A DNA stretch of 64,000 nucleotides from an uncultured Chloroflexia bacterium (GTDB lineage: Bacteria > Chloroflexota > Limnocylindria > Limnocylindrales > CSP1-4), in contig CAWJHK010000006.1 of NCBI GenBank assembly GCA_963842695.1, forward strand, positions 344,391 through 408,390, read 5' to 3'. The number at the start of each line of letters is the position of its first letter. Positions within the stretch are counted from its first letter, which is position 1. The notes under the pieces were generated by a model that had not been told where the DNA came from, ran no database searches, and saw nothing but the letters and a program-made list of their open reading frames with translations. Below, piece by piece: positions 1 to 64,000 of the stretch. The position numbers and the translations under genes were made by a program.

Positions 1-1
1 C

Positions 2-337
2 GACGATCGGCTGATGGCGACGAAGATCACCGCGATCTGGCGTTACGGCTCGCCGGACCTCGATGCCGACGAGACGTTCGAGGCGGTCCGGCGCACGCTG
101 CTCGAGGTCTTCGCCGACCACGACAGCCCGTCGGTCCAGACATCGATCTGGATCATGGCCCGGGCGATCCTCGAGCGACACGATGAGGTCGAGGCGGTCC
201 GCATGGTCCTGCCCAATCTGCATCATTGGCTGGTCGACCTGTCGCCGTTCGGGTTGACCAACGATCGCGAGGTGTTCGTGGCCACGACGGAGCCGCACGG
301 GCTCATCGAGGCGACCGTCCGCCGGGGGGAGGTCTGA
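2..337 (+). CDS. urate oxidase (uricase), C-terminal ~110 aa; 5' end outside window
   Basis: The frame of ORF 14..337 is open to the window edge. The translation ...[38 protein letters not shown] looks like the conserved C-terminal part of bacterial uricases. It sits next to other purine-catabolism genes. Confidence 0.7.
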
Positions 338-339
338 CG

Positions 340-1920
340 ATGGTGGCACTGACGCCCGGGGTCGAGCTGCATCGCGGCGACGTCCCCGGCTCCGACCGGA
401 TCCTGACCTCCGACGCGCTCGCCTTCGTGGCGGACCTGCAGCGCCGGTTCGGCCGCCAGCGGATCGACCTGATCCAGCGGCGGCAGGAGCGACAGGCGGC
501 GCTCGACGCGGGTGTCCGCCCGGATTTCCCGGCCGCCACCCGGGAGGTCCGCGAGACCGACTGGACGGTCGCCCCCGCACCGGCCGACCTCGACGACCGC
601 CGGGTGGAGATCACCGGCCCGGCCGAGCCGAAGATGATGATCAACGCGCTCAACTCGGGCGCCCGGGTGTTCATGGCCGACCTCGAGGACGCGTTGTCGC
701 CGACGTGGGCCAACGTCGTCGGCGGCCAGGCGGCGCTGGCCGACGCGGTGCGGCGGACGCTCACCTTCAATTCGCCCGAGGGCAAGTCGTATCGGCTGGC
801 CGACCGGACGGCCACGCTCGTGGTCCGTCCGCGCGGCTGGCACCTCGTCGAATCGGGCCTGTTCGTCGACGGGGCGCCGGTCTCGGCGAGCCTCTTCGAC
901 TTCGGCCTGTTCCTGTTCCACAACGGCGCCGAATCGCTCCGCCAGGGAAGCGGCCCGTATCTCTATCTCGCCAAGCTCGAGGGCCACCACGAGGCGCGGC
1001 TGTGGAACGACGTTTTCCTGCACGGCCAGGCCGCTCTCGGGATCCCGCGCGGCTCGATCCGGGCGACCGTGCTGATCGAGACGATCCTCGCCGCGTTCGA
1101 GATGGACGAGATCCTCCACGAGCTGCGCGAGCACGCCGCCGGTCTCAACGCGGGCCGCTGGGACTACCTGTTCAGCGGCATCAAGAAGCTGCGGACCTGG
1201 CCCGATCTCGCCGTGCCCGACCGGGCGCAGCTGACGATGACCGTCCCGTTCATGCGGGCCTATACGGAGCTGCTGGTGCGGACCTGCCACCGGCGTGGGG
1301 CGCACGCGATCGGCGGGATGGCGGCCTTCATCCCGAACCGCCGCGATCCGGCCGTGACCGAGGTCGCCCTGGCCAGGGTCCGCGACGACAAGGATCGCGA
1401 GTCGGGTGACGGCTTCGACGGGACGTGGGTCGCCCATCCGGACCTGGTCCCGGTCGCCACGGAGATCTTCGATCGCGTCCTCGGCGACCGGCCGCATCAG
1501 AAGGACCGCCTCCGCGACGACGTCACGGTCGACTCGGCGGCGTTGCTCGACCTCACGGTCCCGGGCGGTGCGGTGACTGAGGCGGGCGTGCGAGCCAATG
1601 TCCGAGTCGCGCTCGCCTACCTCGACTCGTGGCTGCGCGGGGTGGGCGCCGCGGCGATCGACAACCTGATGGAGGACGCGGCGACCGCCGAGATCTCACG
1701 GTCGCAGCTCTGGCACTGGCGGACGCGGGCCGTCGCCCTGACCGACGGCCGCACGTTCGACGGAACCCTGTACGCCTCGATCCGGGACGAGGAGCTGGCT
1801 CGCCTGGGCGGGGCAGGGGAGGGCCGGCTCGCCGATGCCGCCACACTGCTCGACCGACTCGTGCTGGACGACGACTTCGCCGAGTTCCTCACGCAGAGGG
1901 CCTATTCGCTCCTCGACTGA
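340..1920 (+). CDS. aceB: malate synthase A
   Basis: This is the internal ATG of ORF 226..1920 ([13 protein letters not shown]...), preceded by GGGGGAGG and 3 nt after the uricase stop. The full-length product is malate synthase A-like (...RVEITGP...MADLEDA...[20 protein letters not shown]...NAGRWDY...). The frame is intact. Confidence 0.9.
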
Positions 1921-1932
1921 GCGAGGCCCGCG

Positions 1933-3335
1933 TCAAGCTTCGATGTCGCCCCGTTCGACGAACCGGCCGTAGCCGCGATCGCCGACGAACGCGCCGTCGC
2001 GGACGACGCACGGCCGCGGACGAACACCGAGCGGACGGCGCCCGCTGACCTCGAGGCCCTCGTACGGGGTGTAGTCGCTCGTGTGGTGGAGGTCCGCGGC
2101 ACGGATCGTCCGTCGTGCTTCAGGATCGAACAGAACGAGGTCCGCGTCTCGGCCGACTTCGACCGCACCCTTGCGCCCGAGCCCGAACAGCCGGGCCGGC
2201 GTCGTCGAGAGGAGGTCGACGAGTCGTTCGATGGTGATCCGGCCATCGGCGACGCCCTGGTACACCGTGGCGAGCAGCGTCTCGATCCCCGGCGCGCCGT
2301 TGGAGATCCGATCGAACGGCACGCCCTTGGCGGCGTCGGCCTTCTCGACCGCGACGCGGTCGGCGACGTGGTCGGTGGCGACCAGGTCGAGCGTGCCCGC
2401 GGCGAGCCCGGCCCACATCGCCGCGCGGTCGCCGGTCGGCCGGAGCGGTGGCGAGATGCACGCCTTGGCGACCTCGATCGGATCGGCGGCGGCGTAGCGA
2501 TCGTCCGTCAGGGTCAGGTAGTGCGGACAGGTCTCGGCATGCGCCCGCACGCCGGCCGCGCGCGCCTCCGCGACGTGCCGGAGTGCCGCCGCGCACGACA
2601 GGTGGACGACGTGGACCGGCGCGTCCGCGGCGTGCGCGAACGCCATCGCGCGGTGGGTCGCCACGGCCTCGGCCTCGGGCGAGCGGGTGGTCGCGTGGAA
2701 CCGCGGTGCCGTGTCGCCGCGACGCAGCGCTGCCTCGACCGCCGTGTCGATCAGGACCGGGTCCTCGCAGTGGAGCTGAAGCATCCCGCCACGTTCGCCG
2801 AGCACGCGCATCGCCTCGAAGATCGCGCGGTCCGCGAGCCGGAAGTCGAAGACCATGAACGCCTTGGCGGTCGGCACGCCCGCGTCGACCATGGCCGGCA
2901 GCTCGGCGATCGGGTCGTCCATGCCGCCGAGGATCGCGGGGCTGAGCGAGAAGTCGACCGCGGAATCCGACGCCGTGACCCGCCGGAACTCCTCGATGCC
3001 CGCAAGGATCGAGCGATGGGCGGCGGTCGACGACCCCGTGCCCGGGTTGTTGAACGCGAGGAACGTCGTCGTGCCACCGAACGCCGCCGCGACCGAATCC
3101 TGGAAGAACCGGTCCGGCTCGTCGTCAGAGGCCACCCGCGTGTGGGTATGGACATCGACCGCGCCCGGCAGCACGAGCATCCCCGTCGCATCGACCACGT
3201 CACCGAACGCTTCCGGCCGTGCCGGAGAGATCGGCCTCGACGGCCTCGATGGCCCCGCCGCGCACGACGACGTCCGCACGGAACGATCGCTCGGCGGTGA
3301 CGACCGTGCCGCCGCGGATAGAGGAGGTCGGTCAT
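1933..3335 (-). pseudogene. cyclic amidohydrolase of the D-hydantoinase/dihydropyrimidinase type (allantoinase candidate); frame broken twice near the 5' end
   Basis: ORF 1933..3657 carries DVHTH, AKAFMVF, LQLHCED, VHVVHLS and ATDH motifs. The N-terminus has to be read in three frames: MTDLL, then IRGGTVVTAERSFRADVVVRGGAIEAVEAD, then ...FGDVVDATGMLVLPG. The breaks lie near 3320 and 3205-3235. Confidence 0.8.
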
Positions 3336-3349
3336 CGCTGTGCGCGTCG

Positions 3350-3776
3350 TCAGTCGTCGACCTCGCGGATCGAGATCGACTGGGCGCCCTCCCACAGGCA
3401 GCGCCGGCCGACCTCGCGGAGCCGGTCCTCCCAGCCATCGTCGGCGACGACCGTGGCGAAGTGGTTGGCCGCCAGCTGGCCGACCTTCGACGCGGTCGTG
3501 CAGCCGCCGTACGGGAAGAAGATCTCGCATTCGCTGATGCCGCCCGGGTAGATCGCCAGCGTGGCCGGGCGCCGGGTGCGAGGTGTGGTTCTCGTAGTCG
3601 AGTCCCGGCCGGAAGTCGCCGAACGGGATCCACGTCGACTCGCCCGTCCAGCGGCAATGGATGAGCTTCGATTCGATCGGCAGCATCCGCCGGATCGCAT
3701 CGACGGTCCGTGGCGCGGCGGCCTCCCAGCGGGCGTTAAAGTGGAGGTCGCCGACCTCGATCCGCAAGGTTGCCAT
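3350..3776 (-). pseudogene. DUF3830-like (cyclophilin-like) protein; one frame break
   Basis: The N-terminal part MATLRIEVGDLHFNARWEAAAPRTVDAIRRMLPIESKLIHCRWTGESTWIPFGDF... is in the frame of ORF 2751..3776. The C-terminal part TLAIYPGGISECEIFFPYGGCTTASKVGQLAANHF...IREVDD is in the frame of ORF 3350..4081. The break is near 3568. The family call is from memory. Confidence 0.5.
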
Positions 3777-3790
3777 CCACGGAGGATAGC

Positions 3791-4132
3791 GTGGCGCAGG
3801 GCGCGAATCACCCGACCCCGACGATCTCGACGCACGTCCTCGACACCGAGCTCGGCGTCCCGGCCGCGGGCGTCCGGGTCACCCTCTACCGGCTGGCGGA
3901 CGACGGCCGTCCACTGCGACTGACACAGGCCCTGACGGACGACGACGGCCGCGTCCGCGACCTCCTCGAGCGTCCCCTGACGGCCGGCGATTATCGGCTG
4001 GAGTTCGGGTTCGGGAGCGGCGGCTTCTTCGAGCGGCTGAGCATGGACCTTCACGTCACCGACGTCTCGCGGAGCTACCACGTCCCGCTCCTCCGCAGTC
4101 CGTTCGCCCTGACGACGTACCGGGGCAGCTGA
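3791..4132 (+). CDS. uraH: 5-hydroxyisourate hydrolase (transthyretin-like)
   Basis: The product reads ...ISTHVLDTELGVPAAGVRVTLYRL...GDYRLEF...SYHVPLLRSPFALTTYRGS and ends with the YRGS signature. I prefer GTG 3791 (GGAGGA lies 4 nt upstream) over TTG 3770, which would overlap the divergent DUF3830 start. Confidence 0.85.
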   Translation: MAQGANHPTPTISTHVLDTELGVPAAGVRVTLYRLADDGRPLRLTQALTDDDGRVRDLLERPLTAGDYRLEFGFGSGGFFERLSMDLHVTDVSRSYHVPLLRSPFALTTYRGS

Positions 4133-4147
4133 CCGGTCGATTCGGCC

Positions 4148-4182
4148 GTGACACGCAAGCTGTCACGAGCGCCCGGCACAGT
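4148..4182 (+). promoter_or_regulatory. inverted repeat GTGACA-N7-TGTCAC plus a CACAGT -10-like hexamer 6 nt before ATG 4189
   Basis: GTGACAcgcaagcTGTCAC occupies 4148-4166 and CACAGT occupies 4177-4182. The same gCACAGTc box with 6-nt spacing occurs before the S8 protease start. The hexamer departs from TANNNT. Confidence 0.3.
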
Positions 4183-4188
4183 CGGGGC

Positions 4189-5476
4189 ATGACCGCCGAA
4201 CCTCTCCCACCACTGACCGTCGTCGACGGCACCGACGCCGCCCCGGCCGGCGCCCGGATCCGGGTCGACGGCGACCGGATCCACGTCGACCGGCTCGTCG
4301 TCCACGACCCCGCCCTCGCGGGCTTCCTTGCCGAGCGGCCTGCCGACGACCGGCCCGAGCTGGTCGGCCGGGCCCTCCGGATCGGGCTCATCGCGCTCCA
4401 GGACACGGCCGTGAGCGTCGATGTCGACCTCGTCCGCGGCGAGTTCGAGAAGCTGCTCCGTCAGGCCGAGTCGGTCAACGACAAGGCGGCCCAGGCGCTC
4501 GAGCAGACCCTGCGGACGAACTTCGCCGACGGCGACGGCCGCCTGCCACGAACGCTCGAGCGGTTCCTCGGGGACCGAGGCGCGCTCCGTGGGATGGTCG
4601 ACGAGCTGTTCGACCCCTCGAAGCGCGACAGCGCGATCGGCCGGATCGGCTCGATGCTCGAGCGCTACTTCGACGGCGACGCCTCGAAGCTTGGCCGTCC
4701 TTCTCGACCCGACCCGGCTCAACTCGCCGCTCCACCAGTTCCGCCAGGAGATGACCGCCGGCTTCCGCTCGATCGAGGAGCGCCTCGTTGCAATCGAGGC
4801 GGCCGCGGCGGCGCGGGGCGCAGAGCGTGCCCGGTCGGCGGCCAAGGGCGGCGACTTCGAGGACCTCCTCGAGGGCATGCTTGCCGACCTGGCCCGTGGC
4901 GCCGGGGATCTCCTCGACCGGACCGGCACCGAGGCCGGCGCCGTGCTCAAGTCCAAGAAGGGCGACTTCGTGCTGACGCTCGACTCCCGGGTGGCCCGCG
5001 GCTGCGACGTGCGGGTCGTCATCGAGGCCAAGGATCGGCCGATGTCGATGCGGGCGATCCGCGACGAGCTCCGCGAGGCCCGTGAGAACCGGGCGGCAGC
5101 CGTCGCGCTCGTCGTCTTCACGCCGGCGCACGCCCCGACGGGCATCGCTCCGTTCGCGGTCGTCGGCGACGACGTCTACTGCGTCGTCGACCCCGATGCG
5201 CCGGAACCGGCAACGCTCGAGGCTGCCGTCCGGCTTGCTCGCCTGCTCGCGCTCGCCTCGCTCGTCGAGCATGAGGTCGAGGTCGATGCCGCGGCGATCG
5301 GCGCCGCCCTGACCGCGATCCGCGAGCAGCTCGAGGTCGTCCGCACGCTCAAGTCGCAGCTGACCTCGATCTCGAACGCCACGAAGGCCGTCTGGACGGG
5401 CCTCGACGTGATGCGCTCGACCATCCTCACGCGTGTGGCCGAAGCAGAGGCCGAGCTCAGGACCCAGGGCGGATAG
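4189..5476 (+). pseudogene. hypothetical coiled-coil protein with a PD-(D/E)XK-like core; one frame break
   Basis: ORF 4189..5085 (good up to ...YFDGDASKL) continues in the frame of ORF 4421..5476 (AVLLDPTRLNSPLHQFRQEM...). The break is near 4692. A nuclease-like motif is present: KGGDFEDLL...KKGDFVLTLD...VRVVIEAKDRP. Confidence 0.6.
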
Positions 5477-5539
5477 GGCTAGTCCGACCCCTTACGGCAT
5501 GGCTAGGACCCGTGGGACCAAGGAGCCGTAGGCACGGGT

Positions 5540-5557
5540 GGTGCGTGCGCGCACAGT
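5540..5557 (+). promoter_or_regulatory. GGTGCG-N4-CGCACa inverted repeat overlapping the -10-like CACAGT of the S8 protease gene
   Basis: GGTGCGtgcgCGCACA lies at 5540-5555. CACAGT lies at 5552-5557, followed by 6 nt and ATG 5564. This is one of three copies of the repeat (see 17216 and 36130). Confidence 0.4.
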
Positions 5558-5563
5558 CTGTGG

Positions 5564-7941
5564 ATGCGCCGCCGGATCGCCCCAACGCTCCTTGCCGTGC
5601 TCCTCGGACTACCGCTGGCCATCCCGGCCAGTGCCGCCGGTCCCGCTGCGCCACCGATCGTCGAGCCATCGCCTGAGCCGACCCCGAGCGTCGCTCCAGC
5701 CACGGCGATCGAGCCGTCGCCGGACCCGGCTCCGGCCGTCGAGACCGCAACGGAGCCGGCCGCCGCGCCGGCCTCCGCGCCGGGTCGACCGGCCGGCGCA
5801 CCGGACCCGACCGGCCGGTACATCGTGATGCTGCGCAAGGGCGCGGGGACCGCGGCGGCCGTCGACCGGGCCGCCCGCAAGGACCACGTCAAGGCGGATC
5901 GCACGTTCAGCCGAGCGATCCACGGCTTCGCCGCCAAGCTCGATGCGAAGCAGCGACGAGACCTCGCGGCCGACCCGAACGTCGCGGCCGTCGTGCCCGA
6001 CGGCATCGTGCAGCTGACCCAGACCGTGCCGACGGGCATCTCGCGGGTCGGTGGCCAGCAGAGCGATGCAGCGGCGATCGACGGCGTCGACCACCGCGTC
6101 GATGCCGACGTGGCCATCGTCGACACGGGCATCGCCGCCCACCCGGATCTCAATGTCGCCGGTGGGTACAACTGCTCGACCTCCGACCGGACGGCCTGGC
6201 GCGACCGCAACAACCACGGGACCCATGTCGCGGGAACGGTCGGCGCGATCGACAACAGCATCGGGGTCGTCGGCGTCGCCCCGGGCGCTCGCGTGTGGGG
6301 CGTCAAGATCCTCAACGACGACGGCTACGGCCTGATCTCGTGGTACATCTGCGGGCTGGACTGGATCGCCGCCCAGCGCGACCCCGTCGACGCGACCCGG
6401 CCGCTGTTCGAGGCGGTCAACATGAGCGTCACGAAGGACGGCTCGGACGACGGCAACTGCGGGTTCACCAACAAGGACCCGCTCCACCAGGCGATCTGTC
6501 GCGTCGTCGCCACCGGAGTGACGGTCGTTGCCGCGGCCGCGAACGACTCCCACAACGCCGCCAGGAACATCCCGGCCAGCTACAACGAGGTCATCACCGT
6601 GTCGGCGCTGGCCGACACGGACGGCAAGCCCGGCGGTCTCGGCGGCGACAAGTGCTTCTCGTGGGGCAGCTACGACAAGGACGACACGTTCGCCAACTTC
6701 AGCAACTACGGCGCCGACATCGACATCATGGCACCGGGCAAGTGCATCTTGTCGACGATCCCGGGCGGCTACGGCACCATGTCCGGGACGTCGATGGCCG
6801 CCCCGACCGTCGCCGGCGCCGTCGCGCTGTACAAGGAGACGCGCCCAGCCGCGACGCCGTACGAGGTTCGCGAGGCGCTGCGCTACCTCGGCAACCTCGG
6901 ATGGAAGACCTCGACCGACCCCGACCCGGTCCACGAGCCGCTCCTCGACGTGTCCCGGATCGGCGACCTCGGGACCTTCGACTTCGCGCCGTCGCCCGCC
7001 GTGAGCACCGTCGAGGCCGGCACGACGGGCTCGGTGGCCGTCCAGATCGTCCGCAGCCCGACGTTCTTCGAGCGGGTCAGGTTCTCGGTCACGACCCTTC
7101 CTGAGGCTGGTCCCCCGGCCCGGCGGGTAGCGTCATGGGCTGGACCGCGAACAGCGGCGTCGCGTCGGTCGTGGTCCCGAAGGACACGCCGCTGGGTCGC
7201 TACGAGGTCGGCGTCCAGGCGACCAACCAGGGCCGTGTCGTCACGACGGTCGTCCCCGTCGACGTCGTGACCGACGTGCCGACCGCGCATGCTCCCGTCG
7301 TCGCCCTCGCCGGTGGCGGGACGATGGGCCGGTCCGACTCGCGCGTCACGGTCTCGTGGCCCGCGGGCAGCGATCCGTCGAGCGCGATCGCCGGCTACCG
7401 AGCTGCAGATCAGCGTCGACGGCGGCCCGTTCCTCTCGACCGTCAGCACGACCGCGGCGCAGCGCTCGGCCGCACTCATGGCTCCGCTACGACACCGCCT
7501 ACCGGTTCCGCGTCCGCACCGTCGATTCCGCGGGCAACTGGAGCCCGTGGGTCGCCGGCGCGACCATGAAGCTCCACCCGGTCGACGATCGGAGCGCGTC
7601 GGTCGAGCGTCACGGCGGCTGGAACCGGCTGAGCAGCGCCGGGGCGTGGGCCGGAACCGTGATCGGCTCCGGGCGGGCCGGCGCGACGGCGTCACTGGCC
7701 TTCACCGGCCACGCGATCGCGTGGGTCGGACCGAAGGGCCCGCACCGCGGCACGGCCCGCATCTACATCGACGGCGTGTACGTGACGACGATCTCGATGC
7801 GGAGCGCGACGTCGAGCCAGCCGGCAGATCGCCTTCACGCGGTTCTTCCCGAAGGGCGGCAGCCACCGCATCACGGTCCGGGTCGTGGGCGGCGGCAAGC
7901 ACCCGGGCGTCCGACTCGACGCATTCCTGATCGGCCGCTGA
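5564..7941 (+). pseudogene. secreted subtilisin-like serine protease (S8) with an I9-like propeptide and a long C-terminal extension; about 4 frame breaks in the extension
   Basis: The signal peptide is MRRRIAPTLLAVLLGLPLAIPASAA. The catalytic triad contexts are VAIVDTGI, NHGTHVAGT and GTSMAAP, intact to about 7100. The C-terminal part must be read across frames, with breaks near 7103, 7399, 7478 and 7820. It ends ...RITVRVVGGGKHPGVRLDAFLIGR with TGA at 7939-7941. Confidence 0.85.
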
Positions 7942-8087
7942 CCCCGCCCTGACCGCCGGTGCGGGCTGGTGGCTCGTGGCGCTCGGAGTGGCTCCCGGCG
8001 CTCCCTTGCCAGGGTGCGCTATCGTGACCGTCCCGACGTCGCGGGCCGGGAACTCCCATCGACGTTCGGGCGGAACACGAGGTCGAC

Positions 8088-9041
8088 ATGGCGCGTTCGA
8101 TGTGGAAGGGGGCCGTCCAGTTCGGGCTGGTCACCATCCCGGTGAAGCTCTATCTCGCGACGGAGTCCAAGGGCATCAGCTTCAACATGCTCCACAAGGA
8201 CGACCTGTCGAGGATCCAGATGAAGGTCTGGTGCCCGGTCGAGGACGAGGTCATCTCGCAGGTCCGAGACGGTCAAGGGCTACGAATACGCGCCCGGCGA
8301 GTACGTCGTGATCACCGACGAGGACCTCGAGAACGTCCCGCTCAAGACCGTTCGTTCGATCGAGATCGAGCAGTTCACCAAGGCCGAGCGTGACGACAAC
8401 GCCGTCCGCTTCGTCAAGGGCGCCTACTACCTGGAGCCGGACAAGGTCGGGCGCAAGGCGTTCCACCTGCTCAAGTCCGTGCTCGAGGAGGATGGGCCTG
8501 ACGGCCATCTGCAAGGTCGTGATCAAGGACCGCGAGGCGCTCGCCGCGCTCGATCCGTTCGGCGACACGATGCTCCTGTCCACGCTGCACTGGCCCGACG
8601 AGATCCGGGCGGTGGACGAGCTCGATCTCGGCGGGGAGGAGTACGACTTCAAGCCGGCCGAGCTCAAGATGGCGCAGCAGCTCGTGTCGGCGATGACCCG
8701 CGAGTTCGATCCGTCCGCAGTACAAGGACGAGTATCGCCAGGCACTCGAGCAGATCATCGAGGCAAAGGTCCAGGGCAAGGAGACCGTCGTGGTCGAGGA
8801 GCCCGAGGAGAGCGGCAACCTGATCGACCTGATGGCCGCCCTCGAGGCGTCGGTCAGCGCCGCCAAGGCCGCCCGCGAGTCGAGCAGCGAGAAACCGGTG
8901 TCCGTGTCCGAGGCCAAGGAGGCAAAGGCGGCCAAGGCCAAGGCGGCCGGCAAGGCGTCTGCCACGAAGGCCAAGGCGACCGACGAGACCGAGGAGGCCG
9001 AAACCCCCGCCAAGCCCGCCCGCAAGCGCAAGACCGCCTGA
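8088..9041 (+). pseudogene. ku: Ku protein (NHEJ) with a Lys/Ala-rich C-terminal tail; 3 frame breaks
   Basis: The N-terminus is MARSMWKGAVQFGLVTIPVKLYLATE... The protein continues through ...VKGYEYAPGEYVVITDEDL..., ...LTAICKVVIKDREALAAL...LHWPDEIR..., ...YKDEYRQALEQIIEAK... and ends in the tail AKEAKAAKAKAAGKASATKAKA. The breaks are near 8262, 8496 and 8716. Confidence 0.9.
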
Positions 9042-9090
9042 CGGTCGAGCCTGCGACTTTGCGCGAGCCAGCGCTCGGCACACCCGGCTG

Positions 9091-10991
9091 ATGCCCCTCG
9101 AGGAATACCGTCGCAAACGCGACTTCGGCAAGACTCCCGAGCCACCGCCGGGGGCGCCGGCGGCCCCGGCGCGCCGGCTCGTGGCGGCCGCTACGTCATC
9201 CAGCGGCATCGCGCCACCCGGCTCCACTACGACTTTCGCCTCGAGGTCGGTGGCGTGCTGGTGTCGTGGGCCGTGCCGCGTGGCCCGACGCTCGACCCGG
9301 GCACCCGCCGAATGGCCGTCCACGTCGAGGACCACCCGATCGAGTACTTCGACTTCGAGGGCGTCATCCCGGCGAAGCAGTACGGCGCCGGCGACGTCAT
9401 CGTCTGGGACTGGGGCACGTGGGAGGCGGAGGCACCGACCGGCGACGCCCGGACGGCGATCCCCGAGGGCGAGCTCAAGTTCAGCCTCGAGGGCGAGAAG
9501 CTCAAGGGTCGCTTCACGATCGTCCGGACCAGCGGCCGGAGGCGGTCCGCCGACGACCCCGGCGCACGCGCCTTCGAGGACGACCAGGGCGAGCAGTGGT
9601 TGCTCATCCACAAGCGCGGTCCGACCTCGCAACCCGGCTGGGACGCCGAGGACCACCCGGCCAGCGTCAAGACCGGCCGGACCAACGACGACGTCAAGGC
9701 CGACCGCGACGCCCTGTGGATCGGCCAGGCGCCGGCCGCGGCCGCCGAGATCGACCTGACCGGGGCGGTCGCGGGCCCGATGCCCCCGCGGATCGAGCCG
9801 ATGTCCGCGACGCTGGCGGGCCGCCCGTTCTCCGATCCGAAGTGGCTGTACGAGATCAAGTGGGACGGCTTCCGCGTCGAGGCCGTGGTCAGGGACGGCA
9901 AGGTCCGCCAGTGGACGCGCAACCTCAACGACGCCGAGTCGTACTTCCCACGCCTGCTCACGCCACCGACGTGGATCGATGCGCGTGAGGCGATCGTCGA
10001 CGGTGAGGTCGTGGCGCTCGACGATGCCGGACGGCCCGACTTCAGCCTGCTGCAGGAGCGGCTCGGAGAGAAGGGCGCCGGGGGGCTGGTGTACCAGGCC
10101 TTCGACCTGCTGTATCTCGACGGTCGGTCGCTGCTCGACGTCGCGCTCGAGGATCGAAAGCGGCTGCTCAAGAGCGTGCTCCGGCCCCATCCACGGGTCC
10201 GATACGCGGCCCACGTCGAAGGCGAGGGCGTGGCCTTCTACGAGGCCGCCCAGGCCAACCGGCTCGAGGGCGTGATCGCCAAGCTCCGTCGCTCGCGCTA
10301 CGAGCCCGGCCGCCGATCCTCGGCGTGGCTCAAGCTCAAGGTCCGGCCCGAGCAGGAGCTCGTTGTCGGCGGCTGGACCCCGGGCGAGGGCAAGGCCACC
10401 GAGCTCGGCGCGGTCGCCGTGGGCGTCTACGAGGACGGCCGGCTCCGGTTCGCCGGCAAGGTCGGCTCCGGGTTCGATGGCAAGGTCCGGCGGGCTTTCC
10501 GTGAGCGTCTCGAGGCGCTCGAGACCGACCAGCCGCCGTTCGATCCGGCGCCGCCACGCGACTATCGCGGTCGCTGGGGCGGCGAGCTCCGGGACGTCCG
10601 CTGGGTCAGGCCGGAGCTCGTGATCCGCGCCGAGCTCGGCGGCTGGTCGCGCGACGGCATGGTCCGCCAGGCAGCGTTCAAGGGCTTCGACGACGGGCGC
10701 GACCCGTCGGAGGTCACCCGCGAGCATGCGGTCGCAACGGCCGAAGCGGTCCGCGCAGCCGAGGCCGCAGCTCCGGACGATCCACCCGCCGCGATGGAGG
10801 ACCCGCCATGCCCCGTTCAGCCAGCAAGGCCGCGAAGGTCGCCAAGGTCTCGGCGTCCGCCACGGCCGGCAAGCCATCGGCGTCGGAGACACCCGAGCAT
10901 CCGTGGACCGTCACCGACGAGGAGCTGGCCGCCCTCGACGGGCTCGACAAGGAAGGCGTCTGGCGGGTCGGCGGCAACGACCTCAAGCTGA
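9091..10991 (+). pseudogene. ligD: LigD phosphoesterase + ATP-dependent ligase domains; one frame break in the PE domain; 3' end uncertain
   Basis: The PE domain reads MPLEEYRRKRDFGKTPEP...RYVIQRHRATRLHYDFRLE...LVSWAVPRGPT, with a break at about 9140-9185. The ligase domain reads ...YEIKWDGFRVEAVV...GVIAKLRRSRYEPGRRSSAWLKLK... The as-sequenced stop at 10991 overlaps the Pol-domain ORF. The true junction is probably near 10800. Confidence 0.85.
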
Positions 10992-11851
10992 CGAACCTCG
11001 ACAAGCCCCTGTTCGAGGCCGACCCACCGGTCACCAAGCGCGAGCTCATCCGCTACTTCGCCCGGATCGCCCCGACGATGCTGCCGCACCTCCACGACCG
11101 GCCGCTCAACCTGCAGCGCTTCCCGAACGGCGCCGCGGCACAGGGCTTCTGGCAGAAGGACATCCCGTCGACCGCCCCGGGCTGGCTCACCCGCTGGCAC
11201 GAGACCGGGGTCGACGGCCGCGAGGACCGGCAGGCCAACGACCACCTGCTGGCCGACCGGGCGGCGACCCTGACCTGGCTCGGCAACCAGGCGAGCTTCG
11301 AGATCCACGCCTGGACCGGCAAGCTGCCCGATCCATGGCGGCCGACGTTCGCCTACATCGACATCGACCCCGGCGACAGCACGACCTGGGACGAGACCCT
11401 CGTCCTGGCGCGTCTGTACCGGACGGCCCTCGGCCACCTCGGCGTCCGCGGCTACCCCAAGACGACCGGCAAGCGCGGGATCCAGATCTGGATCCCGATC
11501 GTGCCCCGCTACGGCTTCGACGAGACGAGCGCCTGGGTCGAGCGGGTGTCGAGGGCCGTCGGCTCGACCGTGCCGGACCTGATCTCGTGGGAGTGGGCCA
11601 AGGGGGCCCGCAAGGGCAGAGCCAGGCTCGACTACACGCAGAACGCCAGCATCAAGACCCTCGTCGCGCCGTACTCGGTGCGGCCGGCGGCCGGGGCACC
11701 CGTCTCGGCGCCGATCGACTGGGACGAGCTCGACGACCCCGAGCTGCGACCCGACCGGTGGACGATCAGGACGATCGTCGAGCGGGTCGGAGCGGTCGGC
11801 GACCTGTTCGCCGCGGCTCAGACCGACGCCCAGGAGCTGCCGACCGTCTAA
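10808..11851 (+). CDS. ligD: LigD polymerase/primase domain protein (separate gene, or the C-terminal domain of a fused LigD)
   Basis: The product reads ...LKLTNLDKPLF...TKRELIRYFARIAP.MLPHL.DRPL.LQRFPNG...FAYIDIDPGD...PKTTGKRGIQIWIP...RLDYTQN... The ATG at 10808 lies inside the tail of the ligase-frame ORF. Confidence 0.85.
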   Translation: MPRSASKAAKVAKVSASATAGKPSASETPEHPWTVTDEELAALDGLDKEGVWRVGGNDLKLTNLDKPLFEADPPVTKRELIRYFARIAPTMLPHLHDRPLNLQRFPNGAAAQGFWQKDIPSTAPGWLTRWHETGVDGREDRQANDHLLADRAATLTWLGNQASFEIHAWTGKLPDPWRPTFAYIDIDPGDSTTWDETLVLARLYRTALGHLGVRGYPKTTGKRGIQIWIPIVPRYGFDETSAWVERVSRAVGSTVPDLISWEWAKGARKGRARLDYTQNASIKTLVAPYSVRPAAGAPVSAPIDWDELDDPELRPDRWTIRTIVERVGAVGDLFAAAQTDAQELPTV

Positions 11852-11933
11852 ACGTCGTCAGGTGGGACCACGGCGATCCGCGACAGGCGCCGCGGCGCCG
11901 CGCCTGCCGCCCGGGCCCGTGTCAGGATGGGCC

Positions 11934-13172
11934 ATGGACGACTCTTCGATCCGGCTGCGGCAGCCAGACGCCGATACCCTCGAGGCCTGGATCCGGCCAG
12001 GCCTGGCGGCATTCGGCGAGATCCTCGTCCCGGCCGAGCTCGACTACGACCGCCATCAGCTCGAGCTCGATCGACTGATCGGCGCCATGGACGGCGACCG
12101 TTGGGTGTCGACCGGGGGTGCGTTCTCGTTCCGGCTCACGGTGCCCGGCGGCGCCGAGGTGGGGGCGGCGGGCATCACCTACATCGCTGTCGCCCCGAGC
12201 CATCGGCGGCGCGGGATCCTGCGCCTGATGATGGCCTGGCTGTGCGACCAGGCCGTCGAGCGCGGCGAGCCCGTGGCGATCCTGTGGGCATCGGAATCGG
12301 CCATCTATCAGCGCTTCGGCTACGGGATGGCGACCCTCCAGACCTCCTTCGACATCGAGCCGTCCCGTGTCCGCTTCGTCCGCCAGGTCGAGCCAGTCGG
12401 CCGGATCAGACTGGTCGATCGCGACGAGGCGATGGGCCTCATCCCGCCGATCTATGAAGCGCGCCGATCCGGCATCCCCGGGGCGGTCAGCCGGCACGAC
12501 GCCAAGTGGCGGCACCAGCTGCTCGACGACCAGGAGTGGATGCAGCGCGGCAACGGCCCGAAGTTCATGGCCGTCCTCGAGGTCGACGGCGAGGTCCGCG
12601 GCTATGCCATCTACCGTGTCAAGAGCGAATGGGACGACCGCGGTCCGAACAATACGATCCTCGCGCTCGAGGTCCTCGGCCTCGACCACCCGGCGGAGCG
12701 GACGATCTGGCAGTGGCTCAGCGAGCTCGACCTGGCCGGTCACATCACGGCCTCGCGCGGCCCGTTGCCGCACCCGCTGTTCCTCGAGCTGACCGAGCCG
12801 CGGCGGATGAGCCTGACCGTCCGCGAGGGGCTCTGGCTCCGGTTGCTCGACATGCCCGCCGCGCTCCGGGCTCGCGGCTATGACACGGCCGGCTCGGTCA
12901 CGTTCGAGCTCACGGACACGTTCCGTCCGGCCAACGCCGGCCGCTGGCGACTCACCGCCGGCGATGCTGGATCGACGTCGGTCGAAGCCTTCGATGGCGA
13001 CCCCGACCTGGCGCTCGACACGAGCGATCTCGCGTCGGTCTACCTCGGCGCCTTCCGCTTTGCCGACCTGGCCAATGCCGGGCGGGTGAGGGAGTGCCGC
13101 CCGGGTGCCATCGCCGTGGCCGACCGGTTGTTCGCGAGCACCACGCCACCGTGGTGCTCGACGATGTTCTGA
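11934..13172 (+). CDS. Eis-like GNAT acetyltransferase (GNAT + SCP2-like domains)
   Basis: The product starts at the internal ATG (MDDSSIRLRQ...). It contains the GNAT motif VAPSHRRRGILRLMM and ends in ...PPWCSTMF, a C-terminal Phe as in the Eis family. CAGGAT lies about 5 nt upstream of the ATG. Confidence 0.8.
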   Translation: MDDSSIRLRQPDADTLEAWIRPGLAAFGEILVPAELDYDRHQLELDRLIGAMDGDRWVSTGGAFSFRLTVPGGAEVGAAGITYIAVAPSHRRRGILRLMMAWLCDQAVERGEPVAILWASESAIYQRFGYGMATLQTSFDIEPSRVRFVRQVEPVGRIRLVDRDEAMGLIPPIYEARRSGIPGAVSRHDAKWRHQLLDDQEWMQRGNGPKFMAVLEVDGEVRGYAIYRVKSEWDDRGPNNTILALEVLGLDHPAERTIWQWLSELDLAGHITASRGPLPHPLFLELTEPRRMSLTVREGLWLRLLDMPAALRARGYDTAGSVTFELTDTFRPANAGRWRLTAGDAGSTSVEAFDGDPDLALDTSDLASVYLGAFRFADLANAGRVRECRPGAIAVADRLFASTTPPWCSTMF

Positions 13173-13181
13173 CGGCGACCG

Positions 13182-13799
13182 TCAGCCGAGGGCGATCAGG
13201 CCCGAGAGTGGCTCGCCGGTCGACTGCCGCACCCCGCCAGCGTCGACCGTCAGCGTGACGTCATCGCGGCCGGGCCAGTTCGGGTCGTAGATCCGGAGGG
13301 TGACGCCGCCGTCATCGACCGCGTACGCCCAGGCGAGGACCTGGTGGCTCTCGGTCATCGCCCAGGGGCTCGGGCCGTGATGGCGGATGAGCCCGACGAG
13401 CGGCAGCCGCCCACGGTCGATGTCGCGGCGGATCCGGGGCCAGGCGCGCGTCCGCGTGTGGCGCAGAGCCCGCTCCGTCCCGCCGGCACCCATCCACCAG
13501 AACCGCAGCGACGTCCGGAACCAGTCGAGCGACCGGACCTGTGAACGCACGATGGCCCGGAAGAGGGGCGAACCGTTGACCGGTGCGTTCGGATCGGGCG
13601 GGATCGGCCGGCCGGCCTCGAACCATTCGCGCACGAGCCATGCCATCCCGCCGCACAGACCGGCGGCCGCATCGCCGATGCCGATCCAGCGCGGGTCGAG
13701 CGGCCCGATCCGGAGGGTCGGTCCGGGCTCGAACCGGTTGGCGAACCGCAGACCGTGCCGGCTCGGCAGGAAGTCGGCGACCGTGTTCGCGTCGGGCAT
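13182..13799 (-). CDS. hypothetical cytoplasmic protein with papain-like Cys/His motifs
   Basis: The product starts at MPDANTVADF... It has GLCGGMAWLV (candidate nucleophile Cys) and ESHQVLAWAY...RIYDPNWP (His plus Asp/Asn). There is no signal peptide. It lies directly downstream of the ECF sigma gene. Confidence 0.5.
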   Translation of the reverse strand: MPDANTVADFLPSRHGLRFANRFEPGPTLRIGPLDPRWIGIGDAAAGLCGGMAWLVREWFEAGRPIPPDPNAPVNGSPLFRAIVRSQVRSLDWFRTSLRFWWMGAGGTERALRHTRTRAWPRIRRDIDRGRLPLVGLIRHHGPSPWAMTESHQVLAWAYAVDDGGVTLRIYDPNWPGRDDVTLTVDAGGVRQSTGEPLSGLIALG

Positions 13800-13864
13800 C
13801 GGCGCGAGGGTACCGCAGGGTGCGTCCGTCCGCGCCGAGCCGGTCGATCGGAAGCCGCGCGAGC

Positions 13865-14521
13865 CTAGCTGAGCAGGTCGGGTTGCTCGAGGAGCTGGCG
13901 AAGCTTCCGACGCGACCGGCACAGCATCGTCCGCGTGGCGGGCTCGGACCGGCCGATGGCCGCCGCAGCCTCGCGGCCGCTGAACCCCTGGGCAGCCATC
14001 AGCAGGCCGACGCGAGCGTCGCGCGGTAGCGTCGCGAGGGCCGACACGAGGCCCCGGTGCGCCTCGCGCCCGATCGTCACCTTCTCGGGCGTGTCGGTCG
14101 CGACATCGGTCCGGGCGATCGCCGTCAGCCAGCGGCCGGCCACGGTCTGGCGTCGACCGCGCGAGACGACAAGGTTGCCCGAGACGCGGTACAGCCAGGC
14201 CCGGACGTTGTCGGGTCGGCGGCCGTCCCCGATCTCACACAGGAGCCGGAAGAACGTTTCCTGGGTGACATCCTCGGCCGCCTCGGTGCTCCGTGTGCCG
14301 TGGAGCGCGAACGAGAAGATCTCGCGGTTGTGATCGGCAAAGGCGTCGGCCACGGCAGCCTGCACGGTTCGCGCGTCCGGCCGAGCGGCAGGAGCATGGA
14401 AGATGACGCGAGGCTCGAGAGGGGACACCCGCTCGGCTGGCGGTTGCGATCCGCGACTCGGATCGACGTCGTCAGGCTCGCCTCGCCACTCCATGACGGC
14501 AGTCTCGATGCGCAACGTCAT
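13865..14521 (-). CDS. ECF-type RNA polymerase sigma-70 family factor
   Basis: Region 2 reads FADHNREIFSFALHGTRSTEAAEDVTQETFFRLL. Region 4 has the HTH LPRDARVGLLMAAQGFSGREAAAAIGRSEPATRTMLCRSRRKL. The start is uncertain (ATG 14521 or 14494). Confidence 0.8.
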   Translation of the reverse strand: MTLRIETAVMEWRGEPDDVDPSRGSQPPAERVSPLEPRVIFHAPAARPDARTVQAAVADAFADHNREIFSFALHGTRSTEAAEDVTQETFFRLLCEIGDGRRPDNVRAWLYRVSGNLVVSRGRRQTVAGRWLTAIARTDVATDTPEKVTIGREAHRGLVSALATLPRDARVGLLMAAQGFSGREAAAAIGRSEPATRTMLCRSRRKLRQLLEQPDLLS

Positions 14522-14617
14522 CGCGGCGTCTCGTTCCACGCGGATGACGCACGACCGGTGTTCGGGACGAGCGCGGGCGCCGTGTGACCGCCCGTCACAT
14601 GGCGCTCCGGCCGCGGC

Positions 14618-14623
14618 TACCAT
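14618..14623 (+). promoter_or_regulatory. -10 box TACCAT(CG), 8 nt before ATG 14632 (leaderless candidate)
   Basis: The sequence is ggcTACCATcgaccgcgATG. Confidence 0.45.
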
Positions 14624-14631
14624 CGACCGCG

Positions 14632-15114
14632 ATGGCTGTTCGCACCAGCGCCGGGGTCCTCCTCTACCGGCGCCGCGGTCCCGGACCGGACGGGCTCGAG
14701 GTCCTGCTCGCCCATCCCGGTGGCCCCTACTTTGCCAAGCGCGACATGGGCGACTGGACGATCCCCAAGGGCGAGCCTGAGGGGAGCGCCGAGACGCTCG
14801 TCGACGTCGCGCTGCGCGAGTTCGAGGAGGAGACGGGGACGGCGCTGGAGCGTGGCTCGCCGTCGATCGAGCTCGGGACGATCGTCCAGAAGGGGGGAAA
14901 GGTCGTCCACGGCTGGGCCATCGAGGGCGACCTCGACCCGGCCGACGCAAGCTCCAACACGATCGAGCTGGAGTGGCCGCCGCGATCCGGCCACCGACGG
15001 ACGTTCCCGGAGATCGATCGTGTCGCCTGGTTCGAACCGGGAGAGGCCCGCCGCAGGATCAAGCCCACGCAGATCCCGTTCATCGAACGGCTCGAGGAGG
15101 CGCTGGCTCGCTGA
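14632..15114 (+). CDS. NUDIX hydrolase
   Basis: The product reads MAVRTSAGVLLYRR...WTIPKGEPEGSAETLVDVALREFEEETG..., which contains a Nudix box. Confidence 0.8.
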   Translation: MAVRTSAGVLLYRRRGPGPDGLEVLLAHPGGPYFAKRDMGDWTIPKGEPEGSAETLVDVALREFEEETGTALERGSPSIELGTIVQKGGKVVHGWAIEGDLDPADASSNTIELEWPPRSGHRRTFPEIDRVAWFEPGEARRRIKPTQIPFIERLEEALAR

Positions 15115-15133
15115 CCGGCGAGCGGAGGTCCGT

Positions 15134-17115
15134 CTACTTCGCGGCGACCACCGACACGCGAACGAGCGTCGGATCGGCGCCCGAGGCCACCAGCGATCCG
15201 TCGTCGGGATTGACGATGTCGAGCACCAGCAGGTAGTCGCCAGCGGCGGACGGCGTCGAGAGGTCCAGCCAGGCGTCGACCGACTTGCCCGGGGCGAGTC
15301 CGATCGGCAGGTCCGTCGCTGCCCCCTGCGACGCGTCGGCCGGCAGCGTGACCCCGGTCGTGAGCGGTACCCACCGAGCGGTCACTGCCGCGGGCGCCGC
15401 CGGAACCCCGTGGAGCCCGTCCGCGGTGGCCTTGATCGCGGCGTGGCCCCAGGCCTTGCGGCCGAGATTGACCACGCGGACGCCGAGGCCGGCCTCGCCT
15501 CCCGCGGTCAGCGTTGCGGTAGGGGCGACGACGATCGCGCCGTCGAAGGCGCCGGTCACGCGGACGATCTGGGAGGGCAGCATCGCCTGGGTCGCGGCAT
15601 CGTAGGCGACGCCTTCCGAGTCGTGCAGGGTGACGGTGAGCCGGTAGCGGCCGGGTGCGGTCGGCAGCGTGACCGGGACGAGCAGGTCCTTCTTGGTCAC
15701 CTTGACCGCGACAGGTGCCACGACGTCGCCCGCCTGTTCGGGGACCACGAGGTCGACCTCATCGGTCGGCGGGTCGATCCACTCCTTGCCACGCGGGGCG
15801 GTCACGGTCGCCTCCGCCGCGGCCGCATCGCCCGAGTCCAGGCGCTCGGCGCCGGGATCCGCGGCGGCGGCAGGCTTGCTCGCGTTCGGGGTCGCGGCCG
15901 GCCCGGCGGCCGCAGCTGCCGCACTCGGGCTTGCCGCGCTCGGGCTTGCCGCGCTCGTGGCTGCCGGAGCGGCCGCCGTCCAGCGGGATCCGCCCCGGGC
16001 GCTGCCGTGGGTGGTGTCGCCGCGGCCGGTGCCGCCGGGTCGGCCGCCGGGGCCGTCCCGCCGCCCGCCGCTTCCGTGGCCGGGTCGACCGGCACGATGG
16101 CGACGTCGATCGGATCCCAGCGCACGCTCGCCTGGATGCCCTTCGGCAGGGCCTTGCGGTCCGTGATCTTGTAGGCCACATGCAGGTCCGTCCTGGTGGC
16201 CGCCCCGGGCAGGGCCGCGAACGTCGGTGCCGTCACGGTCATCGCAGCCGTGGCGAGCGTCGGCACCTCGGGAACCAGCGTTTCGGAAGCGCCCCGCGCG
16301 GAGCCCGCGGCACCGGCGAGGACATCCTTCGGCGCCAGGCCGGCCTTCATCACGATCGAGCGGGTGAAGCCGGCGCCGGCCGTCTCGGGATCCATCTGGG
16401 CGATGTATCCGCGGCTCCGAGTGCTGGCGAAGGCGAAGCGATGGCCATTGGCGCTCGGGCTGCGCTGCCACGCGGCCTGGACCGAGCCGGTCCCGGCCAG
16501 GATCGACCGGACGAAGTAGGAGGGGCTCGACCAGGCCTCGGCGATGACCGCGGAGGCGCCGGCGCGGATGAACCCGGCCGCGTAGTTGTCGACGCGCTGG
16601 CGGGCCTGGTCGAGGGTGCCCTCCGGCAGCCCCGGCTCGCTGTTGCCGCTCGCATAGCAGAGATGGTTGAGCAGCACGATCGCGTTCTTCGCCAGCTTGA
16701 TGTCCGACCCGACCAGCTCCTCGCCGAAGTACTGGTGCGTGGCGTCGTCGCCGCCGGGTGCCGGGTTCAGGCCGAACCCGTTCTGGGAGGGCGGATACAG
16801 CGCGTCGCGATAGGGGCTCGGCCAGCCGTTGCCGTGGCCCATGTACACGACCAGGGATGCACCATTCGTCGCGTCGCGGACCGCGGGCCACGTCGCATCC
16901 GGGGAATACAGCTCGACGACGTCCGGCGTGTAGTGCCGCGCGATCGAGGCCGCCGCCCTGGCCTGGGCCCGATAGCCGTCCGTCGCCGCACCCGCCGGCC
17001 CGACGATGAACACGACCTTCGGCACGGCCTTCGGCGGGCGACGCGGCGAACGCAGCCGGCGCGCAAAGGCCGACAACGACCAGAGCCGCGATCAGGGCCG
17101 CGCCGAACCGTCGCA
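15134..17115 (-). pseudogene. secreted protein with a caspase-fold-like His/Cys dyad domain and two C-terminal Ig-like repeats; at least 2 frame breaks
   Basis: GTG 17115 follows GGAGGGTGG. The signal peptide is VRRFGAALIAALVVVGLCAPAAFAA. The main domain reads ...VVFIVGPAG...LVVYMGHGNGW...IVLLNHLCYASGNSE... The C-terminus has two similar beta-rich repeats (...GRYRLTVTLHD... and ...GDYLLVLDIVNPDDG...). The breaks are near 17040 and 15990. The fold call rests on motifs only. Confidence 0.55.
15917..15965. repeat. 15-bp tandem repeat, about 3.2 copies (tgccgcRctcgggct), in a low-complexity linker
   Basis: The units are at 15917-15931, 15932-15946 and 15947-15961, plus a partial fourth copy. On the minus strand they encode AASPSAASPSAA in the Ala/Pro/Ser linker of the secreted protein. 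Confidence 0.7.
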
Positions 17116-17145
17116 CGATGAAGCCACCCTCCACGTGGGGAACAG

Positions 17146-17151
17146 AATGGT
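17146..17151 (-). promoter_or_regulatory. -10 box TACCAT, 30 nt upstream of GTG 17115
   Basis: The minus strand reads aagTACCATtctgttccccacgtGGAGGGtggcttcatcGTG. Confidence 0.4.
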
Positions 17152-17215
17152 ACTTCGGTCGAGTTTTGTGCACCATACTTGGTAGGCGTCTACCGGGCGT
17201 TATTCGGTTCACTTT

Positions 17216-17231
17216 GGTGCGTCGACGCACC
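17216..17231. promoter_or_regulatory. perfect 16-bp palindrome GGTGCGTCGACGCACC (candidate operator)
   Basis: It lies in the comparatively AT-rich divergent region 17116-17250 and ends 7 nt before the TACCAT -10 of the thioredoxin-domain gene. The same half-sites occur at 5540 and 36130. Confidence 0.5.
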
Positions 17232-17238
17232 GAATCTG

Positions 17239-17244
17239 TACCAT
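17239..17244 (+). promoter_or_regulatory. -10 box TACCAT(CG), 6 nt before ATG 17251 (leaderless candidate)
   Basis: The sequence is ctgTACCATcgggcgATG. Confidence 0.45.
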
Positions 17245-17250
17245 CGGGCG

Positions 17251-19329
17251 ATGCCCAACCGCCTCGCCGGGGAGACCAGCCCCTACCTCCTCCAGCACGC
17301 GAACAACCCCGTCGACTGGTTCCCATGGGGTCCTGACGCGCTCGCGCGGGCAACGTTGCTGGACCGGCCGATCTTCCTCAGCATCGGCTACGCGGCCTGC
17401 CATTGGTGTCACGTGATGGAACGCGAGTCGTTCGAGCACGAGCCGACGGCCAGGTTGCTCAACGACCGGTTCGTCTCGATCAAGGTCGATCGCGAGGAGC
17501 GCCCGGACCTCGACCAGGTCTACATGGGCGCCGTCCAGGCCATGACCGGCGGCGGCGGCTGGCCGATGTCGGTCTTCCTGACGCCCGACGGACGGCCGTT
17601 CTACGGCGGCACGTACTTCCCGGACGAGCCGCGCCACGGCATGCCGTCGTTCCGGCAGGTCCTCGAGGGCGTCGACCGCGCGTGGCGCGAGGAGCGCGAC
17701 CAGGTCGAGGCGGCCGGGGGGCGGCTGGTCCAGGCGCTCGCCGACCAGGCGCGGCTCGACGGCGGACGGGCCGAACCGACGCCGGAGCTGCTGGCGGCGG
17801 CCGAGGGCGCGATCGAGGCATCGTTCGACGGTGCGAACGGCGGCTGGGGCGGCGCGCCCAAGTTCCCCCAGCCGATGACGATCGAGTACCTGCTGCGACG
17901 TCACCATGCGACCGGCGATCCTCGGGCGCTGCACGTCGCGCGGCGATCGCTCGACGCGATGGCCGACGGCGGGCTGCGCGACCAGCTCGGTGGCGGCTTC
18001 CATCGCTACTCGACCGACACCCACTGGCTCGTTCCCCATTTCGAGCAGATGCTCTACGACAATGCCCAGCTCGCGCGGGTGTACGTCCATGCCTGGGCGG
18101 TCACCGGCGACGATCGGTATCGCGACGTCGCGACCGGGACGCTCGACTACGTCCTCCGCGAGCTGACGACCGATGACGGCGCCTTCGCCGCCAGCCAGGA
18201 TGCCGACACCGACGGCATCGAGGGCCTGACCTTCACCTGGCGTGCGCCCGAGATCCGCGATGTCCTGGGCGACGAGGCAGCGCTGTTCGAAGCCGCCTAC
18301 GGCGTGACCGACGACGGCAACTGGGAGGGCGTCACGATCCTGTCGCGGGTCGTCGGCGACGGCGAGCTCGCCGGCCGGTTCGGCATCGAGCCCGGAGAGG
18401 TCGCACGGCAGCTGGCGGCCGCCCGGTCGCGGCTCCTGGAACGCCGGGCCGGACGCCCGCAGCCGGCGCGCGACGGCAAGGCGCTCGCGTCGTGGAACGG
18501 GCTGGCGATCGGCGCGTTCGCGGACGCGGCCGCCGCACTCGAGTCGTCGGAGCGGGCGTCGGCCGACCGTTACCGTGCCGCTGCCGAGCGGGCGGCCGGG
18601 ACGATCGTCGACGGCCTCCTCGGCGATGAGGGCCGCCTGGCGCGATCGTGGAAGGACGGCCGGGCCGTCGGCGGCGGGGTCCTCGAGGATCACGCCCACC
18701 TGGCCGACGGCCTGCTCGCGCTGTACGAGCTGACCGGCGAGGAGCGGTGGTTCATCGTCGCCCGCCGGCTGCTGGATCGGGTCCTCGCCGCGTTCGCCGA
18801 CCCGGACGGGGGCTTCTACGACACGGCAGACGACCACGAGCGGCTCGTCACCCGGCCCAAGGACGTCCAGGACAATGCCGTCCCGTCCGGCAACGCCATG
18901 GCCGCCCGGGTCCTGATCCGGCTCGCCGCCTGGACGGGAGAGGGTGCCTATCGGGACGCGGCGGAGGCGGCGATCCGGACGATCGTGCCGTTCGTCGCCC
19001 GCTACCCGACCGGCTTCGCGCAGTGGCTGTCCGCCATCGATCTCGCACTCGCGCCATTGGTCGAGGTCGCCATCGTCGGTGAGCCGGACGCCGCGGCGAC
19101 GGCCGCGCTGGTCGCCGAGGCGCGGCGCGGATACCGCCCCAACCAGGTCCTCGCCCGAGCGCCGGATGCAGGGTCGGCCGCGGACAGCGCTGTACCGCTG
19201 CTCCACGACCGGACGACGATCGACGGCCGGCCGGCGGCGTACGTCTGTCACGGGTTCGCCTGCCGGCTGCCGGTCTCCGACCCGGCGGCGCTGGCCGCCG
19301 AGATCGAGGCTGTCGCGACCGGTGCCTGA
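17251..19329 (+). CDS. thioredoxin-domain protein (DUF255 / YyaL-like, N-acylglucosamine-epimerase-like C-terminal domain)
   Basis: The product reads [31 protein letters not shown]......[25 protein letters not shown]... The 2.1-kb frame is intact. Confidence 0.85.
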
Positions 19330-19335
19330 CCACCG

Positions 19336-20625
19336 GTGAGCGTCGAGCCGGTCGCGCCCGCGACGCCACGACCCGCGGCGACCGTGGTCCTGCTCCGACC
19401 CGGACCCGCCGGGCTCGAGACGCTGCTGACGCACCGGCCGGCGTCGATGGCATTCGCCCCGGACGTCCACGTCTTCCCGGGCGGTCGCGTCGACGACGGG
19501 GACGCCGATCCTCGCCTCGCCGCCCGATCGGTCCTCACGCCGGCCGAGGCCGCGGCAGCGCTGGGGGGCGACCTGGAGCCGGATGCCGCGCTGGCGGCCC
19601 ACATCGCGGCGATCCGCGAGTCGCTCGAGGAAGCGGGGGTGCTGCTGGCGGACGTCGGGGCCGGCCAGGCGGATGCCGCACGCCGTGTCGCGGCCGCGCG
19701 GTCGGCGCTGCTCGCGGGATCGACGACCCTCGGTGAGATCGCCGCGGACCTCGATCTGCGGTTCCGGACCGACCGCCTGATCCCGCTGTCGCGGTGGGTG
19801 ACGCCGCCGACGATGCCGCGACGGTTCGATGCTCGATTCTTCGCCGCCGCCCTCCCCGAGGGCGCGGAGCCGACGTTCGAGGGCGGCGAGGTGGCCGCCC
19901 ACGCCTGGCTACGACCCGCGGACGCGCTCGCGGCGATGGCCGATGGACGGCTGGCGATGTGGCTGCCGACAAGCAGCACCCTCCAGCAGCTCGAGCATGC
20001 GTCGTCGATCGAGGACATCAATCGTCGGCTCCGTGCCGGCCGGCTCGGAACGATCGAGGTCGAAACGGCCGGAACCGGCGTCACGCGGATCGTCATGCCG
20101 GCTGGCGGCGGGGTCGCCGGCCAGCCCGTCTGCGCCTACCTGGTGGGCCGGGTGCGGCATGTCCTGATCGACCCCGGGGATCCGACCGGTCCCGGCCTTG
20201 AACTGGCGATCGCGATCGCGCGGGAGCGGGGCGGCTCGATCGAGGCGGTCGCGCTGACCCACGTCGACCCGGACCATGCCGCCGGAGCCGAGGCGGTCGC
20301 GGAGATGCTCGGGATCGAGGTGTTCGCCGGCCCGGGCGGCGGCCGTTCGCTCCCGTACCCGGTCCGCGAGCTCGATGACGGCGCGATCGTCCCGGCCGGC
20401 GACGTTCCGCTGCGGGCGGTCCACGCGCCCGGTCCGCGGCCGGACCACCTCGCCTTGATCGGGCCCGAGGGCGAGTGGCTGATCAGCGGCGATCTCGACG
20501 GCATCCGCGGTGCCCGATCCATCCCGGGACCGGTCGATCCTGAGGCGCTGGCTGCCTCGGTCGCCCGGGTCCGGCGCCTGGCGCCCGGGGCGCGCTGGCT
20601 GCCCGGGCACCCCGAAGCGACCTGA
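19336..20625 (+). CDS. NUDIX-like domain fused to an MBL-fold metallo-hydrolase
   Basis: The start is GTG. The N-terminal half has ...VFPGGRVDDGD...AAIRESLEEAGVLL. The C-terminal half has ...LIDPGD...ALTHVDPDHAAGAE...LPGHPE. The frame is intact. Confidence 0.7.
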   Translation: MSVEPVAPATPRPAATVVLLRPGPAGLETLLTHRPASMAFAPDVHVFPGGRVDDGDADPRLAARSVLTPAEAAAALGGDLEPDAALAAHIAAIRESLEEAGVLLADVGAGQADAARRVAAARSALLAGSTTLGEIAADLDLRFRTDRLIPLSRWVTPPTMPRRFDARFFAAALPEGAEPTFEGGEVAAHAWLRPADALAAMADGRLAMWLPTSSTLQQLEHASSIEDINRRLRAGRLGTIEVETAGTGVTRIVMPAGGGVAGQPVCAYLVGRVRHVLIDPGDPTGPGLELAIAIARERGGSIEAVALTHVDPDHAAGAEAVAEMLGIEVFAGPGGGRSLPYPVRELDDGAIVPAGDVPLRAVHAPGPRPDHLALIGPEGEWLISGDLDGIRGARSIPGPVDPEALAASVARVRRLAPGARWLPGHPEAT

Positions 20626-20631
20626 CGAGCG

Positions 20632-21234
20632 CTAGGCGCGATCGGTCGGCAGCGCTGCGGCGAGGTTGCGAAGGAAGTTGAGCCCCTCGTCGACCTGCTC
20701 GACCGGGGCATAGGGGCCCGGCATCAGGAAGCACGGCCGCCCGGCGAGCGCCACGCCCGGCAGCTGGCCCCAGGACTCCGCCAGCGGCCGGCCGGCCGAG
20801 ATCGAGGCCGCTCGCTTGTAGATGAACACCACCGCGGCCGGCCGCCAGATGGCGATCTTCTGCCAGAGCGGGCCGACCCCGGCCGTCAGGGCGGCGTCGG
20901 TCGCCTCGTCGCGCGCGGTCGGGACCTTGAGCAGGTCGGTGATCCCGTGGCCCACGGCGAGCAGGGCGTCGTCGGCGGCCTCGACCGAGGTCCCTGCGGG
21001 GATCACGCCGGCCGTCATCAGCCGCCCCCAGAACGACCGACCGAGGCGACCCTGGTGATAGTGCCCGGCGGTCACGCTGACCGGGGAGGGGTTGAGGCCG
21101 ACGAACAGCAGCCGGTCGCGGAGCGGCGGCAGGTCGGCCAGCGTTTCGACGTCGGCGCCGTCGACTCTGATCCGGGCGCGGTGCGGTCCGGGATCGGGCC
21201 GGCGAGTGAGCTCGGCCAGCTCGTCGGGGTTCAT
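20632..21234 (-). CDS. uracil-DNA glycosylase superfamily protein (Mug/TDG-like)
   Basis: The product reads ...DRLLFVGLNPSPVS...GHYHQG...FWGRL... and ...CFLMPGPY, which resemble UDG-superfamily motifs A and B. The subfamily is uncertain. Confidence 0.6.
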   Translation of the reverse strand: MNPDELAELTRRPDPGPHRARIRVDGADVETLADLPPLRDRLLFVGLNPSPVSVTAGHYHQGRLGRSFWGRLMTAGVIPAGTSVEAADDALLAVGHGITDLLKVPTARDEATDAALTAGVGPLWQKIAIWRPAAVVFIYKRAASISAGRPLAESWGQLPGVALAGRPCFLMPGPYAPVEQVDEGLNFLRNLAAALPTDRA

Positions 21235-21286
21235 CGCGATGGGCCGTCGTGGATCGCGCGCGGATCGCGGACGGCTGCCTCGACCG

Positions 21287-21496
21287 TCAGCTCGGCCGGT
21301 CGGCGTCGGGATCGGCCGCGGCGCCGTCGTCCGATGTCCGGGCCTGGATCTCCGCCTGGGCCTTGGCCGCCTCGGTCTTCGCCTCCTTGACGCCGCGGCC
21401 GAACGCCTCGCCGAGCTTCGGCAGCGTCTTCGGTCCCCGCCACAGGACGACGAGGACGAGGATGATCACGAGCGGGATCAGGAGGTCGGCACCCAC
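21287..21496 (-). CDS. tatA: twin-arginine translocase subunit TatA/E
   Basis: GTG 21496 starts VGADLLIPLVIILVLVVLWRGPKTLPKLGEAFGRGVKEAKTEAAKAQAE... (69 aa). The longer ORF 21287..21841 has a non-protein-like N-terminus. Confidence 0.8.
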   Translation of the reverse strand: MGADLLIPLVIILVLVVLWRGPKTLPKLGEAFGRGVKEAKTEAAKAQAEIQARTSDDGAAADPDADRPS

Positions 21497-21502
21497 GGAC
21501 GG

Positions 21503-21508
21503 ATGGTA
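21503..21508 (-). promoter_or_regulatory. -10 box TACCAT, 6 nt before the tatA GTG (leaderless candidate)
   Basis: The minus strand reads ggTACCATccgtccGTG. Confidence 0.45.
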
Positions 21509-21576
21509 CCCCGCACGTGGACGGTGTGAAGCGAGTGACCGATCCGGCCGAGGATCGCCGCTCGCCGATGCTCCCG

Positions 21577-21975
21577 TCAGCGTGGGCGGCGGGCGACCGG
21601 GATGACGAGGCGGATCGAGGTGTGGGTCGGCGAGAACGCAGCCACCTTGTTGTCGACCAGCCCGGCCGCCCTGGCCGCCTCCATGACCTCGACATCGCGG
21701 AGCGTGGCCGCCTTTCCCTTTCGTGACACGACCCAGATGGCGCCCGCCGGGCGGATGCGACCGGCCAGCGCCTCCAGCGGGGTCAGCGCCCCCACGTCGT
21801 CGGCCCCGAGCAGCACGACGTCCGTGTCGGGCTCGGGCCATCCCTCCGTCAGATCGGTCGTTCGCTCACCGACCAGGGCCCGGATCTCCGGGTCGTCGAC
21901 GTCGATGATCGCGACACGCATCCCCGGGCGGATGCCGAGCTTGTCGAGCAGCGGCGTGGTGTAGACGCGTTCCAT
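21577..21975 (-). CDS. DUF3052-family protein
   Basis: The product reads MERVYTTPLLDKLGIRPGMRVAII...DVVLLGA...IRPAGAIWVVSRKGKAATLRDVEVMEAARAAGLVDNKVAAFSPTHTSIRLV. This is the typical DUF3052 pattern as I remember it. Confidence 0.7.
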   Translation of the reverse strand: MERVYTTPLLDKLGIRPGMRVAIIDVDDPEIRALVGERTTDLTEGWPEPDTDVVLLGADDVGALTPLEALAGRIRPAGAIWVVSRKGKAATLRDVEVMEAARAAGLVDNKVAAFSPTHTSIRLVIPVARRPR

Positions 21976-21981
21976 GGCCGG

Positions 21982-21987
21982 TATCGT
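21982..21987 (+). promoter_or_regulatory. -10 box TATCGT, 7 nt before GTG 21995 (leaderless candidate)
   Basis: The sequence is ggTATCGTgccacgcGTG. Using this start removes the start-codon overlap (CCATGG at 21973-21976) with the divergent DUF3052 gene. Confidence 0.4.
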
Positions 21988-21994
21988 GCCACGC

Positions 21995-23878
21995 GTGCTG
22001 CTCGTGTTCGGTCCGCGCTCGGCGACCTACGACTTCGGGCCGGGACACCCGCTGACCCCGCGCCGGTTCGGCCCCGGGATCGACCTCCTCCGTGCGGTCG
22101 GTGCGGAGCCGGGCCTCGCGCCCGAGCCGGCAGCCGACGACGAGCTCCTGTGGTCCCACTCGCGCCGCTACCTCGATGCCGTCAAGCGGTTCTCGAGCGA
22201 TCCATTCGGGCCGCCGGATGCCGGCATCGGCGAGGGTGGCGACGATCCGCCCTTCGCCGGCATGCATGAGGCCGCGGCGGCCGTCGCCGGTGGCTCCCTC
22301 CGGGCGCTCGAGGCGGTCCTCCGCGGCGACGTCGAGCACGCCTTCCACCCGGGTGGTGGCCTCCACCACGCGATGCGGGACCGCGCCTCGGGCTTCTGCA
22401 TCTACGACGACCCGGCGCTCGCGATCGCCCGGGCGCGGCGCGAGGGGCTCCGCGTCCTGTACATCGACCTCGACGTCCACCACGCCGACGGCGTCCAGGC
22501 GATCCACTGGGACGACCCCGGCGTGCTGACCCTGTCCGTCCACGAGACGGGCCGGTACCTGTTCCCCGGGACGGGCGGGATCGACGAGCTGGGGGAGGGG
22601 AGCGCGGCCGGCACGGCGGTCAACGTGCCGCTCGAGCCGTACACGGGCGAGACAGCCTGGCTGGCCGCGGTCCGCCAGCTCCTCCCCGAAGTGGCCGCCG
22701 CGTTCGGGCCCGATCTCATCGTGTCGCAGCATGGCGCCGATTCGCACGCGTGGGACCCGCTCGCCCATCTGCGCTTGACCACGACCGCGATGGGCGAGGC
22801 GGCCCGGCTCGTCGATCGCCTCGCCCATCGTCATGCTGGCGGCCGGTGGCTGGCCACGGGCGGCGGCGGCTACGACGTCTACCGCGTCGTCCCGCGGTCG
22901 TGGAGCCTGGTCTGGCTGGCCGGCGCGCATCGGGACGTGCCGGACGCGACGCCTGCGGCGTGGCGAGAACGCTGGCAGGACGAGGGCGCGCGCTACGGCC
23001 AGGCGCCGCTGCCGGCGACCTTCTCCGACCCGCCGAACGCCGGGATCGAGACGGACGCTTCGCAGGCCGCGGCCGAATCACGTTCGATGGACACAGCCGC
23101 CCTCGTCCGGCGGCTCGTCGTCCCGCGGCTGTTGCGGGTGGCGCGGGATCGTGGCTGGTGGGACCCGCTCGAGCCGGCGTCGCCCGGCGCAGGATCCGAT
23201 GGCAGCACCGCGTCGACACACGGCGCCGAACGGCCGGTCGTCCTGCCGGCGGTCGACGCGGCCGGGTGGTCGCGGCTCACGCTGGCCGACCGGGTCGTTC
23301 CGCCCGCCGATGCGGGGTCGGGCCATGCCCTGGTCCTGGCCGCCGTCCGCGACGGGGCGATCGTCTCGGCCGCCGTCGACGGCACGCGCGTGGTCGGCGC
23401 TTGCGATCGCCGGTCCGGCGGACGAGCCGGCTCGCCGCGAGCTGCTGGCGCTCGGCGTCGCCCCGGGCTTCCGTCGTCGCGGTCTTGCCGCGGCCGTGCT
23501 CGAGGCGATGGTCACCGCCGAGCGCCAAGGGGCGAGACCGGCCGCGTCGCCGAGGTCACGCTTGCGGAGCGGGATCCGTTCGAGCCGCTCGACCGAGCCG
23601 TCCGCGCGTCGATCGCGGAGCGTCTCCTCGCGCGCGCCGGGTTCCGCGCCGTCACCGGCCGACGCCGAGGTCCGGCGTGCGGACCCGGCGGCGCTCCGTG
23701 CCGAGCGATCGGCCGCGGCTCGGGGCCTGACCGCGGGATCCGTCGCCGTCGCGATGCCCGGGCGGCGACGGATCCAGCCGGCCTGGACGGTCAGCTCGTC
23801 GGCGCTCCCGCTGGTTGCGTCCCCTGGCCCGCGATCGTGCCCGGTCGCCATGGCGTTCCGAGCAGCGGCAGCAGGTAG
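21995..23878 (+). pseudogene. AcuC-type histone-deacetylase-family protein fused to a C-terminal GNAT-like domain; at least 2 frame breaks in the C-terminal third; 3' end uncertain
   Basis: The HDAC core is intact: ...HPGGGLHHAMRDRASGFCIYDD...LYIDLDVHHADGVQ...SVHE...GGGGY. Downstream, LAIAGPADEPARRELLALGVAPGFRRRGLAAAVLEAMV (GNAT motif A) is in a second frame. AEVTLAERDPFEPLDRAVRASIAERLLARAGFRAV is back in the first frame. The breaks are near 23400 and 23530. The true stop lies somewhere in 23700-23880. Confidence 0.7.
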
Positions 23879-24558
23879 CGGTCGACGCCGTAGTAGCCGG
23901 CGACCTTCCACGCGAGCATCAGCCCGATCGCGAGCGTGAACAGGACCGGGTTCGTCGACGCCGAGCCCGCCAGCAGGAATGACATGTTCATCAACGCCCC
24001 GAAGAAGGCCGCGAAGCCGGTCAGCATCCCGATGAGGAGCCCGATCCCGACGGCCATCTCACCGAACGTGATGACATACGACATCCAGCTCGCCGCGCCG
24101 TTGTCGAGCAGCATCTGGATGAAGCTGCGGTACCAGTCGTAGGTGATCGGCGGACGACCGCCCTCGGGCACCGCGACCGCGTTCGTCCAGAAGCCGGTCA
24201 GGGCCTTGCCGGCGTCGGCGCCGACCCAGGCCGGATCCGTGAACTTGTGCCAGCCTGCCTCGAGCCACGAGAAGCCGACGAAGAGGCGGACCGGCAGCCA
24301 GAACAGCCCGGCCCGTGAGTTGCCGAACAGGAACCGGGTGAAGGCCGGACCCTCGATCTCGATGGTCTCCCCGCCCGGCTCCCGGCGCATCTGGAACAGG
24401 ATCACGAGCAGGGCGATGAACGAGATCCAGAAGCCGGCCGTGACGATCTGGTTGAGGGTGGAATCGGGTTCCGGGTTGAACCAGGGATTGATGAGGTAGA
24501 GCAGCAGGACCGCCGAGATCGCTCCGACGATCGAGGCAACGTTGCGACTGCTTGTCAT
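23791..24558 (-). CDS. DoxX-family membrane protein
   Basis: The internal ATG at 24558 (MTSSRNVASIVGAISAVLLLY...) follows GGAAGGGA. The product has multiple hydrophobic helices and reads ...RLFVGFSWLEAGWHK...ITFGEMAVGIGLLIG... Confidence 0.7.
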   Translation of the reverse strand: MTSSRNVASIVGAISAVLLLYLINPWFNPEPDSTLNQIVTAGFWISFIALLVILFQMRREPGGETIEIEGPAFTRFLFGNSRAGLFWLPVRLFVGFSWLEAGWHKFTDPAWVGADAGKALTGFWTNAVAVPEGGRPPITYDWYRSFIQMLLDNGAASWMSYVITFGEMAVGIGLLIGMLTGFAAFFGALMNMSFLLAGSASTNPVLFTLAIGLMLAWKVAGYYGVDRYLLPLLGTPWRPGTIAGQGTQPAGAPTS

Positions 24559-24695
24559 GGTCCCTTCCCTTCGTGGTGGGCAGCCCTTCGGATCCACCCC
24601 GGATCCAGCGGGCGCGGGGTCGGGCGGCTGAGTGGCGTGGGAGGTCGGACCGTCGGTGCGGTTCCGAACATCCGGTCGAAACACCTCACCCGCCC

Positions 24696-24701
24696 TATAC
24701 T
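24696..24701 (+). promoter_or_regulatory. -10 box TATACT, 8 nt before GTG 24710 (leaderless lhr candidate)
   Basis: The sequence is ccCTATACTcgtcgcccGTG. Confidence 0.45.
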
Positions 24702-24709
24702 CGTCGCCC

Positions 24710-27700
24710 GTGGCTTCGACGTCCCGAGCTCCTGCGACGGCACCTCCGAGCGACGCCCTTGCGGCCTTCTCGCCGGCCGTCCGCGCCTGGTTCGAGAGCA
24801 GCTTCGCCGCGCCGACCCCTGCGCAGGCCGCCGGCTGGGCGGCCATCACACGGGGAAACCATACGCTCATCCACGCGCCGACTGGAAGCGGCAAGACGCT
24901 GGCCGCGTTCCTGTGGTGCCTGGACCGGCTGGCCGACCCACCCGCGCCCGGCACCCACGCGCGAGGCTCCGGGACAGGTGCGCGTCCTCTACGTCTCACC
25001 GCTCAAGGCCCTGACCTACGACATCGAGCGGAACCTTCGGGCGCCGCTCACGGGGATCGCCCTGGCGGCCAGCCGCCTCGGTGTCGAGCCGCCGGTCATC
25101 ACGGTCGCCAGCCGGACCGGCGACACCTCGGCCGAGGACCGTCGCCAGATCGTCCGTCATCCGCCCGACATCCTCATCACCACGCCCGAATCCCTGTACC
25201 TGATGCTGACCTCGGCCGCCCGCGAGTCGCTCCGCGGCGTCGAGCACGTGATCGTCGACGAGGTCCATGCGATCGCGGGGTCGAAGCGTGGCGCACACCT
25301 CGCGCTCAGCCTCGAACGCCTTGGGGCGCTGCAGGCGCCGCGCGACGACGGCCGGACGATGCAGCGGATCGGGCTGTCCGCCACGCAACGGCCGCTCGAC
25401 ACGATCGCCCGCTTCCTGGGCGGGATCGGACCCGATCGCGAGGTCACGATCGTCGACGCCGGCGCACGCAAGCCGCTCGAGCTCGAGGTCGTCGTGCCCG
25501 TCGACGACATGGCCGCCATCGGCGAGCTCCTGCCCCCCGACGAGCAGCCCGGCGGACCGGCCACCAGCCCGGACCTGCGGACGAGCATCTGGCCGGCCAT
25601 CCACCCGCGGATCCTCGAGCTCATCCGCAGCCACCACAGCACGATCGTGTTCACCAACAGCCGGCGGCTGTCCGAGCGGCTGGCACAGCGCCTCAACGAG
25701 CTGGCCGGAGAGGACATCGTCCGCGCCCACCACGGCAGCATCGCCCGGGAGCAGCGTCTCGAGATCGAGGAGGAGCTGAAGGCCGGCCGGCTCCCCGCGC
25801 TGGTCGCAACGTCCAGCCTCGAGCTCGGCATCGACATGGGTGCCGTCGACCTCGTCATCCAGGTCGAGAGCCCGACCAGCGTCGCCCGCGGCCTGCAGCG
25901 GATCGGCCGGGCCGGCCACCAGGTCGGTGCCCCGAGCAAGGGCGTCATCTTCCCCAAGTACCGGGGCGATCTCCTCGAGTGCGCGGTGGTCACCCGACGC
26001 ATGCACGAGGGCGCCATCGAGGCCACCGCGATCCCGCGCAATCCGCTCGATGTGCTGGCCCAGCAGCTCGTGGCGATGACGGTCATGGATCGCTGGACCG
26101 TGGACGAGCTGCTGGCCGTGGCCACCGGCGCCGCGCCGTACGAGACGCTCACCCGGGAGGTCCTCGAGGGCGTCCTCGGCATGCTGGCCGGTGCCTACCC
26201 GTCGGACGAGTTCGCCGAGCTCAAGCCACGGGTCGTCTGGGACCGGGTGACCGACACGGTCGAGGGCCGGCGCGATGCCCGCGTGGTGGCCGTGACGAGC
26301 GGCGGCACGATCCCGGATCGCGGCCTGTTCGGCGTGTTCATGGCCGGGGAGGCCGGCACGCCCGGCCGGCGGGTCGGGGAGCTCGACGAAGAGATGGTCT
26401 ATGAGCTCCGGGCCGGGATGCACGGCGACGTCATCATCCTGGGCGCCAGCAGCTGGCGGGTCGACGAGATCGGCCGTGACCGGGTCACGGTCACCCCGGC
26501 ACCCGGCGTGCCGGGCAAGCTCCCGTTCTGGAAGGGCGACGCGGTCGGGCGCCCGATCGAGCTCGGCCGGGCCATGGGCGCGTTCGTCGCCGAGCTCGAG
26601 GCGGACCTCGCGCGCGGCGAGCGCGGCCGGGCCCACGGCCACCAACCGCCTGCGCGAGTCGCACGACCTCGACGAGCGGGCGGCGGCCAACCTGCTCGCG
26701 TACCTCGACGACGAGCGCGAGGTCGTTGGCGCACTGCCGACCGACCGGCGGATCGTCGTCGAGCGGTTCCGGGATGAGCTCGGCGACTGGCGGCTGTGCC
26801 TGCTGACCCCGTTCGGTGGCCGGGTCCACGCGCCGTGGTCGCTGGCCCTCGAGGCGCGGATCGGCGAGCGGCTCGGCCTCGAGGTCCAGACGATCTGGTC
26901 CGACGACGGCATCGCCATCCGGCTGCCCGAGGGGGACGCGCCGATCGACGGCATCGACGCCCTCCTGTTCCCGGAGGCGGACGAGGTCGAGGACCTGGTC
27001 GTCGGGTCGCTGGCGAGCTCGGCGATGTTCGCCAGCCGGTTCCGCGAGAACGCGGCCCGGGCCCTCCTGCTGCCACGCCGCCGGCCCGGGACCCGAACGC
27101 CGCTCTGGCAGCAGCGCCAGCGCGCGGCGGACCTGCTGGCGGTCGCCTCGCGCTACGGCTCGTTCCCGATCCTGGTCGAGACGTACCGCGAGTGCCTGTC
27201 CGACGTGTTCGACCTCCCGGCGCTCCGCGAGATCCTTGCCGGTGTCGCCCGGCGCGACATCGCCGTCCACGGCGTCGAGACGGCCAAGGCCTCGCCGTTC
27301 GCGGCGAGCCTGATGTTCGACTATGTCGCGGCATACATGTACGAGGGCGACACCCCGATCGCCGAGCGACGGGCAGGTGCGCTCACCCTCGACCGCGACC
27401 TGCTCCGCGAGCTGCTCGGCCAGGAGGAGCTGCGGGAGCTCCTCGACCCCGATGCCCTGGCCGACCTCGAGCTCAGCCTCCAGGCCCTCAGCGAGGACCG
27501 CCGGGCGACGACCGTCGACGGCGTCCACGACCTCCTCCGACGACTGGGCGACCTGACCACGGCCGAGGTGGCCGCCCGGACCGAGGGTGGGCTGGCGGCC
27601 GCCGTCCCGTGGCTGGAGGACCTCGCCGCGGCGCGCCGCACGGTCCGCACCCGCATCGCGAGCGACGAGCGCTGGCTCGCCATCGAGGACGTCGCCCGCT

Positions 27701-29310
27701 ACCGCGACGCGGTCGGGATCGCGCCGCCGGTCGGGGTCCCGGCGGCCTTCCTCGGTCCGACGACCGGCGCGCTCGACGGCCTGCTGGCGCGCTGGGCGCG
27801 CACCCACGGGCCGTTCCTGACGCCGGAGCCCGCCCGCCGGTGGGGCCTGCCGGCGGGCGTCGTCCAGGACGGCCTCGAGCGCCTCCTCGCCAATGGGTCG
27901 CTCCTGCGCGGTGAGTTCCGGCCGGGTGGTGCGGAGCGGGAGTGGTGCGACCCGGAGGTCCTCCGCCTGCTCCGGCGCAGATCGCTGGCCCGCCTCCGGC
28001 GCGAGGTCGAGCCGGTCGATCCGTCGGCGCTCGGGCGGTTCCTGCCCGACTGGCAGGGCGTGGTGCCGGCCGGGGCCGGCCGGCCTGCCCTCCGCGGCAG
28101 CGCGGCCCTCGAGCGGCTGGCCGAGGTCGTCGACCAGCTGGCCGGGCTGCCGATCCCGGCGTCGGTCCTGGAGCGCGACGTGCTCCCGGCACGGATCCCG
28201 GGCTACCAGCCGCGGCTCCTCGACGAGCTGGGGTCGCTCGGAGAGGTCGCCTGGGTCGGGCGAGGCAGCCTCGGCCGTGACGACGGACGCATCGCCCTCG
28301 TCCGTCCGGGCCGCGAGGCGCTCCGACCGACCGGCTCGCTCGATGCCGGGCCGCCCCCGGACGAGGCGCTCCACCGTGCGCTGCGTGAGCACCTCGGGAT
28401 GCGGGGCGCGTCGTTCTACCGCGACCTGTTCGCCGCCTCGGGCGGCCGGACAGACCGCGAGGTGCTCGACGCGCTGTGGGACCTTGTGTGGGCCGGGGAG
28501 GTCACGAACGACACGTTCGCGCCGCTGCGTGCCCTGCGCTGGAAGCGGACGGGGGGCAGCAGTCGTCGGCCCGGGGGACGACCGGGACGGCTGACCGCGC
28601 TCGGTCCGCCCGAGGCGGCAGGCCGTTGGTCGCTGGTCGCCCCGGCGGCCGCCGTCGACCGCGCGTTTGCCACGGAACGGCTCCACGCCCAGAGCCTCGC
28701 CCTGCTCGAGCGGCACGGCGTGCTGACCCGGGAGGCGGTCGTCTCGGAAGGCATCGACGGCGGCTTCTCCGGCGTCTACCCCGTGCTCCGCGCCCTCGAG
28801 GAGGCCGGTCGGATCCGGCGCGGCTACTTCGTCGACGGTCTCGGTGCAGCGCAGTTCGCGCTGGCCGGGGCGATCGACCGTCTGCGGGCGCTGCGTGACC
28901 CGGCCGATCCGCAATCGTCGGGCACGGTCCAGCTGCTCGCGGCGGCGGATCCGGCAAACCCGTATGGAGCCGCCCTCAGCTGGCCGCGCCGGGGCGAGAA
29001 CGACCGGAGACCGCTCCAGCGGGCGGCCGGCGCTTACGTCGTGCTCATCGACGGCGTCGCCGCGCTCTACCTCGAGCGTGGCGGAGCGACGCTCCAGACC
29101 CTCCCGGCCGCCGACGACCGCGCGGTCGGCGTCGTCGCCGCACGCGCGCTCGCGGGGCTGGTCGCCGACGGCCGGGTCCGCGAGCTCGTCATCCGCAAGG
29201 TCGACGGAGAAGCCGTGGGTGCGTCGCCGTTCCGGACCGTCCTGCTCGACGCCGGCTTCGTGGCCGGCTATCGCGGTCTCGTGCTGCGCTCGCCACGAGC
29301 GGGCACCTGA
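24710..29310 (+). pseudogene. lhr: Lhr-type large ATP-dependent DEAD/DEAH-box helicase (about 1530 aa); 2 frame breaks
   Basis: The helicase motifs are ...LIHAPTGSGKTLAAF..., ...VLYVSPLKAL..., ...VIVDEVHAIAGSKRG..., ...GLSATQ... and ...HHGSIAREQR...ATSSLELGIDMG...QRIGRAGH. A long Lhr C-terminal region runs to ...GYRGLVLRSPRAGT. The breaks are near 24970 and 26635. Confidence 0.9.
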
Positions 29311-30132
29311 GTGCCCGAGGGCGACACCCTCTACCGGACCGCCGCCGGCCTTCGCCCGCACCTGGTCGGCCGGCGCGTGACCGCCGCCCGGTCGCAGGGC
29401 CCGGGCGCCGTCCCGCAGGTCGACCGGGTCGTCGGGGCCGAGGTGACCGCAGTGGAGGCCCTCGGCAAGAACCTCCTGATCCGCCTCGACAACGGCCTCG
29501 AGATCCGGACGCACCTCCGGATGAACGGATCGTGGCATCGCTACCGGCCTGGTGAGCGCTGGCGGCGTCCGGCAGGCCGGGCGCGGCTGGTGCTCGAGGT
29601 CCCCGGCGCCGTGGCGGTCTGCTTCGATGCGCCGGTCGTCGAGCTGCTCGAGCAGCGGACCGAAGCGCTCCACCCATCGCTCGGCGCTCTTGGCCCCGAC
29701 CTCCTGTCGGCGGACTTCGACGCCGCCGAGGCGCTCCGCCGTCTGGCCGACCCGTCGCGCGCCGCCACATCGATCGGCGAGGCGCTGCTCGACCAGCGGG
29801 TCATGGCCGGGGTCGGCAACGTCTACCGCAGCGAGATTCTGTGGATCGCGCGGGTCTCGCCATTCCTCCCGGTCGTCCAGGTCGACACGGACGCGCGCAC
29901 CCGACTGGTCGCCGAGGCCCGGCGGCTCCTGCTCGCGAACGCGACCCGGAGCCACGGACCGGCGCGCACCACGACGGCCGGCGATCGGGGAGCGCCGGGG
30001 CCGCTGTACGTCTACCGTCGCACGGGCCGGCCGTGCCGCCGCTGCTCGACGCCGATCGCGAGCGCACGGCTCGGCCGGGAGCTGCCCCGTGCCGTCTACT
30101 GGTGCCCGGCGTGCCAGGACGCCCAGCCGTGA
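29311..30132 (+). CDS. nei: Fpg/Nei-family DNA glycosylase (endonuclease VIII-like)
   Basis: GTG lies immediately after the lhr stop. The product starts MPEGDTLYRTA... (Pro2), contains ...LLDQRVMAGVGNVYRSE... and has a C-terminal zinc finger CRRC...CPAC. Confidence 0.85.
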   Translation: MPEGDTLYRTAAGLRPHLVGRRVTAARSQGPGAVPQVDRVVGAEVTAVEALGKNLLIRLDNGLEIRTHLRMNGSWHRYRPGERWRRPAGRARLVLEVPGAVAVCFDAPVVELLEQRTEALHPSLGALGPDLLSADFDAAEALRRLADPSRAATSIGEALLDQRVMAGVGNVYRSEILWIARVSPFLPVVQVDTDARTRLVAEARRLLLANATRSHGPARTTTAGDRGAPGPLYVYRRTGRPCRRCSTPIASARLGRELPRAVYWCPACQDAQP

Positions 30133-30428
30133 GCACGATCGACGTCCGCTGCGAGGCGGCGGGCGACGGCTGGCAGTGCCGCGCGACCGTCACGGACGAT
30201 CGGGGCTCGTCGGTCCACGTCGTACGGGTCCCGGGCGCCGGTGCGCTCCCCGTCGCGGTCGGGCCCGACCCAGGTCCATCCGATATCGAGCGCCTCGTCC
30301 GCGAGACGTTCACGTTCCTGCTCGAGCGCGAGCCGCGGACCTCGATCCTGGCCCGCTTCGATCTTCCCGTGGTCGAGCGCTACTTTCCCGAGTACCCGGA
30401 CGAGATCCAGCGGCGACTGTCGCGCTGA
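30129..30428 (+). CDS. hypothetical small protein (99 aa) coupled to nei
   Basis: GTG 30129 overlaps the nei TGA (GTGA). The product is VSTIDVRCEAAGDGWQCRATVTDDRGSSVHVVRV...FLLEREPRTSILARFDLPVVERYFPEYPDEIQRRLSR. I recognise no family. Confidence 0.45.
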   Translation: MSTIDVRCEAAGDGWQCRATVTDDRGSSVHVVRVPGAGALPVAVGPDPGPSDIERLVRETFTFLLEREPRTSILARFDLPVVERYFPEYPDEIQRRLSR

Positions 30429-30453
30429 GCGGGCGCCGCCGGGGCGTGACGGC

Positions 30454-31398
30454 TCAGTCAAACATGCCCAGCGGACAATGGGCGGTGACGATGACGTTGG
30501 GCATGTCGACGATCTCGCTGATCCGCAGATCGACCGCCACGCTGCAGAGCAGGTAGGCCTCCACCGCCGCGAGACCGTGCTCACGCCCGAGCCAGTCGAT
30601 CATCCGTCGCGTCGCGTCGCGGGCGGCGGTCATCAGGTCGGGCCCGACGCCATCGGTGGCATAGCGGGGTCCCGATCGGAGCGTGGAATTGGGGTCGGCG
30701 GCGGCCACGAACTCGGGGGCCGTGACGTGCAGATCCTTGCGGACGGTCAGCCGCACGACCGCCTTCATCGGCGTCTCGATGGCGGTCCCGCAGACCTCGC
30801 CGTCGCCCTGTGTCGCGTGGCCGTCACCGATCGAGAACCGGGCGCCCGGCACGAAGACGGGGAGGAACAGGGTCGAGCCGACGACGATGTGGCGGGTGTC
30901 CATGTTGCCGCCGTGGACGTCGGGCGGGATCGTGCTCAGCGGCCCCGCCCGTGGCGCGACGCCCATCTCCCCGCAGAACGGCGCGAGTGGGACGTAGATC
31001 CCGGGCCAGAACTCGGTCACGCCAGACCGCCCGGGCACCGGTGTGACCTTGTACAACGGGTCGGGGAAGTCGTCGGCCAGCAGCCCGAAGCCGGGGATGT
31101 TGGCCGTCCATCCCCAGTCCGCCGGCTCCAGGTCGACGACGTCGACCTGGAGGGTATCGCCCGGCTCCGCTCCGGCGACCTCGACCGGCCCGGTGACCTG
31201 GTCGACACGCTCGAAGTCGAGCGTCTCCAGGTCGGCGGTCGTGGACTCCGCCGTCAGCTGGCCGTTCGACGCGTCGAGGCAATCGAAGGCGACCAGCTCC
31301 CCGGAGGCCACGGCCGCCACGGGCGGGATGGCCGGGTCCCAGGCCAGGTGGTTCTGCTCCCGCCCGACGTGGATCGACGGCGTGTCGTTGATCGGCAT
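30454..31398 (-). CDS. acetamidase/formamidase-family amidase
   Basis: The product reads MPINDTPSIHVGREQNHLAWD...GPVEVAGAEPGDTLQVDV...HGGNMDTR...FSIGDGHATQGDGEVCGTAIE... The frame is intact. Confidence 0.8.
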   Translation of the reverse strand: MPINDTPSIHVGREQNHLAWDPAIPPVAAVASGELVAFDCLDASNGQLTAESTTADLETLDFERVDQVTGPVEVAGAEPGDTLQVDVVDLEPADWGWTANIPGFGLLADDFPDPLYKVTPVPGRSGVTEFWPGIYVPLAPFCGEMGVAPRAGPLSTIPPDVHGGNMDTRHIVVGSTLFLPVFVPGARFSIGDGHATQGDGEVCGTAIETPMKAVVRLTVRKDLHVTAPEFVAAADPNSTLRSGPRYATDGVGPDLMTAARDATRRMIDWLGREHGLAAVEAYLLCSVAVDLRISEIVDMPNVIVTAHCPLGMFD

Positions 31399-31400
31399 GA

Positions 31401-32912
31401 TCAGGCGGTCGGGGCCGCAGCGACCGCCGGCTCGTCGGGCTCGTCCGTCTCGCCCATCGCCTCCCGGACCGAGCGGAGCTTGTCGCGCTCCCGGGCCCAG
31501 TAGTACAGGCCGATGACGATCCCGATCAGCATCCAGACCCCGACCAGCGGCGGCACGTACGAGTAGGGCTCGCCGAGCGGCGCCAGCTCTGAGGTCGAGG
31601 ATCGGCAGCGTGACGCCACCGAGGACGCCGAAGAATGCCGGGATCATCAGGATGAACCCGATGATCGGCACGACCAGGTGCTTGAGCCAGCTGAACTCGT
31701 CCCGCTGCTCGCGCCAGAAGTAGCCGATGGTCGGCGAGGTTCACCGCCATGTACATCGCCGGCGAACGAGAGACCGATCGCGTAGCCGATCGTGACGTAC
31801 GTGTTGAGCGGCCCCGGCATGTCCGGGTACTGGTTGCCGAGGAACAGGCTGAGACCGACGGCGATGACGATCCCGATGATCGCCTGCAGGTGGATGGCAG
31901 TCGCCGGCGTCCGGTGCTCGGGGTGGACCGTGCCGAACACCGGCGGGATGAGCCGCGAGCGCCCCAGCGCGAAGACCGAGCGCGTCGATGCGTTCGCTCC
32001 GGCGTTGGCGTTGGCCAGACAGCTGTTGATGATCGCGATCGTGACCAGGTAGCTGCCGATGCCGGGCAGCACCTCCTCGGCCATGCCGCCCCACGGGTTG
32101 CCGTCGTTCGCGGCGAAGAAGTCCTTCATCTTGTCCGGACCGAAGTAGACGGTCGCGGCGTAGTAGCAGAACACGTAGAAGATCCCGATCAGGATCGCCG
32201 ACCAGACGATCGCCCGACGGGTGTTGCGCTTCGGGTCGCGCGTCTCCTCGGCAAGCGGCGCCGCGCCTCGAAGCCGACGAAGGCGAGCAGGCAGAAGACC
32301 ATGCCCTGGAGGGCCGGCTGGATGCCGCCGTCACCGGGGATGAACACCGACGCGGTGTTGCGGCTGCCCGCGTTGATCACCAGCAGCGCCGAGACGAACG
32401 ACCATGATCGCGATCTCGATCAGCCCGAGGGCCACGCCGACGCGCGTCGAGATCGAGATGCCGCGATAGGTCAGGTACCAGACGATGCCGGCACACAACA
32501 GGGTCAGCGGGACCCACAGGTATTCCTGCTCGTAGCCGGTCAGCTCGGTGATGAACGCAGCGCCGAAGAAGCCGAACGCCCCGAACAGGACGGCCGGAAC
32601 GACGATCGACGCGAGCAGGAACGCCCACGCCAGCAGCCAGCCGGCATACGAGCCGAGGCCCCGCCCGACGTAGGTGTACATCCCGCCGGCCGACGGCAGG
32701 TGTCGGGCGAGCTCGCCCATCGAGAACGCGGTGAACAGCACGGCGATCAGCGCGAGCAGCACCGCGAGCGGCGTGAGCCCCAGCGCGAGCGTCGTCGCGA
32801 AGCCGATCGACAGGGCGACGGCGACTGCCGGCGCCATGAACGTGATCGACTGGAACAGGACCTCGGTCAGACCGATCGCATTCCGTTCCAGACCCTGGTC
32901 ACGCGCGGCCAT
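31401..32912 (-). pseudogene. APC-superfamily amino-acid/amide permease; at least 5 frame breaks
   Basis: The N-terminus is MAARDQGLERNAIGLTEVLFQSITFMAPAVAV...GGMYTYVGRGLG... Further transmembrane segments are scattered over all three minus frames, including ...INAGSRNTASVF..., ...FCYYAATVYFGP... and ...VPIIGFILMIPAFFG... The C-terminus is ...WARERDKLRSVREAMGETDEP. The stop lies 2 nt before the formamidase ATG. Confidence 0.75.
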
Positions 32913-33027
32913 CCGATCCTCCCTTCGACCCGCGCCGATCGGTAGGACCCCCCGCCTGCGACGGATCAGGACGCAGTCTATGCAGCCGGACGCCCCGGGG
33001 GAAGAGGGGGTGGTCACGATCGACGCG

Positions 33028-33033
33028 TATGAT
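33028..33033 (+). promoter_or_regulatory. -10 box TATGAT, 8 nt before ATG 33042 (leaderless candidate)
   Basis: The sequence is gcgTATGATcggccgcgATG. Confidence 0.4.
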
Positions 33034-33041
33034 CGGCCGCG

Positions 33042-33760
33042 ATGTGCGAGCACTTCGTGGCGCGGTCGGCCGCGCTCGTTCCGGCTCGACGTGCTGTGGC
33101 CGTTCACCGAGCGGCTGGAGCGCTTCGGGATCGCCGGCTTCGGCTGGGGAGCCTCCTGGCTCGGCCCGGACGGCCGGCTCGCCTCGTACCGCGACCTGCG
33201 AGCGTTCCGTGACGATCCCGGACGGGAGGATGTCGGGCCCGATCGAGACGACGGCCGCCCTCGTCCATCTCCGCCGTCCGTCGCGCCTCTCGACGCTGAC
33301 GGTGCCGGACACGCAGCCGTTCGACGACCCGGCCGGGCGCTATGCCTTCAGCCACAACGGCGACCTGCGCGATTACCGATCGCTCAGGACCGCGTACCGG
33401 GCTGCGGGCCGCATCCACGGCAGGGCCGACACGGAGGTCGGGGCGCGCTGGCTCGAGGACGCGTGGAGGGAGGACCTGCCGGTCGGCGAGCTGCTCTGCT
33501 CACTCCACGAGCGGTTCGGCGGCCAGGCGAACCTGGCCGTGCTGACCGCCGACGGGACGCCGTATCACTACGCAGGGAACGGGGAGAACCCGGTCTTCGC
33601 CTTCCGGCTCGACGGCATCGGGATCGCGTCGACCGGGATCTACTCCCTCGATCGGTCGCTCTTCCGCTACGTCGTTCCCGGCGCCCGGGAGCGACATGTC
33701 GTCCCGCTGCGGACGACCGTCACGCTCGACCGTAACGGGAACCGATCAGCCGCGTCATAG
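33042..33760 (+). pseudogene. class-II (Ntn) glutamine amidotransferase, YafJ-like; 2 frame breaks
   Basis: The N-terminus MCEHFVARSAA... carries the Cys2 nucleophile. The protein continues with FRLDVLWPFTERLERFGIAGFGWGASWL..., then ...TAALVHLRRPS...PDTQPFDD...FSHNGDL... The breaks are near 33078 and 33240. Confidence 0.75.
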
Positions 33761-33800
33761 GATGTGGCGGCGGCGCCCAGCCGCCAGGGAGAGGGGTCCC

Positions 33801-35141
33801 ATGGCGTTCGACCCGACCGCGGTGGTCACGACCGACGACGACAGCCCGACCGTCACTCTGTCGCTCGCCAGCCTGCTGCGCCTGTCGGTCTACTGGCTCG
33901 GCCTGGTGGCCGTTTTCTCGGGGATCGGGATCATCCTCCAGGAGCGTGCCAAGACGCTCATCCCCGACGAGAGCATGCGCTTCACCACCGTCGGGCTCGT
34001 CCAGCTGGCCGGGGTCGTCGTCGCGGTCCTGGTCCAGCCGACGGTCGGCTCGATCAGCGACTACACCGTCTCGCGCTTCGGGCGGCGCAAGCCCTACGTC
34101 CTGATCGGGACGCTGCTCGATGTCGTCTTCCTGATCGGCCTCGCGACCTCGAACACGCTGCTCATGGTGGCGGCCTTCGTGCTGCTGCTGCAGTTCTCCT
34201 CGAACTTCGCGCAGGGTCCGTTCCAGGGCTATGTCCCGGACCTCGTCCCGCCACAGCAGGTCGGGATCGCCAGCGGCATGGTCGGCCTGTTCCAGGTCCT
34301 CGGCGTGGTGACCGGCACCGCGCTGGCCACTCTCGGGACGCGGACCGGCGATTTCACGGTCCCGACGATCATGCTCGGCGTCATCGAGCTGGTCACGATG
34401 CTCTCGCTGTTCTTCCGGCTCGAGGAGGGCCGCCGGGCGCGCGATCGGCACGGCCGCAGCTGGCGGTCGATCGCGACCGAGGCGTGGGGCACCGACATCC
34501 TCGCCGAGCGGAGCTTCGTCTTCCTGGTCTGGTCGCGCTTCTTCATCCTCGGCGGGAGCGCCTTTCTGATCGTCCTGTCCGTGCCGTACCTCGAGCGGGC
34601 CCTCGGCCTGACCGATCCCGGCGCGCGAGCCGACTGGCTGCTCGGCGTGACGGTCGTCGTCGCGGCGTGTACCGCCCTCGCGACCCTGCCGGCTGCCCGC
34701 CTGTCGAACCGCGTCGGCCGGAAGCCCGTGATCTACGCCGCCTGCGCGATGGGCGCCGCCGGGATGACGATCTGTGCCCTCGCCCCCATCGCGCCGGTCC
34801 TCGTCGTCGGCGCGGTCCTGGTCGGTGTCGGCGGTGGCAGCTTCCTCGCCGTCGACTGGGCGCTGATGACCGACATCATCCCGAAGGCCTCGTCCGGCCG
34901 GTACATGGGCATCTCGAACGTGGCCACTGCGACCAACGGCGTGGTCGCCGGGTTCATCGGCGGGGTGATCGTCGACCAGCTCGCGAAGGCCGGCAATCCC
35001 GCGCTCGGCCCACGGCTCGCCTTCCTCGTGGCACCGTTCTGGTTCCTGGTCGGCGCCCTGCTCCTTCGGCCGGTCCGCGAAGGTCGCCGCGAGGACACAC
35101 CGGCACTCGAGGTCGCGCTCAGTGCGCCGCCGGCCGCCTGA
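33801..35141 (+). CDS. MFS transporter
   Basis: The product starts MAFDPTAVV... It has about 12 hydrophobic segments and the motif ...GSISDYTVSRFGRRKPYVLIG... The frame is intact. Confidence 0.8.
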   Translation: MAFDPTAVVTTDDDSPTVTLSLASLLRLSVYWLGLVAVFSGIGIILQERAKTLIPDESMRFTTVGLVQLAGVVVAVLVQPTVGSISDYTVSRFGRRKPYVLIGTLLDVVFLIGLATSNTLLMVAAFVLLLQFSSNFAQGPFQGYVPDLVPPQQVGIASGMVGLFQVLGVVTGTALATLGTRTGDFTVPTIMLGVIELVTMLSLFFRLEEGRRARDRHGRSWRSIATEAWGTDILAERSFVFLVWSRFFILGGSAFLIVLSVPYLERALGLTDPGARADWLLGVTVVVAACTALATLPAARLSNRVGRKPVIYAACAMGAAGMTICALAPIAPVLVVGAVLVGVGGGSFLAVDWALMTDIIPKASSGRYMGISNVATATNGVVAGFIGGVIVDQLAKAGNPALGPRLAFLVAPFWFLVGALLLRPVREGRREDTPALEVALSAPPAA

Positions 35142-36060
35142 GCATCGCGCCCGCCTGCTGTCGGGCGGCGCCCCCCCACGCTCGCCACGTCGCCGGCCGG
35201 AACACGTCGAGTGGGTCCGCGCGGCGGTAGAACCACGGGACGGCGGCCCACAGGAAGACGAGGTAGTCGAGACGGACCGGTCGGGCGCCGAAGCCGAACA
35301 GCGCCTGGAACTGCAGGATCGTCAGCGGCAGGGTCAGCAGGCTGAGCCCGACCGAGACGGCCAGCCAGAAGAGGCCCCAGCGCTTCGCCGCACCGGGCAG
35401 GATCGGCCAGAAGACGGCCGGCACCCACTTCATCCAGGTCGCCAGGGCCCACAGCAGGCCGCCCAGCCGCGGACCGGTGAACTGCGCGGCCCACAGCATC
35501 AGCGTCAGCTGGAGGTTGATGTTGCCGGTATCGAGGTTGGCGGCGAAGGGGAACGCCAGCACCGCCACGATGACGGCAGTCGTCAGCGGCCGGCGACGGT
35601 AGGCCCAATGGATCGTCCAGAGCAGCAGGAGGATCGTACCGACCCGCCATACGAACCACGCCACGTCCCACGGCAGCAGCGCCCATGGCGCGAACAGCGG
35701 CAGCATCCAGGGCGCATAGACGTATGGCAGGAACGGCCCGGTCGGGTGGTATGGGTCGCCGCCGTTGACCCAGATGCGGACGCCGGCCCAGTACGCCCGG
35801 GCATCGGCGCCGCCGGCGTCGCCCCGGGCGATGAGCCCGGACAGGATCAGCGCGAAGGTCAGGCTCAGCAGCAGCACGGCTGCGATCCGGCGTGGATCGC
35901 GCAGGCGCGACGCTTCTCGTCGCAGCGCCCGACGGAAGACGCCGGCCCGGCGACGGGTCGGCCGGTCGAGCAGATCGGCGAGGTCGACGACGATCCGGCC
36001 GCGTCCTCGCGCCGTCCCGGGGACCGGTCGCAGGCCGGGGGGCGGCGCCGAGTCGCTCAT
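35119..36060 (-). CDS. polytopic membrane protein, DUF2029 / GT87-like glycosyltransferase
   Basis: The product starts MSDSAPPPGL... and reads ...YWAGVRIWVNGGDPYHPTGPFLPYVYAPWMLPLFAPWALLPW... It has multiple transmembrane helices. The family call is from memory of the motif pattern. Confidence 0.5.
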   Translation of the reverse strand: MSDSAPPPGLRPVPGTARGRGRIVVDLADLLDRPTRRRAGVFRRALRREASRLRDPRRIAAVLLLSLTFALILSGLIARGDAGGADARAYWAGVRIWVNGGDPYHPTGPFLPYVYAPWMLPLFAPWALLPWDVAWFVWRVGTILLLLWTIHWAYRRRPLTTAVIVAVLAFPFAANLDTGNINLQLTLMLWAAQFTGPRLGGLLWALATWMKWVPAVFWPILPGAAKRWGLFWLAVSVGLSLLTLPLTILQFQALFGFGARPVRLDYLVFLWAAVPWFYRRADPLDVFRPATWRAWGGAARQQAGAMLRRPAAH

Positions 36061-36129
36061 CGTCCGGCATTCTCCCATGCGCCGTCACGCGTCCATCGGA
36101 CCGTGGTCGGGTGCGAACGTTTCCATTCT

Positions 36130-36145
36130 GGTGCGTGGGCGCACC
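36130..36145. promoter_or_regulatory. inverted repeat GGTGCG-tggg-CGCACC (candidate operator)
   Basis: It lies in the 230-bp divergent region between the GT87-like gene and the secreted paralogs. The flanks resemble the 17216 copy (ttcaYTnt GGTGCG N4 CGCACC GA). Confidence 0.45.
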
Positions 36146-36290
36146 GATCGCAGTTCTGGGGATTGCCCACACCATCGGCCGAGCGCACACTCAGGGGGCG
36201 TGCAGGGACCGTCACCAGCATCGACTGGCGGCGGCGAGCCAACGGCCGGTTCTCCGTGGGGACCATGTGGAGAGCACCGTGGAGGGTGGC

Positions 36291-37151
36291 ATGAAACGCA
36301 TCTTGATCGTGGGCGTCGTTGCCCTGTTCACCTTCGGGTTCGCCGGGACCGCGCTGGCGGCAGCGCCCGGCAACGACGACATCGGCAGCCCGACCGTCGT
36401 CGACGTCCTGCCGTATTCGGATGGTCCTCACGACACGACCGAGGCCACGACCGGCGCGACGGATCCAACCGGATGCATCACCGATACGCCGGACCGGTCG
36501 ACGGTCTGGTACGAGTTCACGCCGGTCTCGAACGAGCGGTACGCCGCCGACACGTTCGGCAGCGACTACGACACGACGCTCTACGTCGGCACGCCGAACG
36601 GCTCCGACGGCATCGACGTCATCGCTTGCAGCGACGACGCGGGAGGCGACCTGCAGTCCGCGGTCGGCTGGGAAGCCGAGGGTGGCCAGACGTACCTGCT
36701 CATGATCGGGACCTGTTGCGGTGGCGGCGTGGTCGGCGAGGCAGGCGAAGGCGGCTCGCTCGTCTTCCATCTCGATCTCGCCCCGCCGCCGCCCACCATC
36801 GACCTGACGGTCGACGCACGCGGCTCCTTCACCAAGGCGGGCAGCGCGATCATCCGGGGCACCATCGCCTGCACCGGGACGATCGAGGGCGACGTCACGG
36901 TCCAGGACACGACCGGTGGGATGATCTCGGTCCAGGCCAGCCAGCGCGTCGGGCGGCGGTTCATCACTGGCGACGGCTCGGGGTTCGAGGGCCCGTGCAC
37001 CTCGACACCGACCGCCTGGTCGATCGAGGTCATCGGCCAGAACGGGAAATTCGCCGGCGGATCGGTCCATGTGGACGCGTTCGCGAATGGCTGCGGTCCG
37101 ATCGAGTGCACCGAGGCGGCGGTCAGCCGGACCGTTCGCCTCGCGCACTGA
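36291..37151 (+). CDS. secreted protein, paralog A (PPC-like N-domain + Cys-containing C-domain)
   Basis: GGAGGGTGG lies before the ATG. The signal peptide is MKRILIVGVVALFTFGFAGTALAA. The N-domain reads NDDIGSPTVV..LPYSD...TTEATT...DP.GC...STVWYEFTP...DTFGSDYDTTLYVG. A PPPP linker follows. The C-domain is shared with the next gene. Confidence 0.75.
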   Translation: MKRILIVGVVALFTFGFAGTALAAAPGNDDIGSPTVVDVLPYSDGPHDTTEATTGATDPTGCITDTPDRSTVWYEFTPVSNERYAADTFGSDYDTTLYVGTPNGSDGIDVIACSDDAGGDLQSAVGWEAEGGQTYLLMIGTCCGGGVVGEAGEGGSLVFHLDLAPPPPTIDLTVDARGSFTKAGSAIIRGTIACTGTIEGDVTVQDTTGGMISVQASQRVGRRFITGDGSGFEGPCTSTPTAWSIEVIGQNGKFAGGSVHVDAFANGCGPIECTEAAVSRTVRLAH

Positions 37152-37209
37152 GCGTGCGATGGGCATGCAAGGCTCATCGAGCATTCGACATCACGAGGGG
37201 GTACGACAC

Positions 37210-38004
37210 ATGAAACGACTCGGATTCCTGTTCAGCCTCGTCTTCACCGCCAGCCTCGTCCTGGCGGCCCCGGTCCTCGCGGCGGTCCCATCGAACGACC
37301 TGCTCGCCGGGGCGACGCCTGTGACCCTCGGGTTCAGCGCATCACTTGACACCACCGAAGCGACGACCGACGCGGACGACGCCGACGCGAACGCCAACTG
37401 CGGAGCACCGGCGACCGACGCCAGCGTCTGGTACAGCCTCGTGGGAGGCGACACCGGTGTCGTCGTCGATGTCAGCAGCTCCGACTACAGCGCCGGGGTC
37501 ATCGTCGTGAGCGGCAGCCCCGGCAGCTTCGTGCTGGAGAACTGCGGGCCGGGCGCCACGCAGTTCTTCGCGGCATCTGGCGTCACGTACTCGATCCTCG
37601 CCTTCGACGACCAGCAGGACGGCTCCGGCAACGGCGGCACGCTGCAGATCAACGTTACCGACGTCCCGCCACCGCCGGACGTCGACGTCACGGTCGATCC
37701 GGTCGGGCACTTCAACAAGGACGGCACGGCGACCATCTCCGGCAGCGTGACGTGCTCCGGGGATGCATTCGACAACTTCATCGACGTCCAGGTCCGTCAG
37801 TCGGTCGGGCGGTTCATCGTCAACGGCTTCGGCTTCACGGACTTCCCGTGTGACGGTGCCACCCACGCCTGGAGCGCCCAGGTGTTCGGCGACAACGGCA
37901 CCTTCAAGGGCGGCCGGACGGCGTCGGTGACGACCGCCACGGCCTGCGGCAACTTCGACTGCGGCCAGGACTTCGAGGAGACCACCGTCAAGCTGCGCAA
38001 GTAA
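37210..38004 (+). CDS. secreted protein, paralog B
   Basis: The signal peptide is MKRLGFLFSLVFTASLVLAAPVLAA. The two-domain layout matches paralog A, with the same PPPP linker and a C-domain motif TVD..G.F.K.G.A.I.G...C.G....V.Q.VGR.FI.G.G......C....AWS..V.G.NG.F.GG. Confidence 0.75.
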   Translation: MKRLGFLFSLVFTASLVLAAPVLAAVPSNDLLAGATPVTLGFSASLDTTEATTDADDADANANCGAPATDASVWYSLVGGDTGVVVDVSSSDYSAGVIVVSGSPGSFVLENCGPGATQFFAASGVTYSILAFDDQQDGSGNGGTLQINVTDVPPPPDVDVTVDPVGHFNKDGTATISGSVTCSGDAFDNFIDVQVRQSVGRFIVNGFGFTDFPCDGATHAWSAQVFGDNGTFKGGRTASVTTATACGNFDCGQDFEETTVKLRK

Positions 38005-38013
38005 CGCGTGGGG

Positions 38014-38040
38014 CGGGCGGCGCCGTCGTGGCGCCGCCCG
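38014..38040 (+). terminator. GC-rich hairpin (11-bp stem, 5-nt loop) after the paralog pair
   Basis: The sequence is cGGGCGGCGCC-gtcgt-GGCGCCGCCCg, 10 nt after the stop. There is no U-tract, as is common for actinobacterial terminators. Confidence 0.45.
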
Positions 38041-38185
38041 TCGTCGCCCAGACTGCGTCCGTGCGTCCGGCGAGCCTGCCGATGCCCGAGTCGCCGACCA
38101 TCACGTCGCCGAGTCGCCTCGTGGACGCGAGTCCGAGTCCGTCTCCGCTATCCTCTCCCGAAGCCCGATTGGGAGTTGAGCGTCT

Positions 38186-39022
38186 GTGGCCGATGGAACC
38201 GTCATCATCATCGGCGGCGCGGAGGACAAGGTCCGCGACCGCGTGATCCTGAGCCGCTTCGTCTCGCTCGCCGGCGGCGAAGACGCGACGATCGCGGTGA
38301 TCAGCACCGCTTCGTCCCTCGGGCTCGAAGCCGGGGAACGGTACCGAGCCATCTTCGGCGAGCTCGGGGTCCGCAAGGTTCGGCCGCTCCACGCCGTGAC
38401 TCGCCCGCAGGCCAACGACGACGGCGCCGTCCGGGCGGTCCGCGACGCGACCGGCGTGTTCCTGACCGGAGGCAACCAGCTCCGGCTGTCCTCGACGATC
38501 GGCGGGACCCTGCTGGCCGACACCATCCTCGACCGATTCCAGCACGGCGCGGTCGTGGCCGGGACGTCGGCCGGAGCGTCGGCCATGTCGAGCCACATGA
38601 TCGCCTTCGGGGCGTCCGGAGCGACCCCGAAGCACCGGATGGCGCAGATCGCCGCCGGCCTCGGGGTCCTGCCCGGGGTCATCGTCGACCAGCACTTCCA
38701 GCAGCGGAACCGGCTCGGCCGGCTGCTCAGCCTGATCGCCCAGAACCCCAGCCTGCTCGGTCTCGGGGTCGACGAGGACACCGCCGGCGTGGTCGGCCCG
38801 GACCACGTGATGGAGGTCATCGGCCGAGGCTCGATCACCGTCGTCGATGGGGCTCGGTCGGAGACCGACGCCTGGGAGATCCACGGCCACCGCCCGTTGA
38901 TGATCAGCGGGGTGGTGCTCCACTCGCTGCCGTCGGGGTATCGCTTCGACCTGCGCCGGCGCGAACGTGTCGCGACGCCGACCCTTCATGCCCTCCCCGG
39001 CGGCGAGGCCGCCTCGAGCTAG
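38186..39022 (+). CDS. cphB: cyanophycinase (peptidase S51), no signal peptide
   Basis: The start is GTG. The product reads MADGTVIIIGGAEDK...FLTGGNQLRL...VAGTSAGASAM...GVIVDQHFQQRNRLGRLL...GLGVDEDT... TATCCT (38149-38154) and GGGAG lie upstream. Confidence 0.85.
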   Translation: MADGTVIIIGGAEDKVRDRVILSRFVSLAGGEDATIAVISTASSLGLEAGERYRAIFGELGVRKVRPLHAVTRPQANDDGAVRAVRDATGVFLTGGNQLRLSSTIGGTLLADTILDRFQHGAVVAGTSAGASAMSSHMIAFGASGATPKHRMAQIAAGLGVLPGVIVDQHFQQRNRLGRLLSLIAQNPSLLGLGVDEDTAGVVGPDHVMEVIGRGSITVVDGARSETDAWEIHGHRPLMISGVVLHSLPSGYRFDLRRRERVATPTLHALPGGEAASS

Positions 39023-39047
39023 GACGCCCCTCCGCAAACGCCGCGCC

Positions 39048-39547
39048 TTATCCGCCGCCGCCCATCGAGGTCGAGAGCGCGATCGACTGGGGCTTGAGGA
39101 GCGCGAGGTAGATCGGGCAGCGATCCCGCCACGCCGCGAGCATCGCCTCGACACGATCCTGCGGGGATGACGACGTGACCGGATGTCGAGCGCCAGGTCC
39201 GAGAGATCCGGGGCGGCGCCATCCAGGCCGAGCAGGCCCCGGGCGTCGGCCGAGCAGCGTGCGACCGCGGTGATGTCCTCGATCGTGACGTCGAACTGGG
39301 GCGCGAGGGTGTCGTTGAGGAACGCGACGCCACAGCCGGCCAGGGCACCAAGCAGGTACGCCGTCGGGCTCGGTGCGAGGTTCTCGCCGCCCAGGGCGAG
39401 CGGGAGGTCGGCGTCCCAGTTGAACGGGCCGGCCGACAGGCGCGCACGCCCATTGGCGAGGGTGGCGGTCACCGCCGGCGCGGATCGCGCCGACGCCGGG
39501 TCGGTCCGGAAGCGGGTCTCGGTCTCTGCCAGCACGGTCGCAGCCAT
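39048..39547 (-). pseudogene. OsmC-family peroxiredoxin-like protein; one frame break
   Basis: The product reads MAATVLAETETRF...GGENLAPSPTAYLLGALAGCGVAFL... and continues in another frame with ...VTSSSPQDRVEAMLAAWRDRCPIYLALLKPQ... The break is near 39185. Confidence 0.7.
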
Positions 39548-39699
39548 CTCCAGGTGCCTCCGTTGCGTGCCACCCGACGTGGGCGGCCGCAGCGACCGTA
39601 GACGGCGGACGCCCGGCGACGGAAGCGTGCCACCACCCAATCCGGGTCGCGTCGCGACGTCGCCGATGGCGGCCGGCACGTAGCCGCGCCGCACCTGCC

Positions 39700-40819
39700 T
39701 CAGGCGAGCTGCTGTCGGAGGTACTCCGCAACGGCGGCCGCACGGGCAGCCGTCCCGCTGAGACCGAGCTTCGCGTAGACGTTCGAAAGGTGACGCTCGA
39801 CCGTTCGAACGCTGAGCGTCAGGGCAACGGCGATCTGCTCGTTCGTCCGGCCCTCCGCGGCGAGCCGGAGGACCTCGACCTCGCGTCGCGAGAGCGCTTC
39901 GGTGATCCGCTCCGGGCGCTCGTCGTAGGCCTGTCGTTCGGGCTCGAGGAATGCCTCGACCTCGCCGATGAAGACCCCCCACGCCGGCTCGTCGGCCAGC
40001 AGGATGTGGTTCCGACTCTCGAGTGGCACGAGGCGCGCGCCCGGGATCAGCGAGGACACGCTGACGGCATTGTCGAAGGTGTTCGACCGATCGCCGATCG
40101 ACTGGAGCACGATGGTCGGGGCCGTGATGCGACCGAGGTCGTCCTCGAGGTCGACCTGCTGGCGGGCGATTTCGGCTGGCCACGGCGTTGGCCGGTGATG
40201 TCGACATCCGCTGGAGGTCGTCGAACCAGCGCATCTGCTCCTCGGTCGCGTCGGGGATGAACCTCGTCGTGAACACGCGCCGGAATGCGGGATCCTCCCT
40301 GGCCCAGCCGACCTCGATCATCTTCCGGTAGGTCTCTTCCTCGACGAGCTGTTCGGGCGTAAAGGCGATCGGTTCGCCGCAGACGGTGCCGTTCAGGATC
40401 AGCCGGCTGACGCGTTCCGGGTGGGCGATCGCGTAGGCCAGGGCGACGCCGGACCCGCCCGACATGCCGAGGAGCGCGAACCGCTCCAGGCCGGCCGCGG
40501 CCACGATCGTCTCGAGGTCGGCGAGGCGGGCTCCGAGCGAGAAGTCGTCGACCGTCCAGTCCGACAAACCGAAGCCCCGCTCGTCGTACCGGACGACCGT
40601 CGCGAGCGACCCGAGCTGCTCGAGGAAGTGACGCCAGACCGGGCTCTGCCAGTCGTACTGGAGGTGGCTGAGCCAGCACGACGCGACCACCAGCGGGGGA
40701 CCACTGCCGTGGACGGCGTAGGCGAGGCGGACGCCGTCCGGCGCACGGCAGAACTTGATCTGCTGGTCCCGCGAGCCGAACGGCCCTGCGGGCGCGACCG
40801 CTGTCGATCTGGCCGTCAT
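39700..40819 (-). pseudogene. alpha/beta-hydrolase domain fused to a C-terminal LuxR-type HTH; one frame break
   Basis: The N-terminal domain reads MTARSTA...IKFCRAPDGVRLAYAVHGSGPPLVV...FALLGMSGGSGVALAYA... (nucleophile elbow GMSGG). The C-terminal domain reads ...[44 protein letters not shown]. The break is near 40170. Confidence 0.8.
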
Positions 40820-40828
40820 GGCACCGCC

Positions 40829-40834
40829 ATCGTA
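40829..40834 (-). promoter_or_regulatory. -10 box TACGAT, 9 nt before ATG 40819 (leaderless regulator candidate)
   Basis: The minus strand reads cgTACGATggcggtgccATG. Confidence 0.4.
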
Positions 40835-40851
40835 CGGCGATGCTCAAGCCC

Positions 40852-40867
40852 GCCGGGCATGCCCGGC
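40852..40867. promoter_or_regulatory. perfect 16-bp palindrome GCCGGGCATGCCCGGC between the LuxR-type regulator and cphA
   Basis: It is centred in the 119-bp divergent intergenic region. It sits about 18-33 nt upstream of the regulator -10 and about 38 nt upstream of the cphA -10 candidate. Confidence 0.5.
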
Positions 40868-40904
40868 ACGGCGTGAGGTCGTATCCGTCGACCGGGGGAG
40901 CCGA

Positions 40905-40910
40905 TACACT
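40905..40910 (+). promoter_or_regulatory. -10 candidate TACACT for cphA (about 21-nt leader with AGGAGGG)
   Basis: The sequence is ccgaTACACTcggggtccgcagcgagcAGGAGGGcgacGTG. Confidence 0.35.
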
Positions 40911-40938
40911 CGGGGTCCGCAGCGAGCAGGAGGGCGAC

Positions 40939-43833
40939 GTGGCGCAGGCGGGACCCGCACGCCGGACCGCGAAGGCAAAGGCGACGGACGGCAACGGCTC
41001 CGGGACCTCGCGGTCATCGACCACCCGCCGCTCGACGCCGGCCCCGACGGCCGGCCCTGCCCCGACCCTGCGGATCCTCGAGACCCGGGTGCTGCGCGGC
41101 CCGAACTACTGGGCGCGCGAGCCGGTCATCCGCCTGCTGGTCGACCTCGGCGTCCTCGAGCAGTACCCGTCGAACACGCTGCCGAACTTCACCGACGCGC
41201 TGGTCGCGCTGCTGCCGACGCTCGAGGACCACGCCTGCTCGCTCGGTCGCCGCGGCGGGTTCATCACCCGTCTCCGCGACGGGACCTGGGCCGGCCACGT
41301 GGCCGAGCACATCGCGCTCGAGTTCCAGAACCTCGCCGGCACCGACGTCCGTCACGGCAAGACCCGCTCTGCCGGCAAGCCCGGCCAGTACAACTGCATC
41401 TTCGAGTACCGCGAGGAGGCGGTCGGGCTCGAGGCCGGGCGGATGGCCGTCGCCCTCGTCAACCACCTCGCCGCGCCGGACGACCCGGACGCCTTCTTCG
41501 ATTTCGCGCCGGAGATGGAGCGGCTCATCCGCCTCGCCGAGCGCCAGGCGTTCGGGCCGTCCACCCAGGCCCTGATCGACGAGGCGGTCAGCCGCGACAT
41601 CCCGTTCTTCCGCCTCGACCGCCACTCGCTCGTCCAGTTCGGGCACGGCGTCCACCAGCAACGGATCCGGGCGACGATGACCTCGCAGACCTCGGCGATC
41701 GGGGTCGACGTGGCGTCGGACAAGAGCCTCACCAACCGGCTCCTCGACTCGGCCGGGCTGCCCGTCCCACGGGCCGACGTCGTCGACACCGAGGACGGTG
41801 CGGTCGCCGTCGCGCGGCGGCTCGGCTTTCCGTGCGTCGTCAAGCCGCTCGACGGCAACCACGGCCGCGGCGTCCACCTCGACCTGCGGTCCGAGGAAGC
41901 CGTCCGCGCGGCCTTCCACGGCGCGCTTGCCCAGAGCCGCGGCGGCGACGTCGTGGTCGAGACGTACGTCGCCGGCAACGACTACCGCTGCCTGGTCATC
42001 GGCGGCAAGGTGGCCGCCATCGCCGAGCGCGTGCCGGCATCGGTCACCGGCGACGGTGAGCACACGGTCCGGGAGCTGGTCGACATCGCCAACAGCGACC
42101 CGCGGCGCGGGATCGGGCACGAGAAGGTGCTGACCCGCATCTCGGTCGACGCGGCGGCCGAGGAGCTCGTCCGCGCGCAGGGCCACGGATGGACGACGTG
42201 CTGCCGGAGGGGACCTGGGTCAAGCTGGCCCTGACCGGCAACATGTCGACCGGCGGCACGTCGATCGACCGGACGATCGAGGCGCACCCCGACAACGTCG
42301 AGATCGCCGAGACGGCCGCCCGGATCGTCGGGCTCGACGTGGCCGGCATCGACTTCATCTGCCCCGACATCGCCACGCCCGTCCGCGAGACCGGCGGAGC
42401 GATCGTCGAGGTCAACGCGGCACCCGGCTTCCGGATGCACACCCATCCGACCGAGGGCGAGCCGCAGTACGTCGCCCGCCCGGTCATCGACTCGCTGTTC
42501 CCGGCCGGGTCGTCGGCCCGGATCCCGATCCTCGCGGTCACCGGCACGAACGGGAAGACGACGACCGTCCGGATGATCGCCCACATCCTCAAGCTCATGG
42601 GCCGGCGGGTCGGGATGACCTCGACCGACGGCATCGTCATCGACGGCCGGCTGATCAAGAAGGGCGACATGTCCGGGCCGAAGTCGGCCCAGATGGTGCT
42701 CCAGAACCCGACCGTCGACACCGCGGTGTTCGAGGTCGCCCGCGGCGGGATCCTGCGCGAGGGCCTCGGCTACGACCGGAACGACGTGGCGGTCGTGACC
42801 AACGTCACCGGCGACCACCTTGGCCTCGGCGGGATCGACTCGATCGGCCAGCTGGCGAACGTCAAGGGCGTCGTCGTCGAGGCCGTCCCGCGCTCGGGGA
42901 CGGCGGTGCTCAATGCCGACGACAGCCACGTGTACCGGATGGGCCGCCACTGCGCCGGGCGGGTCGTCCTGTTCAGCATGGCCACCCAGAAGGGCGAGGA
43001 TGGCTACGACCGGGTCGACGGTCACACCAGCCGTGGCGGGGCGGCCTTCCGCCTCGAGCCGTCGAACGAGGGCGAGCTGATCGTCCTGCGGCTCGGGTCG
43101 CGGACGATGCCGGTCCTGTACACCCACCTCATCCCGGCCACGTTCGGCGGCCGGGCGCGGATGAACGTCGCGAACGCGCTGGCCGCCGCGGCCGCGGCAT
43201 GGGCCGCCGGGGCGCACCTCCACGACATCCGGCAGGGCCTGCGCACGTTCTCGACGTCGTTCTTCCAGGCGCCCGGCCGGCTGAACCTGGTCGATGTCGG
43301 TGGCGTCCGCGTCTTCATCGACTACTGCCACAACGTCGACGGCATGCGCCAGCTGGCCGACTTCGTCGAACGGATGATGGTCGACATGCCGAAGAAGTCG
43401 GGACGGGTCGGTCCTCCCGCCAACGGCTCGCGGACGGGACGGGCCATCGGCGTGCTCGGCATCCCCGGCGACCGCCGCGACGACGACCAGCGCGAATACG
43501 GGGCGATCGCGGCCGGCGCCTTCGACGAGATCATCGTTCGCGAGGACGCGAACCTGCGAGGACGCGAGCCGGGCGAGACGGCATCCAACGTCGTCGAGGG
43601 CGTGCGGGAGGCGCGGGCCGCGGGGACGGCACGGGTCGGGAAGGCGGAGAAGGTGCTCGACGAGATGGCCGCCGTGCGGGCCGCGCTCCGGCGCGCGATG
43701 CCCGGGGATCTCGTGGTGTGCTGCGTCGACGATGCGGTCGCTGTGTACCGCGAGGCGATGGCCGCAGCCGGCACCTCCCGCGGCGGGCACGGCCTTCGCG
43801 GACCCCGGCGAGCTGGAAGCCCCCGAGGGCTGA
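40939..43833 (+). pseudogene. cphA: cyanophycin synthetase (N + ATP-grasp G + Mur-ligase-like M domains); 2 frame breaks
   Basis: GTG 40939 follows a strong SD. The domain order is ...LRILETRVLRGPNYWAREPVIRL... (N), ...VVKPLDGNHGRGV...NMSTGGTSIDRT...EVNAAPGFRMH... (G), then ...ILAVTGTNGKTTT...TNVTGDHLG...LNADD... (M). The breaks are near 42187 and 43797. The reconstructed end is ...GTAFADPGELEAPEG with TGA at 43831-43833. Confidence 0.9.
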
Positions 43834-43929
43834 CGGCCCGGGCACGCGTGCCGGTCGCGCGTCTCAGGCGCGCATTCACGAGATCCGATCCTGGCTCCGG
43901 CACGACGCGCCCCAGGAGCGCATCCCTAG

Positions 43930-43998
43930 CATCCGAGCGTGGCTCCATCCAGAAACGGAACGGATCTGTCGGAATCGACGACGCGGCACGCTCGGATG
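43930..43998. repeat. perfect 12-bp inverted repeat (CATCCGAGCGTG ... CACGCTCGGATG) with a 45-nt spacer, between the convergent cphA genes
   Basis: The arms are at 43930-43941 and 43987-43998. The enclosed sequence is locally AT-richer (agaaacggaacggatctgtcggaatcga). A separate 12-bp palindrome GGCACGCGTGCC at 43841-43852 follows the cphA stop. Confidence 0.5.
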
Positions 43999-44043
43999 TT
44001 CGAGATCCGCGCCTGTGCGGCGCGTCGGCCTCGACGTGGCGAA

Positions 44044-45801
44044 CTACCCCCGCCGCGGACGACCCTGGAGGCGCGGGACCAGCTCCGTCAGCTCGGATCC
44101 GACGTCGACCGGCCGCGCCCCGACCTCGTGCAGGAGGTCGAAGACGCCGTCCCGTTCCTCGTGGCACATCAGCACGATCACGCGAGCCGAGTCGGGGCGC
44201 CGGCCGTCGCCGCCCGCGCCCCCGTTGAGCTCGGCGCGGAGGGCGATCGTCTCGGTCTCGTAGACGGGCACGTCGGCAACGGATCCGCCGCCGGCGACCA
44301 CCCCGGCCAGCAGCTCTCCGACGACCGACTTCGCCGTCCGTCCGCGAAGGTACTTGCGGGTCTCCTTGATCGCGACACGCTGGGCTCGCTGGGCGGCGAT
44401 CCGGCCGATGCCGCGGAGCGTATCGTCCGGCCGGTCGCCGGCGGTCCCGATGATCGCGGTGATCGGAGCGGTCCTGCCGGCCGCACCCGCGGCGATGCCC
44501 TCGGCGACGTCGAGCACGGCCGCCACGCCCGCCTCGTTGTGGGCGAAGTCGACGATGACGACCCTGGCCCCCAGCCGGAACAGGTTGAGACGGCCCGGCG
44601 ACCGCTCGGCGCTCGGTGCGAAGTCGGTCAGGCCGTCGCGGACCTCGTCGATCGTCGCGCCGAGGCCTCGGGCCCCGCCGGCCGCCGCCAGCGCGTTGGC
44701 GACGTTGTGGCGGGCCAGGCCGCCGATCGTGATCGGGACCCGGCCGACCTCGACGATCTCGGTCACCGCCTCGCCGTTGGCCTCGACCATCGAGCCGTCC
44801 CGGACGAAATAGGCACGGCCGCCCCTCGATCGATGCCGGCGCACGACCGCGCGACCGGTCGCCATCGAGGCTGAACAGGGCGACGTGCGCCCGGACGCGG
44901 CGGGCCATCGCGGCGACGTGCGGGTCGTCGGCGTTGAGGACGACCCAGCCGTCGGGCTTCGTGATCCGGCAGATCGTCGACTTGACCTCGGCCAGCTCCG
45001 GGAGGGTATGGATGCCCTGGAGGTCGAGGTGGTCGGACGAGACGTTCGTCAGCACACTCGCGTCGTTCGACTCGTAGCCGACGCCGCGGAGGACGATCCC
45101 TCCCCGGGCGGTCTCGAGGACCGCCACCTCGACATCGCGCCGGGCAAGGACAATCTGGGCCCCGCCGGGCCCCGTCCAGTCGCCCGGGTCGACCATTCGC
45201 TCGTCCACGAGAACGCCGTCGGAGGTCGTCGTGCCGACCCGCCGCCCGGCCCGCAGCAGGACGTGGGTGATCAGCCGGGTCACCGTGCTCTTGCCGTTCG
45301 TGCCGGAGATCGAGACGAGCGGGATCGTCCGGCGGTCGTCGCGGATCCACTCGGGCGGAGTGGTCCGGGCCTCCGCGATCCGCTCCGTCCAGCGTGCGAG
45401 CAGCCGGTCCTGCGCCCCGGTCAGGCGGGCGCCGCGGGCCGGTGAGACGTCGCGCTCGGTCAGGGCAATGGACGCCTCGGTCAGCGTCAGCGCCCGCTCG
45501 GCGCCGGACCACGGAAAGGTCACGATCCAGTGGCCGGGGTCGGACGAGCGATGGACGCCCAGCCCGCGTCGTCCCTCGCCGTGATCCGCGCGCAACCGCC
45601 GGAGCCAGGCGACGATGGCCGCCACCTGGTCGGGCCAGTCGCGCGCCGGCACATTGGCGCCGAGCTGTACCAGCGCGTGGCGGCCCGGGTCGCGCTGCCC
45701 GTACCACGTCCGCCGGCGCCCGACCGCGACCTCGAGCTTGACCACCGGCTCGAGCCGGTAGACGTTGGGCCCCTCGAGCAGGCGGGTCTCGACCAGACGC
45801 A
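44044..45801 (-). pseudogene. cyanophycin-synthetase-like protein with N and Mur-ligase-like M domains only (no ATP-grasp domain); one frame break
   Basis: The N-terminus VRLVETRLLEGPNVYRLEPVVKLEV... parallels the CphA N-domain. About 190 aa later the M domain begins directly: ...IPLVSISGTNGKSTVTRLI...TNVSSDHLDLQG...VLNADDPH... The C-terminal lobe follows in a second frame: ...HNVANALAAAG...SPGRLNLF......VIVDFAHNEAG... The break is near 44868. I chose GTG 45801 over ATG 45847. Confidence 0.75.
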
Positions 45802-45810
45802 CGGTCCGGG

Positions 45811-45816
45811 CAGGAT
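45811..45816 (-). promoter_or_regulatory. -10 box TATCCT, 9 nt before GTG 45801
   Basis: The minus strand reads ttgcTATCCTgcccggaccGTG. Confidence 0.35.
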
Positions 45817-45831
45817 AGCAAGGTCGAAGGG

Positions 45832-45837
45832 CTAGAC
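45832..45837 (+). promoter_or_regulatory. -10 box TAGACT, 8 nt before ATG 45846 (leaderless candidate)
   Basis: The sequence is gggcTAGACTgcgcgccATG. It is back-to-back with the minus-strand box 16 nt away. Confidence 0.4.
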
Positions 45838-45845
45838 TGCGCGCC

Positions 45846-47087
45846 ATGACGGCTTCGACCTCCCAGCTCCCCACGCCCGCCACGACCGAGCTCGACGCCC
45901 TCCGCGCGGCCATTGCGGCCGACCTGCCGGCCTACCTCGACGACCTCGAGGAGCTCGTCAACATCGATTGCGGAAGCTACACGCCCGACGGCGTCGACCA
46001 GATCGGGCGGTGGGTCACGACGTTCCTGGCCGAGCTCGGCGCCCAGGTCGAGGCGCGACCCGACCCTTCGGGCCGGTTCGGATCGACGATCGTCGGCACC
46101 ATCGACGGCCAGTCCGGCGGACCCCGGGCGCTGCTGATCGGTCACATGGACACTGTCTTCGACCCAGGGACAGCGGCGGAGCGCCCATTCCGCATCGACG
46201 ACGACGTTGCCTACGGCCCGGGCGTGACTGACATGAAGTCCGGGCTCCTGGCCGGCCTCTACGCGCTGAAGGCGATCATCGGGCAGCGCGGCGGGATGCC
46301 GTTCGAGCGGGTCGTCTTCGTCGCCAACCCGGACGAGGAGATCGGGTCGGTCACCTCCACGCCGCACATCGAGGCGCTGGCCGGCGACGTGGACGTGGCA
46401 CTCGTGCTCGAGTGCGCGCGAGCCAATGGCGACATCGTGTCCGCTCGCAAGGGGATCGTCGACCTCCGGATCGTCATCAACGGCCGCGCCGCGCACGCCG
46501 GCGTCGAACCGGAGAAGGGTCGCAGCGCGATCCTCGAGGCCGCCCGGATCGTCGAGGACCTGCACGCGCTCAACGGTCGGTGGCCCGACGTGACCGTCAA
46601 CGTCGGCGTGATCACCGGCGGCACGCGGTTCAACGTGGTTCCCGAGCGCTGCGCCCTGGACGTCGACATCCGTGCGACATCGCGGGCGGCCCTCGAAGCC
46701 GCGGAGGCGGAGGTTCGCTCGGTCGCGGCGGCGACCGAGGTGCCGGACACGACCGTCGGAGTCGAGGAGCTGAACCGCTGGTGGCCGATGGAGAAGCTCG
46801 AGCGGAGCGGACGCCTCGTCGAGCACGCCCAGGCCGTGGCCGGTTCGCTCGGCTTCGCGGTCGCGGACGCCTCGACGGGCGGTGCGTCCGACGCCAACAC
46901 GACATCCGGGATGGGTGTCCCGAGCCTCGACGGCCTCGGCCCGATCGGCGGCAACGATCATGCCCCGACGGAATACCTCGAGGTCGATTCGATCGTGCCG
47001 CGCACGACCCTGCTGGCGGGGCTCCTGCTGGCGATCGCCGCCGACCCGGAGGTTCTCGCCTGGCGCGACGGTCAGCCCGGAGGATGA
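45846..47087 (+). CDS. M20-family metallopeptidase (carboxypeptidase G2-like)
   Basis: The product reads ...ALLIGHMDTVF...GPGVTDMKSGL...FVANPDEEIGS...RKGI......GRAAHAG...GGASDAN... The frame is intact. Confidence 0.85.
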   Translation: MTASTSQLPTPATTELDALRAAIAADLPAYLDDLEELVNIDCGSYTPDGVDQIGRWVTTFLAELGAQVEARPDPSGRFGSTIVGTIDGQSGGPRALLIGHMDTVFDPGTAAERPFRIDDDVAYGPGVTDMKSGLLAGLYALKAIIGQRGGMPFERVVFVANPDEEIGSVTSTPHIEALAGDVDVALVLECARANGDIVSARKGIVDLRIVINGRAAHAGVEPEKGRSAILEAARIVEDLHALNGRWPDVTVNVGVITGGTRFNVVPERCALDVDIRATSRAALEAAEAEVRSVAAATEVPDTTVGVEELNRWWPMEKLERSGRLVEHAQAVAGSLGFAVADASTGGASDANTTSGMGVPSLDGLGPIGGNDHAPTEYLEVDSIVPRTTLLAGLLLAIAADPEVLAWRDGQPGG

Positions 47088-47485
47088 GCGAGGAGCCGGC
47101 CGGCCGGCGGCGGGTCTCGTCGGGCGGACCATGGGAGGCCGTCGCCGGCTACAGCCGGGCAATCGTCGTCGGCGACTCGTGCTGGGTCGCGGGTACGACT
47201 GACGCAGGGCCGGACGGTCAGTCGACTCATCCGGGTGACATCGGGGCACAGACGCGGGCGACCCTCGGGATCATCGAGCGCGCGCTCGGCGAGGCCGGCT
47301 TTGCGTTGACCGACGTCGTCCGCACGCGGATGTTCGTGACGGACATGACGCGCTCGGCCGAGGTCATCGCCGTCCACGGCGAGGTCTTCGGCGAGATCCG
47401 GCCGGCGGCCACCCTGGTCGGGGTCACCGCCCTGATCGAGCCGACGGTGTTGATCGAGATCGAGGCCGACGCTCAGCGCGGCTGA
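47084..47485 (+). CDS. RidA/YjgF-family protein
   Basis: The ATG overlaps the M20 stop (ATGA). The product reads ...YSRAIVVGD.CWVAGTT...GDIGAQTRATLGIIERAL.EAGF.L.DVVRTRMFVTD... Confidence 0.8.
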   Translation: MSEEPAGRRRVSSGGPWEAVAGYSRAIVVGDSCWVAGTTDAGPDGQSTHPGDIGAQTRATLGIIERALGEAGFALTDVVRTRMFVTDMTRSAEVIAVHGEVFGEIRPAATLVGVTALIEPTVLIEIEADAQRG

Positions 47486-47508
47486 CGACCGGCCGGCGCC
47501 GCCGACGC

Positions 47509-47853
47509 TCAGCCGGGGATCTCGGCCAACCCGGCCGTTCGCGCGATGGCCACGATGGCGACGGCCGCGACCAGGCCGAGGAACAGGTTCCGCCGGCGAG
47601 CGACGATCGCCAGGCAGACGAAGACCGCCACCCACTCGATGCCGACGTGGAACGACGGCACGTCGTCGTCACCGACGACGACCATCACGCTGACCGCGGC
47701 CAGCGCGGCAAGGACCGCCGGGCCGACGAGCTGGAGATAGGCGAATGCCACCCGGGGCAGCCGGTCGAGGCCGGGCGTCAGAAGGCCGACCGCCCGGAAG
47801 GGGTAGGTGACCGCGAACATCAGCACGGCCAGCAGGACGAGGTTCGTGCTCAT
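47509..47853 (-). CDS. azlD: branched-chain amino-acid transport protein AzlD
   Basis: The product is 114 aa and very hydrophobic: MSTNLVLLAVLMFAVTYPFRAVGLL... Confidence 0.75.
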   Translation of the reverse strand: MSTNLVLLAVLMFAVTYPFRAVGLLTPGLDRLPRVAFAYLQLVGPAVLAALAAVSVMVVVGDDDVPSFHVGIEWVAVFVCLAIVARRRNLFLGLVAAVAIVAIARTAGLAEIPG

Positions 47854-48679
47854 CGCGGCCCGTCCCCGGTAGAGGTCTCGCCGTGGACGTGCGCATCGGG
47901 CATGAGGTACCGGTTCGCGGACTCAAGGCTGCCGAGAGGCGCCGTCTCCGCCGCAAGCGCCTTTGGAACGAGCAGGCCCGGCGAACGGCCCGACCACGCC
48001 GCCGGCGACGATCCCGATCGCCGGGCTGGACGCCAGCGCCACGCCCACGGCCACGCCCGCCCCGACGATCGCGGCAACGAGCTCGCGGCGACCGGTGATC
48101 AGCCCGACCGCCAGGCCGATCATCGCGGCCGGGAAGATGACGTCGATCCCGATGCGCGCCGGATCCGGGATCTGCGCCCCGAGCACGACCCCGGTCAAGG
48201 TGGCGAGGTTCCACGGGATGAACGTGCAGGCGATCGCCCCGACCCAGTAGCCCCACGGGTCGCCCCGGCCGATGCGCCGGAAGTGGCTGATCGCGAGGGC
48301 GAAGGACTCGTCGGTCAGGAAGTGCGCCATCGCCGCCCGGCGCGGCAGCCCGACATCCCGCAGCCACGGCGCGAGGGCGGCCGAGTAGAGGACGTGCCGT
48401 GCGTTGAGCAGCGCGGTCAGGACGATGATGCCCGGCCAGGCGAGGCCGCTGGCCACGTAGCCGACCGCGGCGAACTGGGCCGCGCCGGCGAACACGATCG
48501 TGCTCATCGCCATGGCCTCGACGACGGAGAACCCGGCCTCGCGGGCGGACAGGCCGTAGACGAACCCGAACCCCATCGCGGAGACGGCGATCCCGATCGC
48601 GTCGGTCGCCAGCTGCCGGCGGCTGGCCTTGAGGTCGGGGGTGGCGGCGTCGCTCAGCGCAGGTACGTCTTCCCGCACG
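47850..48679 (-). pseudogene. azlC: AzlC-family branched-chain amino-acid permease component; one frame break; start uncertain
   Basis: The product reads ...GFGFVYGLSAREAGFS..EAMAMSTIVFAGAAQFAAVG... The tail continues in another frame to a stop overlapping the azlD ATG. The break is near 47980. The candidate start GTG, near 48679, overlaps the upstream small gene. Confidence 0.7.
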
Positions 48680-48926
48680 TCCCGTCGCACACGACGAAGA
48701 CGGCTCGCTTCTCCGCCCCGTAGCCCGCCGCATGGAGGAGGCCGGCGCAGCCCTTCGTCGGGCACTTCCAGACCCACCAGCGCTCGTGCGCGTCGAGCGG
48801 CGTGGCCTCGGCCGCCAGCACGCCCGCAAGGTCGGAGCGGGCCTTCACGAGCCCTGCGATCCGCGTGGCGCGCTCCGCCTCGGATTCACTCGTGTATGGG
48901 TAGTTCTGGGCGACGTTCGAGCTCAC
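48654..48926 (-). CDS. small Cys-rich (zinc-ribbon-like) hypothetical protein, 90 aa
   Basis: GTG 48926 follows GGAG. The product has ...WKCPTKGCAGLLHA...VVCDGTCGKTYLR, a CxxxxC...CxxxC pattern. Confidence 0.45.
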   Translation of the reverse strand: MSSNVAQNYPYTSESEAERATRIAGLVKARSDLAGVLAAEATPLDAHERWWVWKCPTKGCAGLLHAAGYGAEKRAVFVVCDGTCGKTYLR

Positions 48927-49034
48927 GAGCGGCTCCGCTGGGCTGGGCGGGGACGGCTGACCGGTGGCGGCGTCGTGTGAGCGCTGCCGGCCACCGGAGG
49001 CCCGAGTATCGCATATGGCTGCTTCTCGGCAACC

Positions 49035-50715
49035 TCACCACGAAGCCGGGATCCCGTCACTCCGCGGGTCGGTGACGGCCAGAAGGGAGCCCTCGGGGGA
49101 CCCCGGGCCGCCCTCGATGAGCTCGATCCCGTGCTCCTGGCCGAGCTGCGGATCGAAGGGCGCGACCAGGGTCACGGGATGACCCAGGTCCTCCAGGGCG
49201 GTCGCCATCCCGGTCGGGATCCGCGGTTCGATCCGCACCTCGACCGGCGGCTCGAAGTGGCGTTCCGGCTCGACGAACCAGCGTGGGGCTGAGATCGCGG
49301 TCCGCAGGTCGACCCCTCCATCGACGAGCGCCGACACGAGCTGAGCGTGGATCTGCGGCTGGGCGTCACCGCCTGCGGCGCCGGCCACGACCCATGGTGT
49401 CGGGACTCCGTCACGGAACAGCATCCCGGGGAGCAGCGTGTGGAGCGTCCGCTTGCCGGGCTCGAGGAGGTTCGGGTGATCGGGGTCGAGGCTGAAATAG
49501 CTCCCGCGGTTCTGGTACAGGATCCCCGTCTGTCGGGTCGAGCACTCCGGAGCCGAACGTCCAGTAGAGGGACTGGATGAGGCTGACCGCGTTGCCGTCG
49601 CGGTCGACTGCGGCGAGGTAGACGGTCCCGCCGCCGGCCGGGTTGGTCGCCGAGGCCGGGATGGCGGCGCGCCGACGGTCGATGCGCGACGCAAGCGCCG
49701 CGGCGTAGGCCGGATCGAGCAGCCGGTCGACCGGGACGTCGCGGTAGGCCGGGTCGGTCAGGTACCGGTCGCGGTCGGCCATCGCCAGCTTGGCCGCCTC
49801 GATGCCCAGCGTGCGTCCAGCCCGGGTCGGTCACGCCTTCAGGCCCGAAGGCGGCCGGCGGTCGGTGGCTCGAGCTGGGCCAGGATCGCCAGGAGCTCGA
49901 GCGCGACGACACCCGGAGCTGTTCGGTGGGTGGGTCGTGACCCGGACGCCGCGATAGTCGATCCCGATCGGCTCGCTCCAGGTCGAGGTGTGGGCCGCGC
50001 AGGTCGTCGCTCGTGATGGCGGAGCCGGCCAGCGCGCACCCGCGCGCTGCCGCTCGGCGAGATCACCGTCGTAGAACGCCGCGAAGCCCTCGTCGGCGAT
50101 CGCTGCCAGCGTGTCCGCAAGCGCCGGCTGGCGGACCCGCTCCCCGGGCCGCCAGGCTCGACCGGCCATCCGGCCAAGGTCCGGGTGAAGAATGGTGCCG
50201 GCGCCGACGGCCGCGGCCGCTCAGCGGCGTCATCGCGCTCGACGATGTCGGCGAAGTCGAGCCGATGCGGGCACGCCGTCCCTGCCAGCTCGATGGCCGG
50301 GGCGAGCAGCGTCGCGCGCGGCAGCCGCCCGAACCGCTCATGAGCGTCGGCCCACGAGCGGACCGCGCCCGGCACCGTGATCGACAGCGGGCCGTGGAGC
50401 GGGATCGCGTCGAGGCCCGACGCCCGGAGGGACCGCGCGTCGGCGGCGGCGGGCGCCCGGCCCGAGCCGTTGAGCGCGACCTGCGTCGCGGCGGCTGCGT
50501 CCCAGATCAGCCAGAACGCATCGCCGCCGATCCCGCAGCTGTTGTGGCACGACCACGGACAGGGCAGCGTTGGTGGCGATCGCTGCGTCCACCGCCGACC
50601 CGCCGGCGCGCAGGATCGCGAGGCCCGCGGCGCTCGCGAGGTGATGCGGCGAGACGACCGCGCCGTGGCTGCCGCGCGCGACCGGGACCGGCGCCCACGG
50701 CCGGCCGTCCGTCAC
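49035..50715 (-). pseudogene. ggt: gamma-glutamyltransferase; at least 6 frame breaks
   Basis: Fragments lie in all three frames. They include ...VVSPHHLASAAGLAILRAGGSAVDAAIA..., ...PGAVRSWADAHERFGRLP..., ...GGGTVYLAAVDRDGNAVSLIQSLY.. (the Thr nucleophile context) and ...GKRTLHTLLPGMLF... The GTG start overlaps the stop of the upstream MFS gene. Confidence 0.75.
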
Positions 50716-52015
50716 GCCGACGCCTCTCCGACCCGGACGCCCGTGCCGTCGATGCCGTCGATCTCGTGCTCCTGGCTGCGCAGCCGGTTGAGCGGGACCA
50801 GTGCGACGACGAGCAGGCCCATCGTGGCGAGCAGCATCCCGTCGATGCCGCGCCAGTCGGCCGCGAAGCCGCCGATCAGGCTGCCGGCGATCTGGCCGAT
50901 CGCCAGGAACACCGAGTACAGGCCCATGATCGCGCCGCGATCGGCCGGGAAGCGCTCGGAGATGTCGGCCAGGAGCCCGAGCGCCGCCGGCGTCGCCCCG
51001 GCCAGGACGAACAGGCCGACCCCGGCGAGCAGCGATCGCGCCCGCCAGGAGCGCCAGCGGGAGCCCCGCCGAGTGGTTGACCACCAGCCCGCCCCGACGA
51101 GCGCCCCGCCGCCGATGATCCCGTACAGGATGATCGTCGTCCGCCGCATCGACTTGAAGCGGTTGCCCCAGTACAGGAGCCCGACGCCGAAGACGATGGC
51201 GATGACGATCGCGGCGGCGGTGATCTGGTTGGCATCGAAGCCCCGCATCAGGGTCTGGTCGGGGAACGCCGGGTTGGCCTGCGAGAACTGGAACAGCGAC
51301 TGGCTGAACCACAGCCCGATGCTGGCGTTGAGCGCGATCCAGGTCGGCGCCAGCAGCAGGACGTGCGACGAGCGGACGAGCGCGAGCGTACCGGCCGAAG
51401 CCGACGTGCGGCGACGCGACCGCCTCGGCCTCGCCGGCCGGATCCTTGACCCCGCGCCAGTAGATCGAGGAACGAGATCCCGTAGACGACGGCGTTGAGG
51501 AAGAACGCGTTCGGTCCGATCGCCTCGAACAGCTTCGGCGCGACGATGAAGCCCGACGCCGAGCCCGGCCAGCGTGGCGCCCTCGAAGCGGGCCGCCGCC
51601 TTGCCGCGCAGCAGCTCGTTGCCGGCGGTCGCCAGCGCGATGAAGCCGAGGATCGACGGGCACGCTGGCGGCGGTCGAGGCGCCCTCGAGCAGCCGCGTC
51701 GCGGCGAGGACCGGCAGCTGGACCGTCAGCCCGGTGATGATCACGGCGATCCCGCCGAAGATCGGGCCGTAGAGCATCACCCGGTGGTGGCCGAACCGGT
51801 CGGACAGGATGCCGAAGATCGGCGACAGGACCAGCTCGGACAGGTAGAACACCGCGGCGAAGATCCCGACGACGGTCGCGTCGACCGGCTCGCCACCGTG
51901 CGCCGGCAGGTCGGCCAGGTAGAGCCCGAGCATCGCGCCCGGTCAGCCCGGTGCTGAAGCGGAGCGTGAAGGTGCCGAGCAGGACGAACCGGAGGGATCG
52001 CTCCATCGGCGGCAT
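50712..52015 (-). pseudogene. MFS transporter; at least 5 frame breaks
   Basis: The N-terminus is MPPMERSLRFVLLGTFTLRFSTGLTG... Further fragments are ...SPIFGILSDRFGHHRVMLYGPIFGG... and ...FLAIGQIAGSLIGGFAADW..., spread over three frames. Confidence 0.7.
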
Positions 52016-52096
52016 CGTAGCGGCTCCGACCCGAAGGGCTGGACCCGGCCCGTATCATGCCCGCAACGTCGTCGCGAACCGCCGAGGAGGAGCTGC

Positions 52097-52954
52097 TTGA
52101 GCCGCGTCGCGATCTTCACCGATTCCGCGTCCGACATGGATCCCGAGCTCGCGGCTGCCGACGGGGATCGACGATCGTCCCGCTTGCTCGTCAGCTTCGG
52201 CGACGAGACGTTCAAGGCCGGCGTCGAGCTGTCGACGGCGGCGTTCTGGGAGCGGATGGTCGCGCCGGACGCGCCGTTCCCGAAGACCGCGGCCTCGTCG
52301 CCGGGCGAGTTCAAGGACGCCTACGAGGCGGCCTTCGCAGGCCGGCGCCGAGGCGATCGTGTCGATCCACGTCGCGGGCACGCTGTCGGGCACGATCAAG
52401 AGCGCCCAGATCGCGCGGGACATGCTGCCCGACCGCGAGATCCACGTCGTCGACTCGCTCGGCGCGTCGATGGCCGAAGGGCATCCTCGCCGAGCATGGC
52501 GGTCGAGATGGCCGCCGACGGCCGGCCGGCCGGGGAGATCGCCGAGATGCTCGAGGGACGCGCGACCGGACATGCGGATGTACGTCGCGGTCGAGACCCT
52601 CGAGTACCTCAAGAAGGGCGGCCGGATCAGCGGCGCCCAGGCGGCGATCGGCAGCTCCTGTCGGTCAAGCCGATCATCCGGGTCAACGCCGGCGTGGTCG
52701 ACACGGTCGACCGGGTGCGGACCCGCGGCAAGGCCCGCGAGCGCCTGATCGAGCTGATCTGCGAGCGCCCGATCGAGCGGCTGGCGATCCTGCACACCAT
52801 CAGCCCGGACGTCGAGGCGTTCCGCGACGAGGTCGTCGCCCGGGCCGCCGGCGTGCTCGACGCCGCGGACGTCTCGATCAACCTGGTCGGTGCGTCGGTC
52901 GGGCCGCATCTGGGTCCCGGCTGCGTCGGCGCGGCGGTCCTGTATCGGGCCTGA
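52097..52954 (+). pseudogene. DegV-family fatty-acid-binding protein; at least 5 frame breaks
   Basis: The start is TTG, after GAGGAGGAG. Fragments are MSRVAIFTDSASDM..., ...VSIHVAGTLSGTIKSAQIA...IHVVDSLGASMAEG..., ...MYVAVETLEYLKKGGRISGAQA... and ...SVGPHLGPGCVGAAVLY. Confidence 0.75.
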
Positions 52955-53006
52955 GGGCCGGTCGGCCGGGTCGGCCACGACCATCGGCCCAGCCGATCGA
53001 ACATTG

Positions 53007-53079
53007 CGGCAAGGTTGCGACAACCTTGCCGACCGGTACCATCGGGGAGGCGTCGGATCGCGCGATCCGTGGCTATACT
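53007..53079 (+). promoter_or_regulatory. gdh upstream control region: hairpin/palindrome, -35/-10 promoter, a second palindrome and a second -10
   Basis: CGGCAAGGTTG-cga-CAACCTTGCCG lies at 53007-53031. TTGCGA (53015-53020), a 16-nt spacer and TACCAT (53037-53042) form a promoter. GGATCGCGCGATCC lies at 53055-53068 and TATACT at 53074-79. The gdh ATG is at 53221. Confidence 0.4.
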
Positions 53080-53220
53080 CCGGGCTGCAGATGCAGTCGC
53101 GTGCTCGTCACGATGCCGGTCCTCAACCGGACCCGATGGCGCGCCCCGTGGGGTCGTCCGGGAGACGACCCGAACCGACGGCGGTCGGCTGACCGCCTGA
53201 CACGTGAGGTCCTCCATTCC

Positions 53221-54502
<1,282 letters not shown>

Positions 54503-54537
54503 GCCGTTCGGCCGACGTCGGGCCGGAGGCCCGGTGC

Positions 54538-54543
54538 TACCAT
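54538..54543 (+). promoter_or_regulatory. -10 box TACCAT(CG), 7 nt before ATG 54551 (leaderless candidate)
   Basis: The sequence is tgcTACCATcgcggccATG. Confidence 0.45.
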
Positions 54544-54550
54544 CGCGGCC

Positions 54551-55157
54551 ATGCTCGACCACGAAGAGAAGTTCCTGTTCAAGGAGGAGATCCTCCACCT
54601 GTCGAACGCCGTCGCGGAGCCGGGCAGTGCTCGACAACGTCGAGGACCTGCTGACCGACGTCATCACCAGCCCGCGCTTCGACTCGGAGGTGTTCACGCT
54701 CGAGCGCAGCCTGCAGGTGATGCTCGGGCCGCGCGCGGGGACGACGCTGGTCGGGCTGCTGACCGTCGCGCCCGAGGTGTTCGACGAGGTCGCCGAGGTG
54801 CGCATCCCGTCCGAGGTGCACGAGCGGCTGGTCGCCTGGCGGGCACGGTTCGGCCTGGCGATCGACAACGCGCTGAACTTCCTCAACAACCCGGACGGCA
54901 TCCAGGGCCACAACTTCGCGACCCAGATCGCCCACGTCGAGGATCGGCGCGTCCTGCAGGGCCGGCTGACGCTCGTCCGCTACAACAACGAGCCGCAGTT
55001 CTTCGTGGCCGACGCGAGCGTCTTCCTCAGCCTCGTGGCCGACATCATGGAGCGCCTCGGCCCGTACCTCGAGCCGGACGCCGTCGAGGCCGAGACGCTC
55101 GCCCGGCTGCGCGACGCGATCGCCCTCATCGAGCGCAAGACCGCCAGCCGCAGCTAA
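54551..55157 (+). pseudogene. hypothetical protein (about 200 aa); one frame break
   Basis: [25 protein letters not shown] is followed in another frame by [26 protein letters not shown]...LRDAIALIERKTASRS. The break is near 54628. I recognise no family. Confidence 0.45.
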
Positions 55158-55241
55158 GCCGGGCCGCCGCGATGCGCCAATCCTCGCGGCGATGGCTCGC
55201 GGAGCGTCGCCTCGTCGCTCCGAGCGGCCGAAGGTGACCGG

Positions 55242-58163
<2,922 letters not shown>

Positions 58164-58167
<4 letters not shown>

Positions 58168-59591
58168 GCGGGCTCCCTCTCGGGCTGGATCGTGGTCCAC
58201 AGTCTGCGCGGCGGCGTCGCGCTCGTCCAGCGCGCCGGCCACGCGATCGAGGAGCCGGTCGGCGACCGTCGCGCTTGCGTCTGGAGCGGCAGGTCGTCGC
58301 GCGAGCCGTCGGCGGCCAGGATCGGACACGCGGTTCGTGTCGGTGCCGAAGCCCGGACCCGGCTCGGCCACGTCGTTGGCGACGAGGAGGTCGACGCCCT
58401 TGCGGCGGAGCTTGTCGGCGGCCCGGTCGAGCGAGCCGGTCTCGGCCGCGAACCCGACGAGGAGCGGGCGCGGGCGGAGCGGCTCGTCTGGTGCGTGCCC
58501 CGTCGCCATCGAGGCCGGTGACGCGCCCGGGCGACCCCGGCCAGCAGGTCCGGCGTCGGCTCGAGCTCGAGCGTCAGCCCGTCGGCGCGGACGAGCTTCG
58601 ATCCGGCGGCGGCGCGACCGGCCGGAAGTCGGCGACCGCGGCGGCCATCACGAGGGCGTCGAACCCGGCCGACTCGTCCGGCCATCGGACGAGCTCGTCG
58701 AGGACGGCCCCGAGCTCGGCGGTCGACTCGACCCGGACGACCGTCGGCGCCGGGCGGCGCGCGACGCTCGACGTTCGGCGGCGATGAGCGTGACCCGCGC
58801 GCCGCGGTCGAGCGCGGCCTCGGCGATCGCGACGCCCATCTTGCCGGTCGAGCGGTTGCCGATGTAGCGGACCGGGTCGATCGGCTCGCGCGTCCCGCCG
58901 GCGGTCACGACGATGTGGCGGCCGTCGAGGTCGGCGTCGCGTGCCGGGCGCGACGAGCGGCGGACGCGCCGCCGGATCCGGCGATCGGAGCCGGCCGACC
59001 CGACCGACGCGACGACGGCGTCGACGATCGCGCGCGAGCTCGGCCAGCCGCCCGACACCGGTCTGGCCGGACGCGAGCGGCCCGGTCGCCGGGCGCGACG
59101 ATCGTGTAGCCGAACGCCGCGCAGCCGCTCGACGTTCGCGACCGTCGCCGGGTGCGTCCACATGTCGCCGTCCATCGCCGGCGCGACGACGACCGGCGCG
59201 GAGGTCGCGAGGCACGCGCGCGCTGACGACGTCGCCCGGCCAGCCCGTTGGCCATCGGGCCCAGCCAGTGCGCGGTCGCCGGCGCGACGACGATCGACGT
59301 CGGCGCTGTCGGCGATGACGATGTGGCCGATCCGGCCGTCCGGCAGCAGGTCGAGGACGTCGGTCTCGACCGGGTGACGCGACAGGGCGGCGAACGACAG
59401 CGGCCCGACGAAGCGCGTGCGCGGCGGGGGTCAGCATCACCGCCACGTCGGCGCCCTCGGCCCGCAGCAGCCGGAGCGAGCTCGACGGCCTTGTAGGCCG
59501 CGATCGAGCCGGTGACGCCGAGTCCGACCAGGCGCCCGGCGAGTCGCCCAGCGTCCGGCCGGGCATCCGGCCCGCTGCGGCCGTCCGTCAT
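58164..59591 (-). pseudogene. coaBC: bifunctional phosphopantothenoylcysteine decarboxylase / phosphopantothenate--cysteine ligase; at least 6 frame breaks
   Basis: Fragments are MTDGRSGPD...GRLVGLGVTGSIAAYKAVEL..., ...[19 protein letters not shown]..., ...[24 protein letters not shown]..., ...[25 protein letters not shown]... and ...LLVGFAAET...LLVANDV... Its ATG overlaps the coaX stop (ATGA). Confidence 0.8.
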
Positions 59592-60403
59592 CGCAGGCCC
59601 AGCTCGAGCGGCTCGCCGCCGCCGACCTCGGCGTGGAGGATGGCCAGGCCCTTGAGCGTCAGCTCCGGGTCGATCGCCTCGATGCCCTCGAGCGCGCGCG
59701 ACCCACGGCGCGGCCGACAGCCCGCCGGTCAGGATGGCGTGGACCTCGGCCGGCGCGACGCCGTCGGCGTCGGCGAGCTCGCGCCGGATGCGGCCGAGCA
59801 GGCCCGCGGCAAGCGCCTGGTAGCCGAAGACCGTGCCGGACTGCATGGCACCGACCGTGTCCCGGCCGATCGCCCGGTCCGGGGCGCGCAGCTCGATCCG
59901 TGGCAGCTTGGCCGTCCGTGCCGCGAGCGCCTCGAGCCCGAGCTCGAGCCCCGGGGCGATCGCGCCGCCCGACGTAGGCGCCGTCGGCCGCCACGCAGTC
60001 GAACGTGGTGGCCGTCCCGAAGTCGACGACGACGGCCGGCGTGCCGTACAGCCGGCCGGCCGCCAGCGCGTTGACCAGCCGGTCGGCGCCGACGTCGCCG
60101 GGGCGGTCCACCCGGATCGCCAGCGGGACGGTGCCCGGCCCGGCGACGACGAGCGGTCGCTCGCGCCGGGCCGGCGATCGACTCGACCGCGGCGGAGACG
60201 GCGGGCACGACCGATGCGAGCGCGATGGCGTCGAGGTCGGCCAGCCCGAATCCGTCGAGGCGGAGGAGCCCGTCGAGGGTGACCTCGAGCTCGTCGGCGG
60301 TCGACCGCGGGTCGGTCGCGGCGCGGCGCGTGGCCAGCAGCGCGCCGGCCCGGAACAGGCCGACCGTGACGTTCGTGTTGCCGACGTCGAGCGCGAGGAG
60401 CAT
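59588..60403 (-). pseudogene. coaX: type III pantothenate kinase; at least 3 frame breaks
   Basis: Fragments are [17 protein letters not shown]..., ...[12 protein letters not shown]......[14 protein letters not shown]... and ...[23 protein letters not shown]...[15 protein letters not shown]... Confidence 0.8.
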
Positions 60404-60409
60404 GGCCGG

Positions 60410-60415
60410 ATGATA
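60410..60415 (-). promoter_or_regulatory. -10 box TATCAT, 6 nt before the coaX ATG (leaderless candidate)
   Basis: The minus strand reads cgcgTATCATccggccATG. Confidence 0.4.
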
Positions 60416-60486
60416 CGCGGCCGTGCCGCGGCGACCGGGCTCGTGGCCGACCTCCGATTGGCACGTTTCCGACTGGCGCCGTGCGG

Positions 60487-60492
60487 TACCAT
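60487..60492 (+). promoter_or_regulatory. -10 box TACCAT(CG), 40 nt upstream of ATG 60533 (short leader with AGGAGA)
   Basis: The sequence is gcggTACCATcgccccgtccgttcccctccgcccaccgAGGAGAcaccggATG. Confidence 0.4.
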
Positions 60493-60532
60493 CGCCCCGT
60501 CCGTTCCCCTCCGCCCACCGAGGAGACACCGG

Positions 60533-60970
60533 ATGTCCAGCCCCACCCCAGCGAAGTTCTTCGTCAACCAGGGCGTGGTGACGAGCCGCACGGACATGCT
60601 CCACCTCCTGCGGCCCCTGCTCAAGCAGACCGTCACCTATCGCTACCTGCGCGGCCGCGAGGTCGTCGCCCACGGGACGGGCTGGATGGAGCGGATCGTG
60701 GTCGACACGGACGACACGTCGACGTACTTCACGCCCCTGGCGATCACCCTCAACATCGATTCGTTCGAGCATCTCGAGTTCGAGACGCGCCCCGACCAGC
60801 TGCTCGTCTACACCCTCGTCCAGGGCGACGAGCGGGTCGTCGTCGAGTTCGCTCCGCTCGGCCCGGGCGCCCCCGACGACTCGCCGTTCGCCCCGCGCCA
60901 GCTCGCATTCGACACCAGCGGTTTCGTCCAGATGGAGCTGCTCGGCCTCGACGCCCGAGAGGACGAGTAG
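60533..60970 (+). CDS. hypothetical protein (145 aa)
   Basis: The internal ATG of ORF 60005..60970 has a good SD. The product is [61 protein letters not shown]...; I recognise no family. Confidence 0.5.
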
Positions 60971-61118
60971 CGGATCCGGAGGGCCGGGCCCGGGACCCGG
61001 CTCGGGGGGACAGCGCGGCGGCCGCCGCCCCAGCGTCGGCCGCGAGTTCGTCACGGCGCGTTCCGAGCCCGCCCGTGGGACCGGCGCGTCGCGTCCGGGC
61101 AAGGAGGAAGGGATCCAG

Positions 61119-62525
61119 GTGACTGCCGAAGCGCAGCCCAGCACGTCGGCCGGCCCGCCCAGCTCGTCGGCAGGAGGCCTCGCCGGCTACTTCAAGTTCG
61201 ACGAGCGCGGCACCACCCTCGCCACCGAGGCGAAGGCCGGCCTGACGACGTTCTTCGTCATGGTCTACATCATCTTCGTCAACGCCGCGATCCTCGGTGC
61301 CGGCTTCAAGCTCGACCCGGCCGGGATCGCCGCCGTGTCCGCGGCCACCGCGCTGGTCGCCGGGATCATGACCATCGTCATGGGCCTGGTCGGCAACTAC
61401 CCGCTCGCCCTGGCGGCCGGCCTCGGCATCAACGGCATCGTCGCCTTCTCGTTGACGGCACGCGGCCTCAGCCCGCAAGGGGCGATGGGCGTCATCGTCC
61501 TCGAAGGCCTCGTCGTCACCCTGCTCGTCGTCGTCGGCTTCCGGGAAGCCGTCATGAACGCGGTCCCGCTGTCGCTCAAGAAGGCGATCGGGGCCGGGAT
61601 CGGCCTGTTCATCCTGTTCATCGGCTTCGTCGGTGGCGGGTTCATCGCCACGCCCGCGGGCGGCGTCCCGGTCGTCGGCCCGGTCTTCCCGACCACGACC
61701 GGCCAGTTCCTGTTCCTGGCCGCCCTCCTGTTCACGATCGTGCTGTACGTCAATCGGGTCCGCGGCGCGCTGATCATCTCGATCCTGGTCACCACGATCG
61801 TGGCCCTGCTGCTCGGCGTGGCCAAGGTCCCGGACACGTTCTCCGTGACGCCGAGCTTCTCGACCATCGGCCAGTTCGACCTCACCAACGTGTTCACGGT
61901 CCTCGGACCGCTGGCGGCGATCCTCACGATCTTCGCGATCATGCTGACCGACTTCTTCGACACGATGGGCACCGTCACCGGCGTCGCATCCGAGGCCGGC
62001 CTGGCCGAGGAAGACGGGTCGGTACCGGGCGTCGGCCGTGTGCTGCTCGTCGACAGCCTGGCGGCGGTCGCCGGGGGCGTGGCGGGCGTCAGCTCGAACA
62101 CGACGTACATCGAGAGCGCGGCGGGCGTGGCCGAGGGCGGCCGCACGGGCTTCGCCTCGATCGTGACCGGGGTCCTCTTCCTGTTCGCGATCTTCCTGTC
62201 GCCGCTGGCCGGGATCATCCCGACGCAGGCCACATCGCCGGCACTGGTCATCGTCGGCTACCTGATGTTCACGCAGCTCAAGGGCATCGAGCTCGACAAC
62301 GTCGAGGACGGCTTCCCGGCCCTGCTGACGATGATCCTCATGCCGCTGACCTACGACATCACGGTCGGCATCGGGGCCGGCTTCATCACCTGGGTGGTCA
62401 TCAAGGTCGCCCGGGGCAAGATCGGCGAGATCCACCCGCTGATGTGGGTGGTCTCGATCATGTTCCTCATCTACTTCCTGCAGGCCTGGCTGGACCTGCT
62501 CATCAGCGGCACGCCGGCGTCCTGA
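61119..62525 (+). CDS. NCS2-family purine (adenine/guanine/hypoxanthine) permease, AzgA/PbuG-like
   Basis: GTG follows AAGGAGGAAGGG. The product reads ...LAGYFKFDERGTTLATEAKAGLTTFFVMVYIIFVNAAIL...TTYIESAAGVAEGGRTG... The frame is intact. Confidence 0.85.
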   Translation: MTAEAQPSTSAGPPSSSAGGLAGYFKFDERGTTLATEAKAGLTTFFVMVYIIFVNAAILGAGFKLDPAGIAAVSAATALVAGIMTIVMGLVGNYPLALAAGLGINGIVAFSLTARGLSPQGAMGVIVLEGLVVTLLVVVGFREAVMNAVPLSLKKAIGAGIGLFILFIGFVGGGFIATPAGGVPVVGPVFPTTTGQFLFLAALLFTIVLYVNRVRGALIISILVTTIVALLLGVAKVPDTFSVTPSFSTIGQFDLTNVFTVLGPLAAILTIFAIMLTDFFDTMGTVTGVASEAGLAEEDGSVPGVGRVLLVDSLAAVAGGVAGVSSNTTYIESAAGVAEGGRTGFASIVTGVLFLFAIFLSPLAGIIPTQATSPALVIVGYLMFTQLKGIELDNVEDGFPALLTMILMPLTYDITVGIGAGFITWVVIKVARGKIGEIHPLMWVVSIMFLIYFLQAWLDLLISGTPAS

Positions 62526-62542
62526 GCACGTCGATCGGCGGA

Positions 62543-62566
62543 CGCCCCGGTCGATCGGCCGGGGCG
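62543..62566 (+). terminator. GC-rich hairpin (8-bp stem CGCCCCGG / CCGGGGCG, 8-nt loop) after the permease gene
   Basis: It lies 18 nt after the stop. There is no U-tract. Confidence 0.35.
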
Positions 62567-62581
62567 ACGCCCGCAATCCGG

Positions 62582-62587
62582 TACCAT
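62582..62587 (+). promoter_or_regulatory. -10 box TACCAT(CG), 7 nt before ATG 62595 (leaderless candidate)
   Basis: The sequence is cggTACCATcgcccggATG. Confidence 0.45.
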
Positions 62588-62594
62588 CGCCCGG

Positions 62595-63864
62595 ATGTTC
62601 GAACGGACCGTGCTGCCCGCCGGACCACGCGTGATCAGCGCCCGGCTCCCGTCGGCCCGCTCGGTCTCCGTGGCGGCTTACGTCCTCGCCGGGTCCCGAC
62701 TGGAGTCGGCCGGCCAGGTCGGCGTCGCCCACTTCATGGAGCACCTGACGTTCAAGGGCACCGCCGCCTACCCGACGACCCGCGCGATCAGCGAGGCGAT
62801 CGAGGGGGTCGGTGGATCGTTCAATGCCGCGACCGACCGCGAATCCACGGTCTACTGGGTCCGCGTCCCGCGGCGGGAGACGGCCCGCGCGATGGATGTT
62901 CTCGGTGAGCTCATCGTCCGGCCGCGCCTCGAGGAGACCGACATCCAGAGCGAGCGGGCGGTGATCATCGAGGAGATCCGGTCGTACCTCGACGACCCTG
63001 CCGAGTACTGCCAGATCCTGTTCCAGACCGCGATGTTCGGGGACGGTCCGCTGGGCCGCGAGATCTGTGGCGAGGAATCGGACATCTCGAGCCTGCCGGC
63101 GGCAGCCATCCACGACTTCTGGCGCAGCTCCTACCGGCCGGCCAACACGGTCGTCGCGGTCGTCGGCGACCTCGGCCACGAAGAGGCGGTCGGGCTGGCG
63201 GAGACGGCCTTCGGGCGCGGCAACGGCCCGGTCCCCGGCTTCGCCCCGGCGCCCACGCTGCCGGCCGGGCCCCGGGTGCGCACCGGCGCGCGGGACACGA
63301 GCCAGGCCCAGGTCTGCATCGGGCTGCCGGCCCTGCATCGCGACCATCCCGACAGCTGGACGCTGGCCGTGCTCAACGCGGTCCTCGGTGACGGGATGAG
63401 CAGCCGCCTCTTCCTGTCGGTGCGGGAGGAGCTCGGCCTCGCCTACGACGTCTCGTCCGGCCTCGTCGACTATGCCGACGCCGGCGCCCTCGAGGTCTCG
63501 GCCGGGGTCGACCCGGCCAGCCTGCCGGCCGCGGTCGAGGCGATCCTCGTCGAGCTCGCCCGGTTGCGCGACGAGCCGGTTCCCGAGGCCGAGCTGGGCA
63601 AGGCCAAGCGCTACCTGTCCGGCGGGCTCGAGCTCCGGATGGACGACACGCGACACGTTGCGTCGTGGATCGGCGGCCAGGAGGCGCTCCACGACCGCGT
63701 CCTGACCCTCGAGGAGGCGCTGGCCGCGATCGAGGCCGTCGACGCAGCGGCCGTCCAGGCGCTCGCCGTCCGGCTCATCCACGACGACGCCCTGCGACTG
63801 GCCGCGGTCGCCCCGGCCCGCTACCTCCGCGGGCTCGAGCAAGCGCCTGCGGCTGCCGGCATGA
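62595..63864 (+). CDS. M16-family zinc peptidase (pitrilysin/insulinase-like); 3' end uncertain
   Basis: This ORF is not in the supplied track because its frame stays open to the window end. The product is MFERTVLPAGPRVISARL...GVAHFMEHLTFKGT... (HxxEH) ...RAVIIEEI... A typical length (about 420 aa) and a possible ...KRLRLPA-TGA reading overlapping ATG 63861 suggest the end is near 63860. Confidence 0.75.
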
Positions 63865-64000
63865 CCGCGTCGTCCCCGGCCGCCCGACCCGCCCGCCCGC
63901 CGGGCCGCTCCGTCGAGCTGGTCCTGGCCCACGCCCACCTTCGACTCGGCTCGCTGTCGCTGGCCCGGGTCGAGCTCGAGACGATGGCCGGTCTCGGCCT
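63861..64000 (+). CDS. possible start of a downstream gene (MTASSPAARPARPPGRSVELVLAHAHLRLG...), truncated by the window
   Basis: The ATG at 63861 is in frame with the M16 ORF, so this is either a separate gene (an ATGA overlap if M16 carries a frameshift) or read-through. Confidence 0.2.
   Translation, partial: MTASSPAARPARPPGRSVELVLAHAHLRLGSLSLARVELETMAGLG

Follow-up and report, generated by a model that had tools for sequence, protein, structure and literature searches.

A cyanophycin gene cluster of Chloroflexota that pairs a complete cyanophycin synthetase with a G-domain-less CphA paralogue

Results

Genes of the locus and its flanks

The DNA that we analysed, the window, is a 64-kb stretch of a Limnocylindria-like Chloroflexota assembly with 72% GC, in which frameshifts are found throughout. 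Seven genes, from cphB to a RidA gene, form an island at positions 38186-47485. Cyanophycin is multi-L-arginyl-poly-L-aspartate, and the region is a genuine gene cluster for this nitrogen-storage polymer with a non-canonical gene content. Annotation with Pfam and NCBIfam profiles confirmed the coordinates and domains of all seven genes listed in the original prediction, and the domain content upholds its description of a cyanophycin locus with an atypical gene set.

The first gene, cphB (38186-39022, plus strand), is intact and encodes a protein of 278 aa that matches Peptidase_S51 (E 5e-24), shows the GTSAG serine motif in its translation and shares 95.7% identity with its orthologue, likewise of 278 aa, in a close relative (locus L284). 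It scores 264.9 bits against the equivalog model TIGR02069 (cut-off 126.6) over residues 6-254 and, because this match begins at residue 6, there is no room for a signal peptide, in agreement with the predicted intracellular-type S51 cyanophycinase.

The synthetase gene cphA (40939-43833, plus strand, TGA stop at 43831-43833) carries two frameshifts and is a complete cyanophycin synthetase 1 (CphA1) with all three domains, N, G and M, as had been predicted. It matches the Cyanophycin_syn N domain (E 8e-42), ATP-grasp families, Mur_ligase_M and Mur_ligase_C; its fragments score 478.8 and 626.5 bits on TIGR02068, and it shares 89-91% identity with the CphA of L284, which is intact at 964 aa. The C-terminus, GTAFADPGELEAPEG followed by the stop, is regained in the +1 frame past one surplus G in a run of Gs. 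We also found the Cx19HxxEH motif, defined in PMC9262961 and with a published link to primer independence, so that on domains and motif this is a regular member of the enzymes typified by Synechocystis SuCphA1 (PDB 7lg5/7lgj).

Between cphB and cphA lie, on the minus strand, an OsmC-like gene (39048-39547, frameshift at ~39179) and, upstream of it and co-directional, a gene for an alpha/beta-hydrolase-LuxR(GerE) fusion regulator (39700-40831, frameshift at ~40171). The former matches Pfam OsmC in its N-terminal fragment (E 6.5e-4) and an NCBIfam OsmC-related model (E 1.4e-8), and is 92-93% identical, in two frames, to the intact 167-aa OsmC of L284; fragments of the latter match Abhydrolase_1 (E 7e-14) and GerE (E 8e-17) and are 87-88% identical, again in two frames, to the intact 377-aa protein P0271. 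The pair is missing from the clusters of 80/80 species-level relatives, is placed as here in just one close relative (L284), and is found at an unrelated locus in another relative (L285). It is an independent two-gene module inserted between cphB and cphA in a narrow subclade, and the proposal that the island has its own regulator was not borne out.

Downstream of the RidA gene, on the minus strand, we located the AzlCD exporter and gamma-glutamyltransferase (GGT) genes that had been predicted as flanks. The former (47509-48777), conserved neighbours in the clade, comprise AzlD (47509-47853) and AzlC (~47923-48700, one frame change), with 70-91% identity in tblastn to Pfam-annotated proteins of L001 and L284. 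GGT (49035-50715) contains several frameshifts, and tblastn with the L001 protein (PF01019) gave HSPs in three frames. A conserved ORF for a Cys-rich product of 90 aa (48657-48926) lies between AzlC and GGT.

A CphA paralogue with no G domain

The second CphA-like gene, which we call cphA' (44044-45802, minus strand), is tail-to-tail with cphA and encodes an N plus Mur-like M protein of ~586 aa from a GTG start at 45802, with an alternative ATG start at 45847. The prediction that it lacks the ATP-grasp domain held, as the Pfam search of cphA' found none and returned only Mur_ligase_M and Mur_ligase_C. L284 has an intact orthologue of 587 aa, to which the gene is 81-86% identical in two frames, and intact homologues number in the thousands. 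On TIGR02068 it scores 373.9 bits (cut-off 850).

Since the N domain gave no match to Pfam PF18921, its homology had to be established by profile-profile and structural comparison. HHalign gave 96.5% probability (E 7e-10, 133 columns), and reciprocal tblastn E values were 4e-6 and 7e-7. The best Foldseek match of an AF2 model (pLDDT 87.7) was SuCphA1 (7lg5/7lgj), with TMq 0.75-0.76 over ~897 columns and 0.62-0.63 where the M domain alone aligns.

A comparison of 35 G-less with 32 CphA1 sequences showed that the M-domain residues conserved in CphA1 are all kept in cphA' except for S542->G, the sole consistent difference in the active-site region. The P-loop GTNGKT, E558, R561, D585-H586, K602, N618/D621, R731 and D745/H748/N749 (Su numbering) each reach 90% conservation or more in the G-less and in the CphA1 group, and the same M-domain motifs are invariant across 20 diverse G-less members. 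The Cx19HxxEH motif is absent from the cphA' N domain. In neighbour-joining trees the G-less proteins form a clade separate from CphA1 M domains (bootstrap 84/100). The cphA' family is monophyletic; its members combine the N domain of CphA1 with a Mur-ligase-like M domain that is complete (Mcore plus Mlid), and have no ATP-grasp G domain. We found no published description of such a family in the literature.

Genomic linkage of cphA' to cphB and cphA

The G-less family is widespread and positioned by cphB-cphA in at least four phyla: it occurs beside these genes in Chloroflexota, Actinomycetota, Lysobacterales and one myxobacterium. Linkage was seen in 11/11 informative loci of Chloroflexota and Actinomycetota; in Kribbella, cphA' accompanies cphA in 76/76 loci and cphB in 75/76; in Lysobacterales, cphB, cphA and cphA' are co-stranded in ~33/33 loci, and Plesiocystis, Steroidobacteraceae and Rubrivivax provide further cases. 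Among the loci of the Limnocylindria-like clade, 36/53 hold the full set within 10 kb; at locus L104 the 3' end of cphA resurfaces just past an inserted ABC transporter, and one subclade has a gene of the arginase family and an ABC importer of PotABCD-like type beside cphA'. The N+M gene is thus a conserved partner of cphA and cphB far beyond this genome. The arrangement is far above chance and is found again across dozens of species-level genomes. Within the clade, where identities are 60-80%, synteny could reflect inherited gene order instead of function.

The missing dipeptidase and the M20-RidA pair

The original prediction had pointed out the absence of an isoaspartyl dipeptidase, and this proved correct: tblastn of the 64-kb window with the E. 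coli IadA and IaaA proteins gave no matches at E<=1e-3. As positive controls, these two queries recovered 16 IaaA and 8 IadA genes beside cphA in other loci. The sole amidohydrolase of the window (2125-3249) scores as dihydropyrimidinase/allantoinase-like. Both genes are also missing from the 10 kb around the cluster in the relatives surveyed, which comprised ~95 loci of related Chloroflexota and 80 of Kribbella. Many genomes with cphA1 have no recognisable dipeptidase (PMC10206079), and a canonical one may be encoded elsewhere in this genome, beyond the 64 kb examined.

The cluster position that such a dipeptidase often occupies is taken here by an intact gene for a carboxypeptidase-G2-like M20A metallopeptidase (45846-47087, plus strand, 413 aa). 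It matches Peptidase_M20 (E 5e-27), M20_dimer (E 3e-24) and, over residues 21-397, CPG2 (1cg2, E 6e-43), and reaches 294.9 bits on NCBIfam PRK06133, under the cut-off of 349. Its stop overlaps, in ATGA, the start of a RidA/YjgF-family gene (47084-47485, plus strand; TIGR00004 E 3.5e-16, under the cut-off) whose orthologues match Ribonuc_L-PSP; the overlap bears out the predicted translational coupling. From the cphA' GTG the divergent spacer measures 43 bp (45803-45845), and the alternative ATG starts of cphA' and M20 overlap in CATG (45845-45848); the orthologous spacers are 53 bp (L001) and 60 bp (L284).

M20 adjoins cphA' divergently in 58/71 loci of the Limnocylindria-like clade, and RidA adjoins M20 in 51/76. 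On this context M20 is a plausible, if tentative, candidate beta-Asp-Arg dipeptide hydrolase. The divergent operon would then complete degradation by hydrolysing beta-Asp-Arg, which is an N-acyl-arginine, and M20 would use ArgE/DapE/CPG2-type chemistry, analogous to that of the AstE-like CphZ. Relatives of CphZ (M14) hydrolyse N-acyl amino acids, as does the M20 family (PMC9974463, PMC10206079), although the M20 fold is unrelated to IadA, IaaA and CphZ, and we did not find M20 among the cyanophycin dipeptidase candidates in the literature examined.

It is quite possible, on the other hand, that M20-RidA works with AzlCD, the 90-aa ORF and GGT in salvage or export of amino acids or gamma-glutamyl peptides, and owes its place by cphA' to inherited synteny, with no role in polymer turnover. 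AzlCD (59/69) and GGT (50/60) accompany M20-RidA as tightly as cphA' does, and M20 occurs with both of them and neither cph gene in 7/53 loci; the nearest characterised relative, CPG2, cleaves off C-terminal glutamate, and M20 was not found in the cph clusters of Actinobacteria or Lysobacterales. Against this, M20 and cphA' are divergent over 43-60 bp whereas AzlD is convergent with RidA, IadA and IaaA are missing from the clusters of the clade, and in L002 an M20 gene with 55% identity is three genes away from a distant cphA'. The assignment of M20-RidA to the cyanophycin island is therefore supported in Limnocylindria by its linkage to cphA', and weakened by the equal linkage to AzlCD/GGT and by its absence in other phyla.

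Discussion

The reading that we consider probable is that of a functional cyanophycin locus in which cphA' would be a side-chain ligase acting in trans, M20-RidA would carry out the last step of degradation, the hydrolase-LuxR/OsmC module is unrelated and the frameshifts are errors. The earlier interpretation survives in part: the locus, the linkage of cphA' and the missing dipeptidase stand, M20-RidA does so with qualification, and the dedicated regulator does not. No observation here speaks for a variant polymer; the active-site residues of cphA' nearly match those of CphA1 M domains.

The retention of the M-domain residues, S542->G excepted, suggests that cphA' is most likely a stand-alone, ATP-dependent cyanophycin side-chain (Arg/Lys) ligase. 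As it has no G domain, extension of the Asp backbone is impossible for it and, as its N domain has no Cx19HxxEH motif, primer generation is not expected. The G domain of CphA1 would make cyanophycin or poly-Asp ends, to which cphA' would add side chains in trans; the M domain of CphA1 is reported to require a C-terminal unmodified Asp, and cphA' would need such ends to be free. The near-identical M active site would imply the same chemistry, and leaves unexplained the need for a second M domain beside CphA1.

Compared with CphA1, cphA' is alike in the fold of its N domain, in its entire M domain and in the relative arrangement of the two, and differs in having lost the G domain and the N-domain hydrolase motif. 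Mur_ligase_M/C folds, P-loop, DH motif and conserved lysine are common to cphA', MurE, other Mur ligases and PgsB/CapB, but cphA' is far nearer CphA1 (E 1e-127) than MurE (E 1e-33), and a CphA-type N domain replaces the UDP-MurNAc-binding N-terminal domain of Mur ligases. In the tandem cphA/cphA' pairs of beta-proteobacteria (Nitrosomonas europaea, L070) a second CphA-like gene also adjoins cphA; both copies there match G and M, whereas the one described here is wholly without G.

A hetero-oligomer has been suspected for those tandem pairs, and cphA' might likewise be a non-independent subunit that assembles with CphA1 and alters its oligomer architecture, processivity or regulation. The kept N domain, the strict co-occurrence with full-length cphA and a predicted N-M arrangement that superposes on CphA1 agree with this, as does the cited literature, in which the CphA1 domains make up two catalytic sites and an oligomerisation interface. 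We regard it as unlikely as a replacement for ligation in trans, since conservation of all M catalytic residues across a deeply diverged family is unexpected for a purely structural role; the two readings are compatible with each other.

We are similarly doubtful that cphA' and M20 form a synthesis/hydrolysis pair for a small aspartyl/arginyl peptide or conjugate, or that cphA' adds a different amino acid to make a non-classical polymer. The very short common spacer, the pairing kept through most of the clade, the arginase-family and PotABCD-like genes of the subclade, the S542->G change and the age and separateness of the G-less clade would fit such readings. Outside Limnocylindria, however, cphA' is always without M20; cphA is nearly always close to cphA', resurfacing at the locus edge even in L104; and the N domain, the polymer holder in CphA1, is kept together with all the CphA1-conserved M residues but one.

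Decay of the island, with cphA, cphA', regulator and OsmC as genuine pseudogenes of a non-functional cluster, is very improbable: there are five frame disruptions across these four genes (OsmC ~39179, regulator ~40171, cphA ~42190-42228 and ~43787, cphA' ~44851), but frame changes are as frequent in the unrelated AzlC, GGT, MFS, GATase (two) and GDH genes, the GC3 profile keeps its coding signal across every shift, neither internal stops nor large deletions occur, the genes still share 81-96% identity with intact orthologues, one shift is the extra G in a G run, and several related long-read MAG loci are fragmented in the same way. Because frameshifts affect island and non-island genes alike, those of the island are most likely assembly indel errors; dozens of relatives carry intact orthologues, and the earlier concern that the cphA genes are truly inactivated finds no specific indication.

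With cphA' as a side-chain ligase, a parallel is CphA2, the cyanobacterial beta-Asp-Arg dipeptide polymerase, with an active G domain and a truncated inactive M domain. Each is a reduced paralogue of CphA that is found together with CphA1 and whose N domain is non-catalytic (PMC10273328), but the reduction is opposite: cphA' has lost G and keeps a complete M with intact motifs, and would thus be the mirror image of CphA2. What appears to be new is a family of G-less, probably arginine-adding half-enzymes that stands beside a normal synthetase.

Gene content of the island

The seven genes that the original prediction placed in the island (38186-47485) were all found there, each in its proposed position, by domain searches, translations and comparison with orthologues. 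The cyanophycinase gene cphB (38186-39022) encodes a protein of the S51 fold, which scores 264.9 bits against TIGR02069 (cut-off 126.6) in a match beginning at residue 6 of 278, leaving no room for a signal peptide. It is followed by an OsmC-like gene (39048-39547) and by an alpha/beta-hydrolase-LuxR fusion (39700-40831), which is a single gene; the hydrolase fold runs on across a frameshift, and intact orthologues of the fusion are 373-377 aa long. Full-length cphA (40939-43833) encodes all three domains (N, G and M) and is convergent with cphA' (44044-45802), a paralogue without the ATP-grasp (G) domain. An M20 peptidase gene (45846-47087) and a RidA gene (47084-47485), which overlaps the M20 stop in an ATGA, complete the island. 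AzlD, AzlC, a 90-aa Cys-rich ORF and a gamma-glutamyltransferase (GGT) gene come after RidA.

Some features at the margins of these genes can be mentioned here. A secreted DUF6299 protein is encoded just upstream of cphB (37189-37911, + strand), and has the same position in one relative (the P0001 contig). The spacer between cphA' and cphA is 210 bp in the window (43834-44043) and variable in relatives: in L001 (12049-14731) and L284 (6182-6937), two loci with intact orthologues, the gap contains a DUF2071 gene, a hypothetical gene and a Castor/Pollux-type channel-like gene. The 90-aa ORF (48657-48926, - strand) carries CxxC-type cysteine pairs, is in every case in the clade flanked by AzlC and GGT, and has no Pfam or NCBIfam match. 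An Rfam scan of the whole window gave no match, and counts of sigma-70 promoters and intrinsic terminators in the island were at or below shuffle expectation.

The product of cphA carries in a single polypeptide PF18921 (E 8e-42), ATP-grasp_5/RimK and related domains, Mur_ligase_M (E 1.6e-23) and Mur_ligase_C (E 2.5e-12), and aligns colinearly, at 89-91% identity, with the CphA of L284 (964 aa). Its reading frame is interrupted by two frame changes in the assembly, and the two split fragments score 478.8 bits (model positions 1-364) and 626.5 bits (369-855) against TIGR02068; their sum, though not a score of the whole protein, is above the cut-off of 850. The N domain contains a Cx19HxxEH motif, whose C72, H92, E95 and H96 are invariant in an alignment headed by the window protein; this motif characterizes the primer-independent CphA1 subclass (PMC9262961).

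The predicted absence of isoaspartyl dipeptidases from the window was borne out, as E. coli IadA and IaaA queries gave 0 matches by tblastn at E<=1e-3, while the same queries picked up 24 such genes next to cphA at other loci. The amidohydrolase at 2125-3249 was considered as an IadA and rejected, its profile being dihydropyrimidinase-like and tblastn giving no IadA match. This gene stands together with a malate synthase and a 5-hydroxyisourate-hydrolase-like ORF (307-4129), pointing to a gene cluster for the breakdown of purines or ureides. No Pfam match to the AstE/AspA-type (CphZ-like) family was found among the scanned proteins of the island or its near flanks.

Frame changes in the assembly

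The window has a GC content of 72%, and the nearest relatives of its proteins carry the names Chloroflexota, Candidatus Limnocylindrales or Limnocylindria. A third-position GC frame plot and the ORF fragments show that the coding signal is kept across frame changes in many genes throughout the 64 kb. Counted at the protein level against intact orthologues from L001 and L284, the island has one change each in OsmC, the regulator and cphA', and one in cphA plus a second near its C-terminus. Unrelated neighbours are frame-shifted equally (AzlC, GATase (two), GGT, MFS, GDH), and we rejected a pseudogenisation specific to the island. One of the cphA shifts comes from an additional G within a run of Gs, and its correction gives the conserved C-terminus GTAFADPGELEAPEG followed by the stop at 43831-43833. 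Several related long-read MAG loci are fragmented in like manner. From this distribution, rather than from reads, we infer that the frameshifts are assembly indel errors and not decay of the island.

Frame changes extend over the entire window (1-64000), for example at 33042-33742, 49038-52006, 53221-54499 and 56400-60500, being densest at 49-52 kb and 56-60 kb, a pattern that fits an unpolished long-read MAG and means that every gene-level call made here needs indel-tolerant translation. The Ku and multidomain LigD (NHEJ) locus at 8028-11851 is also frameshifted. The DNA alignment of the window with L284 (blastn, 79-87% identity) is full of compensating gaps, and a homopolymer run-length statistic was uninformative. 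Shared with L284 is the gene order at 24912-32924, comprising an Lhr-type helicase with an Fpg/Nei glycosylase (24912-30129) and a formamidase/acetamidase with an amino-acid permease (30457-32924).

cphA' encodes a CphA1-like protein without the G domain

The protein encoded by cphA' (about 585 aa) consists of Mur_ligase_M and Mur_ligase_C domains preceded by some 150 residues, and an ATP-grasp domain was detected neither in the window fragments nor in any of 20 family members. Against TIGR02068 it matches only model positions 475-839, with 373.9 bits (cut-off 850). Its first ~150 residues are not matched by PF18921 (Pfam, 0/20 members at E<=0.1); three agreeing lines of comparison show their homology to the N domain of CphA1. 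Tblastn with the co-resident CphA, run in both directions, gave E 4e-6 and 7e-7. HHalign against the CphA1 N domain gave 96.5% probability and E 7e-10 over 133 columns. Finally, an AlphaFold model (pLDDT 87.7) has as its best PDB matches in Foldseek the structures of SuCphA1 (7lg5/7lgj), with a query TM of 0.75-0.76 over ~897 alignment columns, falling to 0.62-0.63 where the M domain alone aligns. In the HHalign alignment, the G-less family lacks the segment in which CphA1 carries C...HxxEH.

The M domain of cphA' matches cyanobacterial CphA1 with E 1e-127, being about as alike as CphA1 enzymes are among themselves, whereas MurE is far more distant. Positions conserved at >=90% in 32 CphA1 M domains are also conserved at >=90% in 35 G-less proteins, with the exception of S542, replaced by G (SuCphA1 numbering). 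The shared set includes the P-loop, E558, R561, D585-H586, K602, N618/D621, R731 and D745/H748/N749; three further positions were variable in this comparison. Since the M-domain residues are conserved as in CphA1, cphA' is expected to be catalytically active, with a predicted chemistry like that of the CphA1 M domain. The protein is not a CphA2, an enzyme with an active G domain and a truncated, inactive M domain (PMC10273328), because it has no G domain and its M domain is full-length with Mur_ligase_C. The two are rather converses, CphA2 having retained G while its M domain is vestigial.

The G-less family accompanies cphA in several phyla

Among 1.8 billion cluster representatives searched, many full-length relatives of cphA' were found (530-600 aa, 36-45% identity). 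The contig of one distant member, P0139, spans only 2.2 kb and was uninformative. When M domains were placed in a neighbour-joining tree, the G-less proteins grouped in a single clade (bootstrap 84/100), apart from the CphA1 proteins of neighbouring genes. This points to an old family of its own rather than to recent truncations that happened repeatedly.

The linkage of an N+M cphA-like gene to cphA and cphB in relatives, which the original prediction proposed as a check, is conserved across phyla (Chloroflexota, Actinomycetota, Lysobacterales and others). The gene is convergent to cphB-cphA, or lies within a few kb, in 11/11 informative loci of Chloroflexota (Limnocylindria-like, Thermomicrobiales) and Actinomycetota (Kribbella, Terrabacter, Nocardioides-like MAGs). 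Among 76 Kribbella species, cphA is found <=10 kb from cphA' in 76/76 and cphB in 75/76. In Luteimonas, Pseudoxanthomonas and Lysobacter, cphB, cphA and cphA' form, in this order, an operon on one strand in each of the ~33 informative loci, and the G-less architecture is also found after cphA in Plesiocystis, a Steroidobacteraceae MAG and Rubrivivax.

The neighbourhood varies between lineages. In actinobacteria a pair of SDR genes of the fabG/fabI (mabA-inhA) type precedes cphA', directly and in the same direction in L006 (8481-9983), L011 (8403-9984), L014 (755-2332) and L015 (8232-9968), and no M20 gene is near. In Lysobacter and Plesiocystis a canonical iadA is located upstream of cphB (L270 3081-4262, L274 3102-4265, L062 2915-4099), so that in some lineages the G-less paralogue coexists with the classical dipeptidase. 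By tblastn with the E. coli queries, IadA and IaaA were found within 10 kb of the cluster in none of ~95 Chloroflexota and 80 Kribbella loci.

The M20-RidA pair in Limnocylindria-like genomes

The M20 protein has a Peptidase_M20 catalytic domain (E 5e-27) and an M20_dimer domain (E 3e-24), and matches CPG2 (1cg2) with E 6e-43 over nearly its full length, as a CPG2-like M20A enzyme. It scores 294.9 bits against the NCBIfam model for glutamate carboxypeptidase (PRK06133), below the cut-off of 349, and its substrate is therefore not assignable by homology.

We surveyed 80 species-level Limnocylindria-like loci with an M20 orthologue, with denominators that vary by feature. cphA' is directly divergent from M20 in 58/71 loci, and the complete cphB-cphA-cphA'-M20 set lies within 10 kb in 36/53, while 7/53 have M20 without any cph gene. 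The co-occurrence of M20 with cphA' thus stands for this clade but is confined to it, no M20 gene being near actinobacterial cphA'. A second, independent association may be present in L002, a JGI metagenome contig in which an M20 gene (4175-5320, 55% identical to that of the window) is three genes upstream of a G-less cphA' (8001-9740, 40% identity); this short contig ends before any cphA could show.

In nine loci of the clade cphA' and M20 seemed to occur without cphBA, with a PotABCD-like ABC importer, often together with an arginase-family gene, in between. Their value as evidence that cphA' and M20 are independent of cphA is weakened, as in L104 the cphA 3' end resumes just past the inserted transporter. 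The importer, which marks a Limnocylindria subclade and is situated between cphA' and the expected cphBA site, consists of SBP_bac_8, two permeases and an ATPase with TOBE_2 (L093 58-7323, L106 3662-6510; also L094, L096, L097, L104, L108, L156). It is accompanied by DUF2071 and, in 5 loci, by the arginase-family gene, giving an arginine/polyamine-themed neighbourhood that recalls the logic of aot/CphZ operons.

M20 enzymes (ArgE, DapE, CPG2) cleave N-acyl amino acids, and beta-Asp-Arg is an N-acyl-arginine. By this analogy the M20 protein is a reasonable candidate for a beta-Asp-Arg dipeptidase. About as well supported is that M20-RidA belongs to an amino-acid module with AzlCD and GGT: RidA adjoins M20 in 51/76 loci, AzlCD is present in 59/69 and GGT in 50/60. 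Against such a module, the divergent spacer between cphA' and M20 is only 43-60 bp, which argues for shared regulation of the two genes. The link of M20 to cyanophycin is best regarded as a lineage-specific lead from one clade.

The hydrolase-LuxR regulator is incidental to the cluster

The original prediction held that the island has its own regulator. The hydrolase-LuxR and OsmC genes are co-directional neighbours, and the same pair is inserted between cphB and cphA in L284, a single close relative (87% identity), but it occurs in 0/80 species-level clusters of the clade and, in the locus L285, among unrelated genes. On these findings we rejected the regulator as part of the cyanophycin system; the pair is a portable two-gene module, incidental to the cph cluster, and the regulator most likely serves OsmC.

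Discussion

Of the island proposed as a cyanophycin-type system with an atypical gene set, what remains is a system of known kind, cyanophycin metabolism, with a G-less component for which no published account was found in the literature, and a lineage-specific M20 link; the dedicated regulator does not belong to it. The most economical inference is that the cphA' product, as an enzyme in its own right and using ATP, would ligate side chains in trans onto the chains that CphA1 makes. Alternatively, it may hetero-oligomerise with CphA1, or use another donor amino acid or another acceptor.

Interest in cyanophycin is twofold, as a nitrogen reserve of bacteria and as an industrial biopolymer, and its enzymology is regarded as largely mapped (CphA1, CphA2, the cyanophycinases, IadA/IaaA/CphZ). 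A conserved accessory enzyme of N and M domains only, encoded next to cphA in soil Actinomycetota, Chloroflexota and Lysobacterales, would extend this set by a new component. When cyanophycin is produced heterologously, the enzyme may influence the yield, the composition or the decoration of the chains. Intact cphA' genes exist in cultured hosts (Kribbella, Luteimonas, Pseudoxanthomonas), and the question is open to direct testing. Many genomes with cphA1 have no recognisable isoaspartyl dipeptidase (PMC10206079), and for one clade of this type the M20 gene offers a concrete candidate.

A bolder proposal, which we consider rather unlikely, is that the G-less class alters cyanophycin itself, by adding an extra side chain or one other than Arg, or by decorating internal or free poly-Asp beyond what CphA1 does, with the Limnocylindria M20 protein as a dedicated cyanophycin-dipeptide hydrolase. 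If true, the CPG2-like M20 enzyme of Limnocylindria would be a fourth, unrelated type of such hydrolase, and the "cyanophycin" produced in Actinomycetota, Chloroflexota and Lysobacterales would differ chemically from the classical polymer.

Follow-up and report, generated by a model that had tools for sequence, protein, structure and literature searches.

The window, a 64-kb stretch of DNA, encodes a paralog of cyanophycin synthetase in which a CphA-type N domain (residues 1–158) is joined straight to a full Mur-ligase M domain (residues 159–585). The ATP-grasp (G) domain is absent from this protein, which we term the N-M protein. The G-less architecture is real, and the proteins that share it constitute an old, widespread family. 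In the neighbourhoods examined, N-M genes are invariably linked to full-length cphA1, usually together with a cyanophycinase gene. Judging from sequence, we consider it probable (roughly 0.6) that the N-M protein, a CphA1 paralog without G, works as a free-standing enzyme that ligates cyanophycin side chains in trans. Features of the locus are collected in Table 1.

Table 1. Features of the N-M locus, in window coordinates
Feature	Position	Strand	Remarks
N-M gene (G-less cyanophycin synthetase paralog)	44044..45802	-	GTG start 45802; stop codon ends 44044; 585 aa after removal of one extra base
N domain, CphA-type, residues 1–158	45329..45802	-	BLASTP, hhalign, AF2 + Foldseek
M domain, Mur-ligase (Mcore + Mlid), residues 159–585	44044..45328	-	TIGR02068, PDB CphA1, Pfam, conservation table
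Mur-ligase P-loop GTNGKST, residues 167–173	45284..45304	-	Translation
Frameshift site	44847..44852	-	Extra base ~44851, between codon 317 (TCG) and GCG at 44850
Partner cphA1, full-length N-G-M cyanophycin synthetase	40939..43833	+	Convergent with the N-M gene; start uncertain (40840–40939)
Cyanophycinase (CphB-type S51 peptidase)	38186..39022	+	TIGR02069, 264.9 bits (cut-off 126.6)

Domain architecture and catalytic residues

Absence of the G domain had been claimed in a sequence-only reading of this DNA, and Pfam, an AlphaFold model and Foldseek all agree with that claim. Pfam recognized only Mur_ligase_M (residues 165–376) and Mur_ligase_C (404–498) in the N-M protein. No ATP-grasp family matched, whereas the scan that covered N-M detected seven ATP-grasp-type families (E ≤ 1e-3) in the neighbouring CphA1. 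In the AlphaFold (AF2) model (pLDDT 90.3, pTM 0.91), the N domain leads directly into the P-loop strand. The best Foldseek matches of this model are CphA1 structures, with TMq of 0.75–0.78 across N and M, compared to ∼0.53 for MurE, and the alignment to CphA1 spans ∼890 columns and has a gap where CphA1 carries its G domain. Thus the structure prediction and comparison with CphA structures that had been proposed revealed no ATP-grasp fold. Against TIGR02068, the CphA1 equivalog model, the protein scores 379.1 bits, below the cut-off of 850, and covers model positions 475–837 only; distant members of the family score 358–408 bits. Because the G domain is absent, the N-M protein is predicted to be unable to extend the Asp backbone by itself.

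Similarity of the N terminus to CphA, also put forward from the letters alone, is upheld by profile comparison and fold search. Pfam PF18921, the CphA N domain, did not match the isolated N-terminal 161 residues, nor did anything else in Pfam at E ≤ 10, and hence homology was established by other means. BLASTP of the same 161 residues against the N domain of the neighbouring CphA1 gave E = 1e-7, and hhalign against the CphA N domain returned a probability of 98.1% (E = 1.3e-13, 121 columns). A phmmer search of PDB sequences aligned the M domain but not the N domain. When the N domain was modelled alone (AF2, pLDDT 87.7), its best 14 PDB matches in Foldseek were all CphA1 or CphA2. The conserved ExRxLxGPN loop is present in this domain, and GPNxY/F at the N-M interface is retained. 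In SuCphA1, this hydrophobic loop (Y14, I17) touches the M domain (PMC9262961). Motif comparison against the same study showed that the Cx19HxxEH peptidase motif is missing.

The M domain aligns to TIGR02068 positions 475–837 with E = 4e-113 and to solved CphA1 chains with E = 3e-71. For Mur_ligase_M (PF08245) the score is 81.8 bits (cut-off 24), and the P-loop GTNGKST conforms to GxxGK[ST]. Mur_ligase_C (PF02875) reaches 27.0 bits in the window protein, with a cut-off of 28.4; most N-M orthologs carry a precomputed PF02875 match, and the model contains a complete lid fold that aligns with CphA1 and MurE. The opening VRLVETRLLEGPNVYRLEPVVKLEV and the motifs SISGTNGKST, TNVSSDHLD, NADD, SPGRLNLF and DFAHNEAG were all found, as described earlier, on the minus strand of the N-M gene. 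The P-loop, placed earlier ∼190 residues past the 25-residue opening, actually follows it by ∼140 (starting at residue 164).

All elements of the catalytic set are present: E230, D257-H258, K274, N290/D293, R404, D418/H421/N422, D456-R457, R486-G-R488 and E517. Forty-seven positions are jointly conserved in CphA1 and in both N-M subfamilies (described below), including the P-loop, Mg ligands, DH, NADD, PGR, DxAHN, GDR and RGR. G167, T168, N169, K171 and T173 of the P-loop are invariant in all three groups. Among the 47 are the equivalents of TeCphA1 K499, E558, R731 and H748, residues whose roles are known; K499, equivalent to the P-loop lysine, is essential (PMC9427784). Across 48 diverse members drawn from both subfamilies, the ATP-, Mg- and phosphate-binding residues and RGR are invariant or nearly so. 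With the whole ATP/Mg/acyl-phosphate catalytic set conserved, the M domain is predicted to be catalytically competent.

The substrate region looks different. Where CphA1 has KED-x-[D/N]-x-RGR, N-M proteins have x5-Y-L-RGR, which is one residue longer. This diverged motif stands at the position of the DNPR substrate motif of MurE, and it differs from CphA1 systematically. In addition, a Glu conserved in CphA1 at alignment position 279 is Arg in N-M subfamily 1. By approximate SuCphA1 numbering, this position is about E607, and it may be the E607 through which polymer is contacted at the N-domain site. A strict scan for specificity-determining positions yielded a single difference, S214G, and the informative differences surfaced only with relaxed thresholds. 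Since the substrate-region motif is unlike that of CphA1, the amine substrate or its binding mode has probably diverged in N-M proteins.

Reading frame of the N-M gene

Three-frame translations showed that the N-M gene is split over two frames: codons 1–317 occupy 45802..44852, and the remainder, with the stop codon, occupies 44850..44044. Alignment of the DNA to an ortholog (locus L001) places the extra base in the run TCG-C-GCG. With the L001 ortholog as query, tblastn matched 45805..44858 in frame -1 and 44868..44047 in frame -2. Removal of the extra base gives a 585-residue protein, containing LDGDRSAVVRRH, that is 90% identical to an ortholog of the same length (P0001). The sequence-only reading had treated the gene as one unbroken ORF, and the single-base frameshift went unnoticed; its 5′ end, given as 45801, is off by one because the frameshift adds a base.

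Is the gene a pseudogene in this organism? In that event the frameshift would be real, and the cyanophycin cluster, including a broken cphA1, would be decaying. A real frameshift would render this copy of N-M non-functional in the strain. As decay would predict, both genes are broken, N-M once and cphA1 twice (∼42190 and ∼43785), yet the two shifts in cphA1 compensate for each other. Moreover, unrelated genes within 20 kb are broken as well, an MFS transporter lying in three frames and a GATase in two. Frame breaks scattered over unrelated neighbouring genes are typical of indel-prone assemblies. The flanks of each break are 78–90% identical to intact orthologs, and no nonsense or further disabling changes were noticed in the N-M and cphA1 translations. 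We therefore regard the pseudogene explanation as unlikely. Because cphA1 and other local genes also shift frame, the frameshift in the N-M gene is taken as assembly noise; it is most likely an assembly error rather than decay. Programmed frameshifting was considered too and rejected: orthologs are all continuous ORFs, the site is poorly conserved and indel-prone, and unrelated neighbours are also shifted.

Family and gene neighbourhood

More than 100 intact N-M orthologs of 583–598 residues were found, all continuous ORFs, and they are abundant in Chloroflexota (Limnocylindria). Thermomicrobiales and Actinomycetota contain relatives at 35–45% identity, and a second N-M subfamily is present in Gammaproteobacteria, Myxococcota, Acidobacteriota and one Planctomycetaceae MAG. 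A representative search with the N-M protein returned 9141 matches, including many full-length relatives of 530–590 residues at 35–45% identity. The M domain shares only 39% identity with its counterpart in the adjacent CphA1, and in a rough neighbour-joining tree, calculated without support values, N-M proteins cluster apart from CphA1 M domains. These data, from the intact orthologs and distant relatives to the separate grouping, argue against a recent deletion remnant, an outcome the earlier reading had allowed for. Recent loss of G from the adjacent cphA1 is likewise rejected, given the age of the family and the low identity (39%) of the two M domains.

Full-length cphA1 lies 0–8 kb from the N-M gene in each of the 16 subfamily-1 neighbourhoods readable on the gene's far side (the P0001 contig and loci L001–L005, L008, L009, L011, L012, L017, L018, L082–L084 and L086). 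An S51 cyanophycinase gene sits beside cphA1 in 14 of these; none was detected at L009, which ends inside cphA1, or at L084. Other neighbours vary between subfamily-1 loci. The cyanophycinase gene of the window belongs to the conserved cphB-cphA1 / N-M cluster. Subfamily-2 genes adjoin cphA1 at 9 further places. In the gene calls at one of them, an amidohydrolase, S51, cphA1 and N′-M run head to tail on one strand, and the called coordinates of cphA1 and N′-M share one base. In the window itself, the repaired partner CphA1 scores 1127.6 bits on TIGR02068 (cut-off 850) and matches PF18921, ATP-grasp families and Mur_ligase_M/C. It carries the Cx19HxxEH motif (C...HVAEH), and its M motifs are intact. 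Scans of the 64-kb window for tRNA genes and Rfam families were empty.

Cyanophycin biosynthesis is currently described with two classes of enzyme, CphA1, in which N, G and M are all functional, and CphA2, in which G is active and M is dead. Our literature searches found no account of the N-M architecture and no curated family model, in keeping with the earlier remark that no characterized member was known. Hence, while the CphA1 and CphA2 classes are established, the conserved G-less N-M family appears to be new, no prior description having been found. NCBI labels its members only "Mur ligase family protein", and JGI-type pipelines label them "cyanophycin synthetase". In Tetrasphaera MAGs, a shorter cphA was recorded by a metagenomic survey as the second copy of the gene; this "shorter cphA copy" adjoins cphB/glgA/glgC and is transcribed (PMC10687191). 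Two Terrabacter loci (L011, L017) share the layout of that Tetrasphaera locus.

Putative function and relation to known systems

Substrate and product are proposed here solely from homology and synteny. The partner CphA1 would make a cyanophycin or poly-Asp chain, and the N-M enzyme would spend ATP to activate the β-carboxyl of an aspartate in that chain. An amine, either Arg or some other amino acid, would next be joined by N-M to the activated aspartate in trans. Positions left undecorated could be filled in this way, or a side chain of another kind introduced. Decoration of an existing backbone, work with CphA1 and use of another amino acid would all fit the conserved cphA1 synteny and the altered substrate motif. 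As the M domain of the partner is fully intact, there is no obvious need for a second Arg ligase; for the same reason, we rejected the idea that N-M compensates for a defective M in CphA1. Tentatively, N-M proteins may represent a third class of cyanophycin enzyme, free-standing ligases working in trans on chains from CphA1 that add a non-Arg group or fill internal undecorated aspartates.

The M-domain chemistry is also right for forming a β-Asp-Arg isopeptide bond, and the first primer-independent steps of CphA1 are very slow (PMC9262961), so the N-M protein could conceivably make small molecules instead of decorating polymer. This seems rather doubtful. The partner CphA1 has an intact primer-generating Cx19HxxEH motif (PMC9262961), making help with priming seem unnecessary. 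The N-M protein has also kept the polymer-anchoring N domain and the N-Mcore interface loop, which suggests that its substrate is a polymer.

A non-catalytic role, with N and M merely binding polymer or CphA1 and the protein acting as scaffold or regulator, strikes us as improbable. There is precedent in CphA2 for CphA domains persisting without catalysis (PMC10273328), and an active-looking M domain already exists in the partner. Yet near-invariance of the ATP, Mg and phosphate residues and of RGR over 48 members would be surprising if the role were purely structural, and the M domain of N-M is full length, unlike the truncated one of CphA2. It is very improbable that the protein is a Mur-type ligase of an unrelated pathway (cell-wall peptide or another amide) with a merely historical proximity to cphA1, as the noncommittal NCBI label and the un-CphA1-like substrate motif might suggest, given that the nearest homologs of both domains are CphA1 rather than MurC-F, the UDP-binding N domain of MurC-F is missing, cphA1 is the linked gene in different phyla even though every other neighbour varies, and the coordinates of cphA1 and N′-M overlap on the same strand at one locus.

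If side-chain ligation in trans is correct, N-M proteins would form an active-M, G-less mirror class encoded beside cphA1, and side-chain addition would be separable from backbone growth. Such uncoupling would bear on the control of polymer composition and completeness, on the occurrence of non-Arg side chains in the cyanophycin of some bacteria, and on the engineering of tailored polymers for nitrogen recovery and biomaterials, applications that are already being pursued. Were the third-class interpretation to hold, a chemically distinct cyanophycin-like polymer might exist in many Chloroflexota, Actinomycetota, Gammaproteobacteria, Myxococcota and Acidobacteriota. Annotation is affected too: N-M proteins called "cyanophycin synthetase" are predicted, from the absence of G, to be unable to build polymer alone.

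Among known systems, CphA1 (TIGR02068; PDB 7LG5, 7LGJ, 7LGQ, 7WAE) is the closest. Its N and M domains are homologous to those of the N-M protein (M, 38–45% identity), the modelled protein reproduces their arrangement (TMq 0.75–0.78), and the genes are linked. CphA1 differs in having a G domain of ∼325 residues, of the ATP-grasp type, and the Cx19HxxEH peptidase motif in its N domain, neither of which the N-M protein possesses. CphA2 (PDB 7TA5, 8FXH) is, like N-M, a reduced CphA paralog with a non-catalytic N domain, and its N domains are among the structural matches of the N-M N domain. Otherwise it is the mirror image. CphA2 polymerizes β-Asp-Arg with an active G, its M being truncated and inactive (PMC10273328), as the sequence-only reading had stated; the N-M protein has no G and a full-length M with all catalytic residues.

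A second CphA-type gene beside cphA1 is also seen in the tandem cphA/cphA′ pairs of Betaproteobacteria (Nitrosomonas europaea, Accumulibacter), mentioned in PMC10687191. We found tandem pairs of full-length cphA at eight loci (L054, L058, L062, L065, L068, L075, L076 and L079). Both betaproteobacterial copies keep N, G and M, whereas the N-M family is G-less, 530–600 residues long, and groups separately. Finally, MurE and other Mur ligases (MurC-F, Mpl, pseudomurein ligases) have in common with N-M the central ATP-binding and C-terminal domains and the acyl-phosphate chemistry (Foldseek TMq ∼0.5; NCBIfam E of 1e-28 to 1e-31). The best MurC-F-type model, MurE NF001126, gives 106 bits against a cut-off of 373. 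Mur ligases carry an N-terminal UDP-MurNAc-binding domain where the N-M protein has a CphA N domain. In sequence, N-M is far closer to the M domain of CphA1 than to any Mur ligase, and its gene context is that of cyanophycin, not the cell wall.

Domain architecture of the N-M protein

The protein encoded by the N-M gene, the minus-strand CphA paralog of the window, matches the Pfam family Mur_ligase_M at residues 165-376 (81.8 bits; cut-off 24) and, slightly under the cut-off, Mur_ligase_C at 404-498 (27.0 bits; cut-off 28.4). No ATP-grasp family was detected by Pfam, in a scan that returned seven for the neighbouring CphA1. Residues 156-528 match positions 475-837 of the NCBIfam cyanophycin synthetase model (E = 4e-113) with 379 bits, far under the 850-bit cut-off, and solved CphA1 chains match residues 159-526 (E = 3e-71). 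A full-length AlphaFold model of the closest ortholog, P0001 (pLDDT 90.3, pTM 0.91), has CphA1 structures as its best structural matches (TMq 0.75-0.78 over ~890 alignment columns), compared to a TMq of only ~0.53 for MurE. In the CphA1 superpositions, N and M fit jointly, G is a gap, and no leftover stretch of the model is able to hold a hidden further domain. The absence of an ATP-grasp fold, proposed in the sequence-only reading, is thus borne out by both the Pfam scan and the predicted-structure alignment. We consider it nearly certain that the protein consists of a CphA N domain and an M domain, without G.

The N-terminal 158 residues went undetected by Pfam. They align with the N domain of the neighbouring CphA1 in BLASTP (E = 1e-7, 33% identity, 94 columns), and a profile of 21 family N-termini matches a second profile, built from 15 CphA1 N domains (98.1% probability, E = 1.3e-13, 121 columns). 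When an AlphaFold model of these residues of the window protein itself (pLDDT 87.7) was compared with the PDB using Foldseek, the 14 best matches were all CphA1 or CphA2 (TMq 0.41-0.61), the first eight with probability 1.00; the next fold was LuxS, at a probability of 0.25 or lower. All three comparisons back the N-terminal likeness to CphA suspected at the outset. In SuCphA1, a Cx19HxxEH motif generates primers (PMC9262961); in alignments to CphA1 N domains, the N-M protein has neither the Cys segment nor the residues of HxxEH. The ExRxLxGPN loop is invariant throughout the N-M family, and the equivalent hydrophobic loop of SuCphA1 (Y14, I17) touches the M domain (PMC9262961). Therefore, the N-M protein retains both domains that form the polymer groove of the M site.

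Frame changes and surrounding genes

The N-M gene, in a window of ~72% G+C, is interrupted by one additional base: the first frame runs to codon 317 (TCG, last base 44852), and reading continues in the second frame with GCG at 44850. Removal of one base yields a protein of 585 aa (reading ...LDGDRSAVVRRH...), equal in length to P0001 and 90% identical to it. All five motifs first noted for the gene were recovered in the minus-strand translation, distributed over two frames. Because of the extra base, the coordinates initially assigned (44044-45801) were one base short, the GTG start being at 45802; the distance from the opening segment to the P-loop is ~140 residues, not ~190.

The neighbouring cphA1 passes from frame 1 to frame 3 at ~42190 (VRAQGHG/MDDVLPEG), continues in that frame for 1.6 kb and returns to frame 1 at ~43785 (TSRGG/TAFADPGELEAPEG, then stop), with a canonical protein terminus (...GTAFADPGELEAPEG). 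The repaired product is a normal CphA1, with PF18921, ATP-grasp-type families at E <= 1e-3, both Mur domains, 1127.6 bits on the NCBIfam cyanophycin synthetase model and the Cx19HxxEH inverzincin-type motif (C...HVAEH in the translation). Using proteins of a syntenic relative (L001) as tblastn queries, we found frame changes in the N-M gene, cphA1, an MFS transporter gene and a GATase gene, with flanking sequence 78-90% identical to intact orthologs. The switches in the latter two genes point to frequent indel errors across the window. Given that several genes shift frame while their flanks remain this similar to intact orthologs, we read the changes as probable errors of an assembly prone to indels, not as signs of gene decay, and it is unlikely that the N-M gene is a true pseudogene in this organism.

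Positions of features in the window
Feature	Position	Strand	Remarks
GATase-domain gene	33079-33742	plus	two frames relative to L001 ortholog
Hydrolase/HTH gene	39700-40819	minus	split by frame change
cphA1	40840-43833	plus	two compensating frame changes
N-M gene, fragment 2	44865..44044	minus	other frame; contains SPGRLNLF, DFAHNEAG
N-M gene, fragment 1	45802 (start)	minus	opens with VRLVETRLLEGPNVYRLEPVVKLEV; contains SISGTNGKST, TNVSSDHLD, NADD
M20 peptidase and RidA-family genes	45846-47485	plus	divergent from N-M gene, 43 bp apart
90-aa ORF	48654-48926	minus	Cys-containing motifs CPTKGC and CDGTC
MFS transporter gene	50751-52006	minus	three frames relative to L001 ortholog

Between the cyanophycinase gene and cphA1 lies a gene that, by eye, combines an alpha/beta-hydrolase-like N-terminal part with a LuxR/GerE-type HTH C-terminal part. 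As cphB and cphA1 are directly adjacent in L001 and the P0001 contig, this regulator-like gene seems to have been inserted locally. The M20 peptidase is glutamate-carboxypeptidase-like and falls under every NCBIfam cut-off; the M20/RidA pair recurs in the relatives from Limnocylindria, and L086 likewise has an M20 gene close to its N-M gene. Gene calls in the syntenic flanks of two close relatives include no IadA/IaaA-type dipeptidase, and cleavage of the beta-Asp-Arg dipeptide in the cyanophycin cluster could fall to the M20 enzyme. The 90-aa ORF has no NCBIfam match; in L001 and the P0001 contig, a counterpart (77% identity) likewise lies between the genes for GGT and AzlC.

Family and M-domain active site

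A word-index protein search with the N-M protein gave 4586 matches at E <= 1e-10, a total that takes in CphA1 M domains. The best 120 of these (583-622 aa, 80-90% identity) all come from MAGs of Chloroflexota or Candidatus Limnocylindrales; NCBI annotates them as 'Mur ligase family protein' and JGI as 'cyanophycin synthetase', and we found no NCBIfam model covering the family. An exhaustive search of representative proteins (9141 matches at E <= 1e-3) returned many proteins of 530-590 aa aligned from residue 1 with 35-45% identity, and a second set (~560 aa) aligned over M only, yet carrying an N-terminal RRLTGPN motif. Full-length matches in species-representative genomes extend to Chloroflexia, Thermomicrobiales, Sphaerobacteraceae, Kribbella, Terrabacter, Nocardioides and other Actinomycetota; one family member is from an Antricoccus MAG.

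The M domain shares only 38.7% identity with its counterpart in the adjacent cphA1 (tblastn alignment). In a rough neighbour-joining tree of 93 M domains, computed without support values, the CphA1 group does not include the N-M proteins, and their partner CphA1s cluster together. This identity and the separate grouping rule out a recent local deletion of G; likewise, numerous intact full-length relatives speak against the deletion remnant considered in the sequence-only reading. By these comparisons, the family is old.

Two proteins of ~570-620 aa (P0230, P0205) grouped with true CphA1 M domains, and P0230 keeps a G-domain remnant (DKQLTKRIF...YPIVIKPENGNNGK); hence, such proteins may reflect loss or truncation of G on more than one occasion, or partial gene calls.

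We compared 25 CphA1, 32 subfamily-1 (the window's type) and 16 subfamily-2 (N'-M) M domains. Forty-seven positions are jointly conserved, including P-loop K171, the Mg-ligand E230, D257-H258, K274, N290/D293, R404, D418/H421/N422, D456-R457, R486-G-R488 and E517. Among them are the equivalents of TeCphA1 K499, E558, R731 and H748, residues with described roles (PMC9427784). Because this catalytic set is shared with CphA1, the N-M protein is expected to catalyse ATP-dependent amide ligation.

Few features set the N-M proteins systematically apart from CphA1. Where CphA1 has the motif [KR]-E-D-x-[DN]-x-R-G-R, they have x5-Y-[LE]-R-G-R, which is longer by one residue; D481 is replaced by T/K or a hydrophobic residue and D/N484 by Tyr. 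We take this motif to align with the place of the amino-acid-binding DNPR motif of MurE. The loss of two acidic/polar residues there hints that the enzyme may differ from CphA1 in the amine it takes up or in the way it binds it. In addition, R239 is gained and S214 is replaced by Gly. At alignment position 279, a Glu conserved in CphA1 is Arg in subfamily 1; it lies near E607 in approximate SuCphA1 numbering and is possibly that residue, which contacts the polymer at the N-domain site (PMC9262961).

The N-M-type signature (Y/F-R-R-G-R plus one residue, in place of KED-x-[DN]-x-RGR) also occurs in a small group of CphA proteins. P0235 (883 aa) and P0215 (811 aa) keep the G region, and P0250 and P0195 appear N-terminally truncated. 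These might represent the source lineage of N-M proteins or a convergent change in M-site specificity.

Linkage to cyanophycin genes, function and known systems

A full-length cphA1, normally convergent, lies 0-8 kb from the N-M gene in 16/16 subfamily-1 neighbourhoods with the far side visible (P0001 contig, L001-L005, L008, L009, L011, L012, L017, L018, L082, L083, L084, L086). In all of these except L084 and L009, which ends inside cphA1, we also detected a gene for an S51 cyanophycinase (14 neighbourhoods). The remaining neighbours are wholly different: M20/RidA in Limnocylindria, fabG/inhA-like genes in Actinomycetes, and Rce1/ParB elsewhere. Subfamily 2 adjoins cphA1 in Gammaproteobacteria, Plesiocystis, Luteimonas, Acidobacteriota and a Planctomycetaceae MAG, mostly 3' of it on the same strand (convergent in L071 and L080). 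On the JGI contig encoding P0258, the genes called for Amidohydro_1, an S51 cyanophycinase, CphA1 (947 aa) and N'-M (582 aa) follow one another in the same orientation; a one-base overlap between the coordinates of cphA1 and N'-M suggests that the two are co-transcribed and may be translationally coupled.

In Tetrasphaera MAGs, 'longer' and 'shorter' cphA copies lie beside cphB, glgA and glgC, and metatranscriptomics showed weaker expression of the shorter one (PMC10687191). The loci of Terrabacter, which belongs to the same family, are arranged in this way too, their short copy being the N-M gene, from which we infer that the Tetrasphaera 'shorter' cphA is an N-M gene.

We put the probability of a functional link between the N-M protein and cyanophycin metabolism at about 0.7. 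Without G, the protein is not expected to polymerise aspartate, and the best-supported reading is a stand-alone side-chain ligase that would act in trans on chains made by the partner CphA1. The specific reaction, in which an amine would be joined to the Asp beta-carboxyl on the polymer, is a tentative proposal. Three rival readings are each unlikely. The conserved catalytic residues count against a non-catalytic partner; a dipeptide or primer synthetase seems unneeded, as the partner CphA1 carries the primer-generating motif; and the CphA-like N domain and the neighbouring cphA1 count against an unrelated Mur ligase.

In searches of the openly accessible literature, that of 2024-2026 included, no CphA paralog lacking G was described; the sole trace there is the uninterpreted Tetrasphaera 'shorter copy'. 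CphA2 is reduced the other way round, keeping an active G and having a truncated, inactive M (PMC10273328), as the sequence-only reading had stated. Unlike the N-M protein, both copies of betaproteobacterial cphA/cphA' pairs are full length. Such tandem pairs are present at L054, L058, L062, L065, L068, L075, L076 and L079 (Betaproteobacteria, including Nitrosomonas europaea), where each gene has N and G regions; the upstream copy shows a weak or zero match to the M-domain query in at least three loci (L062, L075, L079). In these Betaproteobacteria, a two-gene system for cyanophycin synthetase has been reached in another way.
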